This document shows positions 1 through 64,000 of a stretch of DNA of 64,000 nt, one piece after another (within the stretch, counting starts at the first letter, position 1; every line of letters starts with the position of its first letter). Under the pieces are notes generated by a model. The model ran no database searches. It was not told the origin of the DNA and saw only the letters and a list, made by a program, of their open reading frames with translations. Origin of the DNA: Candidatus Cloacimonadales bacterium (GTDB lineage: Bacteria; Cloacimonadota; Cloacimonadia; Cloacimonadales; JAIOQZ01); contig OY771587.1 in assembly GCA_963674825.1 (NCBI GenBank), positions 2,080,001 through 2,144,000 on the forward strand, in the 5' to 3' direction. Both the position numbers and the translations under genes were made by a program.

Positions 1-11
1 CTGAAAATATC

Positions 12-41
12 AAGGGAGCGAGCTAACTCGCTCCCTTTTTT
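12..41 (+). terminator. Rho-independent terminator of an upstream gene outside the window
   Basis: Stem AAGGGAGCGAG / CTCGCTCCCTT with a 4-nt loop, followed by a T-run. Confidence 0.75.
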
Positions 42-407
42 GTTTTTGCATGCCGGGATAATGTGAATGGGGAAACATTATTTTGAAAAAAATGTGTGAA
101 ACCAAAAAAAAATTTGACAAACTAAATGTCATATGATCAAATTCTGTCTGTTATAGAAGGTGAAACCATCCTGGCAAGGTGGATTTACATCAGATGAGCC
201 TCAAATCCTGCAACATAAAAGGGGAGAATATAGTATCTTGTTATTCGATTTACCGTTTTATATCAGGCTGACGGCATATCAGCAACAAAATTCATTACCA
301 TTCATGGGGATATTTCATGGGAACCATTCATAATTTCTGCGCGCTTATGGGGTTCTTTCATGATCAATATATCTATTTCACGCAAAGGCATACGTAAGGA
401 GGAAAAC

Positions 408-3400
408 ATGAAAAAAACAGTTGTCTTGATTGCGTTTCTATTCGTGATGTCTGTGGCGCTTGTCGCGGTACAGGCCAGTACTACAACGTCGTACGATCCA
501 ACCAAACGGATCGAAAACCCGTCACCTTCATTGCTCTTTGAAATGAAACAAAGAGCAACAGATGGTGAGGCTACTGCTCAGGAAATGGCAATGCTGAACA
601 AAGCTCAGCAGAATTTTGTCGTCGCTCCGGCAATCGGAACACGCGATGATGCAACCGTCTATCCGCAAGGTGTTGCGAATTGGACAGGAACCACAACCAG
701 TTCTGCAATAACCGACAACAATGAAGTTCGCGGTTATAACACAGAAGACGGCTGGTTCATGTTCGACGTCTCTGGCATCCCAGCAGGATCGATCATTTCG
801 AACATCCAGTTCAATGGTTATGTCAATGCGACCTATTATCCCTACTGGTCCATGACTCCGCTCACAAGCGATCCGCTTACCGCTGATGCAGCTACTCTTT
901 CAGCTGACATCGTTGCCGAGCAATCATCAGGTTACTACCTGTACCAGAACGAGTCCAGCAGCTATGCAACCGGCTGGAAACAACTCAACCTTGGCGGTAC
1001 TGCGGTTACAGATTGCCAGAATGCGCTTACCCAGGGCTGGTTTGCTATGGGTATGGCAAGCCGTGACAACAGTACGTCCTGGTATATCAACTGGTATGGC
1101 TGGAACGATGCGGGATACGAGCCTTATCTCGTGATCTCCTACCTGCCGCCTGTATCCGAAGCCTCCCTGATGAGTGGAACAGTCTCTCCGGAAAATGGCA
1201 TGGGCGACACCGAATTTACCTATGAAGTGTTGTACGCAAATCCGACTGGTAACGCACCTACTCAGTATGATGTCGTTATCGATGGATCTTCTTATGCCAT
1301 GACACCGCCGGCTGGAACTCCCGACTATACCGCATGGCAGACATTCACTTACACTACCACCCTCTCCGGTGGAAGCCACGAATACTACTTTGACTTCGTA
1401 GCGGAAGGCTCAGGTTTAGTTCTTCCTGAAACAGCGCCTACAACACCGTTCTATGGTCCTACCGTATTTGTTCCCCTTTCGGGAACTTATGTGATCGACG
1501 CGGCTGGTGGCGGTGATTTCACAACCTTTCAGGAATGTTTCGACGTTCTTGTAATGGTTGGAACCGATGGCGCTCCTGTCAACATCGAAGTAGCGGCTGG
1601 TACATACGAAGAAACAGCGGTTCTTGTTGGTCCGTTGGTCGGTCCAGATGCATCGAACATGGTTCACTTCTATCCGCAGGGCGGCGAAGTAATCGTCGAT
1701 GGTTCAACTGGTCTCGATGTTGCACCTTTGTACTTGCAGTCTGCTAATTACTTGTGGATTGATGGATTCACACTTACAGGTGGTTCAAATGCTGGTATCC
1801 GCTCCGAATATACTGATGGAGTATGGATTTCCAACTGTAACGCCAACTACAATGGCTGGATGGGTATCTGTACAATCGGTTGTACAAACACCTTGATCTG
1901 GAACAACATGTCCAGCAACAACCTCGTACAGCAGATCCGTATCGATGGCGGTGGCGTTGGCTCGGGTAACGTTCTCTGGAACAACTCGACCTATCCGCTT
2001 TACTCTAACGGTTATGATGGAACCTACTGTATGCTCATCAGCGATGATGAAGTATCAGTTGTAAATAATATCTTCCACCTCAACCATAATGCTGGTGGCG
2101 GATACTGTGTTTACATCGGCGTCATGGATCTGACAACTCATCCTAATACATTCTCCGATCACAACGACTTCTATGTCGAGAACGGACTTGGTCTCATCTA
2201 TCTTGCGGATTCAGATGTAGTCTATACTGATCTGGCTGCATGGCAGACTGCTTCCGGACTGGATGGCAACTCTGTCGTAGGCGATCCTCTGTTTAATGAT
2301 CCTGACAATACTGACCTGCATATCGCTGGTATCGGTTCCGAATACTCTGCAGCTTACCAGACCGGTACTAACACCGGTGCATGGTTCATGGATGACTTTG
2401 ATGGCGATACCCGTGTAACCCCGTGGGATATGGGTGCCGACATGATCGTTCCTCCGACGACTCCGGTCTTCGAAGATGGCGACATCAACTTCAAAACCGG
2501 TCACCAGTACACGGCATATGAATGGTCCGTGCACTATTTCCACCCGGCCGGTACAGCTCCGACCTCGATTCAGCTCGTGCGTGATGGCAACCCATTCGGC
2601 GCTGTCAACATGACTCTTCAAGATGGCGTTGCTGGCAACGGTATCTATTCCTATAGCTCCACGATGGCTGTCGGTACTCATACGTACTACTTTACAGCCA
2701 ACACTGATCAGGGACCCATCAGATTCCCCGAAACTGGTTCGGAAACCGGTCCTATCGTAACTTCCGAAACACCGGAAGCATTCCCATATATTGAAAGCTG
2801 GGATGGACTGACTGAACTTCCGGCAACTTGGACAACCCAGGGACTTGGTGAAGATAACTGGTTCCTTAATGCTTCAAACAGTGCCGGTGGCGAAACCCCC
2901 GAACTCTACTTCTACTACGATCCGTCATTCGATGGCATGAGCCGTCTCGTTTCTCCGATGATCGACACATCTGGTCAAACCCAGCTTGAGCTGCTGATCC
3001 AGCAGTATGTTGCCGATTTTTCAAGCGGCTACGATATTGGTGTTGCTACAACATCAAATGGTGGGTATACATGGAACACCGCATGGTCGATGGTTGGTGC
3101 TTTTATTGATCCGTCAGAACTCGATATTACCATCAGCACACCTGATGTAGGTTCCGATCACCTTCAGTTCTGCTTCTTCTTCGATGGCCCATCTTACAAC
3201 ATTGATTGGTGGATCATTGACGATCTCAGACTGATTCCCTGGACTCCGTATGATGTCGAGTTCATAACTGCTGATCAGACTGGCGCAGAATCTGCAGGTA
3301 ACGATCTGATGTATGCTGTTGAAATTCAGAATACAGGTATTTCTGCTGATACATTCGATTTGACTGTTGAAGGTAATACATGGACAACGACATTCTGGAA

Positions 3401-4811
3401 CACTCCAGATGGAACTCGTAGAAGCCAGATTACCGATACCGGTTTAATCGACGCAGGCGCAACGGCAACCATCTATGTGAAGGTTCATGTGGACGAACTT
3501 GCTTCAAACTACACGACAGATACAGCTGCAATTATCGCTACTTCTCAGAGCGACAGCTATAAAACTGATTTCATGCTTATTTCAACCGATTGTGTACCTT
3601 CCTATGAATTCGGAGCGACAATCGATTTTACCGCATTGTCCGGCTACGTTGGCAATACTGTAACCTATACAGTGACCATTGAAAACACTGGCTCGATCGA
3701 TGATACCTATACACTCAGCGTGGCCAACAACAACTGGACAACAAGCTGGGTTGATGGCGCATCAATCGCTATCGTCGCTGGTGACGCAGATACAGCGGAA
3801 ATCGAAGTTATCGTTGAAGGCGCTGGTGGCGAAACTGATGTACCGACACTCACGGTCACATCTGATGGCGATCCTACCATGTATGCCGAATTTATAGTAA
3901 CAACAACTGCTATCGGTACCGAAGGTGAAGGTCTGAACTTCTACTACACCTGGATGAGCAGCATGAACCCTGCTGGACCAGAATATGACTGGTACGAACC
4001 CGTAACCCGTGAATCGATCACGCTTCCTAGCGATGATGGTAAAGTTGGTCCTATCACAATCGGTTTCGACTTCCCGTATTATGGTCAGACGAAGACCGAA
4101 TACTATGTTGAAGGTAATGGCGGTATCAGCTTCCAAAACTACTCGCTGTCCTTCACCAATACCACAATGCCGAATACATCGACTCCGAATGATCTGATCG
4201 CGCTGTTCTGGGATGACCTGAACTCTGCGGAAGTTCCTGTTGACGGTACACCGGCGATTTTCGTGGAAGATGCGGTTATCGATGAGATGAACGCTCATGT
4301 GATCACATACGATCATTATGGCGAATATGACTCAAATGACAACGGATATTATCTGACAGCTCAGCTGATCCTGTTCGAAAACGGTAACATCAAAATGCAG
4401 TACAAGTACTTCTATCCTGGTTTCGATATGACCGGCGCAACCATCGGTATCGAAAACAGTACCGGTACAGATGCCGTACTGTATGAATTCGACGCGGATT
4501 ACATCCAGCAGGATGAATTTGCGATCATGTACTACTACACACCGCTGAATCTTACCAACAGTCAGGACGGTGTTAACTTGATGCTCGACTGGGATGAAGT
4601 GCAGGGCGCTGAATACTACAAAGTATACAGCAGCACAGATCCTTATGCGACATTCCCGGATAACTGGACTCTGGAAACAGAAACTGCTACGACAGAATAC
4701 ACCGAAGCTCTTACAACCGGTAAGTTCTTCATCGTATCGTTTGGCAACAGTGTCGTTCTCCGCGCGCAATCTAATCCTGAAGTTCGCCAAGAAGTGAAGG
4801 AAACGAAATAG
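408..4811 (+). CDS. Large secreted multidomain protein (Ig-like repeats, right-handed beta-helix, MAM/adhesin-like, NEW3-like and nidogen-like regions, FN3-like C-terminal domain)
   Basis: ATG at 408 follows the RBS AAGGAGG; signal peptide MKKTVVLIAFLFVMSVALVAVQA; N/G-rich beta-helix segment; 'DDGKVGPITIGFDFPYYG...IALFWDDL' nidogen-like motif. Confidence 0.8.
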   Translation: MKKTVVLIAFLFVMSVALVAVQASTTTSYDPTKRIENPSPSLLFEMKQRATDGEATAQEMAMLNKAQQNFVVAPAIGTRDDATVYPQGVANWTGTTTSSAITDNNEVRGYNTEDGWFMFDVSGIPAGSIISNIQFNGYVNATYYPYWSMTPLTSDPLTADAATLSADIVAEQSSGYYLYQNESSSYATGWKQLNLGGTAVTDCQNALTQGWFAMGMASRDNSTSWYINWYGWNDAGYEPYLVISYLPPVSEASLMSGTVSPENGMGDTEFTYEVLYANPTGNAPTQYDVVIDGSSYAMTPPAGTPDYTAWQTFTYTTTLSGGSHEYYFDFVAEGSGLVLPETAPTTPFYGPTVFVPLSGTYVIDAAGGGDFTTFQECFDVLVMVGTDGAPVNIEVAAGTYEETAVLVGPLVGPDASNMVHFYPQGGEVIVDGSTGLDVAPLYLQSANYLWIDGFTLTGGSNAGIRSEYTDGVWISNCNANYNGWMGICTIGCTNTLIWNNMSSNNLVQQIRIDGGGVGSGNVLWNNSTYPLYSNGYDGTYCMLISDDEVSVVNNIFHLNHNAGGGYCVYIGVMDLTTHPNTFSDHNDFYVENGLGLIYLADSDVVYTDLAAWQTASGLDGNSVVGDPLFNDPDNTDLHIAGIGSEYSAAYQTGTNTGAWFMDDFDGDTRVTPWDMGADMIVPPTTPVFEDGDINFKTGHQYTAYEWSVHYFHPAGTAPTSIQLVRDGNPFGAVNMTLQDGVAGNGIYSYSSTMAVGTHTYYFTANTDQGPIRFPETGSETGPIVTSETPEAFPYIESWDGLTELPATWTTQGLGEDNWFLNASNSAGGETPELYFYYDPSFDGMSRLVSPMIDTSGQTQLELLIQQYVADFSSGYDIGVATTSNGGYTWNTAWSMVGAFIDPSELDITISTPDVGSDHLQFCFFFDGPSYNIDWWIIDDLRLIPWTPYDVEFITADQTGAESAGNDLMYAVEIQNTGISADTFDLTVEGNTWTTTFWNTPDGTRRSQITDTGLIDAGATATIYVKVHVDELASNYTTDTAAIIATSQSDSYKTDFMLISTDCVPSYEFGATIDFTALSGYVGNTVTYTVTIENTGSIDDTYTLSVANNNWTTSWVDGASIAIVAGDADTAEIEVIVEGAGGETDVPTLTVTSDGDPTMYAEFIVTTTAIGTEGEGLNFYYTWMSSMNPAGPEYDWYEPVTRESITLPSDDGKVGPITIGFDFPYYGQTKTEYYVEGNGGISFQNYSLSFTNTTMPNTSTPNDLIALFWDDLNSAEVPVDGTPAIFVEDAVIDEMNAHVITYDHYGEYDSNDNGYYLTAQLILFENGNIKMQYKYFYPGFDMTGATIGIENSTGTDAVLYEFDADYIQQDEFAIMYYYTPLNLTNSQDGVNLMLDWDEVQGAEYYKVYSSTDPYATFPDNWTLETETATTEYTEALTTGKFFIVSFGNSVVLRAQSNPEVRQEVKETK

Positions 4812-4820
4812 GTCGATTTA

Positions 4821-4851
4821 TGCGGTCGACCGAAAAAAACGGTCGACCGCA
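4821..4851. terminator. Perfect 12-bp hairpin after the first gene (terminator or processing site)
   Basis: TGCGGTCGACCG-A7-CGGTCGACCGCA. Confidence 0.55.
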
Positions 4852-4950
4852 AAATAAAAAGATTGACAAGCTTGTTATATGAACAAGAATAATGACGGCA
4901 ATAAATGGGGAAATTAATACTGACAAAATAAAACCTGTAAGGGGGAACGA

Positions 4951-5613
4951 ATGAAAAGAGTTATCTTACCGTTACTTGTACTTTTCGGACTCTCAATGCT
5001 TTTCGCATTGGAATCAGATCCCAGTGATGTCGTAGGGTACATTCAGTACACCATCGACGCTAACAACTATGGTATGGTCGCACTGCCGTTTGGCTCAGGT
5101 CTTACCATGGCAAGCGAACTTGCCGCTGAAATCAGCCCCAACATCACAACCGTGGTTGCTTGGAGCGGTGGTACCTGGCAGCAGCACGCTGTTGGTTATC
5201 CTGGTACTGATTTCGCTGTCGCTGACGACAATTCTTACCTTGTCGCGAATGGTGATTCTAACCCGGTCGTATGGTATGCTGAAGGTACCGTGGGAACTCC
5301 CGCTGCTTTCGATATCGTCGGTGCAGACTACACCCAGATCATGCTTCCGCTTGATTGTAGCGACCTCACACTGGCAAGCGAACTGGCTTCCGATATCGGC
5401 ACAGATGTAACGACTATCGTTACTTGGAGTGCTGGTACTTGGGCACAGCACGCTGTTGGCTATCCTGGTACTGATTTCGCAGTCGAAATTGGTGGTGGTT
5501 ACCTTGTTTACTCAAACACCGCTTATACTGGCTGGAATGGTTCTGTCCGTAATGCAGTCCGCGTCCAGACTCCTGTAAACAGTAATGTAGCAAAGAAAGA
5601 AATAAAGGAGTAA
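4951..5613 (+). CDS. Secreted protein with an internal 88-aa duplication
   Basis: RBS AAGGGGG; signal peptide; repeat 'ASELA..I....TTxVxWSxGTWxQHAVGYPGTDFAV' occurs twice. Confidence 0.8.
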   Translation: MKRVILPLLVLFGLSMLFALESDPSDVVGYIQYTIDANNYGMVALPFGSGLTMASELAAEISPNITTVVAWSGGTWQQHAVGYPGTDFAVADDNSYLVANGDSNPVVWYAEGTVGTPAAFDIVGADYTQIMLPLDCSDLTLASELASDIGTDVTTIVTWSAGTWAQHAVGYPGTDFAVEIGGGYLVYSNTAYTGWNGSVRNAVRVQTPVNSNVAKKEIKE

Positions 5614-5616
5614 GAC

Positions 5617-7650
5617 ATGAAAAAAACATTAGGTTTAGTCTTCTTGCTTTTAATCGCAAGCTTCGCGTTTGCACAACCCGGTACGCCGCACCTTATGGTT
5701 GGCTATTCCTTCTTTGAAGATGGAGTAACAATCCACAATGATATGGGGTACAAGTTCTACAATGAAACCTACAACTTCGGAACCTACTATTATAACTGGC
5801 CCGAACAAGCTGATAACGCTTCTGGCTCCAGCTATAACTACTCCGATGGTACCGTTTCGATCCAGCTTTCTCCGATGCTCGTTCACATGGGCGGTAATGT
5901 CATCAACGTTACCCTGAGAGAAAACTCAACTGGCGAAGAATGGAATGGTACATTTATTCACAGTTCTGGCGCAATCACTGAAATCGGAACGATCAACTTC
6001 GGCTCAACCGGTCCTACCCCTTACACTATCAGTGGTAACATTGGTATGGCTGGCGTGACCTTTACCGGTATCAACACTGATCCGGTTGAAGTTGTTACCG
6101 ACGGTACCGGTGCATGGCAATTCACAGCTGTTGCTGGCGCTGAAGTAACCATCACCCCGGCAAAAGAAGGTTATACCTTCGATCCGACCAACTTCTACGC
6201 TGCTGCGATCGATCAAGATTACCTTGGTTTCGTATTTACAGCAAACGAATGGGCACCAGACATGCCTATGAATCCTTATCCTGCAAACGGTTCCAACGGT
6301 GTTGCAACCGAGCTTCCTTACCTGTGGTGGGATGCTCCGGAAGCTGGCGTTGCTCCGACAAGCTACTTTGTAACTTTGTCGATGAACGCTGACTACTCTG
6401 CACCGATTATCGACAATGCAGAAACAACAGACCTCATGTATGCCATTCCTGGCGCACTTGATATGGGCACCATGTACTATGCAATGGTTACCCCGCACTA
6501 TGCACCTCCCGCACGCGCGGCTGGTTCATTCAAGACCGACATGACCGTCCGTACACTCAGCAAATCCACCAAGAGCCGTGACTTTGGTCCAGCTCTTGAA
6601 TGGTCATTTGAAACCTACGTTGAAGGCGGAAACGCCTCTCAGAACGGTGGAAACTGCAACGGTACAGATCCTGTACAGATCGACCTTCCTGGCGTAACCG
6701 TCATCATCGACCCTGCAACTGGCGTTGCTGCGTTCATCGTTGTTGACTGGACAGACGCTATCGCTACTCTTTACAGCTTTGGCGCACCGGCACTTCCGCT
6801 GCCCGATGCTACATTCCTGTTCGGCTTCAATATCGACGCCTCTGATCCTTCGAACCTCAACGGTGTTATCACCCTGAACGTTGGTCCTGGTCGCACCATC
6901 ACCAACCTCTACGTGAACAACAGCGGTTCTTGGTTCGAACCGGCTACCTGGAGCTATGACGACGTAACCGGTATCATCACCATTTCGGATCTGGGTCTTT
7001 CCAGCCGCGTTGGTGGCGACATCGAGATTACCGTTCATGACGCAACCCTGCCGGTTGAATTCAGCACATTCGCAGCTACCTTCATGCAGGAAGGTAACGT
7101 CCTCCTTCAATGGACGACCGAAACCGAAACTGACATGATGGGCTTCTACGTGCTTCGTAGCGAAACCAACGATCAGAACGACGCTATCCGTGTCAACCCG
7201 ACCGTTATCGCTGCCACAAACACCAGCATGACTGCTGACTACGAAATGATTGATTCCGAAGTTGAAGTTGGCGAATACTACTACTGGATCGAAGCGATCG
7301 AGAACAATGGTATGACCTTCTTCCACGGTCCGCAGACCGTTACTGTCACTGAGAACCAGGAAGTTATGCCTCAGTTCACAGTGCTGACTAACGCTTATCC
7401 GAACCCGTTCAACCCGGAAACCACGATCCATTTCGATATCGCTGAAGGCGAAACCGGAAGTCTGACCATTTACAACGTTCTTGGTCAGGTCGTGAAGACT
7501 TATGGAACATTCGACGCGAAAGCTAACGGCCATGACGTTAAGTGGCATGGTACCGACGACAATGGTAACAATGTCGGTTCCGGTATCTATTTCTATCGCC
7601 TCGAAACCGATTCCTACAAGAGCATCAAGAAGATGCTGCTTCTGAAATAA
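5617..7650 (+). CDS. Secreted protein with FlgD-Ig/T9SS type A-like C-terminal domain
   Basis: RBS AAGGAG; signal peptide; TLPVEFSTFAA motif; C-terminus NAYPNPFNPETTI...SGIYFYRL...KKMLLLK. Confidence 0.85.
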   Translation: MKKTLGLVFLLLIASFAFAQPGTPHLMVGYSFFEDGVTIHNDMGYKFYNETYNFGTYYYNWPEQADNASGSSYNYSDGTVSIQLSPMLVHMGGNVINVTLRENSTGEEWNGTFIHSSGAITEIGTINFGSTGPTPYTISGNIGMAGVTFTGINTDPVEVVTDGTGAWQFTAVAGAEVTITPAKEGYTFDPTNFYAAAIDQDYLGFVFTANEWAPDMPMNPYPANGSNGVATELPYLWWDAPEAGVAPTSYFVTLSMNADYSAPIIDNAETTDLMYAIPGALDMGTMYYAMVTPHYAPPARAAGSFKTDMTVRTLSKSTKSRDFGPALEWSFETYVEGGNASQNGGNCNGTDPVQIDLPGVTVIIDPATGVAAFIVVDWTDAIATLYSFGAPALPLPDATFLFGFNIDASDPSNLNGVITLNVGPGRTITNLYVNNSGSWFEPATWSYDDVTGIITISDLGLSSRVGGDIEITVHDATLPVEFSTFAATFMQEGNVLLQWTTETETDMMGFYVLRSETNDQNDAIRVNPTVIAATNTSMTADYEMIDSEVEVGEYYYWIEAIENNGMTFFHGPQTVTVTENQEVMPQFTVLTNAYPNPFNPETTIHFDIAEGETGSLTIYNVLGQVVKTYGTFDAKANGHDVKWHGTDDNGNNVGSGIYFYRLETDSYKSIKKMLLLK

Positions 7651-7671
7651 TCAGATAGCTGCATTCATTAT

Positions 7672-7701
7672 AAAAAGGCTGGCGTTTGCCAGCCTTTTTT
7701 T
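7672..7701 (+). terminator. Rho-independent terminator
   Basis: AAAAAGGCTGGC-gttt-GCCAGCCTTTTTTT. Confidence 0.85.
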
Positions 7702-7789
7702 GTTGTCAGATCTTGTTCGATCGGTATTTATTGACTCCATACATACAACCGGTAATAAATTCAATAAAGTGCTGTAAGCTGGAGGTAGA

Positions 7790-9142
7790 ATGGATCCCAA
7801 TATCGATAAAATTTGCGATATCATGAAGAATGAAGACCTGGACCAAATCGTAATCGACACGTTCAAAGAATACTACAAACTGATCAAAAAGGGTGCTACA
7901 GGCAAGTTGTCAAAGGATGAAATCCATTCCCCTGAGGACAAGAATGTCGTGCGTTATGACCAGCTTCCTGAAATAGATAAGTCTCATCTTGAAAAACTGG
8001 TTTATGTTAAACTGAATGGTGGGCTTGGGACAAGTATGGGGCTAAAGAGAGCGAAATCATTGCTGCCGGTAAAAGGCGAATATACGTTTCTCGATATCAT
8101 CGCCAGGCAGGTATTGGCGCTTCGTGATTCTACAGGCAAAGATATCCCGCTTCTCTTTATGAATAGCTTCAACACCCACGACGATACGATTGACTTTCTT
8201 GCCAAATATCCCGAGCTTGTTTTACGCGACCTGCCGCTTGATTTTGTGCAAAACAAATTCCCGAAGCTAAAGCGTGAAAATCTTGCTCCGCTTCAAAGCG
8301 AGAATGAGTCGAATAACTGGAATCCGCCGGGACACGGTGACATCTACATGGCGATGGCGATATCAGGAATCCTTGATAAGCTGCTCGAGATGGGATATCG
8401 TTATATGTTTGTATCGAACGCGGATAACCTTGGGGCGACTGTCGATGAGAAGATTCTGAACTGGTTTGCGGAAAACGACATCCCCTTTGCCATGGAAGTA
8501 TGCAGAAGGCTGGACATCGATAAAAAAGGTGGTCACCTGGCACAGGATAAAAATGGTCAACTTCTTCTGCGTGAAGCGGCGCAATGCCCGGATGACGAAG
8601 TGGAAGAGTTTCAGGATATCCAGGTTTATCAATGGTTCAACACGAACAATCTGTGGGTGAATCTCGAAGCGCTCAAAAAGAAACTTGTCGAGAACGACAA
8701 TGTGATGATATTACCGCTGATTCTAAACCCGAAAGTTGTGGATGATGTGCCGGTGTATCAGATCGAAACGGCAATGGGTGCGGCGATCGGTGTATTTGAG
8801 GGAAGCAAAGCGATTGCCGTCCCGAGAAGAAGATTTGCCCCAGTAAAGAAGACCAACGATCTGCTCGTTGTTTGGTCTGATGCCTACGAGCTCGATACGG
8901 CCTGGAGAATCGCTCCGATTGACGGAATGGAGACAATACCCTTCGTGAAGCTCGACGATCGATATTACGGCGATATCGGCGGTCTGTTGAAACATTTCGA
9001 GACGGGAGCGCCATCATTGAAGGAATGTCGCAAGCTGGAGGTCGAAGGGGATATAACGTTTGGCGATAATGTAGTGATCAAGGGAATCGCCCGATTAAAG
9101 GCTGAGCAGCCCACACGGCTTGAGAATATAACGATCGACTGA
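7790..9142 (+). CDS. UTP--glucose-1-phosphate uridylyltransferase, eukaryote-like UDPGP family
   Basis: Motifs KLNGGLGTSMG, LFMNSFNT, WNPPGHGD, FVSNADNLGA, KKGG, FNTNNLW, ETAMG, RFAPVK; RBS GGAGG. Confidence 0.92.
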   Translation: MDPNIDKICDIMKNEDLDQIVIDTFKEYYKLIKKGATGKLSKDEIHSPEDKNVVRYDQLPEIDKSHLEKLVYVKLNGGLGTSMGLKRAKSLLPVKGEYTFLDIIARQVLALRDSTGKDIPLLFMNSFNTHDDTIDFLAKYPELVLRDLPLDFVQNKFPKLKRENLAPLQSENESNNWNPPGHGDIYMAMAISGILDKLLEMGYRYMFVSNADNLGATVDEKILNWFAENDIPFAMEVCRRLDIDKKGGHLAQDKNGQLLLREAAQCPDDEVEEFQDIQVYQWFNTNNLWVNLEALKKKLVENDNVMILPLILNPKVVDDVPVYQIETAMGAAIGVFEGSKAIAVPRRRFAPVKKTNDLLVVWSDAYELDTAWRIAPIDGMETIPFVKLDDRYYGDIGGLLKHFETGAPSLKECRKLEVEGDITFGDNVVIKGIARLKAEQPTRLENITID

Positions 9143-9164
9143 TGAAAAATACACGATAAAGTAA

Positions 9165-9192
9165 AAGCCCTCGTCCTGATGGATGAGGGCTT
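9165..9192. terminator. Likely bidirectional terminator between convergent genes
   Basis: AAGCCCTCGTCC-tgat-GGATGAGGGCTT. Confidence 0.7.
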
Positions 9193-9213
9193 CTATTTAC
9201 CTATAAATGTTGA

Positions 9214-10734
9214 TTAGACATCGATATCTTTAAAGGGATTTCCTTCAGTCGGATCCCATTTCTGACGTGCATAAGCGCGCCAGTTACGGTCGCCTTCGCG
9301 CTCGATGACATCACCGGGGATGTCGGTCGGATCGAAGGAAATACGACGTTTGTCGTAGTCGATCTGACGAACGAGGACGTCAATTCCTTCGCCAATCTGT
9401 TCATTGGTGTGATTAATGTTCGCGAGACGCATTCTCGACTTGGGAAGAAGTCCTGTCAGGCCTTCGCGGACCTTGATGAAGGTGCCGAAGTCAGAGACGC
9501 CGTCGATGGTTCCATGAACAGTCTGACCAACGGTCAGGATCTGGTCGATGCTATCCCATGGATCTTCTTCAAGAGCTTTGAGCGAGAGCGAGATTTTGCG
9601 TTTCTCGCGGTCGATACGAAGGATCTTTACCTGAACGAGATCGCCTTCCTGGACGACTTCAGACGGATGACCGATTCTTCTGCCACGGCGCATTTCGGAG
9701 ATCGGAATCAAGCCCTGAACGCCGGTCATTATCTCAGCGAACGAACCGAAGGTCTCGTTTTTCACGATACGGCAGCTAACAATCTGATCTTCCTGGAGCT
9801 CTTCAATAGCAACTTCAGCGGGGTTGCGTTCAAGGCGCTTGACGCTCAGGGAAATCTTGTTGCCTTTGAGGCGGATGACTTTGACATCGATTTCATCGCC
9901 GATATTGAGAAGATCGGACGGAGATTCGACATGCTTCCAGGCGATTTCGGAGATGTGAAGAAGACCTTCAACGCCACCGATATCGACGAATGCACCAAAG
10001 TTGGTCAGGCGGGTAACTTTACCCTTGAGAATATTGCCGGCTTCGAGTTTATCGAGCGTTTCCTTGCGTAATGTTTCGCGCTGTTTCTGAAGAAGCACAC
10101 GACGTGAAACGATGATATTACGTCCGCTTTCGCTGTATTCGGTAATCTCGAAATCGTATTCCTGATTGATGTATTTTGAGGTGTCGGAAACCGGACCAAG
10201 ATCAATCTGCGAAACTGGGCAGAATGCTCTTGCGCCGAGAAGGTTAACTGTGAAGCCGCCCTTGATGATGCTTACGACTTTACCAGTAACGGGGATTTTC
10301 CTCTCGTGTGCATCAAGAAGAACGGTCTTGGATGCGTGAGATTTGGAAAAGCTCTTGGCGATGATCGTTTCCGTATCACTTTTCTTAACGATGTAACCAC
10401 TGAGGGCGTCACCGATCTTGAACGGAAGTTCGCCTTCTGCGTTCAGGTATTCGGTCTTTTCGGCGATCGCGTCGAGCTTGTCGCCAAGTGTAACGAAGAT
10501 GTAGAGGTCCGTGATATTAACGATCGTGCCGGACACTTCGTCGCCTTCTCTGATCTCGAATGTGCGAGGCATCGATTCCTCGAGCATCTTTCCGAAATCT
10601 TCTTCTTCCTCAGTTTCTTCAATGGGTTGATTCTCATCAACAGGTTCAGTTGCTTGCGTAACTTCAACAGCTTCTTCGCCTGCTGTTACCTGTCCTTCCT
10701 GGATTTTTGTTTCTTCAGGATTTTCTAAAACCAT
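9214..10734 (-). CDS. rpsA: 30S ribosomal protein S1 or S1-like RNA-binding protein (five S1 domains)
   Basis: S1 motifs 'GKVTRLTNFGAFVDIGGVEGLLHISEI', 'RAFCPVSQID', 'RKISLSLK..EDPW'. Confidence 0.75.
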   Translation of the reverse strand: MVLENPEETKIQEGQVTAGEEAVEVTQATEPVDENQPIEETEEEEDFGKMLEESMPRTFEIREGDEVSGTIVNITDLYIFVTLGDKLDAIAEKTEYLNAEGELPFKIGDALSGYIVKKSDTETIIAKSFSKSHASKTVLLDAHERKIPVTGKVVSIIKGGFTVNLLGARAFCPVSQIDLGPVSDTSKYINQEYDFEITEYSESGRNIIVSRRVLLQKQRETLRKETLDKLEAGNILKGKVTRLTNFGAFVDIGGVEGLLHISEIAWKHVESPSDLLNIGDEIDVKVIRLKGNKISLSVKRLERNPAEVAIEELQEDQIVSCRIVKNETFGSFAEIMTGVQGLIPISEMRRGRRIGHPSEVVQEGDLVQVKILRIDREKRKISLSLKALEEDPWDSIDQILTVGQTVHGTIDGVSDFGTFIKVREGLTGLLPKSRMRLANINHTNEQIGEGIDVLVRQIDYDKRRISFDPTDIPGDVIEREGDRNWRAYARQKWDPTEGNPFKDIDV

Positions 10735-11061
10735 GTTTTCTACTCCTGTGCTATGCGATTTCCATCATGTTATTAGCATGAATGCGAAACAAAAGCACTC
10801 GGATAGGGGTTTATTGTCCAGCTTTTCCTGCTTTTTTTTCCTGGCTCATCTGCTAACCCGCTCCATCAAGGGATTTGCAGAATAATTTGCATCCGTTAAA
10901 CTTAGCTGATGAAGGCAGATACGTCATTCCTGATTTCAGGTTTTACTCGGAAATGGATCAAGGCGTTGAGAGTTGAATCTCCGTTTCAAGGAAAATATTG
11001 ACACCGCTACGGGAGGTGATCAATTACGACAAATTTCAATATGTAATGAATAGAATAGATT

Positions 11062-12510
11062 ATGTTGTTTAATACGATAGATTTCGCGATTTTCCTGCCG
11101 ATCGTGTTCATCCTGTACTGGTTTGTAACCAATCGGAGCTTGCGCCTGCAGAATTTTATGCTGGTCGTGGCTAGTTATGTCTTCTATGGTTGGTGGGACT
11201 GGCGTTTTCTATCACTGATCCTGTTCAGCACAGTCGTCGATTATCTGGTCGGTCGCAGGCTGAAAAGGGTGACTGCACCTTGCAAGCGCAGACTGCTTCT
11301 ATGGACCAGTATCGTGGTCAATCTCGGTTTTCTTGGCTTCTTCAAGTACTACAACTTCTTTCTTGATAACTTCCTGCGAGCATTCACGTTCTTTGGTTTC
11401 GAGATTCAAGCTAATTCGCTGAACGTCATTCTTCCTGTCGGGATAAGCTTCTACACGTTCCAGACGTTGAGCTATACCATCGATGTTTATCGACGTAAGC
11501 TGGAACCAACCGACGATTTCATAGAATTCGCGGCGTTCGTCAGCTTCTTCCCGCAGCTCGTTGCAGGGCCTATCGAACGTGCGACAAACCTGCTTCCGCA
11601 ATTCTACCGAAAGCGTGAATTTAAATACGAGGACGCCGTAGATGGCTTGCGGCAAATTCTCTGGGGACTCTTCAAGAAGGTTGTTATCGCGGATCAATGC
11701 GCCATTTTCGCGAATCAAATCTTCGATCAATATAGCTCGTTTGGCGGATCGACGTTGCTGTTGGGTGCACTTTTTTTCACCTTCCAGATCTATGGCGATT
11801 TCTCCGGTTATTCGGACATCGCCATTGGAACTGCCCGACTCTTTGGCTTCAAACTGATGCGTAACTTTGCATTTCCCTATTTCTCACGCGATATCGCCGA
11901 GTTTTGGCGTCGCTGGCACATCTCGCTTTCCACCTGGTTCCGGGATTATCTTTATATCCCGCTAGGCGGTAGTCGTGGCGGTACGTGGATGAAGATTCGT
12001 AACACCTTCATCATTTTCATCGTGAGCGGATTCTGGCATGGCGCGAATTGGACGTTCATCGTCTGGGGTACGCTCAACGCCATCTACTTCATGCCGCTGA
12101 TGCTGACGAAAAACAACCGAAAGAATCTGGATACCGTCGCGAGTGGCAAGCTTCTGCCGGGCTTCCGGGAGGCTGTCTCGATGCTGATAACTTTCGCGCT
12201 GACGGTTTTTGCCTGGATATTCTTTCGGGCGGAGAGCATGGCCCATGCGTTTGGTTACATTGGCAGGCTGTTCTCTGCGTCGATCATGGCGAGACCGAGC
12301 TTCAGCAATATGCGCACCGCGCTGGTCGTGCTGATCTTGTGCGCGATCATGTTTCTGGTTGAGTGGATTGGCCGCGAAGGGCAATATGCGCTCGAACGAT
12401 TTGGGTTGAGGTGGGTAAGACCGTTTCGATATGCGATGTACTACACACTGGTGCTGGCAATCTTCTGGTTTGGTGGCACCGATCAACAGTTTATCTACTT
12501 CCAGTTTTAG
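11062..12510 (+). CDS. MBOAT family O-acyltransferase (AlgI/DltB/PatA-like)
   Basis: Motifs LPVGISFYTFQ, FFPQLVAGPIER, QIYGDFSGYSDIA, FWRRWHISLSTW, SGFWHGANW; ends in FIYFQF. Confidence 0.93.
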   Translation: MLFNTIDFAIFLPIVFILYWFVTNRSLRLQNFMLVVASYVFYGWWDWRFLSLILFSTVVDYLVGRRLKRVTAPCKRRLLLWTSIVVNLGFLGFFKYYNFFLDNFLRAFTFFGFEIQANSLNVILPVGISFYTFQTLSYTIDVYRRKLEPTDDFIEFAAFVSFFPQLVAGPIERATNLLPQFYRKREFKYEDAVDGLRQILWGLFKKVVIADQCAIFANQIFDQYSSFGGSTLLLGALFFTFQIYGDFSGYSDIAIGTARLFGFKLMRNFAFPYFSRDIAEFWRRWHISLSTWFRDYLYIPLGGSRGGTWMKIRNTFIIFIVSGFWHGANWTFIVWGTLNAIYFMPLMLTKNNRKNLDTVASGKLLPGFREAVSMLITFALTVFAWIFFRAESMAHAFGYIGRLFSASIMARPSFSNMRTALVVLILCAIMFLVEWIGREGQYALERFGLRWVRPFRYAMYYTLVLAIFWFGGTDQQFIYFQF

Positions 12511-12512
12511 GT

Positions 12513-13460
12513 ATGAAAAGGTTTATCGTTAAACTACTGGTGTTTCTTTCGCCGATCCTCATTCTGGCGGTTGGTATGGAACTGTTACTGCGTTGCGTTG
12601 ACAACAGCTACAAGTATAAAAGCACCTATATGAAAACTCGTGGCGGCAGTATCAATACACTGATTATGGGGAGCTCGCATTCCTTCTATGGAATCGATCC
12701 CGATTATCTTTCGGGCGACGCCTTCAACCTGAGTCATCCATCGCAGACTCTGGAATTCGATGAGAAGCTCATCCTGAAATACGAGAATCAGCTAACAAGC
12801 CTGAAAACACTTTACCTTCCTATTTCGATGTTCACGCTTTACGGTCGGCTCGAGGACAGCGTGGAAAATTGGCGCGAAAACAACTATTCGCTCTATTACG
12901 GCATTCATACTGGCTATGGGCTCGGACAGTATATAGAACTCTTTGCGCGGAAGTTCAAGATCAATGTTGGGATTCTTTACGCTTACTACCTGAAAGGCGA
13001 GCAAGATTTGGTATGCTCCAGGCTTGGATGGGGCATCGCTTACAGTCCGGGTAAGATGCGAGATTTGGAATTGACGGCCGATGACGCGGTGCGGCGCCAC
13101 ACAAATTTCAACATACATTCCCCAAAATACAGGGAGATTTTCGAAGAAAACGTCGCCACGCTCAAACGGATTATCTCCTGGGCTGATAAGCGAAATGTGA
13201 AAGTAATCCTGCTAACGTTACCCGCCTACAAGACCTATCGTGAAAATCCGCATCTGAACAGCGAGGTTGTCGAGCGAACAATCGAAACGGCTGAGAGTGT
13301 GGCTCGGACATTCGGGAATTGCGATTACCTGAACTTATACGACAGCGATTCGTTCACCATAGCTGATTTCTACGATGCCGATCACTTGAATCATGATGGA
13401 GCAGAGAAGCTTACTCGCATCCTGAATAAGTACAATTCGGATAAAGAAAACAATAATTGA
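12513..13460 (+). CDS. Membrane-anchored SGNH/GDSL-like protein, probable partner of the MBOAT (AlgJ/DltD-like)
   Basis: ATG 2 nt after the MBOAT stop; N-terminal TM helix; GSSH motif and C-terminal FYDADHLN (DxxH). Confidence 0.75.
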   Translation: MKRFIVKLLVFLSPILILAVGMELLLRCVDNSYKYKSTYMKTRGGSINTLIMGSSHSFYGIDPDYLSGDAFNLSHPSQTLEFDEKLILKYENQLTSLKTLYLPISMFTLYGRLEDSVENWRENNYSLYYGIHTGYGLGQYIELFARKFKINVGILYAYYLKGEQDLVCSRLGWGIAYSPGKMRDLELTADDAVRRHTNFNIHSPKYREIFEENVATLKRIISWADKRNVKVILLTLPAYKTYRENPHLNSEVVERTIETAESVARTFGNCDYLNLYDSDSFTIADFYDADHLNHDGAEKLTRILNKYNSDKENNN

Positions 13461-13535
13461 TTGACGTTTATGGTTAGCTGAATGAATACTGACGAATCCT
13501 TTGCCGGGTATTTTACATGAAGGGAATTACAGCGA

Positions 13536-14087
13536 ATGCCAGGGAGCCGAGATAATAATCATCGCAAGATAATGATCATGGCGATCGTGCTCATTCTGTC
13601 CGGATGTGTGATGGAACAACATATGCCTGTTCTGATGCATGTACCGGAAGGATTTGAGACGCTAGTTCTCGATTTTAGCTCGTTTACTGAGCGAGGTTTC
13701 CTGTTCACGCCACGTAGCTACAGTGGCAAATACAATTCAATCGGAATGGTCGAATTCAAGTACAATGTTGAAGCCAGGCTTGTGTGTAAGAACCTAAATG
13801 CGCCATCACCGGAGGCATCATCAGCGGGAATACAACAACTGGAATACTACGATTGGGACGTGGACGAAATCGATTATCAGGTTGTTCTGGAGCACGCGTA
13901 TAAAGAGGCGCAGATGATGGGTGGGAACGCGATCGTTAATTTCAAGATGGAAGTGGAGTACGAGACATTGCAGAACGCACCAGAATACCCTGATGTTGTT
14001 ATCCCGGTCGTGCATGTTACGGGTTTTGTTATCGAGCGATATTATCCATATCACACCGAGCCGTTGCCAGACGCGCCTACCGAATAA
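13536..14087 (+). CDS. Putative lipoprotein with YbjQ/heavy-metal-binding-like C-terminal fold
   Basis: Lipobox LSGC; 'YKEAQMMGGNAIVNF...VTGFVIER'; start codon uncertain. Confidence 0.55.
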   Translation: MPGSRDNNHRKIMIMAIVLILSGCVMEQHMPVLMHVPEGFETLVLDFSSFTERGFLFTPRSYSGKYNSIGMVEFKYNVEARLVCKNLNAPSPEASSAGIQQLEYYDWDVDEIDYQVVLEHAYKEAQMMGGNAIVNFKMEVEYETLQNAPEYPDVVIPVVHVTGFVIERYYPYHTEPLPDAPTE

Positions 14088-14493
14088 AATACCCCGCGAC
14101 CAGCCATTCATCGCCAGATTTCTGCAATGTAACCGTTTCGCTGATCTCTACATCACCGCATTTCGATGAAAACCGGACTTCGCGATAATCACCCTGAGGT
14201 GCTCCGTCGAGCATCGATGACCACTCGATCGAATCCGTGCTCCGCTGAGAGTGTTTGCCATATTGCTTCATCAGGCTATTCATGGTCATGATCCATTCAT
14301 CCCGCGTGACGGCGTCACGAACCAGCGTAGATGACTGATCCCAACTCTTGCCGTACTTGCCTGCGTCGATCAGCTTCAGCCATGTTCTTGCGGCGATAAC
14401 TTCTGCTTCGTTATCCAGTGGACCATCGGGTTGATTCTCGGCGCAGCCGAAGAGGAGGAGAATTGTGGCAACAACAAGAATGAACCGCTTCAT
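14077..14493 (-). CDS. DUF4019-like lipoprotein
   Basis: Lipobox LFGC; 'WLKLIDAGKYGKSWD...GAPQGDY...ETVT...WLVAGYFIR'. Confidence 0.75.
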   Translation of the reverse strand: MKRFILVVATILLLFGCAENQPDGPLDNEAEVIAARTWLKLIDAGKYGKSWDQSSTLVRDAVTRDEWIMTMNSLMKQYGKHSQRSTDSIEWSSMLDGAPQGDYREVRFSSKCGDVEISETVTLQKSGDEWLVAGYFIR

Positions 14494-15155
14494 ATCAGCT
14501 TCAGTGCCCTTTCCAGCAGTTCTTTGCGTCTTGCGTCATATTGGCTTTTCTGCTTGCTTCGTTTCCATGCGTTTTCGATAGCTTTTCCAGCGTAACGAAG
14601 CTCGTTGATAGCAGGATTGACGTTCATTTCTGTAAGCGAAAGAACGGTATAATAGAATGGATATTTACGCCATCGCCCGTTATCGTTTCGGCATCGAGTG
14701 AGGTCTTTCAGGCCGTTGATCATCCGCTCTTCCTGCTGATCACCGCCACCGGCTGCAAGGTGCCGCCATAGGGATGCCGAGCAGGTTCCGCAGCACCAGA
14801 GACCCCACGGCTGATTGGGCTGGTCGTGAACGCTGATCATGGAAAGGAGGGTTTGGCGTACGCTTTCATTGATATCGCTACCCAGGAGAAGCAGCGCTCT
14901 TCCAGCTTCCTCACTCAGGATGTGAGCAGTTCCGGCCCCGGAGGTGATACGCTCGCCTGTGAATAGTCGGATCCCATTATTGTAATCCTGATCGGTAGGG
15001 GCAAACAGGCCACGGTAATTGCGCGGTTTTTCGTATTGTCCGGCGATCCAGCGACTTGCTTCCAGGCGTTCCGATTCGTCGATCGGCTTTCCCCAGAAAA
15101 CGAGATCGTTCACATTATCAAGTGTTTTGGAGAGGCTATGTTGATCTACCAGCAT
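14490..15155 (-). CDS. Hypothetical protein with a CCxxC motif
   Basis: RBS AGGAGG; stop overlaps the next ATG (ATGA); 'WCCGTCS', 'GRWRKYPFYYT'. Confidence 0.7.
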   Translation of the reverse strand: MLVDQHSLSKTLDNVNDLVFWGKPIDESERLEASRWIAGQYEKPRNYRGLFAPTDQDYNNGIRLFTGERITSGAGTAHILSEEAGRALLLLGSDINESVRQTLLSMISVHDQPNQPWGLWCCGTCSASLWRHLAAGGGDQQEERMINGLKDLTRCRNDNGRWRKYPFYYTVLSLTEMNVNPAINELRYAGKAIENAWKRSKQKSQYDARRKELLERALKLI

Positions 15156-15272
15156 CGATTCCTCCTTTTACTCAAGGATTGCGAACGAGCCGTTGTCGTC
15201 AAGAGATTCGAGAGGGTAGTGTATCTTTTTTGTTGACACAGAAATCCCAGCGAGAAACCTGTCTTGCATGTT

Positions 15273-15350
15273 CGGGGTGTAGCGCAGCCCGGTTAGCGCA
15301 CTGGTTTTGGGAACCAGGTGTCGGAGGTTCAAATCCTCTCACCCCGACCA
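15273..15350 (+). tRNA. tRNA-Pro (anticodon TGG)
   Basis: CGGGGTG acceptor stem, anticodon arm CTGGT-TT-TGG-GA-ACCAG, GGTTCAAATCC T-arm, encoded CCA. Confidence 0.97.
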
Positions 15351-15439
15351 TTTCAATTTTCAATTCTTTCATTTGCAGTGGGTTGTATAATAAGTCAAAT
15401 CAGGGAAATCACGTCATGGGTTTAAGTCCATCGGGAATT

Positions 15440-15810
15440 TTCATTATTCGTTGATTTCCGTGTAGGTAATTGGCTAGCACCCCCTCTCTACCTCTCTGAT
15501 CTTTGTGCTTTCAATCCGTTCCGAATAGTGTTCCTTAACAATGTCTGCAAATTGAACTAGCTCTGAAATGCTTTTTTTCTTCACCAAGCTGGCGGATAAG
15601 CCCAGCAACTTCTATCCGTTTCTTGAATCCTGGAATCGCTGAACCAAAATATCCAAGATTGCCAAGGTTGGTCAATACGGCTCTAAGAACATCATACTGA
15701 TGAAATTGCACCAGAAAATCTCTACAGAATGGATGCGATTTCGTGACAGCTTCATCTCCAGATTTCTCAGTTATGAAAATTGGCATGATATAGGAGATAT
15801 TGCTCTGTAA
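15440..15810 (-). pseudogene. Probable 3' remnant of a gene truncated by the adjacent IS end
   Basis: Short ORF 15535-15786 with no clear RBS, abutting the IS inverted repeat at 15814; boundaries approximate. Confidence 0.3.
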
Positions 15811-15813
15811 TAC

Positions 15814-16071
15814 AGAAGTGGCGCCGGTAGTTTGGACAGATATCCGTCATGTATAAGTGGAACCTTGCCGGTGATGATGTCATGCTGCATCGGGTAGATG
15901 CTCCGAGTCTTTTCGATACATTTCATCAGGCGTGCAGCCACCGTGGGCCGAGTGTGGTCGCTTCCGGTTATAGAAGTCCAGATGTTTCTGCAATGATCCT
16001 CTCGCGTTGTTGACGCTGTCGTACGCCTTCAGATAAACCTCCTCGTACTTGATTGTCTTCCAAAGCCGCTC
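15814..16071 (-). mobile_element. IS3-family remnant: transposase 3' end plus right inverted repeat
   Basis: 'ERLWKTIKYEEVYLKAYDSV...FYNRKRPHSAHGGCTPDEMY' integrase-core tail; terminal AGAAGTGGCGCCGG matches the IS end at 31240. Confidence 0.85.
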
Positions 16072-16739
16072 TTTCTCCTGAGGTGACAAACCTCTGAACC
16101 CTTCAGCGGTCAATCTCTCAATTTCAGCTTCGAGTTTGGGTCTATTATATGATCGGTCTCCAAACTTAGTATTTTGATTTGCTATATCTCTTGCTTTGTT
16201 GGTAAGTCTTTTCATATTCTCATTATTCGCATTCTCAAAAACTATTTTATTGTGTTTGGACGCTTTTTCTGCATCTAAATAATCCTTCCGCAAGCCTGTT
16301 TCATTTCCTTCTTCAGCTGAGCCGAGTTCCGATTCGAGTTTTTCTATCGTTTGTGTAATCTCGATGTTCTTCTCTCCAAGGACTGCAAAAGGCTCGATGC
16401 CGTCATCTTGATTCGCGATGAACGTAGATTGTCTCTGACGAAATCCTCGTTGAACACTCGGATGATTTCGCTGTGGTTGGTGATATCTGATTTGGTAAGG
16501 TGTGGTGGAGCATCCATCTCCAGTTCAAACTCAGGATTGTCGAACTTCTCCGATAACCTGCCAGTTTCGAATGCACGAAAGATGCGAGAAAGGGTGGTCT
16601 TGCCGGAGTAATTGCGTCCATACAGGATATTCATTTTCTTGAATGTAAGAGGCTTACCTTCCTTATCAACAACCGATTGATCCCATGTGAAATCCTGAAA
16701 AACAGCAAAATTCCGGATACGTGATATCTTGCTGACCAT
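16072..16739 (-). pseudogene. Frameshifted, IS-truncated AAA_13/RloC-like ATPase
   Basis: 'IRNFAVFQDF...NILYGRNYSGKTTLSRIF...VFNEDFVRDNL' continues after a shift near 16420 as 'FIANQDDGIEPFAVLGEENIEI' and a coiled coil, then joins IS3 sequence. Confidence 0.7.
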
Positions 16740-16850
16740 ATTGCCTCCAAGTATCTGTGAATCAAGAAATAATAGCTAAATGTCAGTGCATAATTGATTG
16801 ATGGCAATGAGTTGTCCAGTACTTTCCCGTATATGCATAATTATTGAAGT

Positions 16851-19445
16851 CTATTTCAAAAGCATCATCTTCTTCACGAGCTGATTGTCTTGGGTTTCGA
16901 GGCGATAGAAGTAAATGCCGCTGGAGACAGGCTTGCCGTGGTGATCGATGCCCTGCCATGTGATCAAGTGCGGCCCCGCTTCTTGTGTCTCGTGAACAAG
17001 CGTGGTTACCTTCTGGCCACGAATGTTGTAGATTGCGAGCTTGACGTCTGTCTTGCTCGGGATGCTGTAGCTGATCGTCGTCGAGGGATTGAATGGGTTG
17101 GGGTGGTTGGAGAGGAAAAACGTCGGAGATGTAACGTTGTCTTCGGTGGATAACACGTTGATGGATACGGTGTTGGTAGGCGTGGACTCGATGTTTCCGT
17201 ACTGCGCGGTGACATAGTAGTAATGGTCGCCGGTGGGTGCGCCGAAGTCGGTGTATTGGGTGCCGTTTTCCGCCGGTGAAAGCGCCACAAAGCTGCTGTC
17301 GCGGTAGATATTCCAGCCGTTCAGGCTGCGCACGGGATGATCCCAGGTCAACAGGACATCCTGCCCCGACTGTGTTGCCGCAAGTTCTTCCGGTGGCGCC
17401 ATGTACTGGTATTCGTAGCAACCGATGTCCATGCGCGCGATACCGTCGCCATCGCCGTCCCAGATGCGTTCGTTGCCGAGAAGATCGTATGGATGAAGCT
17501 CTTCCCAGGGCTCGGGCTGCCCCTGATCAATCAACGGCGAGTCCGCGCTCAGCATATAATCGTAACCAAACTGGCTGACGAACATTGGATCGACATCGAC
17601 ATTGTGCTCGCCCCAGTCCAGGAATTCGTCTCCTGCATCGTGATAGATATATTGCTGGCCGTACTCGATGTCGTTGTAGTCCATAATGACGTTGTAGTTC
17701 GTCCCGGCCCAGTCTTCCACATAGACGTTGTAGTAGTACCCGGAGTTGTCCCAGAAGACGTTGTTGTACATCTCTGCATTTCCGTTTTGCAGGATGATTT
17801 TGCGCGTACATGCGTTGTTGACGAAGGTGTTTCCGCTGATGTGGGCTTCACCGGTGTGGTTTTGCACCAGCAAGATGGTGCCCGGCTCCATTGCGTTGTC
17901 GTAGAAGAGGTTGTTTTCCACAATAATCCGGCTTTCGTCCTCGTGGAGCGGATGCAAGTCCAGCACTGCGATATAGGAGTAGCTGCCGTTTGTGGAATAG
18001 CCGGAGTTGTTGCGAAATATACTGTTGCGCAGGATCAGATCGCCTTCGATGTAGTCGCAGAACAAGGCCGCGGTAGGGAAGAAATCGTCACTGCCTGCAT
18101 AATTCCCATCGAAAACACAACCGTCGAATGTCACGTCTCTACCTTCGTACTCCATGCCACCATAACACATGGTGCTCGTATTATTCAGAAAATGAACATT
18201 CTTATAGAGTACGTTTTCGCCATGGACAAAATAGTGTCCTGCATGACTGTCAGTAGTGTTGTCTTTTATTAGTAGGTTGAGAAATTGCACATTTTTTGAT
18301 CTGCTACAATAAAGAGCAGTGCTATTTGAAAGTGCATATACTCCTTGAACACAAAAGTCCTGTAATATATTATCACCATGTTCTCGCAACATGGTAAGTG
18401 CACAGCAGTATCCATTTGCATCAATGATGGATTTCTCCATGCCTGCGCCGATAATATTAACGTATTGCTTTGGGGCTACAAGAAAGTATCGTTCGCCATC
18501 CCACAGATTATAGGTACCTTCTGCAAGATGGACGGTCTTTGGATTCAGACTGTCCGACTCGATACGGTTCAGTGCGACAGCAATGTTCTTGAGTGGCGAT
18601 CCTTCCGATAGACCATCGTTGTTATCGTCACCATCCGGAGAGACGTACAAGTCCTGGTTGACCTGTTCGATATACCCATGCTGAATATCGAATGTATAAG
18701 GATTATGGTTTTCGTAAGCCGATCGCCACCAACCATAATTCGCAAAATAATGCTTGGGCTGAGCAACGGTGAAAGTATCGACGACAACATTGCACTCGTT
18801 GATGTTCATGCAATAGATATCACCCGCTCCAAAATTATTGTAAACACTGCATAGATTATTTGCGTCAAATTCGATTACATTAGTCTCATCTGCAAATGCA
18901 ATTCCTCCATTTGCTTCATAACTGAAATTGTCGTGAACCGAGATACCTGAAAAATGAGCTCCTTCTGTAATATAGAAGAATATTCCACCACCACCTGTCG
19001 CATAATTGTATTTTATCTGACAATTCACTAAATAGACATCTCCCACAAAGCTTGCGTAGATCCCTCCCCCACCCGTAATCGTACCATCATAATACGGGCA
19101 ACCCGAGCCGTGGATCAATGTAAAGCCGCGTAGAGTAACTTCTTCCTCGTCATTGCAGATACGGACACAGCTATTCTGGTGATTGCCGTCGATGATGGTA
19201 GTATGGATATATTGAGGGTCTCCGGTGGTCAGTTCCAGGCTGGCGAGGGTGATGTTGTGCCCGTTATAGATCACGTTCTCGTAGTAGGTCCCGGGATGAA
19301 CCAGCACGGTGTCGCCATCGTCTGACGCGTTGATCGCGGACTGGATTACGGTGTAGTCCTGTGTGCCGTCGAGGGAGACGGTGAGGGTGGTCGCGGAGAG
19401 TGAGAGTACGGCTGTCAGAAAGAACAGGAATATCAGGTTTTTCAT
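16851..19445 (-). CDS. Secreted beta-helix (DUF1565-like) protein with FN3 and FlgD-Ig/T9SS-like C-terminal domain (type B')
   Basis: Signal peptide; 'IQSAINAS.DGDTVLVHPGTYYEN'; 'DLYVSPDGDDNNDGLS'; C-terminal NHPNPFNPSTTI. Confidence 0.85.
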   Translation of the reverse strand: MKNLIFLFFLTAVLSLSATTLTVSLDGTQDYTVIQSAINASDDGDTVLVHPGTYYENVIYNGHNITLASLELTTGDPQYIHTTIIDGNHQNSCVRICNDEEEVTLRGFTLIHGSGCPYYDGTITGGGGIYASFVGDVYLVNCQIKYNYATGGGGIFFYITEGAHFSGISVHDNFSYEANGGIAFADETNVIEFDANNLCSVYNNFGAGDIYCMNINECNVVVDTFTVAQPKHYFANYGWWRSAYENHNPYTFDIQHGYIEQVNQDLYVSPDGDDNNDGLSEGSPLKNIAVALNRIESDSLNPKTVHLAEGTYNLWDGERYFLVAPKQYVNIIGAGMEKSIIDANGYCCALTMLREHGDNILQDFCVQGVYALSNSTALYCSRSKNVQFLNLLIKDNTTDSHAGHYFVHGENVLYKNVHFLNNTSTMCYGGMEYEGRDVTFDGCVFDGNYAGSDDFFPTAALFCDYIEGDLILRNSIFRNNSGYSTNGSYSYIAVLDLHPLHEDESRIIVENNLFYDNAMEPGTILLVQNHTGEAHISGNTFVNNACTRKIILQNGNAEMYNNVFWDNSGYYYNVYVEDWAGTNYNVIMDYNDIEYGQQYIYHDAGDEFLDWGEHNVDVDPMFVSQFGYDYMLSADSPLIDQGQPEPWEELHPYDLLGNERIWDGDGDGIARMDIGCYEYQYMAPPEELAATQSGQDVLLTWDHPVRSLNGWNIYRDSSFVALSPAENGTQYTDFGAPTGDHYYYVTAQYGNIESTPTNTVSINVLSTEDNVTSPTFFLSNHPNPFNPSTTISYSIPSKTDVKLAIYNIRGQKVTTLVHETQEAGPHLITWQGIDHHGKPVSSGIYFYRLETQDNQLVKKMMLLK

Positions 19446-19462
19446 GGTGTCTCCGGGTCGAT

Positions 19463-19570
19463 AACCCCTCCCTAACCCTCCCCTAAACAGGGGAGGGATT
19501 TAAGGAAGGGCAATATTAGGCTTCACCCGCCTCCTTTCCCCTTTGTAGGGGAAAGGTCGGGATAGGGGTT
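19463..19570. repeat. REP-like double-hairpin element (two inverted units)
   Basis: Hairpins CCCTCCCCT-aaac-AGGGGAGGG (19476-19497) and CCTTTCCCCT-ttgt-AGGGGAAAGG (19533-19556); outer inverted repeat AACCCCT/AGGGGTT. Confidence 0.7.
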
Positions 19571-22500
19571 ATTTCAGCAGCAACGTCTTATTGATGCGTG
19601 TTTCGCCATCAGTGCGGAGTCTGATGAAGTAAACACCGCTGGCTGAGTCTGCTGCATTCCATACAATCTGATGTTCTCCTGCCGGCATCGTGCTGTCAAG
19701 CAGTGTTTTGACCTTCTGGCCTTTGACATTGAACACCTCGATGGATACCTTTCCGTCGCTTGCCAGCGAGAACTCGATCGTCGTCGAGGGATTGAAGGGG
19801 TTGGGGTGATTGGAGAGGGAAGTCTCAAAGACCGGTGAAGAATCCGAACCGTCATTCTCAAACGTGATGTGATAATAACTTCTTCCATCCGAGAGATCAA
19901 TCTCCGAATCGACCAGTGTGAGATCAGAATTGACGTACTGCATGTAATTACCCAGACTCTTGGTTATGCCCCTTCCTGTCGCCACAGCAAATGTCACTTC
20001 GCCTTCTTCTACCTCGCCGTTTTCATCGAAGATAAAGGCACAGAGTTGGGTCAGAGAATCGCCACAGACTTTCGCACCGACGCATTCTCCATCGAGATAG
20101 ATCGCCATCTCTTCGTATTCCGCCACGGGGACGTATTCAACATAGAACGGAACATAGTCGGCCTCTTCCTCGTAGCTGAAGAGATAAGGATGCTGGAAGG
20201 AACGATCGGTACCTCCACGGGACGACGATGTCCAGGTAAGTGTTACATCCTGATCAACACAGATTACTACCATGTCGCCATATTCAAGCTCCGATTTCGT
20301 ATCTCCCAGCCATTTTCCATTTGATCTCTGTAAGGCCCAATATTGAGCTTGCACGGAAGTAACATGGTCTTCGATCACCGCCAATGCTTCGATAGCATTT
20401 TCCGTACTATCAAGGAAGTAACCAACCCAGTTCTCGTAGCCACGATACAGGGTCACTTGCGTCGCCGAGTTCTGCAATGTCCCGGTGACAGGAAGCTCGA
20501 CCGGTGTTGTGCTAACCACCTGAACCTTGTAGCCTTGCTGGGATGTGAAGATGTGGTTTTCATTTGTCCATTGAAAATTATCATATTGAATATATTGTCT
20601 TCCAGTCTGTTGGGATGGCATCCATTCGAAATGATTTAGGATGGTCGTGTATAGGATGTCCTCGAGCATATATTCCGCCATATCGTAATCGGGAGTTTGG
20701 CAGATGCGGTCCAGGGCAGGGAAGCACATCCAGCGCCATTGCGTAGGGAGACCGGAAGGATCGACTGTTCTCGGTAACGACCACGTATCGATTGTATGTG
20801 CGATTGCAGGATTGGCGCCGATATCGATCGGTGTACCGTCATCATCGAGAAATAGAGGAACTCCAGCATCGATACAGGGACTTCTGCCGCTTGAGTCCCA
20901 TTGCGGATAGTAGTAGGTATAGTCGTTATAGACTGTCTCACCAAGGTATGGATTGACTTCTATGTTCGAGGCTCCATATTCAATGCCAATACTTGGAGAA
21001 ATTCCGGATGTCCCATTTCGGACATCAGAATATATAACCGTAACTTGGCCTACATTGTTATGCTTCACCTCCAAACCTGGATAAAATCCGGTTGTTCTCG
21101 GATTCCACAAGATCGTGTTGTTGATATTGATATTGGAATTCACCGATAATATGGGAAGGTCTGCATGATCGATAATTGTACAGTTCGATATCGTTACGCC
21201 AGGCGTCGATGTACAACTTGTGCAATAAATTGCCGAAGAACAGTGTGTTGAACTTGTTGTCTCTGGGCATGTATTATCATAAAACACACATCCACTGATA
21301 TTAACAGAGAAGTGATTATCGGAAGAAACTGTTAAACCTCCGGCTCCGTTCTCTGGACTGCTTTGGATATTATCATGGATTATATTATTTTGAAATTGAT
21401 TTTCATCATTCCAGCATTCTATATTGATGCCACCACAGTACTCTGCTGAATTTGAATAGACATTATTGTTATTGAAATCAAATCTACAGTCTCGTATCTC
21501 CTGATTATAAAACCAAGTTCCTACCCCTCCACAAGCTACTGCACAATTCTCAAAGATTTCATTATCCGTGATCGTAATGGGGTTGTATTCAATATCAGTT
21601 AGAAATATCCCACCACCAAAATCGATCGTACATTCATTATTGTATATCCCATTTCCCGATATTTCCAAATCACAATAGGTAATTTGGCACAAATTGACTC
21701 CGCCACCACATCCCTCATTAGCAATATTGTGGTGAATTAAATTGTTAGATATTGTTCCAGTGCTAGTTGCAATCTCCTTAAGCATTATACCCCCACCACC
21801 GATAATGCCTTCGAAGTCATTCAAGTTCACTACAGCCGTACACTCATTTCCATATATATCATTGTTGTCGATAGTTATTGATGCATGAGAACAATAATCT
21901 ATGAAAAGGCCTCCGCCCATGCCATCGTTAAGCAAAATGCCCTGCTCGGCATCGTAATATTGTCCAAGACTGATATTATTATAGATGGCACAATCTGTTA
22001 TGCTCATTTCATCAGAGCTTTGTATATAAATCCCTGCACCACCACGATCATCATCATCCCACTCATAATGTTTCGATTTGCAGTTGTTATAAATGTCACA
22101 CTGATCAATTTGGATTTCATTACTCGAAAAGACCGAAATCGCCCCACCACCGTGATAAAGATCATAACCGTTGAAATTTCCGACAAATATTGGATCATTC
22201 TCGTAGAATTCACAATTGTCGATTACCAGTTTGTTTGCATTGAATACCAATAATCCTCCAGCATAGTATCCCTGGTTGTCATGAACGGTAGTATGGCTCA
22301 ACACAATTGGCTTCACATCGATATCACTGTTATTAACTTTGATTGCGGCCTCATTCGTGTTTAATGGAGCATATACCTTTGTGATTACAGCATACTCCAT
22401 TTCAACGCCATCAGTACATGTTGATTCATCTAGATCAATAAAGATTCCCGACCAATAGGTTGAACCGGTTGCACTTGTAAAATAGACAGGATAATCCTCA

Positions 22501-22721
22501 GATCCATAGACAAGAAGGCTCCCATAAACCTCCATTCCACAACCGGCAAAGAAAGAAATCGTTATCGGTTGCTGATTGAATGACGTGTCGATTATCAATA
22601 CGTCATCGGCGTCAATTTCCTCTGTTACGGAAATCACATGATCCGTTGTCCATGTTTCGGTCGTAGCACAGATATTCAGTGACAAGCATACGATGAAGAG
22701 TGTCAGAATGAGCTTCTTCAT
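19569..22721 (-). CDS. Secreted right-handed beta-helix repeat protein with FlgD-Ig/T9SS-like C-terminal domain (type A')
   Basis: Signal peptide; repeated 'GGG(I/L)...I.NN.IY.N'; 'SPCIDAG.P...DDDGTPIDIGA'; C-terminal NHPNPFNPSTTI. Confidence 0.85.
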   Translation of the reverse strand: MKKLILTLFIVCLSLNICATTETWTTDHVISVTEEIDADDVLIIDTSFNQQPITISFFAGCGMEVYGSLLVYGSEDYPVYFTSATGSTYWSGIFIDLDESTCTDGVEMEYAVITKVYAPLNTNEAAIKVNNSDIDVKPIVLSHTTVHDNQGYYAGGLLVFNANKLVIDNCEFYENDPIFVGNFNGYDLYHGGGAISVFSSNEIQIDQCDIYNNCKSKHYEWDDDDRGGAGIYIQSSDEMSITDCAIYNNISLGQYYDAEQGILLNDGMGGGLFIDYCSHASITIDNNDIYGNECTAVVNLNDFEGIIGGGGIMLKEIATSTGTISNNLIHHNIANEGCGGGVNLCQITYCDLEISGNGIYNNECTIDFGGGIFLTDIEYNPITITDNEIFENCAVACGGVGTWFYNQEIRDCRFDFNNNNVYSNSAEYCGGINIECWNDENQFQNNIIHDNIQSSPENGAGGLTVSSDNHFSVNISGCVFYDNTCPETTSSTHCSSAIYCTSCTSTPGVTISNCTIIDHADLPILSVNSNININNTILWNPRTTGFYPGLEVKHNNVGQVTVIYSDVRNGTSGISPSIGIEYGASNIEVNPYLGETVYNDYTYYYPQWDSSGRSPCIDAGVPLFLDDDGTPIDIGANPAIAHTIDTWSLPRTVDPSGLPTQWRWMCFPALDRICQTPDYDMAEYMLEDILYTTILNHFEWMPSQQTGRQYIQYDNFQWTNENHIFTSQQGYKVQVVSTTPVELPVTGTLQNSATQVTLYRGYENWVGYFLDSTENAIEALAVIEDHVTSVQAQYWALQRSNGKWLGDTKSELEYGDMVVICVDQDVTLTWTSSSRGGTDRSFQHPYLFSYEEEADYVPFYVEYVPVAEYEEMAIYLDGECVGAKVCGDSLTQLCAFIFDENGEVEEGEVTFAVATGRGITKSLGNYMQYVNSDLTLVDSEIDLSDGRSYYHITFENDGSDSSPVFETSLSNHPNPFNPSTTIEFSLASDGKVSIEVFNVKGQKVKTLLDSTMPAGEHQIVWNAADSASGVYFIRLRTDGETRINKTLLLK

Positions 22722-22814
22722 AATTCCACCTGATCAATTCGGTTGTGTGTTTTGTTACGTTGGCAAATTCATATCGACATTAACCCCGTTTCTGATCCTA
22801 TCCTATAGAAAAAT

Positions 22815-25166
22815 TCATTTCATCATCATCATCTTGCGATACAACGTCTTACCGGAGTATCTCATACGGCAGATATAGACACCACTACTGACCGTCGATT
22901 GCCGATTGTTACGTCCATCCCACACGATTTCATGATACCCGGCTTGATATGTGATGCCGCCCAAGTCGCGTATTTTCTGTCCACGCATGTTGTAGATTGC
23001 GATCTTGACGGTAGAGGTTGTTGGTATCGTGAAACGGATGGTGGTACTCGGATTGAACGGATTCGGATAGTTGGTCAATCCTGATTCGTAGGGTGGGATA
23101 TTCTGTTGAGTTGCCATATCTGGATCGTACTCGTAGCAACCCATGTCGATACGGGCAATACCATCCTGATCACCGTCGACAAAGCGGTCATTGAGCAGCA
23201 AATCATATAGCGGAAGATACATCCCTGTTGTATCCGCTCTGCCGGCATCAATGCTGAGGTCACCTGCTGGAAGACGGTAGGGAAAAAGACTCTCTGGATT
23301 GTTTGTATTCCAGTCTGGTGGGGCATTGATATTGCCATCTAGCCAGTTCAGTGTGCAAAGTTCAACATCCGGTACATATATGCTCGCTTCGCCTCCATTG
23401 ATGTTGCAGTGATCAATATTGAGGACGTTCTCAAGCTGCGCACTAGCTCCGGATGGTAGTGTGATTTCATATTGTGTGAGGTCGTCGAATATGCAATTAG
23501 CTGCATTTACTTCTTCCCACCCCACATCGAGTGTGGCAAACGAGGCGTTATTGTTAACAAATGTGCAATTATAGATATCTACACCTCCAAGGCAGCGTAG
23601 AGTCACAACACTTTCAGTAGGCATCGTGTTATTGTAAATCAGGTTGTTACGAAAAGTAAGATGCGCCTCCATTCCTTGCCGGCTTCCTATTGATAAAGCG
23701 AGGCTATGCCATGGGGATTGACATGAGCCGTTACCGAACGTGCAGTTCTCCACAAGAGCATCTCCACGCATGCTAACGTATAGATGGGCATACCCAAAAT
23801 CGTATTCTCCTGAAGCAATTGCATGATTGTTGTAAAACTTGCAATTGCGAATAACTGTGTTGTCGGATAGAAGGTAAGCTCCCGGCCTATCTTCCGCAAT
23901 GTTGTCATGAATGCTTGAGTTTGTGAGTGTAAAACTATCTACTTCATTGATATATAAGGTACCAAATCTATCATGGTTAGCCCCAGACGCGTCAATATCG
24001 TCTAATATCACTTGATTCACACATGATATTCCAATTAAAATGTTGGTGTTTATGCCATTATTAACTAATTTCAGCCCAGAAGCCTGTACTTTCTGGCTAT
24101 CAAGCCCGGAACTTATAAATGGCATTCCCCGATCATTATGTAGCGCAACAAAATCGGAACCTTCTCCATGTAGGATGCAATAATCCTTCAGCGATATCGG
24201 AAGAAGCAAGTTTGTTTCTTCATAGCTATATTCTCCTGCAGCGACATACACAGTTTTGGGATTCAAGCTGTCCGATGCAATTTTCCGCATTGCCAAGGAA
24301 ATGTTCAGGAGGGGATCTTCCGGTGATAGTCCGCTGTTGCGATCATCTCCATTTGGAGCAACGTACAGGTCATGATTGACTTCTTCCATCCAGCCGTGCA
24401 GAACATCGTGCGTCAGTTCTCCAGTATCATCAAACTGATGAAAGAAATATGAGAAATATTGAGTAGGCGGATTTACGGTGAAAGTGTCTACTATTACATT
24501 AATATCATGATCTGCTTCTACAATGTAAAGATCGCAGTGAGCGCCGCCCGTATTATTGTAAATATTGCAACGATTTGAGGGATCGAATGTCAAGTTTGAA
24601 TCGTAATGAACATATATTCCCCCTCCAACAAGTGCTTGGTTTTGGCATATTGAGACTCCTGACAAGAAAAGATCTGCCTGCACTACATAAATCCCTCCTC
24701 CTGAATATGCAATATTGTCGCGCATTATGCAATCTTCAATTGTCGCATCAATGATGGGACTAATATTGTAATTGGTGCATATAAATACACCACCTCCGTA
24801 CACGCTATTGCTGGAATCAGTTCCACTCCCGTTTGTTATGGTGAATCCTTTTATTCTAGCATTCTGCTCATGATCATTGAGGACAAAGCAACTTCCCGTT
24901 TGATTCCCGTTCACGATTGTGGTACCAATGTAGCTCTCATCGCCGGTTGTGAGTTCAAGGCTGGCGATGGTGATACCGTGGCCATTGAAGTTGACGTTTT
25001 CGTAGTAGGTTCCGGGCCAAACCAGCACGGTATCGCCATCTGCAGATGCATTCACGGCGGATTGGATGGTTGTCCAGTCTCCGGTTCCGTCCTGCTTTAC
25101 AGTGATGGTGACTGCGGAGAGTGAGATCGCTGCTGTGACAAGGATCAGGGCTATCAGGTTTTTCAT
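22815..25166 (-). CDS. Secreted beta-helix (DUF1565-like) protein with FlgD-Ig/T9SS-like C-terminal domain (type B, paralog of 16851-19445)
   Basis: Start moved to MKNLIALIL (GGAG RBS); same N-terminal, DLYVAPNGDD and 'DGD.DGIAR.DMGCYEY' motifs as B'. Confidence 0.85.
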   Translation of the reverse strand: MKNLIALILVTAAISLSAVTITVKQDGTGDWTTIQSAVNASADGDTVLVWPGTYYENVNFNGHGITIASLELTTGDESYIGTTIVNGNQTGSCFVLNDHEQNARIKGFTITNGSGTDSSNSVYGGGVFICTNYNISPIIDATIEDCIMRDNIAYSGGGIYVVQADLFLSGVSICQNQALVGGGIYVHYDSNLTFDPSNRCNIYNNTGGAHCDLYIVEADHDINVIVDTFTVNPPTQYFSYFFHQFDDTGELTHDVLHGWMEEVNHDLYVAPNGDDRNSGLSPEDPLLNISLAMRKIASDSLNPKTVYVAAGEYSYEETNLLLPISLKDYCILHGEGSDFVALHNDRGMPFISSGLDSQKVQASGLKLVNNGINTNILIGISCVNQVILDDIDASGANHDRFGTLYINEVDSFTLTNSSIHDNIAEDRPGAYLLSDNTVIRNCKFYNNHAIASGEYDFGYAHLYVSMRGDALVENCTFGNGSCQSPWHSLALSIGSRQGMEAHLTFRNNLIYNNTMPTESVVTLRCLGGVDIYNCTFVNNNASFATLDVGWEEVNAANCIFDDLTQYEITLPSGASAQLENVLNIDHCNINGGEASIYVPDVELCTLNWLDGNINAPPDWNTNNPESLFPYRLPAGDLSIDAGRADTTGMYLPLYDLLLNDRFVDGDQDGIARIDMGCYEYDPDMATQQNIPPYESGLTNYPNPFNPSTTIRFTIPTTSTVKIAIYNMRGQKIRDLGGITYQAGYHEIVWDGRNNRQSTVSSGVYICRMRYSGKTLYRKMMMMK

Positions 25167-25256
25167 GGTTGGCTCCAAACTTTCCACGAACATGATTTCG
25201 ATTCTCGAAATCACATCGTTCGATCATTTCGTTGTGACTGCGTCAAAGCCGAAATT

Positions 25257-25343
25257 AACTCCCCCTAACCCCCTCTTTGCACAAAGAGGGGGCTTAAGGT
25301 AAGTATCATTTTATCCGCTAACATTATCCCGATAAATCGGGAT
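25257..25343. repeat. REP-like hairpin plus a second palindrome
   Basis: CCCCCTAACCCCCTCTTTG-ca-CAAAGAGGGGG-cTTAAGG; ATCCCGAT-aa-ATCGGGAT at 25326-25343. Confidence 0.6.
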
Positions 25344-25386
25344 TACATCGCTCATGGGTATCGTTTTCGCTTCGCGAAAGCCGAAC

Positions 25387-28300
25387 CTATTTTATCATCA
25401 TCATTTTCTTTACGAACGTTTTCTGCGACGTTTTCATACGATAGAAATAGATTCCGCTGGACGCTTGCTTGCCAAAGGAATCCTTCCCATTCCACACGAC
25501 TTCATGGAATCCGGCAGGCATGTTAGCACTGATCAACTGACGGACTTTTTGCCCCTTCAGATTATAGACCGCAATCTCGACCGGGCCGTCCTGGTTGAGC
25601 GAGTACTTGATCGTTGTCGTCGGGTTGAATGGATTGGGGAAATTCTGATCCATGGCTGTTGTTGCAGGAATTATTTCTTCCGCATCCATATCAAGACTCA
25701 CAAAATATACACCATTGTCATCGATATTGAGTTTGGTGCCTATCAACTTCATTGTATTCGGATCAAGAACTGCATAGCTTTGTATCAGCCTGCTTGGAGC
25801 TCGATCACCGTAGTACAGCGCAATCTCGATGTCATTTCCCGTCGTATCACTAAGTACATACGCGTTGATCTGAACAATGCTGTCGCGGACTACTGATGCA
25901 CCACGGCATTCTCCATTCAGGAACACAGCAACCTCATCAGGTATGCTACGTTCAGTATTATCAAGCTCAACATATAATGCGGCATAGTCGGCTTCCCTGT
26001 CAAAGGAATAATACTCAGTATTCCTAAAATCATCAATAGCTGGAATGATGTTGTCTCCACCCCAACGGAAATTGCATTCACGAACGCACTGGACTTTAAC
26101 CATTTCGCCGTAACACAGGACATTTCCATCTTCTCCGCAATTGCCAAACCAATACCCTGTCGGTCCCTTGTACATAGCCCATCGTTCTGTTCGGATCTGG
26201 GATATATCATCCAATACTGGGGCTAATGCGTCCAGCGCATCCATTTTCTCCTGAATGAAATAACCAATCCAGTTTTCTCTTGAAAGACCATTATCATTAG
26301 TCTCAAGATAAATTCGAGTATCAACGGGTGCCCGGAAACCTGATTTGGTTAGATTGTAAAAATCTTCGGCGTAATTGTCATCCATTGTAGCGATGTAACC
26401 TTGAGTGTATGATATTTCATGATCCCCATTAGTCCATGCATTGGATTCGCCTACTTCGATATAGTGATTTCCCTCTACGTCATACCACAGAATATTGTCC
26501 GTAACACGAAGCTGCCCATTGAACAAGTCCTCGAAGAAGTTTGACGCAACATTCTCTCCAGTTGTTCTTGTGTCGATTATTGGAAAACAAACCCATTCAT
26601 ACGGATCATCCTCACTCCATTCGAGTGTTTTAATCTCCCAATCATGTTCGTCGACAGGATAAACCCCCATGTCACTTGGCGTTCCATCTTCGTCTTTGAT
26701 CAAAGGATCTCCAGTATCTATGCAGGGGCTTTTTTGATTTTCATCCCAAATTAGGTGAAAATCGCTTTCAGTATCGACAAATAAAGGATCTTCATTGATG
26801 TTGCAATCTTCAGGATCTCCATATGGGTCACCGCCCGATAAATCAATATTGCAGTAAGCCACATCCGTCGAGGAATTGAAGTTATAGTCCCCGTTCTCGT
26901 AGAAGATTGAGTTCTTTATTGAATTGACCCGATTGCCGCCAGCGTCATATGAAAAGATCCTATCGTTATCTACGAAAACACAATTGATGATGTCAATATC
27001 GACAGAAGAAGAGATTACCCCTCGTATTGCTGCCTCGTTCCCTTGGAAGATCGAGTTTTCAATCGAGAATTTGCTGCGATAAGAGGCATTGAAATCAATT
27101 CCCGTTTCGCAGTTTTTGATGTTGCAGTCAATGAACACACCATGGCTTGTCTCGTTCACTTTTATGCTTCTTAGGAAGTCGGTCATCACACATCTTGACA
27201 ATACAACGTCTGAATTATCAACTGTAATGGCGTATTCACAATCATCATCTTCAGCACTAAATGTCAGGCCAACAAGAGATACTTCTGTATTTTGAAGATG
27301 GACCACTCGATCTTCGCTTTCTTCAGCTATCAAGATTGTTGTCTCGATCATACTCGGATCTCCCAGATCTAAATATCGACTTCCAATAGTCAGCTCCTTC
27401 TTTATTTGTGAATTAACAACATATGTTCCAGGTTGGATTAGTAGGGTATCAGCTGGATAGACGCTTGGATTATTGATTGCTTCCTGGAGCGTTGTTCCTA
27501 CAGGGAAGTCATTTGGGAAGATGTGCACATGGCCATAGAGACCTGTATCGGGCCCATAGGGAAAATGGTACATTCGTGAGACATCATTGAGTTTTCTAAA
27601 CGTTGCGTCATTATTTTTATAGAGCTTTCTGAGGTTCATAATAAAGTAGTACATGTCACTTCCACGCCTTCCTACTTGTGGTTCAGTGTTCCCGATATAT
27701 GTTCGAGTGAGATAGTCCCACAGCAATGGGAGATCAATGCTCAAATTATCGCTTGGTATATCACCCCATTGATTTTCCCAGTTACCACCTGGAGAATCAA
27801 TTACGCTATCATATAAATCCCATAAGAAATGATAGCAAGTGTTAACATATCTGATATTACTGCTGATTAGGAGGTTATACTCCGGATGCCTGAAGACGCT
27901 ATCAAGAAGATTGTCAACAGCATAGAATTCGAACAAGTAAATGGGAGATCTATATTTAAATTCACTACTATCACCATTGTAGGTAGCACACAGATTAAGG
28001 TAACGATATGACGGATTCCAACCATGAAAGGCATGTACATAATCATATTTTTCGGATCGATTTTCTGCCTTAACAAGCTGACAGAACCATTCAGCAATGG
28101 CTTCTGAGAAAGCACTGTTCGAATGATATTGATCAAAATGGGATTCCGGCTTTTGATACGGATCAGAGCAAACCCCTTCTTGCATGTTCCACTCAACTGG
28201 ATCCATATGGAAATAATGTCCCATCTCATGGAATAAAAGAAAGGAATCCCACTCAGCCCATTGTCTATCCATAAATGATTGGTATGGATGTAAGTCACCG

Positions 28301-29856
28301 TGTTGGCTTCTCAGGTGAATAGCGTCATATCCGCTTAGGCCTGTATTGGGGATCTTAGCATCGAGCATCTCTGACGAGCAATAGAAATTTTTAGGCTCGA
28401 TCGGCCAACCTTGATCAACATAGATTGCTAGTTTATCTCGAAGAGGGTTTAAGGTATTCATCATATTGAATACATGTTTGGCGCGATAGAATTCATGATA
28501 TACATGGTTTGCTGCGCAAAAGTTATGATCTTTGATTAAGACATGAAGTGGGCATTCTTCTTCGATTATTGCATGAGGATCATCCCAGCTTAAAGGGTTG
28601 ATCTGGATTGTTAGTTTTATGGTATAGGCTTCATTCCATGTTTGAGGAAATACTTCTGGATGATATAGCTTAATTCCTTGTTTTATTGTACTATAACATC
28701 TATCCTGACAATTAAATAGTAGGATATCGTCTTCATTGAATAACTCAACAGTTACCAAAGCACACCCGACGGACACATTGCCGAATGAAAAGAATCCATT
28801 ATTATACAGATTTGTGTCTGCGATATGTTGGTATTGATCAAAATTAGCATCATCTAGGCCATTCCCATCGACATCAAAATTGTATAGCTTAACAATTCCA
28901 ACAGCAGGAACGGTTTTCGAGTTACCAACATATCCAGGTTCGGATAAGAAGAATGCGCCGTCTCCTCCTTGGGCGAATGGGGAATGCTCTTCTACTTCGA
29001 TATATCCACATAGGGGGTAATGATTAATAATTTCGACATGATAGAAATCCTCATCATTGAAATATACGTACCCTTCATTCCCAATTGCTCCATTAACAAT
29101 CAGCTTTATACTATTACCTACTTGTGTGACTTCGCCTATGTGCACTCCGTTAATTCCATCAATATGAGGGTGATCAATTTCGACTCCTTCAGATGGGGTC
29201 AAATAGATGGTGTTGCCGGCTAATACACCCATTACTAAGCCACCAGGCCGATTTCTGAGCTTCATTGTTGGGACTTCAAGATTCACTTCCTGGAACTCGC
29301 CAAGCCCGGCTTTGTCATTCCATGCTCTATGGCCGATCCATGTTTTACTTTCAAGGATTGAAGTGTATTGATCATCCACATAATAACTGCTGCCATCCAG
29401 CAATGTTAGCTCGGAGGCTAGTGGATCTGACGCTTCAGATAAGCGATATATAGTTAGCATGAACATGAACCGATCATTTGCTTCGAGGAGCCTAAATTCG
29501 ATTGTGTTGGTATGTATAGACTTTCTATCCGAGATGATGTCATTCTTGTTCACATCGTTACGGACAATATTCCCATACATTTCTTTACCTAATAGGTAAT
29601 CTTCCAATTTTATCAAGTACTCCTTTCCGGGGATGTATTTCTCATTTTGTTTATCTATTGTGATACTGTAGTTGACGGTCACGATATCTCCGGTTTGATA
29701 GTTTCTGATGTCGGGAGAGACAGTGTATTCCACAACTAGTGGCGAGTATTGTAGCGTATCACAACCAGTAGGTTCACTCCATAGTTTTTTAGCAATTATC
29801 AGACTAAGTAGAATTGACAGGATAATCAAAATTGGCTTCATGTTTGAGTGTTTCAT
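25387..29856 (-). CDS. Secreted protein with a putative zinc metallopeptidase domain, beta-helix and FlgD-Ig/T9SS-like C-terminal domain (type A)
   Basis: GGAGG RBS before MKHSNMKP; HEMGH motif with downstream 'AFSEAIAEW'; C-terminal third paralogous to 19569-22721. Confidence 0.8.
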   Translation of the reverse strand: MKHSNMKPILIILSILLSLIIAKKLWSEPTGCDTLQYSPLVVEYTVSPDIRNYQTGDIVTVNYSITIDKQNEKYIPGKEYLIKLEDYLLGKEMYGNIVRNDVNKNDIISDRKSIHTNTIEFRLLEANDRFMFMLTIYRLSEASDPLASELTLLDGSSYYVDDQYTSILESKTWIGHRAWNDKAGLGEFQEVNLEVPTMKLRNRPGGLVMGVLAGNTIYLTPSEGVEIDHPHIDGINGVHIGEVTQVGNSIKLIVNGAIGNEGYVYFNDEDFYHVEIINHYPLCGYIEVEEHSPFAQGGDGAFFLSEPGYVGNSKTVPAVGIVKLYNFDVDGNGLDDANFDQYQHIADTNLYNNGFFSFGNVSVGCALVTVELFNEDDILLFNCQDRCYSTIKQGIKLYHPEVFPQTWNEAYTIKLTIQINPLSWDDPHAIIEEECPLHVLIKDHNFCAANHVYHEFYRAKHVFNMMNTLNPLRDKLAIYVDQGWPIEPKNFYCSSEMLDAKIPNTGLSGYDAIHLRSQHGDLHPYQSFMDRQWAEWDSFLLFHEMGHYFHMDPVEWNMQEGVCSDPYQKPESHFDQYHSNSAFSEAIAEWFCQLVKAENRSEKYDYVHAFHGWNPSYRYLNLCATYNGDSSEFKYRSPIYLFEFYAVDNLLDSVFRHPEYNLLISSNIRYVNTCYHFLWDLYDSVIDSPGGNWENQWGDIPSDNLSIDLPLLWDYLTRTYIGNTEPQVGRRGSDMYYFIMNLRKLYKNNDATFRKLNDVSRMYHFPYGPDTGLYGHVHIFPNDFPVGTTLQEAINNPSVYPADTLLIQPGTYVVNSQIKKELTIGSRYLDLGDPSMIETTILIAEESEDRVVHLQNTEVSLVGLTFSAEDDDCEYAITVDNSDVVLSRCVMTDFLRSIKVNETSHGVFIDCNIKNCETGIDFNASYRSKFSIENSIFQGNEAAIRGVISSSVDIDIINCVFVDNDRIFSYDAGGNRVNSIKNSIFYENGDYNFNSSTDVAYCNIDLSGGDPYGDPEDCNINEDPLFVDTESDFHLIWDENQKSPCIDTGDPLIKDEDGTPSDMGVYPVDEHDWEIKTLEWSEDDPYEWVCFPIIDTRTTGENVASNFFEDLFNGQLRVTDNILWYDVEGNHYIEVGESNAWTNGDHEISYTQGYIATMDDNYAEDFYNLTKSGFRAPVDTRIYLETNDNGLSRENWIGYFIQEKMDALDALAPVLDDISQIRTERWAMYKGPTGYWFGNCGEDGNVLCYGEMVKVQCVRECNFRWGGDNIIPAIDDFRNTEYYSFDREADYAALYVELDNTERSIPDEVAVFLNGECRGASVVRDSIVQINAYVLSDTTGNDIEIALYYGDRAPSRLIQSYAVLDPNTMKLIGTKLNIDDNGVYFVSLDMDAEEIIPATTAMDQNFPNPFNPTTTIKYSLNQDGPVEIAVYNLKGQKVRQLISANMPAGFHEVVWNGKDSFGKQASSGIYFYRMKTSQKTFVKKMMMIK

Positions 29857-30189
29857 TGTGTCCTCCGTCATTTTAGTTCATTGTGTTGGTGAAAATTGTT
29901 GGATGCATGTCATCCTGGGATGCGTAGTATTGCTTGATCTGATATTAGTCTCAAGTCATAACACTAATAGCAAATTCTCGGTTTGCGACACTTTATACTA
30001 GGTTCCAATTCTCAGGTGGGGAGGTAAATCGATAAAAGCACTTACGCTGCCACCCTAATAAATCATTGCCATCCATTAAGTAAATCCCTAAATATTGTAT
30101 TTCGGAAGCCATACTGTTAACAATTTATATTCAGTGGCGGAGATTATGTCAAGATAATTGTGGTGATCTGATGCGTGATGGGTTTCGTA

Positions 30190-31240
30190 AGAAGTGGTCT
30201 CGGAAATTCGGACTTGCGTCTAAGTGGAAATCTTGCTCCGATGGACCATAGAGAAGAGAAAGTATTTAAGGAGTAAGAGCATGAGAAGACCACGACGTAA
30301 TCACTCGGCGACATTCAAGGCAAAGGTGGCGCTGGCCGCGCTCAAAGGTGACCCGACGCTTGCCGAACTTGCAGAATAATTCGACGTTCATCCCAACCAG
30401 ATATCGGACTGGAAACAGCAGATGCTGGACAACGCTTCTCAGGTGTTCGGCGGTCCGCGTAAGGACAAAGACAACGAACCCGACGTGAAGGCGATGCAGG
30501 CCAAGATCGGCGAGCTGACCCTCGAGAATGATTTTTTAGAAAAGGCGCTCATCAAAGCGGGAAAACTGAGCGCAAAGCGATGATCGACCGCGATCACAAG
30601 CTGCTGGTAAGCCAGCAGTGCCGTGTGCTGAAGCTGTTTCGATCCAGCGTTTATTACCAGCCGCGACCGCTCTCAGAGCACATCCTGAGACTCATGCGAC
30701 GCATCGACGAGCTGCATTTGGAATACCCCTTCGCAGGCTCTAGGATGCTTTCTGAGATGTTGTTTAGGGACGGGTGGGAAATCGGGCGCCGCCGCGTCGG
30801 CACGCTGAAGAAGAAAATGGGCATCTCCGCGCTGTTTCGCAAGCCCAGCACCAGCAAATCGCATCCTGGCCACACGATTTGCCCCTATCTGCTGCGCGAT
30901 TTGGAGATCACCCGACCGAATCAGGTCTGGGCTGCCGATATCACGTATATCCCGATGAAGAAAGGATTTGTCTACCTGTTCGCTGTGATGGACTGGTACT
31001 CGCGCCGCGTACTCGCCTGGTAGCTTTCCAACACCCTGAGCGCCGATTTCTGTGTCGAGACGGTTGAGGAAGCGATGCAAATACATGGTTGTCCCGAGGT
31101 GTTCAACACGGATCAGGGAAGCCAATTTACGAGCGCTAAATTTACCGGATTGCTCAAGGAAAATCGCGTTTCGATCAGCATGGACGGCAAGGTTCCACTT
31201 ATACATGACGGATTTAGTCCAAATTTCCGGCGCCACTTCT
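30190..31240 (+). mobile_element. Degenerate IS3-family insertion sequence
   Basis: IRL AGAAGTGGTCTCGGAAATTCGGAC vs IRR (31217-31240), 20/24 match; orfA from 30281 (MRRPRRNHSATFKAKVAL, internal TAA at 30377); orfB from 30580 (NQVWAADITY, FNTDQGSQFTS) with internal TAG at 31021 and a 3' deletion. Confidence 0.9.
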
Positions 31241-31311
31241 CTCTTCTGTATGGCAGATAGTTGGTACATTGGATAAAAAATATCGGGAAGTGCAATCTCC
31301 AAATATGATTT

Positions 31312-31341
31312 GAGGTTCAAATCCTCTCACCCCGACCATTT
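31312..31341 (+). repeat. Distal att site: duplicated 3' end of tRNA-Pro
   Basis: Identical to 15324-15353. Confidence 0.9.
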
Positions 31342-31411
31342 TTTCACTGGCAATATTGAAATTGTATAACTTGACAGGATTTCGCCGTTGGTAATTCTGT
31401 CTCAGCCTTGT

Positions 31412-31487
31412 GGGTGCTTAGCTCAGTTGGGAGAGCACCTGCCTTACAAGCAGGTGGTCGGCGGTTCAAGTCCGTTAGCACCCACCA
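31412..31487 (+). tRNA. tRNA-Val (anticodon TAC)
   Basis: GGGTGCT acceptor stem, CCTGC-CT-TAC-AA-GCAGG anticodon arm, GGTTCAAGTCC, CCA end; TTGACA at 31371. Confidence 0.97.
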
Positions 31488-31865
31488 TTTTTTTGCCCAA
31501 AATCCGACTTCCCACTCTTCCAATCCGATAAAATCCCAACAAAATAGATAGAGCATAATCCATTTATCCAGTAACAAGATACGCATTTCATGGTGTACGC
31601 ACTCTACGGTTATTATAACATCTCCTGTTATGGATACAATCCATAAGAAAATGAATTGCAGCCGCTCCAACGATGCAACAAGAAGATTCTTCAGGATTGT
31701 TGTGAGTGACAAGCCGTAACCTTCTGATAAACATTCAGAAACACAACGCTTCAAGAAAGATCATTGCATGGCGTTCAGATATGATGTCTGCACGCTATAT
31801 TTTAATGCTTGACATAACTCCTTCTAAACATTTATGAAAGGATCACGATACCACTGGAGTTCTGA

Positions 31866-34229
31866 ATGACATTGTTTGAAACTGCAAGAAATGAAGTTGC
31901 TTCGCTGACAGGTCGCAAGCGCATGGTCAGTTTGTATTTACAAATCAATAAACAGCTGGAAGAACATGAAGAAGAGATGTTGAGGCTTGCCGAAACATTT
32001 CGGGATCAGCCTGTCGATGATCTTCAGGAGCAAGCGGACCGGTTATTCCTGCTTACGCTGGTCAGCTTCTACGACGAGGATGAACGCAAGGTTATAGAGT
32101 ATTTCACGCAGGCGAAAGAAATTCTCTTTCGGATGGGTGAGAACGACCAAGCGCACATGATGAATGACATCATGGTGGGAATCCATACAGATGCCCAAGA
32201 GTTTAAGGACTCGATCCCGTACGCTCTTGAAAGTATGCGGAACTACGAAAAGCTCAACGACGAATACCATCTTGCGCACATTTTAAACAACCTCGGGGTT
32301 GCCTATTCGTGTTTGCATCGATTTTCGGAAGCCTTGCCGATTCTGAATCGTGGGCTTGCCCTGAATCTGAAAAACAACGAGCCGGATATCGTCAACTCAT
32401 ACAACAATATTGCGAGTCTCTATCTTCGCATGAGGCTTTATAACAAGGCCCTCGCTACCTACAAGCTTGCCTTGGAAGCCTGCGATACATTTGGGCTTGA
32501 TGGCATGCAGCACATGATATTGAACAACATTGCCAATATCAACACCGACCTGCAAAACTACCCGGAAGCGCTGGATTATTACCGGCAAGCGCTACAGAAT
32601 TGTACCGACAACAGGAATAAGGCGATCACAATCAACAACATCGGGATGGTTTACTATTTCCAGGAGAAATACAGCGAAGCGATCGAGAACTTCGAGAAAT
32701 CGCTCACGGTATGCCTGGACAACCGATTCTCCTATACCGAGGCGAAGAATCTCTATAACCTTGGTCACACGTACACAATGATTAACAGCTTTGATAAGGC
32801 TCAGGCACTATTGCAGGAGGCCCGTCCGAAGATTGAGAAAACGGGCGATCTGCGGCTGCTTACAAATCTCGATGTCAGCCTGGCGGAGCTTTATATTGCA
32901 CTCAAGCGCTATAAAGATGCGCTCGAGCTTCTGGAAGATATCTATCAACGTCCCCATGACGAGTACAAGGACATGGGGAATATCGAAAAAGCCTTTATCA
33001 TGCTTTTTCGCGAGACTGGTGATAGGGAGAAACTGGTTTATCATCAGAGCAAGTTGATCGAAAAGTATGAGCTCAAGCACGAGGTTGAGTTTGTTCAAAT
33101 GGTTGCGGAGATGCAAGTCGCGCTGGATTTGGAGCTGAAGGAGAAAGAAGCTGAGATGCAGCGCCAGAAGGCGTTGGAGCTTCAGCAGAAAAACGAGGAA
33201 ATTCTTGCGCAGAAACAGCAGATCGAGAAGACACTCGAAGAGTTGCGGAAGTCCGAGATCAGCTACGAATTCCTGCAGAAGGAATACCGCGAACAGCTCG
33301 GTTCCATGATCATCGGTGCAAGCGAACCGATGCAAAGGCTACTGTCACTCATCAGCATGGTGGCTGCCGCCAGCGATACTTCGGTTCTCATTACCGGTGA
33401 GACCGGTACGGGCAAGGAACTGGTGGCACGGGCGATTCACGAATTGAGTAACCGTAGCCATCGAACATTTTGTGCAGTCAATGCTTCGAGCATTCCTGAA
33501 ACCCTTTTCGAAAGCGAATTCTTCGGTTACCGAAAGAACGCCTTCACGGGTGCTGATCGGGATAAGGCCGGCTGGTTTGAAATCGCTAACGAAGGAACAC
33601 TGTTCCTGGATGAGGTGGGAACCTGGCGCTACGACATCCAATCCAAGTTTTTACGTGTACTGGAGAGCCGTAAGGTTATCCCCGTAGGTGGCGACCGGGA
33701 AATCCCCGTCGATTTTCGGCTAATCAGCGCAACAAATGATGATCTACAAAGCATGATCAAAGACAATAGCTTCCGGCCCGATCTCTACTACCGGCTGTCG
33801 TCTTTCATCATCCATATCCCACCGCTCCGTGAGCGCATCGAAGACATCCCACCGCTGCTCGAGTATTTTGTGAACTATTTCAACCAGCGTATGAACAAGA
33901 AGATTACTCGAATCGAGAAACAGATCGAAACAGCCCTTTGCCAGTACTCGTTTCCCGGCAATGTTCGCGAGCTGAAGAACATGGTTGAGCACGCAATGAT
34001 TATCTCCAATACCTCGACGCTACGGCTGTCGTCATTCTCAATTCCTCAGCAACAGGTTTTTGACGATATCGTCATTCCTTTGGATGAACACGAAAAGGCG
34101 ATGATTCTGAAGGCTCTGAAGCACACAGGATACCATCAGAGCAATGCCGCGGCGCTTTTGGGCCTGACACCGAAATCGATGGAGCGTCGCATGAAGAAGT
34201 ACAATATCGTCAATCCCAAAAAGCAATAA
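31866..34229 (+). CDS. TPR-repeat sigma54-dependent transcriptional activator (TPR array, coiled coil, AAA+, Fis-type HTH)
   Basis: Repeated 'NNLG/NNIA/NNIG' TPR units; GETGTGKE, ESEFFG..KNAFTGA, GTLFLDEV, FRPDLYYRL, FPGNVREL; HTH 'QSNAAALLGL'. Confidence 0.92.
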   Translation: MTLFETARNEVASLTGRKRMVSLYLQINKQLEEHEEEMLRLAETFRDQPVDDLQEQADRLFLLTLVSFYDEDERKVIEYFTQAKEILFRMGENDQAHMMNDIMVGIHTDAQEFKDSIPYALESMRNYEKLNDEYHLAHILNNLGVAYSCLHRFSEALPILNRGLALNLKNNEPDIVNSYNNIASLYLRMRLYNKALATYKLALEACDTFGLDGMQHMILNNIANINTDLQNYPEALDYYRQALQNCTDNRNKAITINNIGMVYYFQEKYSEAIENFEKSLTVCLDNRFSYTEAKNLYNLGHTYTMINSFDKAQALLQEARPKIEKTGDLRLLTNLDVSLAELYIALKRYKDALELLEDIYQRPHDEYKDMGNIEKAFIMLFRETGDREKLVYHQSKLIEKYELKHEVEFVQMVAEMQVALDLELKEKEAEMQRQKALELQQKNEEILAQKQQIEKTLEELRKSEISYEFLQKEYREQLGSMIIGASEPMQRLLSLISMVAAASDTSVLITGETGTGKELVARAIHELSNRSHRTFCAVNASSIPETLFESEFFGYRKNAFTGADRDKAGWFEIANEGTLFLDEVGTWRYDIQSKFLRVLESRKVIPVGGDREIPVDFRLISATNDDLQSMIKDNSFRPDLYYRLSSFIIHIPPLRERIEDIPPLLEYFVNYFNQRMNKKITRIEKQIETALCQYSFPGNVRELKNMVEHAMIISNTSTLRLSSFSIPQQQVFDDIVIPLDEHEKAMILKALKHTGYHQSNAAALLGLTPKSMERRMKKYNIVNPKKQ

Positions 34230-34231
34230 TT

Positions 34232-34243
34232 GACGAAATCGTC
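34232..34243. promoter_or_regulatory. Putative enhancer (UAS) palindrome GACGAAATCGTC
   Basis: Within TTGACGAAATCGTCAA just after the activator stop; same 12-mer occurs in the mirror module (44655-44666); GACGATATCGTC also at 34062-34073. Confidence 0.6.
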
Positions 34244-34328
34244 AAAAATCGAACGTTTTACCGGCTCTGCTATCTGAAATTTTCTATATACAATCCGTAA
34301 TATGCTGCTATATCATATGATACAATAG

Positions 34329-34344
34329 TGGCATCGAACATGCA
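34329..34344 (+). promoter_or_regulatory. sigma54 (-24/-12) promoter
   Basis: TGGCAT-CGAAC-ATGCA with exact GG-N10-GC spacing, 25 nt upstream of the ATG at 34370. Confidence 0.75.
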
Positions 34345-34369
34345 TATTCCTTCAATAAAGGAGTACTGC

Positions 34370-34708
34370 ATGCAAATATTACTGTTCAACTGCTTAGAAC
34401 GAATCAAGAGAGATCTGACTCGGCTTCTGCAATCACCGGAAGTGAGTGTTTATCTCTCCGTTTCAAAAAGCGATATCATCAGGATATTAAATTCGACGCA
34501 CATCGACATCGCCATGCTGTCCATACCGGATATCGATACAAACTTGCTCAACGTATTGCACGCATATAAGAACACCAAATTCTACTTCTTTGGTACTCCT
34601 TCATCCATGCTGACGCGCTACGATAACCTTCACGCCGTCGGTATGGATTACTCGGAGTCCGTTTTTCAACCTACCGTTATGCCTGAATGCGATAACTTGC
34701 TGCCATGA
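34370..34708 (+). CDS. Small degenerate receiver-like (CheY-fold) protein
   Basis: RBS AAGGAG; 'MQILLFN...IIRILNSTHIDIAMLS' fits REC beta1/alpha2/beta3, but the acidic pocket and phospho-Asp are absent. Confidence 0.55.
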   Translation: MQILLFNCLERIKRDLTRLLQSPEVSVYLSVSKSDIIRILNSTHIDIAMLSIPDIDTNLLNVLHAYKNTKFYFFGTPSSMLTRYDNLHAVGMDYSESVFQPTVMPECDNLLP

Positions 34709-34748
34709 AGATAAATAACACATTAATACCTATACTCGGGAGGAGTAA

Positions 34749-37700
34749 ATGAGATTTCACACAATGATTCTTGTATTGATCATGGTTTCCGTCGCTCAGC
34801 TTTCTGCCTTTGCAGGAGGTGATGGTTCATCCGAATCTCCTTATCAGGTCAGCAACATTGCTGAGCTTCAGGATGTGGAAAACAATCTGGACGCTCACTT
34901 TATTCAGACTGGAAATATTGATGCCAGCGCGACGACTACCTGGAATAACAACCATGGGTTCAATCCCATCGGCAGTAGCACGACACCATTCACCGGTAGC
35001 TACGATGGCCAGGGATACAGTATCAACGAATTGTATATCTATTCCACTGACGGAGATATCGGCCTGTTCGGCTCGTCAAACAGCGCAACGCTGTCGAACA
35101 TCGTTCTCACCGATTGCAGCGTTCGCGGTAACGACGGCACGGGCGGTTTGGTGGGCGACTCCCATAACGACACCATTACCAATTGCTGCGTGTCCGGATC
35201 TGTTGACGGAGATTATGCTAACGGTGGCCTGATTGGAAGGCTAACGGGTGGAGCCATCAGCAGTTGCTATAGTATTGCCAATGTGACCTGCATCAGTACC
35301 GGCGATCGAACAGGTGGCCTGGTGGGCAATGTCACTAGTGGCGCAAGCATCGATAACTGCTACGCTCATGGTACGGTTAGCGGAGATAATAAGGTTGGTG
35401 GCCTGGTGGGGCAAATCGATGCTTCCACAGTTACGAATTGCTACAGCACAGCCGTTGTGACGTGCGTGAACGAATTTGTCGGCGGCCTGATCAGTATATC
35501 CGAAAACGATGCCACAATCACGAATTCATACTGGAATACCGAGACCTCTGGGCAATCGACCAGCGCGGGTGGTGCAGGGAAGACCACTGACGAGATGAAA
35601 AACCTATACATGTACCACGGAGACGGATGGGATTTTGAATCGGAAACCCAGAACGGAACATCCAACACATGGGACATGGACATCAGCGGTTCGTCCAACG
35701 ACGGCTACCCCTGTCTGGCATGGGAAAACGACCAGATTTTCCTTCCGACTGCCTCGGGTACCGGTACCTCAACCGATCCTTATCAGATCGGCACCCTATA
35801 CGAACTTTTCTGGGTATCGGCGAATCAAGGTATCTGGTCCAGTGATTTCATGCAAACTGACGATATCGACGCGAACGACACCCGAAACTGGAATAACGGA
35901 ATGGGTTACAGGCCAATCGGCAAAAACAGTCCCAATCTTAACGGCGATTACGATGGGCAGGGTTTTACGATCGATGGTCTCTATATTAATCGTCCCTCTA
36001 TGGATTATGTAGGACTCTTTGGGAAATCAAGCGCAAATATCTGGATCAAGAATGTTCATATGACCAATATTGATATCACTGGGAACAATTATGTGGGGGG
36101 GATTACAGGCGAGTGCCATAATAACGCACATATCTACGATTGTTCTGTCCAGGGAGTTGTTAATGGCAATCGATATGTTGCTTGTATTGCTGGAAGGATG
36201 GAAGGCAGCAATATTACTCGATGCCGTTGTGAGGGAACCGTGAATGCATCAACCGTGAACAGTGGTGGAATCACAGGTTTCTTCTCAAGTAGTGCATCCG
36301 TTAATTATTGCGTTAGTTCAGCGACTATAAATGGAAGCGAAAATACCGGTGGTCTGGCTGGATTGGCTGCTACTGGCTCACATATCAATTATTCATATTG
36401 TACAGGACAAGTGACTGGCGGCAGTCAAGTCGGTGGATTGGTGGGCTATGCTTTCTCTACGACAATCCAATATTGTTATAGTTGTGGCCCCCTTTCGGGC
36501 GGCAGTCATGTCGGTGGATTGATTGGCGTTACTAGTGGCTCAAGTGTAAGCCATTCATTTTGGGATATGGAAGCATCAGGCAAAGCTACCAGTCCAGCAG
36601 GAACGGGACTCACAACCGCTGAGATGACATCGCTGCAGACTTTTCTCGATGATGGCTGGGATTTTGTTTCCGAAACCGCTAACGGTACGGCTGATCGCTG
36701 GGATATCGACTTGAAGGGAGATGTCAATAATGGATATCCCGTCCTTGCCTGGGAAGATGGGGACGTGTGCCTACTCGAAATCCCCTCTGGAAGCGGAACC
36801 GAAGCAGATCCCTATCAGATCGAAACCCTGATCCAGCTATGCTGGGTTTCATGTACACCTTCGACGTGGAGCAGCCATTTTGTGCAGATTGCCGATATCG
36901 ATGCCGCCGACACCGAAACATGGTTCGGGGGCCTTGGTTTCAAGCCCATCGGTAACGACGATACAGTATTCTCTGGATCATATGATGGACAATTTTATAC
37001 CATCGATGGGCTCTTCATCAATAGACCAGCCAGCGACGAGAATGGCCTGTTTGGCCAGGTCACCGGTGGGCAGATTTCCAATCTTCATGTGCTGAACTGC
37101 GACATCACAGGCAGGTATCGCACAGCCCCGATCGCCGCATCCTGCAACAATGTTACGATAACGAACTGCCATACATCCGGTACGATCAGCTCCTCAAATG
37201 GTGGTGGCGGTATCGCAGGACGAGTTTATACAACCGAAATAACAGGATGTTATTCCTCGGTCGGTGTATCCTCATATAATGAAGGTAGTTACTATGGAGG
37301 CATTACCGGAGGAGCTACGATCAACTCGACAATCGCAAATTGTTATGCAGTAGGCAACATCAGTTCAGGTAGCACGTGTGGCGGCCTGGTTGGATTGTTG
37401 GATAGTTCGACGGTTGAACACTGCTACAGTATCGGCTCCGTAACGGCTGACTCGGATGTCGGTGGACTTATCGGTGTTGCTTCTGGAACCTACTCAGTCG
37501 TTGGAGGTTTCTGGGATGTTACGACCTCAGGCCAGTCTTCCAGCGCAGGTGGTGAAGGTAAGACGACCTCATATATGAGATGCTCTATGACATACATCGA
37601 TGCCGGCTGGGACTTTGTGTCCGAGACAGCAAACGGTACGGACGACGTATGGGACATGGACCTCTTTAACAATTACAACGCTTCTTATCCGTTTCTTTCC

Positions 37701-40700
37701 TGGCAGAATGGCGACACTGAATTGTTATCTTTACCGTTGGGAAGTGGTACTGAAACGGATCCGTACCAGATCATGAACCTGATGCATCTTGTCTGGCTTT
37801 CTGCATCACCATCGGTTTGGGGCCAATACTTTCTGCAAACTGCCGATATCGACGCCAATGATACCCAGAACTGGAACAATGGAGCCGGTTTCTGGCCCAT
37901 CGGAAATAGCACGACGAATTTCACCGGTTACTACGATGGTGGCGAACACGTGATTGATGGACTTTACATTCATCCAGGAATAATGGATGTCGGTTTTTTC
38001 GGTGCAACGAATAACGCCACAATCGAGAACCTGAGCTTGACCAATGCCGATATTGATGCAAACGACGATGGAGGCGTACTTGCCGGTGAACTCAGATACT
38101 CGACCGCTACAAACTGTCACAGCAGCGGAACGGTAAGTGCCAATTACGCTGGGGGATTGATTGGATACCCTTATGACTCAATGATCACGCTCTGCTCCAG
38201 CTCGGCAAGTGCATTCGGTGATAGTGATGCCGGTGGATTGATTGGTTATTGTAGCTCTTCAGCGATCATCCAATCATTCGCAACGGGCAGTGTGGAAAGT
38301 GACGATGAAACTGGAGGCCTGGTTGGTGACTTGCTAACATCATCCATCAGCTTGTCTTTCGCAACGGGCCATGTGGAGGGAGATGACAACGTCGGTGGTC
38401 TGGCTGGTCATGTAGAGAACTCGACAATCAACCAGTCATACGCCACCGGTAACGTTACCGGTGGCCAGGATGCCGGAGGACTGGTTGGTTATCTGGAATC
38501 GGGCAATGCGTACGATTGTTTTAGCACAGGCGATACGGAAGGAGATTGGGCAGGTGGTCTGGTAAGTGATCTTGAAGGTACTGTCAATCGCTGCTATAGC
38601 ACGGGATATGTGTCCGGTAGTAATGATGAAGGAGGCCTGGTCGGGTATTTTCGAATTAGCGGCAACACGATCGCATCGTTTTGGGATGTAGAGACTTCCG
38701 GCCAGAGCACTAGTTACGGAGGTAAAGGGCTGACGTCTACAGAGATGAGGACTTCATTGGTATATATCTTGAGTGGCTGGGATTTTCCGGGTGAAACCGT
38801 AAATGGTTTTGATGATATCTGGGTGCTGGACAGCTCCATGAATGACGGTTACCCGACCTTTGCCTGGCAGGGCGGTACATCGGAATCGTTCGCTGCACCC
38901 GAAGGTGAGGGAACAACGGGTAATCCTTACTTGATCGACAGCTTGGACGATCTCATCTGGTTATCGGTAAACACGAATGCCTGGAACGGAAATATCCTGC
39001 AAATAGCCGACATCGACGCAAGTGAAACTCAGAGCTGGGTTGGAGGCAATGGCTTCATCCCGATCGGAAAAGAGGGGGACGCATTCCTCGGTAGCTATAA
39101 CGGTCAGGGATTTACGATCAGTGGACTCTACATCAATCGGAGCGATACGGAAAACGTAGGGCTTTGGGGCTATACCGACGGTGCCGAAATCACAGATGTC
39201 AACCTGACCAATGTAGTGATACGCGGCTCGGTGCAAGTCGGAGCGCTTGTTGGCACCACGACATATTCCACGGTTGTTTCCGGTTGTTCGAGCAGCGGAA
39301 GTGTGGAAGGCGCTAGTATCATCGGTGGACTCATTGGATCCTCTTACACCACTTCTATCATAGATTGCCATACTGACGGCAGTGTCGAGAGTCGTACAAC
39401 AAATGGCTGGACGGTAGGCGGCTTGGTCGGAGCGCATCGGCTTAATGGTACCATGGTTGGGTGTTATAGCGAGGCGACCGTTTCGGGAGGCTCTCAAGTT
39501 GGAGGATTAATCGGGAAGACCAACAACTCCAGCCTGTCAACGGTCGCGAAGTGCCATTGCACAGGCGACGTTACCGGAACGGGCGAATTTGCTGGTGGTC
39601 TGATCGGATATAGCGAGGACTATACATATCTTACGGATTCGTATTGCACCGGGAGTGTGACAGGCGTGAGCAACGTAGGTGGTTTGGCGGGTTCTGCTGC
39701 TTCCAGCGATACGATTACAAATTGCTACAGCAATGGTTATGTTACCGGTACTTCTTCTGTCGGTGGATTCCTGAGCGTTAACCATGGGGCGAGTATCAAT
39801 GCGTCATTCTGGGACACCGAGACTTCCGGTCAAAGCATCAGCGCTGGCGGAACTGGCAAGACAACTGCCGAAATGAAGACAATATATCCTTACATGAATG
39901 CTGGCTGGGATTTTGTTGGTGAGGTGCAAAACGGAACAGAAGATATCTGGGTCATCTTTGCTAACGAGTATCCGAGCTTCGCGATTGAATCCTCATCACC
40001 TGTCATCACGGGTGTAAACGACGTCCCGGGTGACCAGGGGCATCAGGTCGATATCGTATGGAACAAGGCATCTCATGATTGGATCTATAGCCCGAACAAC
40101 TTCTACACCGTGTGGCGTCTGGTGGTAAATACACGCTCCATTGGTTCGGAGGCAGTTATTATCGAAAATCCCGAGCAATTCGTTGAACCGAATCATGACC
40201 AAACACTGATTCTGCATCAACGGGATAACTACTGGACATGGCTGGCAACAATCCCGGCCATGATGCACAATCAATACTCCTTCATCTCGCCGACTCTGAT
40301 CGATTCCTGCGCTTCGCTTTCACCGGAGGAGTACCTGTCTACTTACATGGTTAACTACCATTTCGTAAGTGGTTACTTTGCCTCAACCGAAGCCTCTGGC
40401 TACTCGGTAGACAACATTGCGCCGTACGCTACGTCCGGAGTAACGCTTTCTTTCAATAACACGCGCACAGGGTCTGCAACGAGGTTGCCCAGTAGCACCC
40501 GAACAAATACAGCGACTCTCAGCTGGAACGAAGTCACCGAAGGCGGCCTCAACGGCAATAGCTACCCTGAAGAAAATGGTGTCTGGTACCGTGTCTATGC
40601 AGGTGAATCTCCTGATTTCTATTGTGATGACACATCTCTGCTCCAGACGACGCAGGCTACCAGTATCAATCTCAATCCCGCAGACGCGGAGAGAAGATTC

Positions 40701-40730
40701 TTCAAGATTGTGGTAAGCGATCAGCCGTAA
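34749..40730 (+). CDS. Giant secreted GLUG-motif repeat protein (five ~330-390 aa modules)
   Basis: RBS GGAGGAG; signal peptide; five 'GxG(S/T)xx(S/D/N)PY' module starts, many VGGLVG motifs, 'FWDxETSGQ...GWDF' module ends. Confidence 0.88.
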   Translation: MRFHTMILVLIMVSVAQLSAFAGGDGSSESPYQVSNIAELQDVENNLDAHFIQTGNIDASATTTWNNNHGFNPIGSSTTPFTGSYDGQGYSINELYIYSTDGDIGLFGSSNSATLSNIVLTDCSVRGNDGTGGLVGDSHNDTITNCCVSGSVDGDYANGGLIGRLTGGAISSCYSIANVTCISTGDRTGGLVGNVTSGASIDNCYAHGTVSGDNKVGGLVGQIDASTVTNCYSTAVVTCVNEFVGGLISISENDATITNSYWNTETSGQSTSAGGAGKTTDEMKNLYMYHGDGWDFESETQNGTSNTWDMDISGSSNDGYPCLAWENDQIFLPTASGTGTSTDPYQIGTLYELFWVSANQGIWSSDFMQTDDIDANDTRNWNNGMGYRPIGKNSPNLNGDYDGQGFTIDGLYINRPSMDYVGLFGKSSANIWIKNVHMTNIDITGNNYVGGITGECHNNAHIYDCSVQGVVNGNRYVACIAGRMEGSNITRCRCEGTVNASTVNSGGITGFFSSSASVNYCVSSATINGSENTGGLAGLAATGSHINYSYCTGQVTGGSQVGGLVGYAFSTTIQYCYSCGPLSGGSHVGGLIGVTSGSSVSHSFWDMEASGKATSPAGTGLTTAEMTSLQTFLDDGWDFVSETANGTADRWDIDLKGDVNNGYPVLAWEDGDVCLLEIPSGSGTEADPYQIETLIQLCWVSCTPSTWSSHFVQIADIDAADTETWFGGLGFKPIGNDDTVFSGSYDGQFYTIDGLFINRPASDENGLFGQVTGGQISNLHVLNCDITGRYRTAPIAASCNNVTITNCHTSGTISSSNGGGGIAGRVYTTEITGCYSSVGVSSYNEGSYYGGITGGATINSTIANCYAVGNISSGSTCGGLVGLLDSSTVEHCYSIGSVTADSDVGGLIGVASGTYSVVGGFWDVTTSGQSSSAGGEGKTTSYMRCSMTYIDAGWDFVSETANGTDDVWDMDLFNNYNASYPFLSWQNGDTELLSLPLGSGTETDPYQIMNLMHLVWLSASPSVWGQYFLQTADIDANDTQNWNNGAGFWPIGNSTTNFTGYYDGGEHVIDGLYIHPGIMDVGFFGATNNATIENLSLTNADIDANDDGGVLAGELRYSTATNCHSSGTVSANYAGGLIGYPYDSMITLCSSSASAFGDSDAGGLIGYCSSSAIIQSFATGSVESDDETGGLVGDLLTSSISLSFATGHVEGDDNVGGLAGHVENSTINQSYATGNVTGGQDAGGLVGYLESGNAYDCFSTGDTEGDWAGGLVSDLEGTVNRCYSTGYVSGSNDEGGLVGYFRISGNTIASFWDVETSGQSTSYGGKGLTSTEMRTSLVYILSGWDFPGETVNGFDDIWVLDSSMNDGYPTFAWQGGTSESFAAPEGEGTTGNPYLIDSLDDLIWLSVNTNAWNGNILQIADIDASETQSWVGGNGFIPIGKEGDAFLGSYNGQGFTISGLYINRSDTENVGLWGYTDGAEITDVNLTNVVIRGSVQVGALVGTTTYSTVVSGCSSSGSVEGASIIGGLIGSSYTTSIIDCHTDGSVESRTTNGWTVGGLVGAHRLNGTMVGCYSEATVSGGSQVGGLIGKTNNSSLSTVAKCHCTGDVTGTGEFAGGLIGYSEDYTYLTDSYCTGSVTGVSNVGGLAGSAASSDTITNCYSNGYVTGTSSVGGFLSVNHGASINASFWDTETSGQSISAGGTGKTTAEMKTIYPYMNAGWDFVGEVQNGTEDIWVIFANEYPSFAIESSSPVITGVNDVPGDQGHQVDIVWNKASHDWIYSPNNFYTVWRLVVNTRSIGSEAVIIENPEQFVEPNHDQTLILHQRDNYWTWLATIPAMMHNQYSFISPTLIDSCASLSPEEYLSTYMVNYHFVSGYFASTEASGYSVDNIAPYATSGVTLSFNNTRTGSATRLPSSTRTNTATLSWNEVTEGGLNGNSYPEENGVWYRVYAGESPDFYCDDTSLLQTTQATSINLNPADAERRFFKIVVSDQP

Positions 40731-40754
40731 AACAGGGACTCCTTACGTAAAGGA

Positions 40755-40781
40755 AAAGGGCAGCCGATCTGGCTGCCCTTT
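40755..40781. terminator. Bidirectional terminator between the two mirror modules
   Basis: AAAGGGCAGCC-gatct-GGCTGCCCTTT. Confidence 0.8.
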
Positions 40782-40800
40782 GTCGCATCGGAAGGTTGCG

Positions 40801-43800
40801 TTATTTGAGCAACAGTGATTTCCCTGTGCATGTTCTGGTCTGTGTTTTCAACCGATAGAAGAAGATACCGCTGGAAACCGGTTTCTCATTCTCGTCGGTA
40901 CCATTCCACATGACTTTGTGGTTCTTTCCTGCAGGATAAAGACCATTGACGAGTGTCTTTACCTTCTGGCCGCGAACGTTGAATATCTCGAGTGTAACGG
41001 GAACCATTTCCCCAGCTTCTCCTGCAAGGTCGAAGCAAATATTGGTCTCGGGATTGAACGGGTTGGGGAAATTGCCATTGAGCTGTGTCACGACAATAAC
41101 TTCCGGGGCTTCCGGTTCGTCGCCACCGTCCTCGAGAACGACCGATACCGGCCCGTACATCTGAGACGCTCCACTCAGCTCCAGGCTGACGACCCAGTAG
41201 AAGAGTTCCGATTCATCGGAGATGTCTTCGTCCTGATAATAGTAGCGATTCTCGGTTGTCTGGTTCTGGCCGGGAATGATACTCGATGTAAGGTAGATGG
41301 CATCTGATTCGCTATTGGTTGTACCGCGAAGCAGCTGATAGCCGAGTATCCCGCTTTCGGAAGCCGTTACCCAAGAAATCATGACCTGCGAATCATCAAC
41401 CACGGATGCGCAGAAAGATGTGAGTTCGACGGGCAATGTCTGTTCGTTACCGAGTTCGCCAGGTGTCGCGTTAGCAGGTGTGGATGCCGTCCAAATATTG
41501 GATGTTTCCTGTACCATGTCATCGCCAGCGTAAACGACCGGTGATGCGTCGATCTCTCCTGCTCGTGCATTTGGATCGTAGATTTCATATGCACAGTCGT
41601 TTGTGATCGGCATGGCAGATGTTCCGGGCAGATAATTCAAATCACCGCTAATGCCCCATGCATTGCGAAAATCAATATCTGAAGCGCCACATCCAATTAC
41701 CAGGATACCTCCTGATTTTTGGATAAATGTTCCATCGGGTATGTCGTAGGAAACCTCGGGTGAATCGGCGACAAAGTTACCGCCGAAAGCGTCAGCCGTA
41801 CCGGTATGGATTCTATAGCCACTCAAATCAAGACTATAGCTTGTATTGTTCACCAGTTCGATGAAGCCTGTATTGTCAGCTTGTCCTGTAAGATTATCGC
41901 ATACTTCGGAAATGTAGAGACCACCTGCTGTAGGTGTGGATGCGACAATCTGGAAGGCATCGACCAGAATGGCATATCCGCTGAACATGGAGGTAGAAAG
42001 CATACCGATATACATGCTTGGCGAATCGGCCAGATCTGTAAGATCGATCACATGCTTTTTCCAGTAGGGCGCTGGTGCAGACGCATCAGCGCGGGGAATG
42101 AACGCGCCGATATCATACCAGTTGTTTTCATCTGTCGAGTATTGGATTTGAATACCTTCCTGATCGTAAGGAGATCCGCTCATGTCCGCGCTGTGCATGA
42201 CCCACAGTTCGAGCCGCAGGGCAGCGTATGTACTAAGGTCCAGGCTTGGTGTGTAATATCTACCCTGACCACCGGCCCGGCTTAATCCATTGACAATACC
42301 CATCGAGTCACCTTCATAGGGTTCGCAATTCGGATATGTGTTCTGTATAACAGCAGACCACTCAGGATCGTAACCAGGACCGCTTCCATAATTGACGATT
42401 TCCTCACTCCAGCCTGTAGCCGGGAATCCACAAGAGTCGAACATTTCCTCACAGGGCAGGTCGTCTTGCGGTTCGGCAACTGCATCCGTGATTTCGATGT
42501 TGTCGATGAGGATACTCTGGTATTGTTCAGTTGGGCACATCTTGAATGCTATATATGAAGCTCCTCGGAGAACATTTAAGAGATTGACTTCGTAGTTCAT
42601 GTATCCAGATGTGAGTTGAAAAGTGTCCAGTGTTATGAACATGTCCGGATCAGATGGATCTGTCATATAGCCAACCTTAAGAGAGGGAAAAGACTCGGAA
42701 TACTCGGAAGAGTATGACTCGAAATAAAGGCTATTGGTACCATTGAAATCTTCGTCGGAAATAGCCGGTCCAACCGCGATCAGAAGTAATTCCTCCGAGG
42801 TGTCGTTGCTGTTGTACATATACATGCAGGGCGAATTATCAACACCATACGATTCGTCGATATTGACCTCGGTATACTCAGAACTCGAACTGACAAGCGC
42901 TTCCCACGGAGATGGCAGATGATTGTACCACGCTTCGTTGAAATTCTCTGCGTATGGTAGTGTGACCGTCTGGATGTCGCCTCCGGGTTCGCCAATGTAA
43001 ACGTCATCCAGTGCCATACCCTGCTCCGCGTCCGTAGAATTAAACCGGAACGCAAGCTGGAATATAGATCGTACGGGATAGAATTCGATTTCAAACTTCT
43101 GCATGTCTTCGGTCAGTTCAAATGAATCGATTTCGTAGTAGCTCTCGGGATCTTCCAGACTATCGAAATAGCCAACGCCGATCGATGGGTAGGTTGAGTT
43201 CGTGTAGCACGATGCCCAGAATGTGAGAACTTGCCCCTCAAGCTGCTCATTATCTAAAAATGGACCGCCGACGAACATATAATCACCAGCCTGCGGTTCG
43301 TCACTTTTCCAGTAATAAATGCAGTTTGGATCAGAGTGAGAATAGTAGCTATAAACATAGATATATTCGTTTGATTCATCGGAGACATACGATTGCCAGT
43401 CATCCGGCATATATTCCGAGTCGTCGAAATCCTGGAAGTAAGGCAGTTCCGCTCCGACGACACCACCAGATTCGCCGATATAGATATCATCCAGCGCCAT
43501 GCCTTGAGTTCCATCATTCGGTACAAACTCGTAGGCAATCTGGTAATCGGTCCGAACCCAGTTGAGATCATACGAGTAATATGACATGTTTCCAGACAAT
43601 GTATAAGAATCGAACTCGGTGAACGATGTTGGGTCATCGGCTGTGGACAGGAAACCGAGTCGCACGCTGGGCATATCGTATTCCGAATACCCCAGTGCCC
43701 AGAACGAAAGGGTGAGATTGCTGAAATCAGACGAATTGATATAGGGTCCCGCTGCGATGATATGGCTGTTCTCTAATGGAGCATTACTGTTCCAGAAATA

Positions 43801-43995
43801 AAGACAGTACGGTTCGGAATGATAATATGCTGGATAGGGTGCGGCATAAGCGCTTGTCCCATCGCTGATATAGATCGTCCAACCTTCTGGAAGACTGGAT
43901 GACGCATCGAAATTTTGAGTGTAGGGCAGTGTCGCTGCTTGTGCCAGTAATACTGCGGAAATGCATAACATAAGGAAAGTGATGATGTTTTTCAT
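40801..43995 (-). CDS. Secreted protein with 3-4 cleaved-adhesin/MAM-like repeats, lamin-tail-like domain and FlgD-Ig/T9SS-like C-terminal domain
   Basis: RBS AAGGAG; repeats 'LPYxQxFD...P..W...MALDDxYIGE'; 'LYISEVCD...FIELVN'; TLPVELTSF; NFPNPFNPET. Confidence 0.85.
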   Translation of the reverse strand: MKNIITFLMLCISAVLLAQAATLPYTQNFDASSSLPEGWTIYISDGTSAYAAPYPAYYHSEPYCLYFWNSNAPLENSHIIAAGPYINSSDFSNLTLSFWALGYSEYDMPSVRLGFLSTADDPTSFTEFDSYTLSGNMSYYSYDLNWVRTDYQIAYEFVPNDGTQGMALDDIYIGESGGVVGAELPYFQDFDDSEYMPDDWQSYVSDESNEYIYVYSYYSHSDPNCIYYWKSDEPQAGDYMFVGGPFLDNEQLEGQVLTFWASCYTNSTYPSIGVGYFDSLEDPESYYEIDSFELTEDMQKFEIEFYPVRSIFQLAFRFNSTDAEQGMALDDVYIGEPGGDIQTVTLPYAENFNEAWYNHLPSPWEALVSSSSEYTEVNIDESYGVDNSPCMYMYNSNDTSEELLLIAVGPAISDEDFNGTNSLYFESYSSEYSESFPSLKVGYMTDPSDPDMFITLDTFQLTSGYMNYEVNLLNVLRGASYIAFKMCPTEQYQSILIDNIEITDAVAEPQDDLPCEEMFDSCGFPATGWSEEIVNYGSGPGYDPEWSAVIQNTYPNCEPYEGDSMGIVNGLSRAGGQGRYYTPSLDLSTYAALRLELWVMHSADMSGSPYDQEGIQIQYSTDENNWYDIGAFIPRADASAPAPYWKKHVIDLTDLADSPSMYIGMLSTSMFSGYAILVDAFQIVASTPTAGGLYISEVCDNLTGQADNTGFIELVNNTSYSLDLSGYRIHTGTADAFGGNFVADSPEVSYDIPDGTFIQKSGGILVIGCGASDIDFRNAWGISGDLNYLPGTSAMPITNDCAYEIYDPNARAGEIDASPVVYAGDDMVQETSNIWTASTPANATPGELGNEQTLPVELTSFCASVVDDSQVMISWVTASESGILGYQLLRGTTNSESDAIYLTSSIIPGQNQTTENRYYYQDEDISDESELFYWVVSLELSGASQMYGPVSVVLEDGGDEPEAPEVIVVTQLNGNFPNPFNPETNICFDLAGEAGEMVPVTLEIFNVRGQKVKTLVNGLYPAGKNHKVMWNGTDENEKPVSSGIFFYRLKTQTRTCTGKSLLLK

Positions 43996-44008
43996 GGTAC
44001 ATACTCCT

Positions 44009-44422
44009 TTATGTGGTTATTACTTGGATGACATTGTAATTATCGGGTTGTTGTTTCCCTGAGATCCCCCGCAAGGTGCTCATGGCTCTATTCTCGGAGA
44101 TACACTTCAGAACGCGAATCAGGTCATCGACAGTTGGGAATCCTTTAAACCTGTAGATTAGGTTTGATGTGTCAGATATTTTGTCTCCGCTGTTTGTAAG
44201 GATGATACGGGTCTTGACCGGATTGGTGTGAATATGATGGATAAGCGAATCATTCTCTTCATGCCTGTCGTCCAATACCACGAAATCCATGCGATTCCTT
44301 TGGATCAGCCGAAGAGCATCCTGCCCTGTAACGGCGAAAAACAGGCTTGTATCGAGACTTTGCTGGATTTTCTGCAAGTCTTCGGATTGCAGATATTCCT
44401 GATTAACCAGTAAAATATTCAT
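44009..44422 (-). CDS. Small stand-alone receiver-like protein (atypical)
   Basis: 'MNILLVNQE...AVTGQDALRLIQRNRMDFVVLDD...TRIILT' REC pattern; beta1 acidic pair degenerate. Confidence 0.65.
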   Translation of the reverse strand: MNILLVNQEYLQSEDLQKIQQSLDTSLFFAVTGQDALRLIQRNRMDFVVLDDRHEENDSLIHHIHTNPVKTRIILTNSGDKISDTSNLIYRFKGFPTVDDLIRVLKCISENRAMSTLRGISGKQQPDNYNVIQVITT

Positions 44423-44450
44423 CCATACTCCATTGTTTTCACATTACTAA

Positions 44451-44466
44451 TGCATAATGAATGCCA
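44451..44466 (-). promoter_or_regulatory. sigma54 (-24/-12) promoter
   Basis: Minus strand TGGCAT-TCATT-ATGCA, GG-N10-GC, 28 nt upstream of the ATG at 44422. Confidence 0.75.
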
Positions 44467-44544
44467 ATTGATATAATACATTGCAGGATGGTCAATTACG
44501 GCAATACATGGATGGGGTGAAATCATTTACATACGATGCAATAA

Positions 44545-44666
44545 GACGATATCGTCTGGCTATCATGGGGTGAGAAAGAAAAGATTATTGTAACTGCATG
44601 ATAAGTAATTGGTTGTGATCGATCGGGAGCGCCATAGACGTTTTCGTCTATATAGACGATTTCGTC
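44545..44666. promoter_or_regulatory. Three putative enhancer palindromes GACG(A/T)WWTCGTC
   Basis: GACGATATCGTC 44545-44556, GACGTTTTCGTC 44637-44648, GACGATTTCGTC 44655-44666. Confidence 0.65.
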
Positions 44667-44676
44667 CTGTGATGAA

Positions 44677-46935
44677 TTAAAACTCTTCTCGCAGGTTGAA
44701 TTTATTGATGCGGCGTTCCACAGCTTTTTGCGATACACCCAGCAGTTTGGCTGCCTTGGTCTGGTTTCCGCTTGTTCTTTTCAACGCTCGCAGGAGCATG
44801 GTTTTCTCTATTGTTTCCAGCGGGATGATATTCTCGTCATCAGTACAGGGAAGCTCCATGTTATTGATGGGGATGGAAAAATGCTGCAATTGCAGAGTAG
44901 GACTGTCACAGATGATGAGAGCTCGTTCTACCATATTACGTAGTTCCCGAATATTTCCCGGGAAATCATAGGATTCAATCGTGGTGAAGATCTGCGGATC
45001 GATGCGGCGTACGGATTTATTCAGTCTTGGGGCATAGGTATTTACAAAATGCTCGATTAATGGCTGGATATCCTCTTTACGTTCGCGAAGCGGTGGTATC
45101 TGGATCACAAACGCTGCCAGGCGATGGTAGAGGTCTTCCCGAAACTGTTTCTGTGAGACAAGTTCGAGCAGATCCATGTTGGTGGCGGAAATTACTCGCA
45201 CATTGACAGGTATTTCGTGCCGAGCTCCAACCCTGACAATGTTCCGTTCTTCCAGCACCCGCAACAGCTTGATCTGATGATCCAGCGGCATGTTACCGAT
45301 CTCGTCCAGGAAAAGGGTTCCTCCGTTTGCCACTTCGAACCATCCGGCTTTCTGGGAAAGGGCCCCAGTGAATGCCCCCTTCTCATAGCCAAAAAACTCG
45401 CTTTCGAATAGCGTCGATGAGATGGCGGAGGAATTGATGGCGTGGAAATATTTCTGTTTGCGCTGACTCATCTCATGAATTCCGCGCGCGACAAGCTCCT
45501 TGCCGGTACCGCTTTCGCCCATGATCAGTACAGAAGTCGCGTCTGCACGGGCAACTTTTGACATAAGCTGGATGATATTGCGTACGGTTGTGCTGTTGCC
45601 AACGATACGGGTCTGGAAGCTGCTTTTGATCTCATCGGCGAGGAAATCGAGGTTTCGCTCGCTACGACGAAGCTCCTTCAGCGTTTTATCGAGATCTTCT
45701 TTCTGTTGTAGGATAAGCCGGTTCTTCTCTTCGAGTTCATGGTTTTTTTCTTTGAAAAGCTCCGCTTCGCGTTCTCGCTGTTCCAGCTCAAATTTTGTTC
45801 GCATTTCGGCCAACATCTGCTGATTGTCTTCTTTGGCGATCTCGATGTATTTCTTGAGATGCTTCTCCTTGTATGCGAATGCTTTTTCAAAATCCTTCTT
45901 TACATTGTATATTTTTGCGAAAAGGTCGTAAAGCTCCACCCGTATCTGGTTGTCGTCATCAAGATGCTTGCATGCTTCCAGACAAAGCGCTTCCGCTTCA
46001 TCGTATTGCTCTGTCATGAATGCTACATATGCCAGGCGAATCTGTGAACGACTCATCAAAACATCAGCGCCACGATCTTTTCGCAGTTGGAGGGCTTGGG
46101 TGTGGTATTTACGTGCGTTTGGGTAGTCAGCAAGCTGATAATAGACATTTCCAATGCCGTTAAGAGTGTTTGAAATGCGGATCGAGTCTTTCTGATCGCG
46201 TTTGATCTCCAGCGACTGGTGTAAGTATTCAAGTGCTTGTTCATATTGCTTCATGCAATGACAGGTGATACCGACGATATTCAGTGCATTCGCATAATAG
46301 GTAATTTGTCCGGAAGCCTTGAAGATTTCCAGTGCTTGCAAGCCATATTCAAGACCTCGTTCGTATTCGCCGAGATTGTTATATATGCGTGTGATATTAG
46401 TCAGCGATAATCCAACTTTCTCCGTCTGGTTGAGCTTTCTGCGTATTTCAAGAGATTTTTGTGTATAATCAAGCGCAAGGGAATTGCGATTCATGAAGAG
46501 GTAACACTCTCCCATATTGTTCATGATGCTTGCCTGATTATCGATGTCATTCATTTGCACTGCGCAATCGAGCGCTCTATTGAAGCAGATGAGAGCCTGG
46601 TCGTACAAATTTCTGGCAAAGTAGTTACCTGCCTTCTCAAAGTGAACCAGCATCAAGCGGCGAGGATTACCGGTCTGATCAAAATACTCTTTTGCCTTAT
46701 CGAGCCACTGGAGTGCTTCTTCGCCTTTCTCAAGCGCTGATTCCAGTTTGTACTTAACGATGTATAGCAGTCCGTGATCTTCAGGAAATTCCGATCGTTC
46801 AACAATCTCGCGCATTTTTTCGTATTCATGTCTTCCCGTTTCAAGATCGCATCTATGAATTGCATTAAACGATTGATTCATGTGAAGTTTATATTCGTCG
46901 AAAAGTGTTCTGGTTTGCGAATTTTCTGCTTTCAT
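44677..46935 (-). CDS. TPR-repeat sigma54-dependent transcriptional activator (paralog of 31866-34229)
   Basis: TPR array; GESGTGKE, ESEFFGYEKGAFTGA, GTLFLDEIG, FREDLYHRL, FPGNIREL; HTH 'QTKAAKLLGV'. Confidence 0.93.
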   Translation of the reverse strand: MKAENSQTRTLFDEYKLHMNQSFNAIHRCDLETGRHEYEKMREIVERSEFPEDHGLLYIVKYKLESALEKGEEALQWLDKAKEYFDQTGNPRRLMLVHFEKAGNYFARNLYDQALICFNRALDCAVQMNDIDNQASIMNNMGECYLFMNRNSLALDYTQKSLEIRRKLNQTEKVGLSLTNITRIYNNLGEYERGLEYGLQALEIFKASGQITYYANALNIVGITCHCMKQYEQALEYLHQSLEIKRDQKDSIRISNTLNGIGNVYYQLADYPNARKYHTQALQLRKDRGADVLMSRSQIRLAYVAFMTEQYDEAEALCLEACKHLDDDNQIRVELYDLFAKIYNVKKDFEKAFAYKEKHLKKYIEIAKEDNQQMLAEMRTKFELEQREREAELFKEKNHELEEKNRLILQQKEDLDKTLKELRRSERNLDFLADEIKSSFQTRIVGNSTTVRNIIQLMSKVARADATSVLIMGESGTGKELVARGIHEMSQRKQKYFHAINSSAISSTLFESEFFGYEKGAFTGALSQKAGWFEVANGGTLFLDEIGNMPLDHQIKLLRVLEERNIVRVGARHEIPVNVRVISATNMDLLELVSQKQFREDLYHRLAAFVIQIPPLRERKEDIQPLIEHFVNTYAPRLNKSVRRIDPQIFTTIESYDFPGNIRELRNMVERALIICDSPTLQLQHFSIPINNMELPCTDDENIIPLETIEKTMLLRALKRTSGNQTKAAKLLGVSQKAVERRINKFNLREEF

Positions 46936-47036
46936 TCCGGCACTCCCACATTTTAAAAACGAACAAAAACAGATTTGAATCTTGTTGTCAATCTTTTCGG
47001 ATTTAGCGACCTTACAATCTATCGAGTAAAAAACGA

Positions 47037-47062
47037 AAAACGCTCCCTGGTGGGAGCGTTTT
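47037..47062 (-). terminator. Rho-independent terminator of the EF-hand gene
   Basis: AAAACGCTCCC-tggt-GGGAGCGTTTT with A-run on the left. Confidence 0.75.
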
Positions 47063-47081
47063 CAGAGAAAATCAGGCCAGA

Positions 47082-47714
47082 CTATTTATTTGTGCGATAC
47101 TGATCGGCTTCATCTCTTGTAACAATTTTATCGCCATCCTGGTCTTTTTCCAGATGTGATTTCATCATATGCTCGGTCAGTTCTTTTTCGTCCACGTTAC
47201 CGTCTTTGTTTGTGTCGAGTGCTGCGTGGCGTTTCTGGGTAAATGTAAGATACTCTGCCTTATCGATAAATCCATCTTTGTTCAGATCGAGTACCATGAA
47301 TTGGTAGGATGGGTTGTCCGGACATTCGAGCCCTGTAGTATCAATTTCTTCCCAGCCGGGACCTACGAGTGCGGTTTTCATTTCTTCCAGGGTAATGAGT
47401 TTGTCGTTATCGGCATCCCAGTGTTTAAACATGTACGCGATTCTCGCGAGAACTTCGGATTCGTCCTGGACACCGTCGCCGTTAATGTCACGATGATCGT
47501 AAAGACGCATCATGTTGGCTTTGTGTTCTTCGCGTGAGATCAGGCCATCATTGTCGGTATCCTGAAAATCCTGCATCGAAGTGGTAACGAGTTCTTTTTG
47601 TGCTGTCTCAGCTTCTTGTTGGGCAGCTTCCTGCTTGGGCGCTTCCTGCTTTGGTGCACATGCTGCAAAGATTAGTAATGATAGTAAAACAAACGCAGTT
47701 ATTAAACGATTCAT
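47082..47714 (-). CDS. EF-hand calcium-binding lipoprotein
   Basis: GGAGG RBS; lipobox FAAC; six EF loops (DTDNDGLISREE, DINGDGVQDESE, DADNDKLITLEE, DLNKDGFIDKAE, DTNKDGNVDEKE, DQDGDKIVTRDE). Confidence 0.85.
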   Translation of the reverse strand: MNRLITAFVLLSLLIFAACAPKQEAPKQEAAQQEAETAQKELVTTSMQDFQDTDNDGLISREEHKANMMRLYDHRDINGDGVQDESEVLARIAYMFKHWDADNDKLITLEEMKTALVGPGWEEIDTTGLECPDNPSYQFMVLDLNKDGFIDKAEYLTFTQKRHAALDTNKDGNVDEKELTEHMMKSHLEKDQDGDKIVTRDEADQYRTNK

Positions 47715-47831
47715 TTGATCCTCCATAGTTCGTTTCCCATATAATGAAAAAGAACTGGAGCTTGTCAAGTTCGCCATGTTGCGTTGATGAATTTCGTTCA
47801 TTTGGTACTGCGGTTTGTTCTCAATTGACAC

Positions 47832-47860
47832 AAAAAGCGAACCCTTTTCGGATCCGCTTT
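47832..47860 (-). terminator. Terminator of the ars operon
   Basis: Minus strand GCGGATCC-gaaaa-GGGTTCGC-TTTTT. Confidence 0.6.
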
Positions 47861-47881
47861 ATTTTTGAAATACACGCACTT

Positions 47882-48271
47882 TCAGATCAGCGTTTTTACG
47901 TATTCGGCGATCTGGTCACGCACCTCACGGAATTTCTCGATGGATTGCCCTGCTGGGTCCTCGAAGCTGTGATGAATTCTTTGCCCAACCTTACCAATAA
48001 ATACAGGACAGGTTTCTTTTGCAGAATCGCATACGGTAAGAACGATGTCGAATTCCTGTGTGAGGTACTTTGACACATGCTCCGGTTGCTGCCTGCTTAT
48101 ATCAATACCAACCTCGCGCATCGCCTCGATGGCATGCGAATTGATCCGCTCCGCAGGTTCTGTCCCAGCCGAAAAGGCTTCCACGCCGTCCATCTGCCTC
48201 AAGAATCCTTCCGCCATCTGCGAACGGCAGGAATTGCCGGTACAGAGAACGAGAATTCGCTTGTTAGTCAT
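47882..48271 (-). CDS. arsC: Arsenate reductase (thioredoxin-coupled, LMW-PTP family)
   Basis: CTGNSCRSQMAEG, TVCDSAKETCP, FEDPA. Confidence 0.92.
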   Translation of the reverse strand: MTNKRILVLCTGNSCRSQMAEGFLRQMDGVEAFSAGTEPAERINSHAIEAMREVGIDISRQQPEHVSKYLTQEFDIVLTVCDSAKETCPVFIGKVGQRIHHSFEDPAGQSIEKFREVRDQIAEYVKTLI

Positions 48272-48644
48272 GGCAGATTTCCCGCTCGATCAATCGGACG
48301 ATTTCATTAACATTTTCGTTGCTGATAGGGCTTTCGCCTTTCTTAAAGCCCATATCGGAAAGCAGGAAATGGTGTGTGACGGTTACGCCGTGACTCTCCA
48401 GGCATTTCTTGGTACAGTTGACAGGGCATCCGTCGATCGCGATTACGCCCGGAGCCTTTTCCGCAGTATCGACGAAACTCATCAAGTTCGCGCCGATTCC
48501 AGCCAGGCAATGCATTTTGCCTACGCCTTTGAGGTTCAGGTATCTTGCCGCACGGTCTGTAAGTCCGCCAACATCCGCGCCTCCAGAGCATGAGTATATC
48601 AACATTTTCTTTTCATCGTTATTGCAACTGCAAGTGCATCCCAT
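48264..48644 (-). CDS. Putative zinc-binding DGC-domain protein
   Basis: YSCSGGADVG, MHCLAGIG, AIDGCPVNC. Confidence 0.85.
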   Translation of the reverse strand: MGCTCSCNNDEKKMLIYSCSGGADVGGLTDRAARYLNLKGVGKMHCLAGIGANLMSFVDTAEKAPGVIAIDGCPVNCTKKCLESHGVTVTHHFLLSDMGFKKGESPISNENVNEIVRLIEREICHD

Positions 48645-48657
48645 GGTATCTCCTTAT

Positions 48658-49356
48658 TTAAAGAATGATTCGTATAAAGTTATAGAGTCGATAGAGTCCG
48701 TATAGAATCAGGATTGTACCGCTTGCGTACCGGAACCATTTCCCTGTATTCCTGCTTTTACCGAGGAAGGCAAGTCGATCGAAGAATGTACCGAGTAAGA
48801 TAATCACCAGGCAATGACCTAGTCCGAATGAGATGATCAGGCCCCATGCTTTCGGTGGATTGGTGGATACGGCATCCAGAATTATGCCCAGGATCGGTGC
48901 CATAAAGGCGAAGGTGCAGGGTCCCAGCCCGGTACCGAAAAGCAGTCCCGCCAGAAAGATACCGATAAGCCCTCTCTTGCCTGGTTTCATTGTGAAGCCT
49001 GGCATGAGCGGAAAGATGTCGAGCGTTGCCAGCCCGAAATAGAGCAAAACGATTATCAGAAACGCCTCTCCCCATATTCCCAGATTTCCGAGCATCATGC
49101 CCAGCAGGCCAGTGATCAGTCCTACCAGGAGGATCGACAGGAAAATGCCTACCGAAAAGAGGCTGGACATGGCGAGTGTCTTTCCCAGGCCATGCTTCTC
49201 ACGGTTCAGCATGTAGCCAACCATCAACGGGATTCCGGTGAGGTGACAGGGCGAGAAAAGCACGGACACAACGCCCCAAAGGAACGCCGCCCCCAGCAGA
49301 ATGAGACTCTGGTTGGTGTTTGTCAGCTCGGTCAGTCGAGTAAACAGCTCCAGCAT
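48658..49356 (-). CDS. CcdA/DsbD-family thiol-disulfide transporter
   Basis: Six TM helices; FSPCHL and LGPCT motifs. Confidence 0.85.
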   Translation of the reverse strand: MLELFTRLTELTNTNQSLILLGAAFLWGVVSVLFSPCHLTGIPLMVGYMLNREKHGLGKTLAMSSLFSVGIFLSILLVGLITGLLGMMLGNLGIWGEAFLIIVLLYFGLATLDIFPLMPGFTMKPGKRGLIGIFLAGLLFGTGLGPCTFAFMAPILGIILDAVSTNPPKAWGLIISFGLGHCLVIILLGTFFDRLAFLGKSRNTGKWFRYASGTILILYGLYRLYNFIRIIL

Positions 49357-49367
49357 GTGATTTCCTG

Positions 49368-49760
49368 TTATTCTGCGGAAGTTGACTCGGCAATAGGCTG
49401 GACACCATGTTCCGCAAAGAGTGCAATGATGTCTTTCGATGGCAGGAATCCCTCGTGACGGAAAATCTCCTTGCCGCTTTCATCCAGGAAAACCTGCGTT
49501 GGGATGAGGTTGACGTCGTACTGCTCGACGTACTTACGGTGTTCGGCTGTCCAAACATCGTAAATGATCACTTCGACCTGATCGCCGAATTTCGTCTCGA
49601 TTTCTTCCATTACAGGCACCATCTGCTTGCAAGGAATGCAGTTGTGGGATCCGAGCTCGATAAAGGTGATTTTAGGTGCTACTGCCTCCGGCTCCGTGGC
49701 CAGTAAAACAGTACTCAAAGCCAATACAATCAGTACAAGAATCATCTGTTTCATATGCAT
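49368..49760 (-). CDS. Exported thioredoxin-family protein
   Basis: AGGAG RBS before MHMKQ; signal peptide; CIPC motif; 'IPTQVFLD..GKEIFRHEG'. Confidence 0.85.
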   Translation of the reverse strand: MHMKQMILVLIVLALSTVLLATEPEAVAPKITFIELGSHNCIPCKQMVPVMEEIETKFGDQVEVIIYDVWTAEHRKYVEQYDVNLIPTQVFLDESGKEIFRHEGFLPSKDIIALFAEHGVQPIAESTSAE

Positions 49761-49771
49761 AATATCTCCTG

Positions 49772-51073
49772 TCATGAGAAAATCAATCCATAAGCAAATC
49801 CACTGATTGTCGCCATAACGATTACCAGCGACACAAACACGACGGTCTTTTTCGTACCCATCACGCTGCGAATTACCAGCATGTTTGGCAGACTCAGTGC
49901 CGGGCCGGCAAGCAGCAACGCCAGTGCGGGGCCTTTGTCCATACCGTTGCCGATCAGCCCTTGAAGAATGGGAACTTCGGTAAGTGTTGCGAAATACATG
50001 AACGCGCCGGCAAAGGATGCGAAGAAGTTTGCCATGAGGCTGTTTCCGCCAACCGCGCGATCGATCCATTCAGATGGGATCAACCCTTCTTTACCGACTC
50101 TTCCCAGAAGCAAACCCGCGACCAGGACGCCAAAGAGTAGCAACGGAAGGATTTGCTTCGCGAAATCCCAAGTCGATTCCAGCCACTCTTTCTCTTCATC
50201 CTTGCCCTGCATGAGAACAACGGAGAGTCCTATGATTCCAGCCGAGAACGCGAAAACGGGCTGCGACGGCAGGGCAAACGCCAGGATCGCTACCGGAATG
50301 GCTACCAGCAGCAGTTTCCACCATTTGACGTTGAACCACGCGGTGAGGATAACACCCAGTCCAGCGGAAAAGAGCGCTGTAACAAGCCATTTCATCTGGT
50401 AGATCGCGTGCCACACACCGGTGTCGTGCATCGGCTTACCCCAGTTTGCAAAGATCAGGATTCCGACGAGCGACAGGAAATAGAGTCCGTTCTGCCACAG
50501 CGTGCGGCCTTCGCCGTCATCCGGCATAGCAAGCTGAACCTGCTGACGCGCGGTCTCTTCCTTGCGGAAAATAAGCTGCATCATGACGCCGATTACGATA
50601 CTGAACACCACCGCGCCGATCGCCCGTGCGATACCGAGTTCGAGGCCCAGAATCCGGGCCGTCAGGATGATAGCCAGGACATTCACGGCAGGTCCCGCAT
50701 AGAGGAACGCCACCGCGGGACCGAGTCCGGCACCCATACGGTAAATTCCGCTGAACAATGGCAGTACTGTGCAGGAGCACACCGCCAGCACCGATCCCGA
50801 GACCGATGCCACCCCGTAAGCGACCACTTTCTTCGCCTGTCCGCCAAGGTATTTCATTACGGCCGACTGATTGACGAAAACTGCGATCGCACCTGCGATG
50901 AAGAACGCCGGGATCAGGCACAGGAGAACATGCTCGCGTGCATACCAGCGAACCAGGTGAAACGATTCCAGTACCGCGTTCTGAAAGCGCGAAGCGTCCA
51001 CCGGCATGAAATACGCCGCCAGGAAGATCGCCGCGATCAGAAGGAATACCTTCCACTCCTTCGACCAATCCAT
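49772..51073 (-). CDS. ArsP/DUF318-family permease
   Basis: Multi-TM; 'VLAVCSCTVLPLF', 'MYFATLTEVP', 'LAGPALSLP'. Confidence 0.85.
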   Translation of the reverse strand: MDWSKEWKVFLLIAAIFLAAYFMPVDASRFQNAVLESFHLVRWYAREHVLLCLIPAFFIAGAIAVFVNQSAVMKYLGGQAKKVVAYGVASVSGSVLAVCSCTVLPLFSGIYRMGAGLGPAVAFLYAGPAVNVLAIILTARILGLELGIARAIGAVVFSIVIGVMMQLIFRKEETARQQVQLAMPDDGEGRTLWQNGLYFLSLVGILIFANWGKPMHDTGVWHAIYQMKWLVTALFSAGLGVILTAWFNVKWWKLLLVAIPVAILAFALPSQPVFAFSAGIIGLSVVLMQGKDEEKEWLESTWDFAKQILPLLLFGVLVAGLLLGRVGKEGLIPSEWIDRAVGGNSLMANFFASFAGAFMYFATLTEVPILQGLIGNGMDKGPALALLLAGPALSLPNMLVIRSVMGTKKTVVFVSLVIVMATISGFAYGLIFS

Positions 51074-51077
51074 AGTG

Positions 51078-51317
51078 CTACTCCGCTTTTTTGATCAGAT
51101 CGACGATTTTATCGACAGCGAGGGCTTTGCCGATGGAGACGACTTTCTCATTGATAACCAGCGCGGGGATAGTCATCACGCCGTAGGAGACGATTTTATC
51201 CAGGTCGGTCTCTTTGTTGACTTCGATGCCCAGTCCAAGCTGTTCAACCGCCTGGCGCGCGTTCTTCAAGAGGTTTTCGCACTTGACGCAGTTCGATCCT
51301 AAAACCTTGATATCCAT
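51078..51317 (-). CDS. Small redox-active disulfide protein (MTH895/thioredoxin-like)
   Basis: IKVLGSNCVKC...YGVMTIPALVINE. Confidence 0.88.
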   Translation of the reverse strand: MDIKVLGSNCVKCENLLKNARQAVEQLGLGIEVNKETDLDKIVSYGVMTIPALVINEKVVSIGKALAVDKIVDLIKKAE

Positions 51318-51328
51318 TTTAAACTCCT

Positions 51329-51643
51329 TTATAGTATATTGTTGTTTCGCTCAATGTTGCTGCGCAGAATGGACATGGCGGCCTCGAAATACCGGCGCAC
51401 GCAGTCGCACTGAATCCGGTAGTACACACAATTGCCTTCACGCTCGTCGAGCAGCAGCCCACTGGCCTTCATCTGCTGTAAATGGCGCGAGATGGTGCTT
51501 ATATCGTTTGGCAGCATGTCCGCCAGTTCCTTAACGCAATATCGTTCGTTCATCAGCGCTTGCAGGATGAACAGCCGCACGGGATGCGCGGTTGCCCTGA
51601 TTATCGCAGCGAGCTGATCGAACTTGTTTCGTTCGTATTCCAT
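51329..51643 (-). CDS. arsR: ArsR/SmtB family metalloregulator
   Basis: AAGGAG RBS before MEYERN; 'AHPVRLFIL...YCVKELA...STISRHL...REGNCVYY...CDC'. Confidence 0.85.
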   Translation of the reverse strand: MEYERNKFDQLAAIIRATAHPVRLFILQALMNERYCVKELADMLPNDISTISRHLQQMKASGLLLDEREGNCVYYRIQCDCVRRYFEAAMSILRSNIERNNNIL

Positions 51644-51656
51644 AGAATCTCCTTGT

Positions 51657-51692
51657 GTGTTTGCGGTATTTCGCAAACACGAAATATGTCAA
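51657..51692 (-). promoter_or_regulatory. Putative ArsR operator overlapping the promoter
   Basis: Inverted repeat GTGTTTGCG-N6-CGCAAACAC (51657-51680), with TTGACA on the minus strand at 51687-51692. Confidence 0.6.
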
Positions 51693-51850
51693 GGAGTTTT
51701 TTGCTTTCCGTTTTTATTGCTGCGACCACTCGCATGTTGAGCATATCTCATTTATTGTCGAAAAAAGACTTCATGGTTTCAAATAAATTAATTTGACAAT
51801 AATATAATCGTTTTGTACTTTTATGAAAAGTAAGCAAAGGGGGGATTTCA

Positions 51851-52258
51851 ATGGTGGCAGATTTTTCAGCTTGGTACAATGAGGCAAGAATGATGAACTT
51901 CGAAGTTCCTTACGCGAAGAAGTACTATTTGAATGCCGTTGAGGATAAACTGAATAAAATGATTCGGGATGAAGCCAATAAAGAAGAACTTGGCGATTTC
52001 TCAATAACCAACGTCTGGACAGAATTCGTAAAAAGTCGTAAAGTATTCAAAATTGATGGATTCGAAATTGATGACAAGAAAAATAACTACTTCACCAGTA
52101 TAAGCAGTATAATAAAGATGCTTAAGGATGAATCCGATCCCAAGAAGAAGCACATTTATACCGCTTCTGAAGGCACTTTTCTTTCTGCTGAGAACCCCGA
52201 AATACTTCGAGCAATAGCTAAAGGTGCCCAAAAAGCCAGAGAGTGGGCAATATGGTAA
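51851..52258 (+). CDS. Hypothetical protein in an AT-rich segment
   Basis: G-rich RBS; TTGACA at 51793; 135-aa ORF with no recognisable motif. Confidence 0.55.
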   Translation: MVADFSAWYNEARMMNFEVPYAKKYYLNAVEDKLNKMIRDEANKEELGDFSITNVWTEFVKSRKVFKIDGFEIDDKKNNYFTSISSIIKMLKDESDPKKKHIYTASEGTFLSAENPEILRAIAKGAQKAREWAIW

Positions 52259-52388
52259 GATAGCTTATCATTATCTGAGCCACTAATCACAAGCTCTCGC
52301 GCACAATATTCAAACATTGCTCCATTCAACAATTTCCTTGACGCATCGTAATCAAAAACGTTTTTCAAGAAAAAACTGGGAATTGTGA

Positions 52389-53141
52389 ATGGAACAGACG
52401 ATTATCACCTGCATGAACTGCGGAAACCAGTATGAAGGAGACTACTGCCCTTCGTGCGGACAGCCGGCTTCGACCGGGAAATTCACCTGGAAATCCTTGC
52501 TTCTTTCCTTTCTGCATGCGTGGGACTTCGAGAGCGGCTTTCTCTACGTTTTTCGCGAACTCTGGCTCCATCCCCGGCAACTGATACGCGGTTACCTCGA
52601 CGGCAAACGGGTGAATGTATATCCGCCGATCAAGTACATGCTGATATCGATCGCCATCACCACAGCCCTGCACTATTTTTACAAGCCTGAAGACCTCGGC
52701 ATGAGACAAATCATGATCGATGGCGTGGAACACAACATCGACATGTGGACCTCCACAAACCTGTCTATCTTCCACTTCCTTATGTTGCCATTCTATGCAC
52801 TTTCAACGAGGCTTTTCTTCAAAAACTGGAAGCTGACGTTACCCGAACATATCGTGCTGAACATGTTCGCGTTCGGGCAAATGAACTGCCTGGAGTTCCT
52901 TGTATTGGTGATCTTCTACTGGGTGCCTAATATCGTGGTCTACAGCACACTTTTATCGATGGTTATTCCGACCTATCTATACTTCATGATGAGCAAGCCA
53001 AGAACAGCCGGCTCGTTGTTCAAGTCAATCGCTGCCAGCGTTACCGCTATGTTCACGTTCCTGATACTTATCATGATTCTGAGCTTCTTGTACATGGTGC
53101 TATCGCATGGTGGACTCGCTGTCGCACCTACTGCATCCTGA
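52389..53141 (+). CDS. DUF3667-domain membrane protein with N-terminal zinc ribbon
   Basis: CMNCG...YCPSCGQ; 'P..LIRGYLDGKRV..YPP.KY'; TM helices. Confidence 0.8.
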   Translation: MEQTIITCMNCGNQYEGDYCPSCGQPASTGKFTWKSLLLSFLHAWDFESGFLYVFRELWLHPRQLIRGYLDGKRVNVYPPIKYMLISIAITTALHYFYKPEDLGMRQIMIDGVEHNIDMWTSTNLSIFHFLMLPFYALSTRLFFKNWKLTLPEHIVLNMFAFGQMNCLEFLVLVIFYWVPNIVVYSTLLSMVIPTYLYFMMSKPRTAGSLFKSIAASVTAMFTFLILIMILSFLYMVLSHGGLAVAPTAS

Positions 53142-53150
53142 TCGTGGGCG

Positions 53151-53906
53151 TTGAGATTGAATACTGTAATCTGGCTATGGTTTTTTGGAGTCCTGGGCAT
53201 GCAAATCATACCCTGGACAATATCGGGGATTGCCGGGCTATTTCAGCAGATCCCGGAGCAATTACCGCCGGTTGATCTCAAGAAGCGCCGCTTCGCGAGG
53301 TTCTTTCGCGAATTGATGCAGAACCAGGTGTCGATTCTCCTCATCGTACCCGCTGGGGTTCTGCTGCTTAATGGTCAACAGGATTATGGGCTGATCCCAT
53401 CCATGGCTTGCTATTGGTATCCAGTCGCGTTCATGGCTGGCGTGTTGCTGCTTGGCGTGGGTATGGGCACGAGCACCCTGACGACTCGGCTCATGCAGCG
53501 CTACATCCCGGGGCAGCTTGAACACGACTACCGACAATATGTTTTCAACATGCAGGAAATTAGCGCCAAGAATACAATGCAGAGTATCCTTCTGGGTCTT
53601 TGTAACGGCTTTTCCGAAGAGATGATCATGCGGGTGTTCCTGATGGGATTCTTGATCAACTACTTGCATGTTTCGCCGATATGGGCTTTTATCCTATCTG
53701 TTTCGCTCAACGGTCTGCATCACACGCATCAGGGCAGGATCATGGGCGTAGTATCGGTCATCGTGATCCAATCCTTATACGCCGGGGCGTATCTTATCTG
53801 GAACGACTTCCTGTTTATTGGTATCATGCACGTAGGCACGGACATCTCAGGCCTGATTCTCGCGAAGATACTGCAACAGAGGCAAGCCGAATCTACAGAA
53901 GAATAA
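53151..53906 (+). CDS. CPBP (CAAX/Abi) intramembrane metalloprotease
   Basis: EEMIMR, GLHH and IMH...D motifs; TTG start uncertain. Confidence 0.75.
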   Translation: MRLNTVIWLWFFGVLGMQIIPWTISGIAGLFQQIPEQLPPVDLKKRRFARFFRELMQNQVSILLIVPAGVLLLNGQQDYGLIPSMACYWYPVAFMAGVLLLGVGMGTSTLTTRLMQRYIPGQLEHDYRQYVFNMQEISAKNTMQSILLGLCNGFSEEMIMRVFLMGFLINYLHVSPIWAFILSVSLNGLHHTHQGRIMGVVSVIVIQSLYAGAYLIWNDFLFIGIMHVGTDISGLILAKILQQRQAESTEE

Positions 53907-54768
53907 TCATCGTGGCACCGGCGATGAGGATCGCCGTGGCGATTGCCTTGCGAAGTAAAAAATGCTCCCGAAAATACTGACCGCCTATTACCACCGCAAT
54001 AAACACCGAAATACGTTTCAACGCCAGCGTTAGCGCGACGGATCCCGCCTTGATGGACAGAATCTGCGTGTAGCGATAAACGATCGTGAAGATGGAAACG
54101 AGCAGAATCGGTTTCCAGGAACGAATCAGGGTGACGCGAAGCGGAGCGAGGCTTTTATGCGTGATGAGCGTGAGGACCAGGAAGTTGAATCCCAGGAAAA
54201 TATGCTGGAAATAGAGCATCGTATAGGGCTGCAACTTGAAGCCCTTCAGCAACCATTTATCGAGCAGCGAGGTAAGGGTGAAGATAAACAGGGCACCGAG
54301 CAGGAAGCGATGCGCTCTTGATTTGCCCATGCTCAGGAAAGGTTCGAGCAGGTTCTTGCGGTGGCCCATCTGTAGGACGTAGGTTCCCGCGAGTAGCAGC
54401 AGCATGCCGGCTACCTGCAAGCCAGTGAGTGATTCTCCGAGTAGCAGGAAAGCGAAGATGGCGACCAGTCCGGGGGTAAGCACCAGGATTGGTAGTGCGC
54501 CGCTGAGCTCTATGCTTTTTAGTCCCTTCATGATGAACAGAAACGCGGTCATACCGAGGATGGATTTACCGTAGAGTACTGCCAAAGCCGGGTAGGAGAG
54601 ATTAGCGAAATCGATGGAGAAGATGAACGGCGTGCTCAGGACGATGTTGAAAATCGCGAGCGTAGCGGAAAAATCCAACGCCTCCTCTTTCAGGAGCGAT
54701 TTCTTTTCGAAGATCGCGGCTCCAGCGGAAAACACCGCGGAGATCAAAGCAAGTAGCTGCCACTGCAT
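53893..54768 (-). CDS. EamA/DMT family transporter
   Basis: About ten TM helices in two repeats; 'FAFLLLGE.LT', 'LKRISVFIAVVIGG.YFRE'. Confidence 0.85.
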   Translation of the reverse strand: MQWQLLALISAVFSAGAAIFEKKSLLKEEALDFSATLAIFNIVLSTPFIFSIDFANLSYPALAVLYGKSILGMTAFLFIMKGLKSIELSGALPILVLTPGLVAIFAFLLLGESLTGLQVAGMLLLLAGTYVLQMGHRKNLLEPFLSMGKSRAHRFLLGALFIFTLTSLLDKWLLKGFKLQPYTMLYFQHIFLGFNFLVLTLITHKSLAPLRVTLIRSWKPILLVSIFTIVYRYTQILSIKAGSVALTLALKRISVFIAVVIGGQYFREHFLLRKAIATAILIAGATMIILL

Positions 54769-54859
54769 AAGGTTACCTTTCTACTATAAGTTAGGGCAAG
54801 ATATAAAACACCGGAATCCGCAATGTGTGGCAAGGATAATTCTTCTGGGGCGATAGCGG

Positions 54860-54891
54860 AAAAAAAACGCCGGTGATTGCTCGCCGGCGTT
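54860..54891 (-). terminator. Rho-independent terminator
   Basis: AACGCCGGTGA / TCGCCGGCGTT stem with an A-run on the left (U-tract on the minus strand). Confidence 0.7.
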
Positions 54892-54908
54892 ATCATTGTG
54901 CAGGAAGG

Positions 54909-55247
54909 CTATATCGAGGCGTGAATTTTATCCAGCAGGGATTTGCTGTCTGGAACGAATTCGAAGAATTTTTGAATCTTCTCACAACCGTAATCATCAC
55001 AGTACGCGCAGTTCTCCACTTCACGCTCAATGGCGCAGAGTCTGATCTCGCAGACTTTGCAATGGCTGAAGAGGTCACCGGTTGCCAGGCAGCCACGGCA
55101 GTTGATATCTTCCGGTTTGATCTCAGCGCCATAGAGCCTGGACCATTCCTCCGAAACATGTTTTCTCAGTTCGTTATCGTTTGCGAGCGTAGCCTTGTAA
55201 GCTCCGCAATCGGTGCAGATCAAGCCGCATTTTGCAATCATTTCCAT
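54909..55247 (-). CDS. DUF3795-family Cys-rich protein
   Basis: CGLICTDCGAY, CRGC, CKVCEIRLCA, NCAYCDDYGC. Confidence 0.85.
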   Translation of the reverse strand: MEMIAKCGLICTDCGAYKATLANDNELRKHVSEEWSRLYGAEIKPEDINCRGCLATGDLFSHCKVCEIRLCAIEREVENCAYCDDYGCEKIQKFFEFVPDSKSLLDKIHASI

Positions 55248-55259
55248 GGTATGTCTCCG

Positions 55260-56174
55260 TTATCCGTTTATTTCATTGAGGATTCGATTCAGTACGATTC
55301 CTGCTTCACCCGCCATCACCTGGCAGGTTCCCACTCTGGGATGACCGCCACCACCGAACTGAAGTAGCATCGAGCCGACATTGATTGTCGAAGATCGATT
55401 GATGGTACTGTGTCCCACCGAGATCATCACGCGCTGACGATCTCTCGAGTCGATCAACCTGACGGAAATGTTCTGTTCCGGGAAGAGGACGTACTCGATA
55501 AAGCGATTGCCAGTGGGAAGATCGTGCATTCCGCGAAAATCGAGGATGATGGCATCGCCTTCAGTGCGTGCATGTTTGCGCAGGAAGGTTTTGTATTCTT
55601 CGATCTGTTCTTTATAAACATCGATGCGCTCGAGGAAATCGGGAGACCCCATGATCTCTTCGATTGTTTGATGACGCAATCTGGAGGGCAGCGATTTCAT
55701 GAGATCGAAATTACTGATACGGAATGTACGCTGGTAACCGAATCCAGTTCGAGGATCCGCGATAAAAGCCAGCATCATCCAGTCTTTTGGATCAAGGATG
55801 TCTTCGCGGGTATAGTTACCGCCATCGGCTTTATCAACGGCTGTTATCATTTCGCTGAAGCGTTCCAGTTTGTCCCGGTGCTTGGGCATGAAGTAGTCGA
55901 AAATTACGCGTGCGCAGCTTTCTTTGGGTTCGCTAGCGCCGTCGAAATCAAAATCGATTCGCTGGCGTTCGTGCTCGCTCAGGTGATGGTCGAACCACAT
56001 GCCGCAACCCTTGGCGTAGGGAACGTTGGCGAGGATGTCGTTACGTGTTACATCGATTTTTCCATCCTGAATGTCTTTGGGATGCGTGTAAAAAATCTCG
56101 TCGATCAAGCCGAGTTCTTCAAGCAGGGCGGCGCAGGCGAGTCCATCGAAATCGGAACGTGTGATCAGTCTCAT
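55260..56174 (-). CDS. DHH-family phosphoesterase (exopolyphosphatase-like/nanoRNase-like)
   Basis: RLITRSDFDG, HPKDIQDG, FDHH, GGGGH...GTCQ. Confidence 0.85.
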   Translation of the reverse strand: MRLITRSDFDGLACAALLEELGLIDEIFYTHPKDIQDGKIDVTRNDILANVPYAKGCGMWFDHHLSEHERQRIDFDFDGASEPKESCARVIFDYFMPKHRDKLERFSEMITAVDKADGGNYTREDILDPKDWMMLAFIADPRTGFGYQRTFRISNFDLMKSLPSRLRHQTIEEIMGSPDFLERIDVYKEQIEEYKTFLRKHARTEGDAIILDFRGMHDLPTGNRFIEYVLFPEQNISVRLIDSRDRQRVMISVGHSTINRSSTINVGSMLLQFGGGGHPRVGTCQVMAGEAGIVLNRILNEING

Positions 56175-56344
56175 GCTTCCTCCAAACAGATTATTCCATA
56201 GCCTGAATTCTGCTCATCATGGAGGATTCGTCCAGAAAAAAATTATAACGTAATAAAGAAATCCCGTTATGCATCGAAAAAGGTTGATTGACAGAATGTA
56301 ATCCCGAGGGATACTTCGCTTGAAAACAGCCGTGGGAGGAATCA

Positions 56345-57226
56345 ATGATTATCAGAGATAAACGGCAAGCGATCATACTATCGCTGCTTCTATTTGTGCC
56401 GATGCTTTATGCTCAATCGAAAGGTTTTTTCTGGGAAGTGAAATCGAAAACTGCCACAGTCTATCTGTTGGGTTCGATTCACGTGGCAAACGAGGGATTC
56501 TACCCGATGCCGGATAAAATCGAGAACGCGTTCGCGAATTCGGACAGCCTTGTTGTCGAAGCCGATCTGGACAGTGCGAATCAGAGCTTGATCCAGCAGG
56601 AGATGATCACGATGGCGACCTATCCCTATGGCGAGACAATCAAAGATCATATCTCCTATGAGACGCTTGGTTTGCTGAAGGCCCGTTTTGAGGAATACGG
56701 AATGAACCTTGCCGCCATGCAGATTTATAAGCCGTGGATGGTCTCCATGACAATCCAGATGAACGAAATCGCAAAGGCAGGTTTCACCGCCGATCATGGG
56801 ATCGATCAATACTTCATGAACCGGGCACGTCGTGAGGGAAAGGGTATTGTTGAGCTGGAGGGTTTGATCTATCAGCTCAAGCTATTCAATTCATTCTCCG
56901 ATTCCTTGCAGGAGCTCAGCTTAATCGACGCACTCACCAACCAGACGGAGGTTTATAAAGAAATAGACCGAATACTTGATGCTTGGAAAGCCGGTGATGT
57001 CGGTGTTTTGCAGGAGTTCTTCCTCAAAGATATGGACGAGCCGGAGATGAAGCCGCTTTACGAGGCTGTTCTCTATGGTCGCCACCCGGGAATGGTTGAG
57101 AAGCTGGAACGCTTTCTGAAGACCGACAAGACCTATTTCGTGGTCGTGGGTGCAGGTCATATGATCGGAGAACGCGGGTTGGTTCAGATGCTCAAGGATA
57201 AAGGCTACGAAGTCAATCGCAGATAG
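56345..57226 (+). CDS. TraB/GumN family protein
   Basis: Signal peptide; YLLGSIH, GID.YF, VELE, FVVVGAGH. Confidence 0.9.
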   Translation: MIIRDKRQAIILSLLLFVPMLYAQSKGFFWEVKSKTATVYLLGSIHVANEGFYPMPDKIENAFANSDSLVVEADLDSANQSLIQQEMITMATYPYGETIKDHISYETLGLLKARFEEYGMNLAAMQIYKPWMVSMTIQMNEIAKAGFTADHGIDQYFMNRARREGKGIVELEGLIYQLKLFNSFSDSLQELSLIDALTNQTEVYKEIDRILDAWKAGDVGVLQEFFLKDMDEPEMKPLYEAVLYGRHPGMVEKLERFLKTDKTYFVVVGAGHMIGERGLVQMLKDKGYEVNRR

Positions 57227-57271
57227 TTATGCCTGCGATCCAAGAGAAGGTAATCCAACGACATAATTAAA

Positions 57272-57303
57272 GCCGCCCCTCGTTCGAAGGGCGGCAATTT
57301 TTT
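57272..57303. terminator. Terminator between convergent genes
   Basis: GCCGCCC...GGGCGGC stem followed by a T-run. Confidence 0.6.
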
Positions 57304-57328
57304 CAGACTCCCGTCTCCAGGATTCTGA

Positions 57329-60300
57329 CTACTTAATCATAATCGCACGTTTGACCAGCTTCTGGCCTTCGGATTCCATCACGAACAGATATACACCTGA
57401 ACCAGCGTTCTTGCCGTTATCTGTGTCACCGTGCCAGGTCATGTTGTGATATCCACCGTCGAGTACTTCGTTAGCGAGCCGCTTCACGCGCTGACCGCGG
57501 ATGTTGTACACATCGATCGAAACATGGCTGCGGTTCGGGATAGAGAAGCGGATATTGGCATCCGGATTGAACGGATTAGGATAGATCGAATCGATCGTGG
57601 GAAGGCTCGGCGCATTGCCGGGCTGTTCATCGCCAATCTCGTTATAGAATTCCACAAAGACCAGGTTCTGGAACATCTCGTAGATGAACAGCACTTCGGT
57701 GTTGTCCTGTGTGATGTTGAGCTGAAGATTGCCGGATGTGCTCTGATCCCAGTTATTGTTGAGCACGATCTTGAATTCGTAATTACCCTGCGGTATCGCG
57801 ATCTTGCGTGAGAATTGTCCATCTCCTGCATTCTGATCACCGTCTGTTCCATCATCGTTCAGGTAGGTGAGAGTAGTGGCCTGATCCCAGTCGGTTCCAC
57901 CGATCTCAGATAGGAAATCACCCACGACGCAGGGAGGATTCAAACTGTGACAGACGTATTCGTCGCCAGATTTTTCTTCCGGCATCAGGCCGCAGTTTGC
58001 CCAGAAAGTAACGACCGTCTCTTCATCGAGTGTGAAGGTCTGGTTCTCGCCAGGCCAGTCGTTATCGTTCCACTCGTCGGTCTCGATGACCTTATACTCG
58101 TACGTACCAGCAGGGAGCAGCGCAGATAATGACCACATACCATTGGCTGGTACCAGATCGAAGTAGTGATCGTCCGGTGTCCAGCTGTTCATGGTTCCCA
58201 CCAGATGCGGTTTGATCATGGTAGTGAATACAGCCTCGTTATCGCCGGTCTGAATGGTGTTTCCGTTCATGTCTTCCACGCCTGTAACCACTACGTGGCC
58301 GGTTTCGGTATCCAGCAGCGGCCCATCGACCGTAAGGATGACCTTGCGGTTGTGGGTCAGCATGGCATCAAGGATCTCGAAATCCGAGCTGAAGCCTTCA
58401 AGCGCGTAGTTTTCGATATTTTCGGCAGTTGCCTGGTTTACGTCTTCGCTGAAGATTATATTGAGCTGGTTATAGAACGCGTAGTAGGCAGCTCCGTTCA
58501 CGATGGTCGGTGTGATATCGTCACCAAGTTGGTCCGCGAGATCGTCCAGTTCAACAACCTTGTTGTAGTAGTCGTCGTACGGATCGGAAGTGTAACCGGC
58601 GTAAAGCAGGAAGCGGAATGTTCCGCCGCCTACGATCTCGTCACCCATGACCAGCGTACCTTCGAAGGTACCATTGTGTGAACCACCGGCAGAACCCAGT
58701 ACGTAGGCCGCGGTTGCGCCGGTTGCGCTGTTGCGACGTCCCGCGTATGCGCCGTTATCGCCCCACATGCGCTGAAGATGTGATTTTCCCGACCAGATCA
58801 GGTCAAGGAGATCTGGGGTCCAGCCGGATTTGACGTAGACATCGCCAGAGGCGACGCTGTAGGTCACATCGAGGTAATCGGTACCGGTCTGAAGAACGCA
58901 GGTGCGCGATACATCTTCGTGGCTGAATTCGACGATCAATTCGTCTCCGCTGCCCTGTACGATGTTCATATCGTAGATGCTGTGCTGATAATTCGGCGAA
59001 ACATCCGAGAATGCTGCAACGTGATTGCTTGAACCTTCGTTATAGTCACCGTCCGTCTCTGAGTAATATACGACATCGGAGCCGACAATCGAGCAAATGT
59101 TGCCGGTATTGTTTTTAGCGTACATCCACTGCGCGCGTCCGCCGATTGATTCGAAGACGACGAAGATCTTGTCGTTGTGCATGACCAGCTCGTCCACGCC
59201 GTCGCGATCGATATCGGAGAAATAAGCAGCGGTTGTTTCCTGGTAGTCTCCATTTGCCCAGCGTGCGGCTTCGGCATAGACGTTCGCGTTTTTCATATGC
59301 GCGGAGTAGCGGTGTTCCCAGTCCGCGATTTCCCCGCTGGTATGCCATGCGGTTTCATGCAGATTGATCATCAAAACATACCATGCGAGTTGTGAGAGTC
59401 CATTGTCGGGTGCGGACATGATGTTCTCCCAGGCGTTGTTCCATACGTAACCATAAGTCCAGGGAGTATCGTGGTAATCTGAGTGGGAAGCTGTTCCAGC
59501 CCAGTTTGTATACCAGGAATTATTACTTCCGCCGTAGCCGTCACCACCGCCGCAAAGGCCGTAGGTTCCGGGGGTGATATCGATTCCGGTTCCATTGAAA
59601 TCAGCGTTGTTGATAGCGGAATCGAGCGCCCAGACGTTCACGGCCGGGTAGTTGTCATTGCAATACCAGAGCACGCTTTCGTAGTTGTCGAGGAAAAAGC
59701 TGTCGTGGTGCTCGTTCATCTCGGCTGCCACTTCCCAGTCGGTACCGTAAGTGCAGATGTTATATTGGCCTGTACTGTTGATGTAATTCATGGCACCGCT
59801 GGCGTCGTAGTGCATGTAGCCGACGAACGAGTTATCGATCGGGATGGCGCGCAAAACGATGCCCTGATCGTTGTTCATCCAGTGGATCTTTTTATTGTCG
59901 CCAGTCCATAGGTGTGGATTGTCGTCGAGGATCACGGCGTTGATGCCGTGCTGGGTCCAGTTGTCACCGAGCCAGTCGATAACGCCGGCTTCAGGGTATT
60001 GTCCCGGGTTGAGCCAGACGCGTTCCGGCACCCAGGCAACGTGGGGTTCGTAACCGTAGCGGTAGGCGACCATATCGCTTTCGACGGACACGGACCAGTT
60101 ATTCATATCGTTCTGGACAAAAGGCATGATGTGTTGACCAAGCGCGGATGACAGCATGGCGCAATAGCCGTCCTGCACACCGCTGGCAAGCCAATCGTTA
60201 AATTCAGGATTGTGCCAGGCTGCTGCCGGCATGAGGGTGCCGGACATATGGAAGTTACCGGGGATACCAGTTGCCTGATGCACTTCGAGCACCTCATCGA

Positions 60301-60904
60301 AGCCGCTGGTTTCCTGCGGATACTGTCCGTAGAATACTTCCGTGTAGGTAAGACCCTGGTTTCCGTGGTGAACGAAGGCGCAATTACCACCGCGCGAACC
60401 TTCGCGGCCGTTTTCGGTAAGCGGATCCGTGAAGCTCTCGATGATTTGCTCATTCTGCACAACCTCGCAGTCGAAACGGATCTCGTCGATGGAGGGCGCC
60501 CCATTCCAGGGCATTGCGAATTCGATCATGTTGCTCTGGGGTGAGCGCAGGGAGGTCATTTGGCCGCTGCGTTGGGAAATCGGTGCGAGGCCAATGCTGT
60601 AGACCTGACGTGTACCATTCTGGCTTATATAGAGATTCATGCTGGCGTCAGTATTGCTGAAGGCATCTCCCGTTACACGGTTGTCCTTGCGGAGTGTCAT
60701 GTCGGTGAATGTGACGCGGTAGAAGAGTTGTCCGTCCTCGATACGGGCATAGGTCGAGGATATATCGGCGAAGTCGGCGTCTCCCACCTGATCGAATCCG
60801 ATAAAGTCGTCGATCGACCAGCTTTTGGGATCGCCACTCAGTTGCATCGCGAAAATAGGCAGCATTGCCGTGGCGATGATGAGAATCCATATTGCTTTTT
60901 TCAT
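57329..60904 (-). CDS. Secreted GH57-like glycoside hydrolase with Ig-like and starch-binding/pullulanase-associated-like domains and FlgD-Ig/T9SS-like C-terminal domain
   Basis: HHGNQ (H.HQ-like), WVPERVW (nucleophile region), YGTDWE (acid/base region); 'VGTMNSW.P...GTYEYKV' twice-like; YPNPFNP tail. Confidence 0.7.
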   Translation of the reverse strand: MKKAIWILIIATAMLPIFAMQLSGDPKSWSIDDFIGFDQVGDADFADISSTYARIEDGQLFYRVTFTDMTLRKDNRVTGDAFSNTDASMNLYISQNGTRQVYSIGLAPISQRSGQMTSLRSPQSNMIEFAMPWNGAPSIDEIRFDCEVVQNEQIIESFTDPLTENGREGSRGGNCAFVHHGNQGLTYTEVFYGQYPQETSGFDEVLEVHQATGIPGNFHMSGTLMPAAAWHNPEFNDWLASGVQDGYCAMLSSALGQHIMPFVQNDMNNWSVSVESDMVAYRYGYEPHVAWVPERVWLNPGQYPEAGVIDWLGDNWTQHGINAVILDDNPHLWTGDNKKIHWMNNDQGIVLRAIPIDNSFVGYMHYDASGAMNYINSTGQYNICTYGTDWEVAAEMNEHHDSFFLDNYESVLWYCNDNYPAVNVWALDSAINNADFNGTGIDITPGTYGLCGGGDGYGGSNNSWYTNWAGTASHSDYHDTPWTYGYVWNNAWENIMSAPDNGLSQLAWYVLMINLHETAWHTSGEIADWEHRYSAHMKNANVYAEAARWANGDYQETTAAYFSDIDRDGVDELVMHNDKIFVVFESIGGRAQWMYAKNNTGNICSIVGSDVVYYSETDGDYNEGSSNHVAAFSDVSPNYQHSIYDMNIVQGSGDELIVEFSHEDVSRTCVLQTGTDYLDVTYSVASGDVYVKSGWTPDLLDLIWSGKSHLQRMWGDNGAYAGRRNSATGATAAYVLGSAGGSHNGTFEGTLVMGDEIVGGGTFRFLLYAGYTSDPYDDYYNKVVELDDLADQLGDDITPTIVNGAAYYAFYNQLNIIFSEDVNQATAENIENYALEGFSSDFEILDAMLTHNRKVILTVDGPLLDTETGHVVVTGVEDMNGNTIQTGDNEAVFTTMIKPHLVGTMNSWTPDDHYFDLVPANGMWSLSALLPAGTYEYKVIETDEWNDNDWPGENQTFTLDEETVVTFWANCGLMPEEKSGDEYVCHSLNPPCVVGDFLSEIGGTDWDQATTLTYLNDDGTDGDQNAGDGQFSRKIAIPQGNYEFKIVLNNNWDQSTSGNLQLNITQDNTEVLFIYEMFQNLVFVEFYNEIGDEQPGNAPSLPTIDSIYPNPFNPDANIRFSIPNRSHVSIDVYNIRGQRVKRLANEVLDGGYHNMTWHGDTDNGKNAGSGVYLFVMESEGQKLVKRAIMIK

Positions 60905-61306
60905 GCTTCTATCCTTGAGTGTATTTTCTTACATCATAATATCTACTTCGCAGCAAAAAAATGTCAATGAAAATCGATTCGATTCCCCTACCGGCTCAAT
61001 TACATAGCAGAATCAGAAATCTTAATGGATTTTGAAAATTGACTTGACACGCAAATATCTTTATGTCGGTTTTCAAATATCCTGAACTTGTTATACAACT
61101 GGAACGGTAGGGCAATCCAAAGATATTTATTAGCGAATATTCGCGGTTCTTGTTTACTCCATGGAAACTGTCGGAGCAGAATGTATCTTGTGTGCTTAAC
61201 TGTCAAAATGGTGCTGTTGTCTTAATCTATCGATATTGAATCTACCACTGTGACCAATGAATATCACAAATGATCAATCAATATTCACACGCAAAATGGG
61301 GGAACT

Positions 61307-64000
61307 ATGAAATCCGTTTTATCTATTCTGTTTGTCCTGATCGCCAGCGTATGTTTGGCCCAGGGAGTTCTTGAGATTAATGCTGACACTCAAATTACAG
61401 CAGATGTTGCATACGACCGAGTTGAATTTCGAGGTTCATACACACTTCACGTGATGCCCAATGTGAGCTTGAGTATCTACAATGTTTCGGACGACACCGA
61501 TTATGCTGGAAAGCTTCTTATGGTTAATGGTTCACAGGTATGGGTTCATGATGGTGCTTCTGTGCACATTTACCATACAACGAATGACTATTATGGCGAA
61601 ATCGTGATGGGTATACCTGACCCAGGTGAGCGACTTGCTAACATCAAGAATGATGGTTTCATCGAAACCGAGATCATGCGCAATAATTATGCATATGATA
61701 TCAGAGTCGAGAATCTATCCCAGACAGACGGTATCACCGAAATTGCAAGTTTTCGTACTTCAGGAGGAGCCGGTAACGAATTGTTGATCGTTGCATCGAA
61801 GGTGTATATTACTGAAGACGTACCGGAGAATGGGTTCATGCACTGGGGTATTCAGATTGTCGATCAAGGGGCTTTGCATCTATCACCTGGGATCGAATTC
61901 TGGGGTCCGCACCAGCCGATGGATATCCAAGATGGCGGCGAATTTTACAGCGATCCAGGAGTCGTGTTTCATGTTGCCGAAAACATTAATGTTTATGGAT
62001 TTGCCTATATATCAGGATCGACGTTTAATGAGTTGGGGACAAGCGCAATTATTGCTGAGGATGGTGGTGTTGTCAATATTACTAACTCTACCATAGGATG
62101 TGGGATTGGTGTAGATGAGGGTGGTTCATGCTCTTTTCTGGGTAGTACCTCATTAACGCGTATGAATGTTGATGGGCTTCTGATTGCTGAAGAGTCGACG
62201 ATTGAAGGTACTCTTTCCGTTGGAGGTAGTGCCGAGTTTGCGACACAAAGTGTTCTTAATCTTACGCAGTCGTGTTCAGTTGATGGAACTATATACCTGC
62301 GTGACTCAGATATACACCTTACGTGTGAAATGAACCTGAATACGGGCTCGTTGTTATCTCTGAGTTCGTGTTCGGACGTCCATGTGGAGTATGTCGAAGA
62401 ATGGGTATATGGCTCTCTCATCATGCGTAGTGGCAGCGTGATCGAAGGTAGCACACGCCCGACTACAACGTCACCTGGTGATCGAATTCTTGTAGATCAG
62501 GGCGGATGGTTTGGAACTGAACAAGATCCTGGGATCGCTCCAGTAATCAGGCTAAAAGAAGGCCTTACGTATAACTGGACGGGAATAACAATCAAGACAG
62601 GCGAAGTGCCAAGTGTATACCGGTTTGACAACGCAGATATCTCCGGAATTGAGCAATTCGTCTTCGCCAGTAGACAAAACGCGACTGAGAATGAGGCGTT
62701 GCTTCTTGAGGGCTGCTATTTCCACGACATGGGTGAAGTGCTCATCACAAAATTCGCACGCTGCGATGCTAAGCCACTCAATCTGAATTCAACTACTTTC
62801 GATCAAGTGGAACGAGGTGTTATCGTAGATGAATATTCTAATTTCAAATCTGATGGGTGCATCTATGCAGATTGTGCGAAGGGAGCTATAACGGCATTCA
62901 GATCCACCATCGGTGTTGGAGGGTACTACGAAAATAGCCAATACTACAGGCTTGGAGGAAACCAGTTCTACGGCAATGGTGGTATAGCGGCAATTTCTAC
63001 GTTCTATGAACCGTTAAACATAGATAGCCATTCAGTTATTGCGCGCAATGAAATCGGAAATGCGCTATTGTCCAATACCGGTTCAGGATTGAATTGTGAA
63101 AACTCGGTTGTTTACCTCAACAGCAACAATATAGACTACAACCGGGGGCATGGGTTTATCGGCAAGTCCAACAACGTGGTAGGGATAAGTCGCAACCATT
63201 TCACCAACAATGGCGGTGCGGAGCTCTTCACTGATTTGCGCGACATGATTGGTCTGGAAGATGGGGCTAACAGCATCGTAGATAATACGATCAATCCTAA
63301 CGGAGTACCTCTTCCGGCACCTCCATTGGCGTATGGCTCCTATCGGTATGCTAATTGTGACCTTTATTTCCTCGTACTTACCGATGTTTTCCCCTTCCCG
63401 AGGATGGCAGATGTGAGCGGTAATCAGTTCAATGGTTACTTCGATCCTATCCCGAGTGATCAGCCGCGTTTCTACCCCGATTTCGATTGTTACATCTTTG
63501 GACGGGATTGTTATGAGCTTCTCGATGAGGCTGTTGACCTGTTTAACAGCCAGATGTATTGGGAAGCAGAAGACCTTTTCAAGGAGATCGTTGAAGAATA
63601 TCCTGATTCGTCAGCCGCGATCGCAGCATGTTCATACCTGTTCGATACAAAGTTCTGTACCGACGCAAAATACGAGAAACTTCGTGACTACATGCAGGGT
63701 CTTGAAATTCAGAATTCCAATCGTTGCTATACGGAAGCCCTGAACACGATCTCGCGCTGCTATATGGCTGAGGGACTCTATGCAGAGGCCTTACCGCTTT
63801 ATGAACAGATTATGGATCATCCACAAAATGGTCTCGATTCGCTTTACGCAGCAATAAACGTCGGATATTGCTACTATAAACTATGTACTGACGATGGAGA
63901 AGCTCCAGAAGATTGCTACGTACAAACGGAGACGATCGAAGAGCTCGTGGACTTCATCGCTACCTTGTACATTGGGGAAGAAGAAAAAAAACGTAGTACT
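61307..64000 (+). CDS. Large secreted beta-helix/TPR protein, 3'-partial (runs off the window)
   Basis: Absent from the ORF track, consistent with no stop before the window end; GGGGG RBS, MKSVLSILFVLIASVCLAQ; same frame gives 'AEDLFKEIVEEYPDS' TPR-like text near 63560 and is open at 64000. Confidence 0.8.
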   Translation, partial: MKSVLSILFVLIASVCLAQGVLEINADTQITADVAYDRVEFRGSYTLHVMPNVSLSIYNVSDDTDYAGKLLMVNGSQVWVHDGASVHIYHTTNDYYGEIVMGIPDPGERLANIKNDGFIETEIMRNNYAYDIRVENLSQTDGITEIASFRTSGGAGNELLIVASKVYITEDVPENGFMHWGIQIVDQGALHLSPGIEFWGPHQPMDIQDGGEFYSDPGVVFHVAENINVYGFAYISGSTFNELGTSAIIAEDGGVVNITNSTIGCGIGVDEGGSCSFLGSTSLTRMNVDGLLIAEESTIEGTLSVGGSAEFATQSVLNLTQSCSVDGTIYLRDSDIHLTCEMNLNTGSLLSLSSCSDVHVEYVEEWVYGSLIMRSGSVIEGSTRPTTTSPGDRILVDQGGWFGTEQDPGIAPVIRLKEGLTYNWTGITIKTGEVPSVYRFDNADISGIEQFVFASRQNATENEALLLEGCYFHDMGEVLITKFARCDAKPLNLNSTTFDQVERGVIVDEYSNFKSDGCIYADCAKGAITAFRSTIGVGGYYENSQYYRLGGNQFYGNGGIAAISTFYEPLNIDSHSVIARNEIGNALLSNTGSGLNCENSVVYLNSNNIDYNRGHGFIGKSNNVVGISRNHFTNNGGAELFTDLRDMIGLEDGANSIVDNTINPNGVPLPAPPLAYGSYRYANCDLYFLVLTDVFPFPRMADVSGNQFNGYFDPIPSDQPRFYPDFDCYIFGRDCYELLDEAVDLFNSQMYWEAEDLFKEIVEEYPDSSAAIAACSYLFDTKFCTDAKYEKLRDYMQGLEIQNSNRCYTEALNTISRCYMAEGLYAEALPLYEQIMDHPQNGLDSLYAAINVGYCYYKLCTDDGEAPEDCYVQTETIEELVDFIATLYIGEEEKKRST

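Follow-up and report, generated by a model that had tools for sequence, protein, structure and literature searches.

Predicted sigma-54 cassettes of TPR-bearing activators, pseudo-receivers and exchangeable secreted proteins in Cloacimonadota

Several sigma-54 activators are accompanied by a trans-acting, co-regulated partner, as in the pairs PspF/PspA, HrpRS/HrpV, NifA/NifL and FleQ/FleN. Receivers normally dock on DHp domains. Passages of PMC9923393 describe VemR as a lone receiver, which binds FleQ and represses flagellar genes, and parts of PMC3601957 report that Rap proteins bind the single-domain receiver Spo0F. Here, a stretch of 64,000 nt from a Cloacimonadota genome (the window) was analysed, in which two activators with TPR domains are each followed by a small receiver-like ORF and a large, predicted secreted protein, termed cargo (Table 1). 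A literature search, with most subscription journals and all supplements outside its coverage, found no description of this cassette, which is apparently undescribed so far.

Table 1. Features of the two modules, in positions of the window
Feature	Position	Strand	Description
Activator A	31866..34229	+	787 aa; TPR array, coiled coil, sigma-54 AAA+ (L1 NAFTGA), Fis-type HTH
Candidate enhancer palindrome	34061..34074		T-GACGA-TA-TCGTC-A; within 3' part of activator A
Enhancer (UAS) palindrome	34231..34244		T-GACGA-AA-TCGTC-A; directly 3' of activator A stop; predicted
Sigma-54 -24/-12 promoter element A	34329..34343	+	GG-N10-GC; predicted
Pseudo-receiver A	34370..34708	+	112 aa; Ser at phospho-Asp position, without acidic pocket, without conserved Lys
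Cargo A	34749..40730	+	1993 aa; signal-peptide-like N-terminus, five GLUG-repeat modules
Hairpin	40755..40781		Between convergent cargos; 11-bp stem
Cargo B	40801..43995	-	1064 aa; signal-peptide-like N-terminus, four choice-of-anchor-J-like repeats, lamin-tail (LTD), FlgD-Ig/T9SS-like C-terminal domain
Pseudo-receiver B	44009..44422	-	137 aa; (beta/alpha)5 receiver fold (predicted)
Sigma-54 -24/-12 promoter element B	44452..44466	-	Predicted
Promoter-proximal enhancer palindrome	44545..44556		A-GACGA-N2-TCGTC-T class; predicted
Enhancer palindrome pair	44637..44666		44637-44648 one mismatch, 44655-44666 exact; directly after activator B stop; predicted
Activator B	44677..46935	-	752 aa; about 9 TPR-like helical hairpins, 90-residue helix, AAA+ (GAFTGA), HTH

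An earlier note on this DNA had described a duplicated, mirror-image system of two convergent modules with one gene order, meeting at a hairpin. The ORFs and the hairpin were recovered as described, and the 70 nt around the latter gave z values of -3.5 and -4.3, one per strand; it is probably a bidirectional intrinsic terminator. The mirror image holds as a layout only, because the activators are 36% identical and fall into different subclades, which also rules out a local duplication of A into B. Furthermore, in G001 about 690 kb separate the orthologues of one half from those of the other, so that the arrangement is not supported as a feature in itself. The face-to-face copies are chance neighbours, each an independent and complete sigma-54 cassette. 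For pseudo-receiver A, the most likely start is the ATG at 34370 with GGAG ahead of it, as the alternative GTG at 34328 overlaps the promoter.

Both activators display TPR, Sigma54_activat, AAA_lid and HTH_8 domains, with Pfam E-values for Sigma54_activat of 5e-62 and 1e-65. Of 27 activators, 26 matched the Walker A, 25 the Walker B and 24 the R-finger motif; the L1 motif is GAFTGA or a close variant in 26, the remaining row being mis-read by the search pattern. The change of the first G to N seen in activator A is listed among functional GAFTGA variants in PMC3162934. RpoN is encoded in the genome. An AAA+ domain with its motifs, the GAFTGA loop, RpoN, a -24/-12 promoter and an enhancer, the features by which sigma-54 enhancer-binding proteins are recognized, were thus all found, and it is very likely that these proteins activate transcription. 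None of the 27 activators carries a transmembrane segment.

The earlier note had overlooked the cis elements. The window contains two exact TGGCAY-N6-TGC sites, which are found 41 and 44 nt upstream of the two small ORFs; two sites are a chance number (mean 1.24), and the information lies in their position alone. Across the phylum, a -24/-12 site stands no more than 120 nt before 43 of 45 pseudo-receiver ORFs, in most cases at a distance of 37–52 nt. Within the genome of the window, such a site precedes all ten pseudo-receiver ORFs of the cassette type, compared to none of three canonical single-domain receivers. All four exact GACGA-N2-TCGTC palindromes of the window sit at the two modules, and allowing one mismatch gave 13 matches versus 2.79 expected. 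Comparison of both modules with their relatives revealed the palindromes, the promoter and the RBS as conserved islands within diverged spacers. The palindrome inside activator A is also present in its G001 orthologue, where coding constraint could explain its conservation.

The recognition helices of activators A and B read TPKSMERR and SQKAVERR. Of 22 activators with a K-x-x-E-R-R helix, 19 are followed by a GACGA site and three lack it, compared to none of 21 with other helices. In this scripted count L032 was missed by the pattern, the rule was set after inspection of the data and related activators are not independent. The activators with other helices have different palindromes, and the predicted enhancer covaries with the recognition helix. 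Orphan targets, which share this enhancer but have no dedicated activator, and a second GLUG gene in tandem at L021 speak against the idea of one switch for one protein. At one target of the genome, enhancers and promoter are present and the small ORF is absent.

The small ORFs had been regarded as degenerate receivers, which was borne out. Here, Pfam calls a receiver in just one of nine small ORFs of the genome (E 0.006), and the direct comparison of A and B is marginal (E 4e-4); since these matches are weak, homology rests on the family profile, whose top match among solved structures is the receiver of NtrC1 (E 5.7e-9). A structure model (pLDDT 83.5) has receivers as its top Foldseek matches, so that model, Foldseek and profile agree on a predicted (beta/alpha)5 CheY-like fold. 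The family comprises 131 clusters at 50% identity (E up to 1e-10). An Asp occupies the phospho position in 11 of 45 members, including pseudo-receiver B, which lacks the acidic pair; neither this pair nor the Lys is conserved, and acidic pair and phospho-Asp occur together in none of 143 database relatives. Since the acidic pair/phospho-Asp/Lys pocket of receivers is not found, the proteins are called pseudo-receivers, and judged by these residues they lack a phosphorylation pocket and are phosphorylation-dead. In five genomes of other phyla, the profile found no strongly scoring lone pseudo-receiver; the best matches were parts of long frames, and the matches also included a frame of 119 aa (E 1e-4).

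The control unit with exchangeable secreted cargo recurs across the phylum, as the earlier note had supposed: 45 pseudo-receiver ORFs were gathered from 29 genomes of Cloacimonadota, the phylum to which the nearest named homologues belong. None of 75 foreign activators is followed by a pseudo-receiver; these were generic activators of other phyla from an activator-alignment search of contigs, a negative control that is uninformative on the range of the cassette. Similar TPR activators also occur in Zixibacteria, Krumholzibacteriota and Myxococcota. The supposed portability is likewise supported, since species that are otherwise 67–81% alike share one paralogous cassette at 95% identity, and cargos are swapped between cassettes. 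The RpoN DNA-binding domain is 98–99% conserved and therefore unsuitable as a divergence baseline. Insertion next to tRNA genes was rejected as a general rule, with two of nine cassettes near one (A, 379 nt; L007, 3.7 kb).

Not every copy has the same composition. Two loci of the genome are run by a TPR histidine kinase with a receiver-bearing activator, which speaks against the strictly one-component design envisaged earlier; six cassettes of the genome are without any kinase. Four of ten TPR-AAA-HTH activators of the genome have no such cassette. In a more distant, activator-first set, a pseudo-receiver lies directly downstream of only four of nine activators; it is optional in the cassette.

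By sequence comparison, the cassette cargos are unrelated to one another, and for cargos A and B the lack of significant similarity (best E 3.2) agrees with the earlier note. Cargo A contains 13 GLUG stretches and a short C-terminal domain common to many cassette cargos. The FlgD_ig and Por_Secre_tail matches in cargo B are weak and below the cut-off, and the tail of cargo A differs; a T9SS may occur in Cloacimonadota according to PMC11285876.

The pseudo-receiver might serve the cargo itself, as a chaperone, by translational coupling or as an export helper, or be a near-neutral relic of an ancestral receiver with no regulatory role. This would fit its place 0–60 nt before the cargo, often overlapping the cargo start, its faster divergence compared to the activator and its absence from several cassettes. 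Nevertheless, such a role is improbable. One kind of protein would have to serve unrelated cargos, and in 4 of 45 cases the ORF stands ahead of a regulator instead of a secreted protein. A survey covered 48 large secreted proteins encoded in the genome, and most of them have neither the small ORF nor a -24/-12 promoter. A dN/dS of 0.08–0.23 in five unsaturated pairs indicates purifying selection, and across 187 distant cassette pairs, which are not mutually independent, the similarity of the small ORF tracks that of the activator (rho 0.29–0.48) and ignores the cargo (0.02). Physical linkage accounts just as well for this agreement with the activator, with recombination occurring between the small ORF and the cargo.

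Another reading keeps the cassette and lets the pseudo-receiver act not on the activator but on the DHp domains of TPR kinases, or of the TPR-DHp proteins without a catalytic domain. Docked there, it would be a decoy, or an adaptor between the cassette output and a wider phosphorelay. The genome encodes 15 TPR/coiled-coil/HisKA proteins in which the His is kept and a HATPase domain is missing (15 of the 16 C-termini that were scanned), and by eye the alpha4-beta5-alpha5 face is better kept in pseudo-receivers beside two-component cassettes. However, none of the TPR-DHp genes adjoins a cassette, the six cassettes mentioned have no kinase, and the divergence of the pseudo-receiver follows the AAA and HTH parts of the activator best, which makes this docking unlikely. 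A complex prediction for activator B with pseudo-receiver B scored 0.16 against a mark of 0.32 and carries no weight either way.

For the TPR domain, structure comparison placed LGN/Pins, APPBP2, Rap and NprR nearest (Z 31–26), and MalT, which is sugar-binding, also matches (Z 23.5). The earlier note had pointed to RRNPP receptors and supposed that the TPR sensor binds a peptide or the co-induced pseudo-receiver. In pheromone sensing of the RRNPP type, a secreted and re-imported peptide would sit in the TPR groove and switch on the surface protein at high cell density. In enterococci, pheromones derive from lipoprotein signal peptides, so the cargo's own signal peptide could act as the source. 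Nearly the whole TPR domain can be aligned with RapI (Z 27.0, 352 residues) and NprR (Z 25.9, 341), but the eukaryotic LGN/Pins match it better than any RRNPP protein does. An Asn recurs every 40 residues (positions 139/140, 180 and 219/220), and a superhelix with conserved Asn is a feature of RRNPP receptors; the Asn ladder is, according to PMC3601957, a general trait of TPR proteins and not RRNPP-specific. Against pheromone sensing, 19 of 21 activators lack a short ORF with a signal peptide in the 500 nt to each side, and the two candidates are weak, without ATG and unconserved. The Opp-type binding protein SBP_bac_5 (PF00496) has no match in G000 (99.57% complete), whereas it is present in 11 of 14 controls. 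Finally, the domain order is reversed: in these activators the TPR array comes first, followed by AAA+ and HTH, whereas the effector is N-terminal in PlcR and RapF in the pages of PMC5007282 and PMC3601957 concerned. Pheromone sensing of this kind is therefore quite unlikely.

In the favoured reading, which as a whole is probably correct, the two halves are independent copies of a mobile sigma-54 cassette that is typical of the phylum and in which an activator drives a pseudo-receiver and a secreted cargo. The sequence itself shows the architecture and the promoter, the conservation of the enhancers and their covariation with the recognition helix, the receiver fold, the loss of its active site, selection and mobility. 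Mechanistically, the HTH of the cytoplasmic activator would bind the palindromic enhancers just 3' of its own gene. The TPR superhelix would hold a ligand, for which an intracellular extended peptide or stretch of protein is the most likely class, at an even chance. From there the signal would pass along the coiled coil and reach the AAA+ domain, and this domain would open the -24/-12 promoter 100–230 bp downstream. The transcript would carry the phosphorylation-dead receiver first and then the large adhesin-like protein. Feedback of the pseudo-receiver, as a detached receiver domain, on the regulator of its own cassette has a slightly better than even chance; a negative sign, tentatively preferred, is more likely than a positive one, which is doubtful. 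The TPR-AAA fusion most likely derived from a pair of TPR histidine kinase and receiver-bearing activator by loss of the phosphotransfer parts; in a quick tree without bootstrap, the fusion at L033 groups with two-component activators (support 96).

It is conceivable, if rather doubtful, that the split-off receiver of an NtrC-like activator, stripped of its site and placed under the activator's promoter, binds the TPR or AAA+ part as a feedback element and represents a new class of sigma-54 circuit. If so, a recognition-helix/enhancer code would address surface genes, horizontal transfer and cargo swapping would reshuffle them, and surface variation would arise without DNA inversion in an almost uncultured phylum. 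With positive feedback, the choice between about ten large surface proteins would be bistable and made by each cell for itself. More generally, a lineage with almost no regulatory biology gains a regulatory cassette that is phylum-wide and has predicted promoters and binding sites, and a putative TPR-sensing class and a pseudo-receiver family are added to sigma-54 regulation. It suggests a way in which such cells ration surface proteins of 1,000–3,000 residues. All parts are testable in E. coli, and activators with differing recognition helices and matching enhancers would form a natural library of near-orthogonal sigma-54 switches.

With PspF/PspA, HrpRS/HrpV, NifA/NifL, FleQ/FleN and FleQ/VemR, the cassette has in common a separate small protein placed to tune a sigma-54 activator, binding being putative here. 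In contrast, PspF, HrpRS, NifA and FleQ have no TPR domain, and VemR requires its phospho-Asp, whereas the pseudo-receiver family has lost the phosphorylation site. The RRNPP proteins (Rap, NprR, PlcR, PrgX, AimR) resemble the activators in that they are cytoplasmic and have a TPR superhelix of comparable size in which Asn is conserved, and differ from the cassette, which has a C-terminal effector, an AAA+ ATPase and a diderm host, and for which neither a peptide gene (≤500 nt) nor an Opp-type binding protein was found.

NtrC, NtrC1 and AtoC share the GAFTGA-type AAA+ domain, the Fis-type HTH, the palindromic enhancer, the -24/-12 promoter and an activator gene adjoining its target, and the receiver of NtrC1 is the closest solved sequence to the small protein. 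In contrast to these, the N-terminus of the cassette activators is a TPR superhelix of about 350 aa with a coiled coil, and the receiver is a separate, predicted phosphorylation-dead gene within the target operon. Such an N-terminus is absent from the R domains in the table of PMC7175178 and from those given in the corresponding part of PMC12316311. Also close are the pairs of TPR-sensor kinase and receiver-activator in the same genome and phylum, which have the same TPR/coiled-coil module, downstream promoter, pseudo-receiver and cargo; these pairs signal by phosphotransfer, whereas the activators of the window fuse the TPR domain directly to AAA+.

Both large regulators are TPR, Sigma54_activat, AAA lid and HTH_8 proteins, as the earlier note had described them, and the six open reading frames and the hairpin it had listed were all located in the window at its positions (Table). 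Activators A (left module) and B (right module) match no NCBIfam family at cut-off; they share 41% identity over 665 aligned residues (36% in the family alignment). The L1 motif reads GAFTGA in activator B and NAFTGA in activator A, and a substitution of the latter type is among the functional variants in the passages of PMC3162934. The outputs are indeed unrelated: cargo A, a five-module GLUG-repeat protein, has no significant similarity to cargo B, which consists of four choice-of-anchor-J-like repeats, a lamin-tail domain and a FlgD-Ig/T9SS-like tail. The hairpin between them folds well on either strand and is probably a terminator common to both modules. In the source genome, about 109 ORFs carry a FlgD-Ig/T9SS-like tail motif; a second short C-terminal motif, F-[FY]-[RK]-[VI]-x-[AS], replaces this tail in many cassette cargos, occurs in about 22 ORFs and is possibly a second sorting signal.

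Table. Features of the window and of further loci (window positions unless prefixed G000, the source genome)
Feature	Position	Strand	Description
IS3-like repeat	15814-16071		by tRNA-Pro; 92-93% identical copies in related genomes G001-G003; a copy in G001 lies 265 nt beyond the recent-transfer cassette
Large secreted proteins	16851-29871	-	four in a row, 864-1494 aa, FlgD-Ig/T9SS-like tails
IS3-family transposase remnant	30200-31200, 31412-31487		rve, HTH_21; interrupted by stops; beside tRNA-Val
Cargo-like stretch	31684-31720	+	resembles 3' end of cargo A gene (by eye); immediately before activator A; probably left over from a deleted cargo gene
Activator A	31866-34229	+	787 aa
Small ORF A	from 34370 (most likely)	+	112 aa
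Cargo A	34749-40730	+	
Second tail motif	40500-40730		example
Hairpin	40755-40781		
Cargo B	40801-43995	-	
Small ORF B	44009-44422	-	137 aa
Activator B	44677-46935	-	752 aa
Lipoprotein-like protein	47082-47831	-	contains several EF-hand motifs; next upstream neighbour of activator B; own closing hairpin
L149	G000:C1:1837300-1842300		putative serine recombinase gene (sequence motif) and tRNA-like piece, flanked on one side by a cassette's cargo and on the other by an orphan unit of promoter, pseudo-receiver and 2,929-aa gene, whose candidate enhancer has another palindrome
L009, L010	G000:C1:2493599, 2953415		each a TPR activator driving a small ORF of another kind (about 95 aa and 67 aa), unmatched by the pseudo-receiver profile; second promoter-like site one base below consensus spacing

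The cis elements of both modules were absent from the earlier note. The exact promoter pattern TGGCAY-N6-TGC occurs twice in the whole window, with starts 41 and 44 nt ahead of the two small ORFs; since two sites are a chance number, their position and not their count is informative, and it most likely sets the start of small ORF A. Modules A and B account for all four exact GACGA-N2-TCGTC palindromes of the window. In the orthologous spacers of G001 and G002, the conserved islands are the palindromes, the -24/-12 element and the RBS. Furthermore, the source genome codes for RpoN and two HU/IHF-family proteins. Allowing one mismatch at most, the palindrome stands behind 19 of 22 activators whose recognition helix contains K-x-x-E-R-R and behind none of 21 others, its flank varying with the helix (T-x-K with T...A, S-Q-K with A...T, N-R-K with G...C in 2/3). 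Helices of the form [DE]-R-[KR]-V-[VI]-E-R-K go with GGTCA-N4-TGACC in 5/6, and E-R-R-A-L-S-R-R with GTCC-N6-GGAC in one row; this rule is post hoc, drawn from the same data, and tracks phylogeny. Because the enhancers of A and B share the core and differ in the flank, cross-talk between them is possible, not certain.

The small ORFs were studied as a set of 45 distinct sequences from fetched loci (29 genomes, 9 families). The best match of their profile is the receiver of NtrC1 (E 5.7e-9), followed by the receiver of an HD-domain protein and Spo0F. A predicted model of pseudo-receiver B has a (beta/alpha)5 fold (pLDDT 83.5), with which Foldseek returned receivers. The Asp of the phospho-position is kept in 11/45, neither the acidic pair nor the Lys is conserved, and the pair together with the Asp was found in none of 143 short database relatives. 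Judged from these sequences, the receiver active site is lost in this family, which comprises 131 clusters at 50% identity (E at most 1e-10). The substitution ratios argue that these are real proteins: dN/dS was 0.08-0.23 in 5/9 pairs with measurable dS, and for small ORFs A and B, where dS is saturated, pN was 0.23-0.30 versus a pS of 0.80-0.85. Small-ORF similarity correlates with that of the activator HTH (rho 0.48), AAA (0.40) and TPR (0.29) parts and not with cargo (0.02), although the 187 distant pairs from 21 cassettes are non-independent and linkage alone could produce the correlation.

The source genome holds 23 sigma-54 activator-like ORFs (one weak match left out), 10 of which are TPR-AAA-HTH proteins of 710-831 aa; behind six of these ten come a promoter, a small ORF and a cargo (1,064-3,160 aa). 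The same downstream order is present in two of three pairs of TPR histidine kinase and receiver-activator. A -24/-12 site precedes 10/10 lone pseudo-receiver ORFs versus 0/3 canonical single-domain receivers. Two loci, L004 and L149, have promoter, small ORF and cargo with no adjacent activator, the enhancer of L004 being T-GACGA-N2-TCGTC-A; at L150, where the small ORF is missing, two such enhancers and a promoter lead directly into a secreted gene. These orphan targets indicate that the cassettes are not just self-contained units and together make up a small network, with some targets in trans.

Across the phylum, a 9-sequence small-ORF profile had matches in 51/201 genomes, the weaker ones including ordinary receivers. 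A -24/-12-type site lies within 120 nt of 43/45 small ORFs (relaxed pattern; chance about 4% by our arithmetic), and the gene that follows was, by eye, one with a signal-peptide-like start in 35, a regulator in 4 and another gene in 1, with no gene found in 5. At four loci (L047, L056 and L061 of family f15, and L048), what follows the promoter and pseudo-receiver is an activator with a receiver domain or a hybrid kinase and not a secreted protein, which suggests autoregulatory loops or cascades. Starting from the activators, whose nearest named homologues are labelled Candidatus Cloacimonetes, a small ORF was found downstream in 18/20 close homologues with room (one more ran off the contig) and in 4/9 of a more distant set (two loci left out for insufficient room), where four of the other five lead straight to a secreted gene. 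Among 75 activators from other phyla, none was accompanied by such a small ORF or by an exact GACGA site, and seven had a strict promoter match within 700 nt; TPR-bearing activators as such are present in other phyla too, the taxa being based on few records. Thus, the fixed core comprises activator, enhancer, promoter and secreted protein, the pseudo-receiver being common but optional.

In a quick AAA-domain tree, made without bootstrap, the TPR activators of the cassettes form one clade (support 98, 20 rows) with A and B in different subclades, and another TPR-AAA fusion, L033, clusters with two-component activators (support 96). This suggests that TPR-AAA fusions arose repeatedly, by loss of the kinase and receiver parts. 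Of the mirror-image system proposed earlier, the convergent layout stands and the mirror as a feature is not supported: in G001 about 690 kb separate the orthologues of A and B, no partner appears within the 19.5 kb of fetched sequence for the B orthologue of G002, and the convergent pair of G003 is a different one. A and B are neighbours by chance, placed face to face. Cassette A itself lies 379 nt behind tRNA-Val, adjoining the IS3 remnant and the apparent tail of a lost cargo gene. The cassette L003 matches one in G001 at 95% identity over 7.1 kb, the match ending where the cassette ends, whereas long ordinary matches between the two genomes reach 67-81%; G002 and G003 match it in the AAA part only. 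Together with a dS of 0.06 for the L003 activator versus 1.77 for activator A, this is best read as recent transfer. Cargos are also swapped: activator L002 is closest to L026 (64%), and the cargo of L026 matches that of orphan L004 (56%) and the cargo of L002 that of L027 (51%).

The N-terminal 440 residues of activator B were modelled (pLDDT 91.1) as about 9 helical hairpins and a 90-residue helix leading into the AAA+ domain. The closest folds are LGN (Z 31.0), Pins (29.5), APPBP2 (28.2) and RapI (27.0), then phage Rap (26.3), NprR (25.9) and MalT (23.5), the order of classes being the same in repeat searches. The TPR domains have a conserved Asn at 40-residue intervals, and conserved Asn residues in TPR grooves grip peptide backbones according to passages of PMC3601957. 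With this fold, this spacing and no transmembrane-like segment in any of 27 activators, an intracellular peptide or protein ligand is plausible. An RRNPP-type receptor, as considered earlier, is disfavoured by the domain order, by the lack of a nearby pro-peptide gene (no candidate at all for 19/21 activators) and by the failure to find an Opp-type binding protein in the source genome. The TPR/coiled-coil module also heads histidine kinases and 15 DHp-only proteins there, and is therefore regarded as a general sensor of the lineage. These 15 proteins (L151-L161, L163, L164; about 400-630 aa, three in tandem at L161) carry at the C-terminus a HisKA (DHp) domain that retains its His, together with a short, strongly conserved tail, and lack a HATPase domain; they may form a protein family with sensor-gated phosphotransfer or phosphatase activity.

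In the most likely mechanism, a ligand in the TPR groove would release the AAA+ domain via the coiled coil, and the enhancer-bound activator would open the sigma-54 promoter. The first product, a detached dead receiver, would feed back on the regulator, and the second would be exported. Promoter activation by the activator is strongly implied and very probable; ligand and feedback are suggested by anatomy and analogy. Feedback on a sigma-54 activator has analogues in PspA/PspF and HrpV/HrpS. For the pseudo-receiver, VemR/FleQ serves as the analogue (passages of PMC9923393). The regulatory domains listed in passages of PMC7175178 and PMC12316311 do not include TPR; the main text of PMC3162934 never uses the term, and PMC8542988, on Cloacimonadota, never uses 'sigma'. 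Literature searches, covering listings and matched passages, returned no description of the cassette. The cassette is judged to be a real, apparently undescribed variant of sigma-54 regulation.
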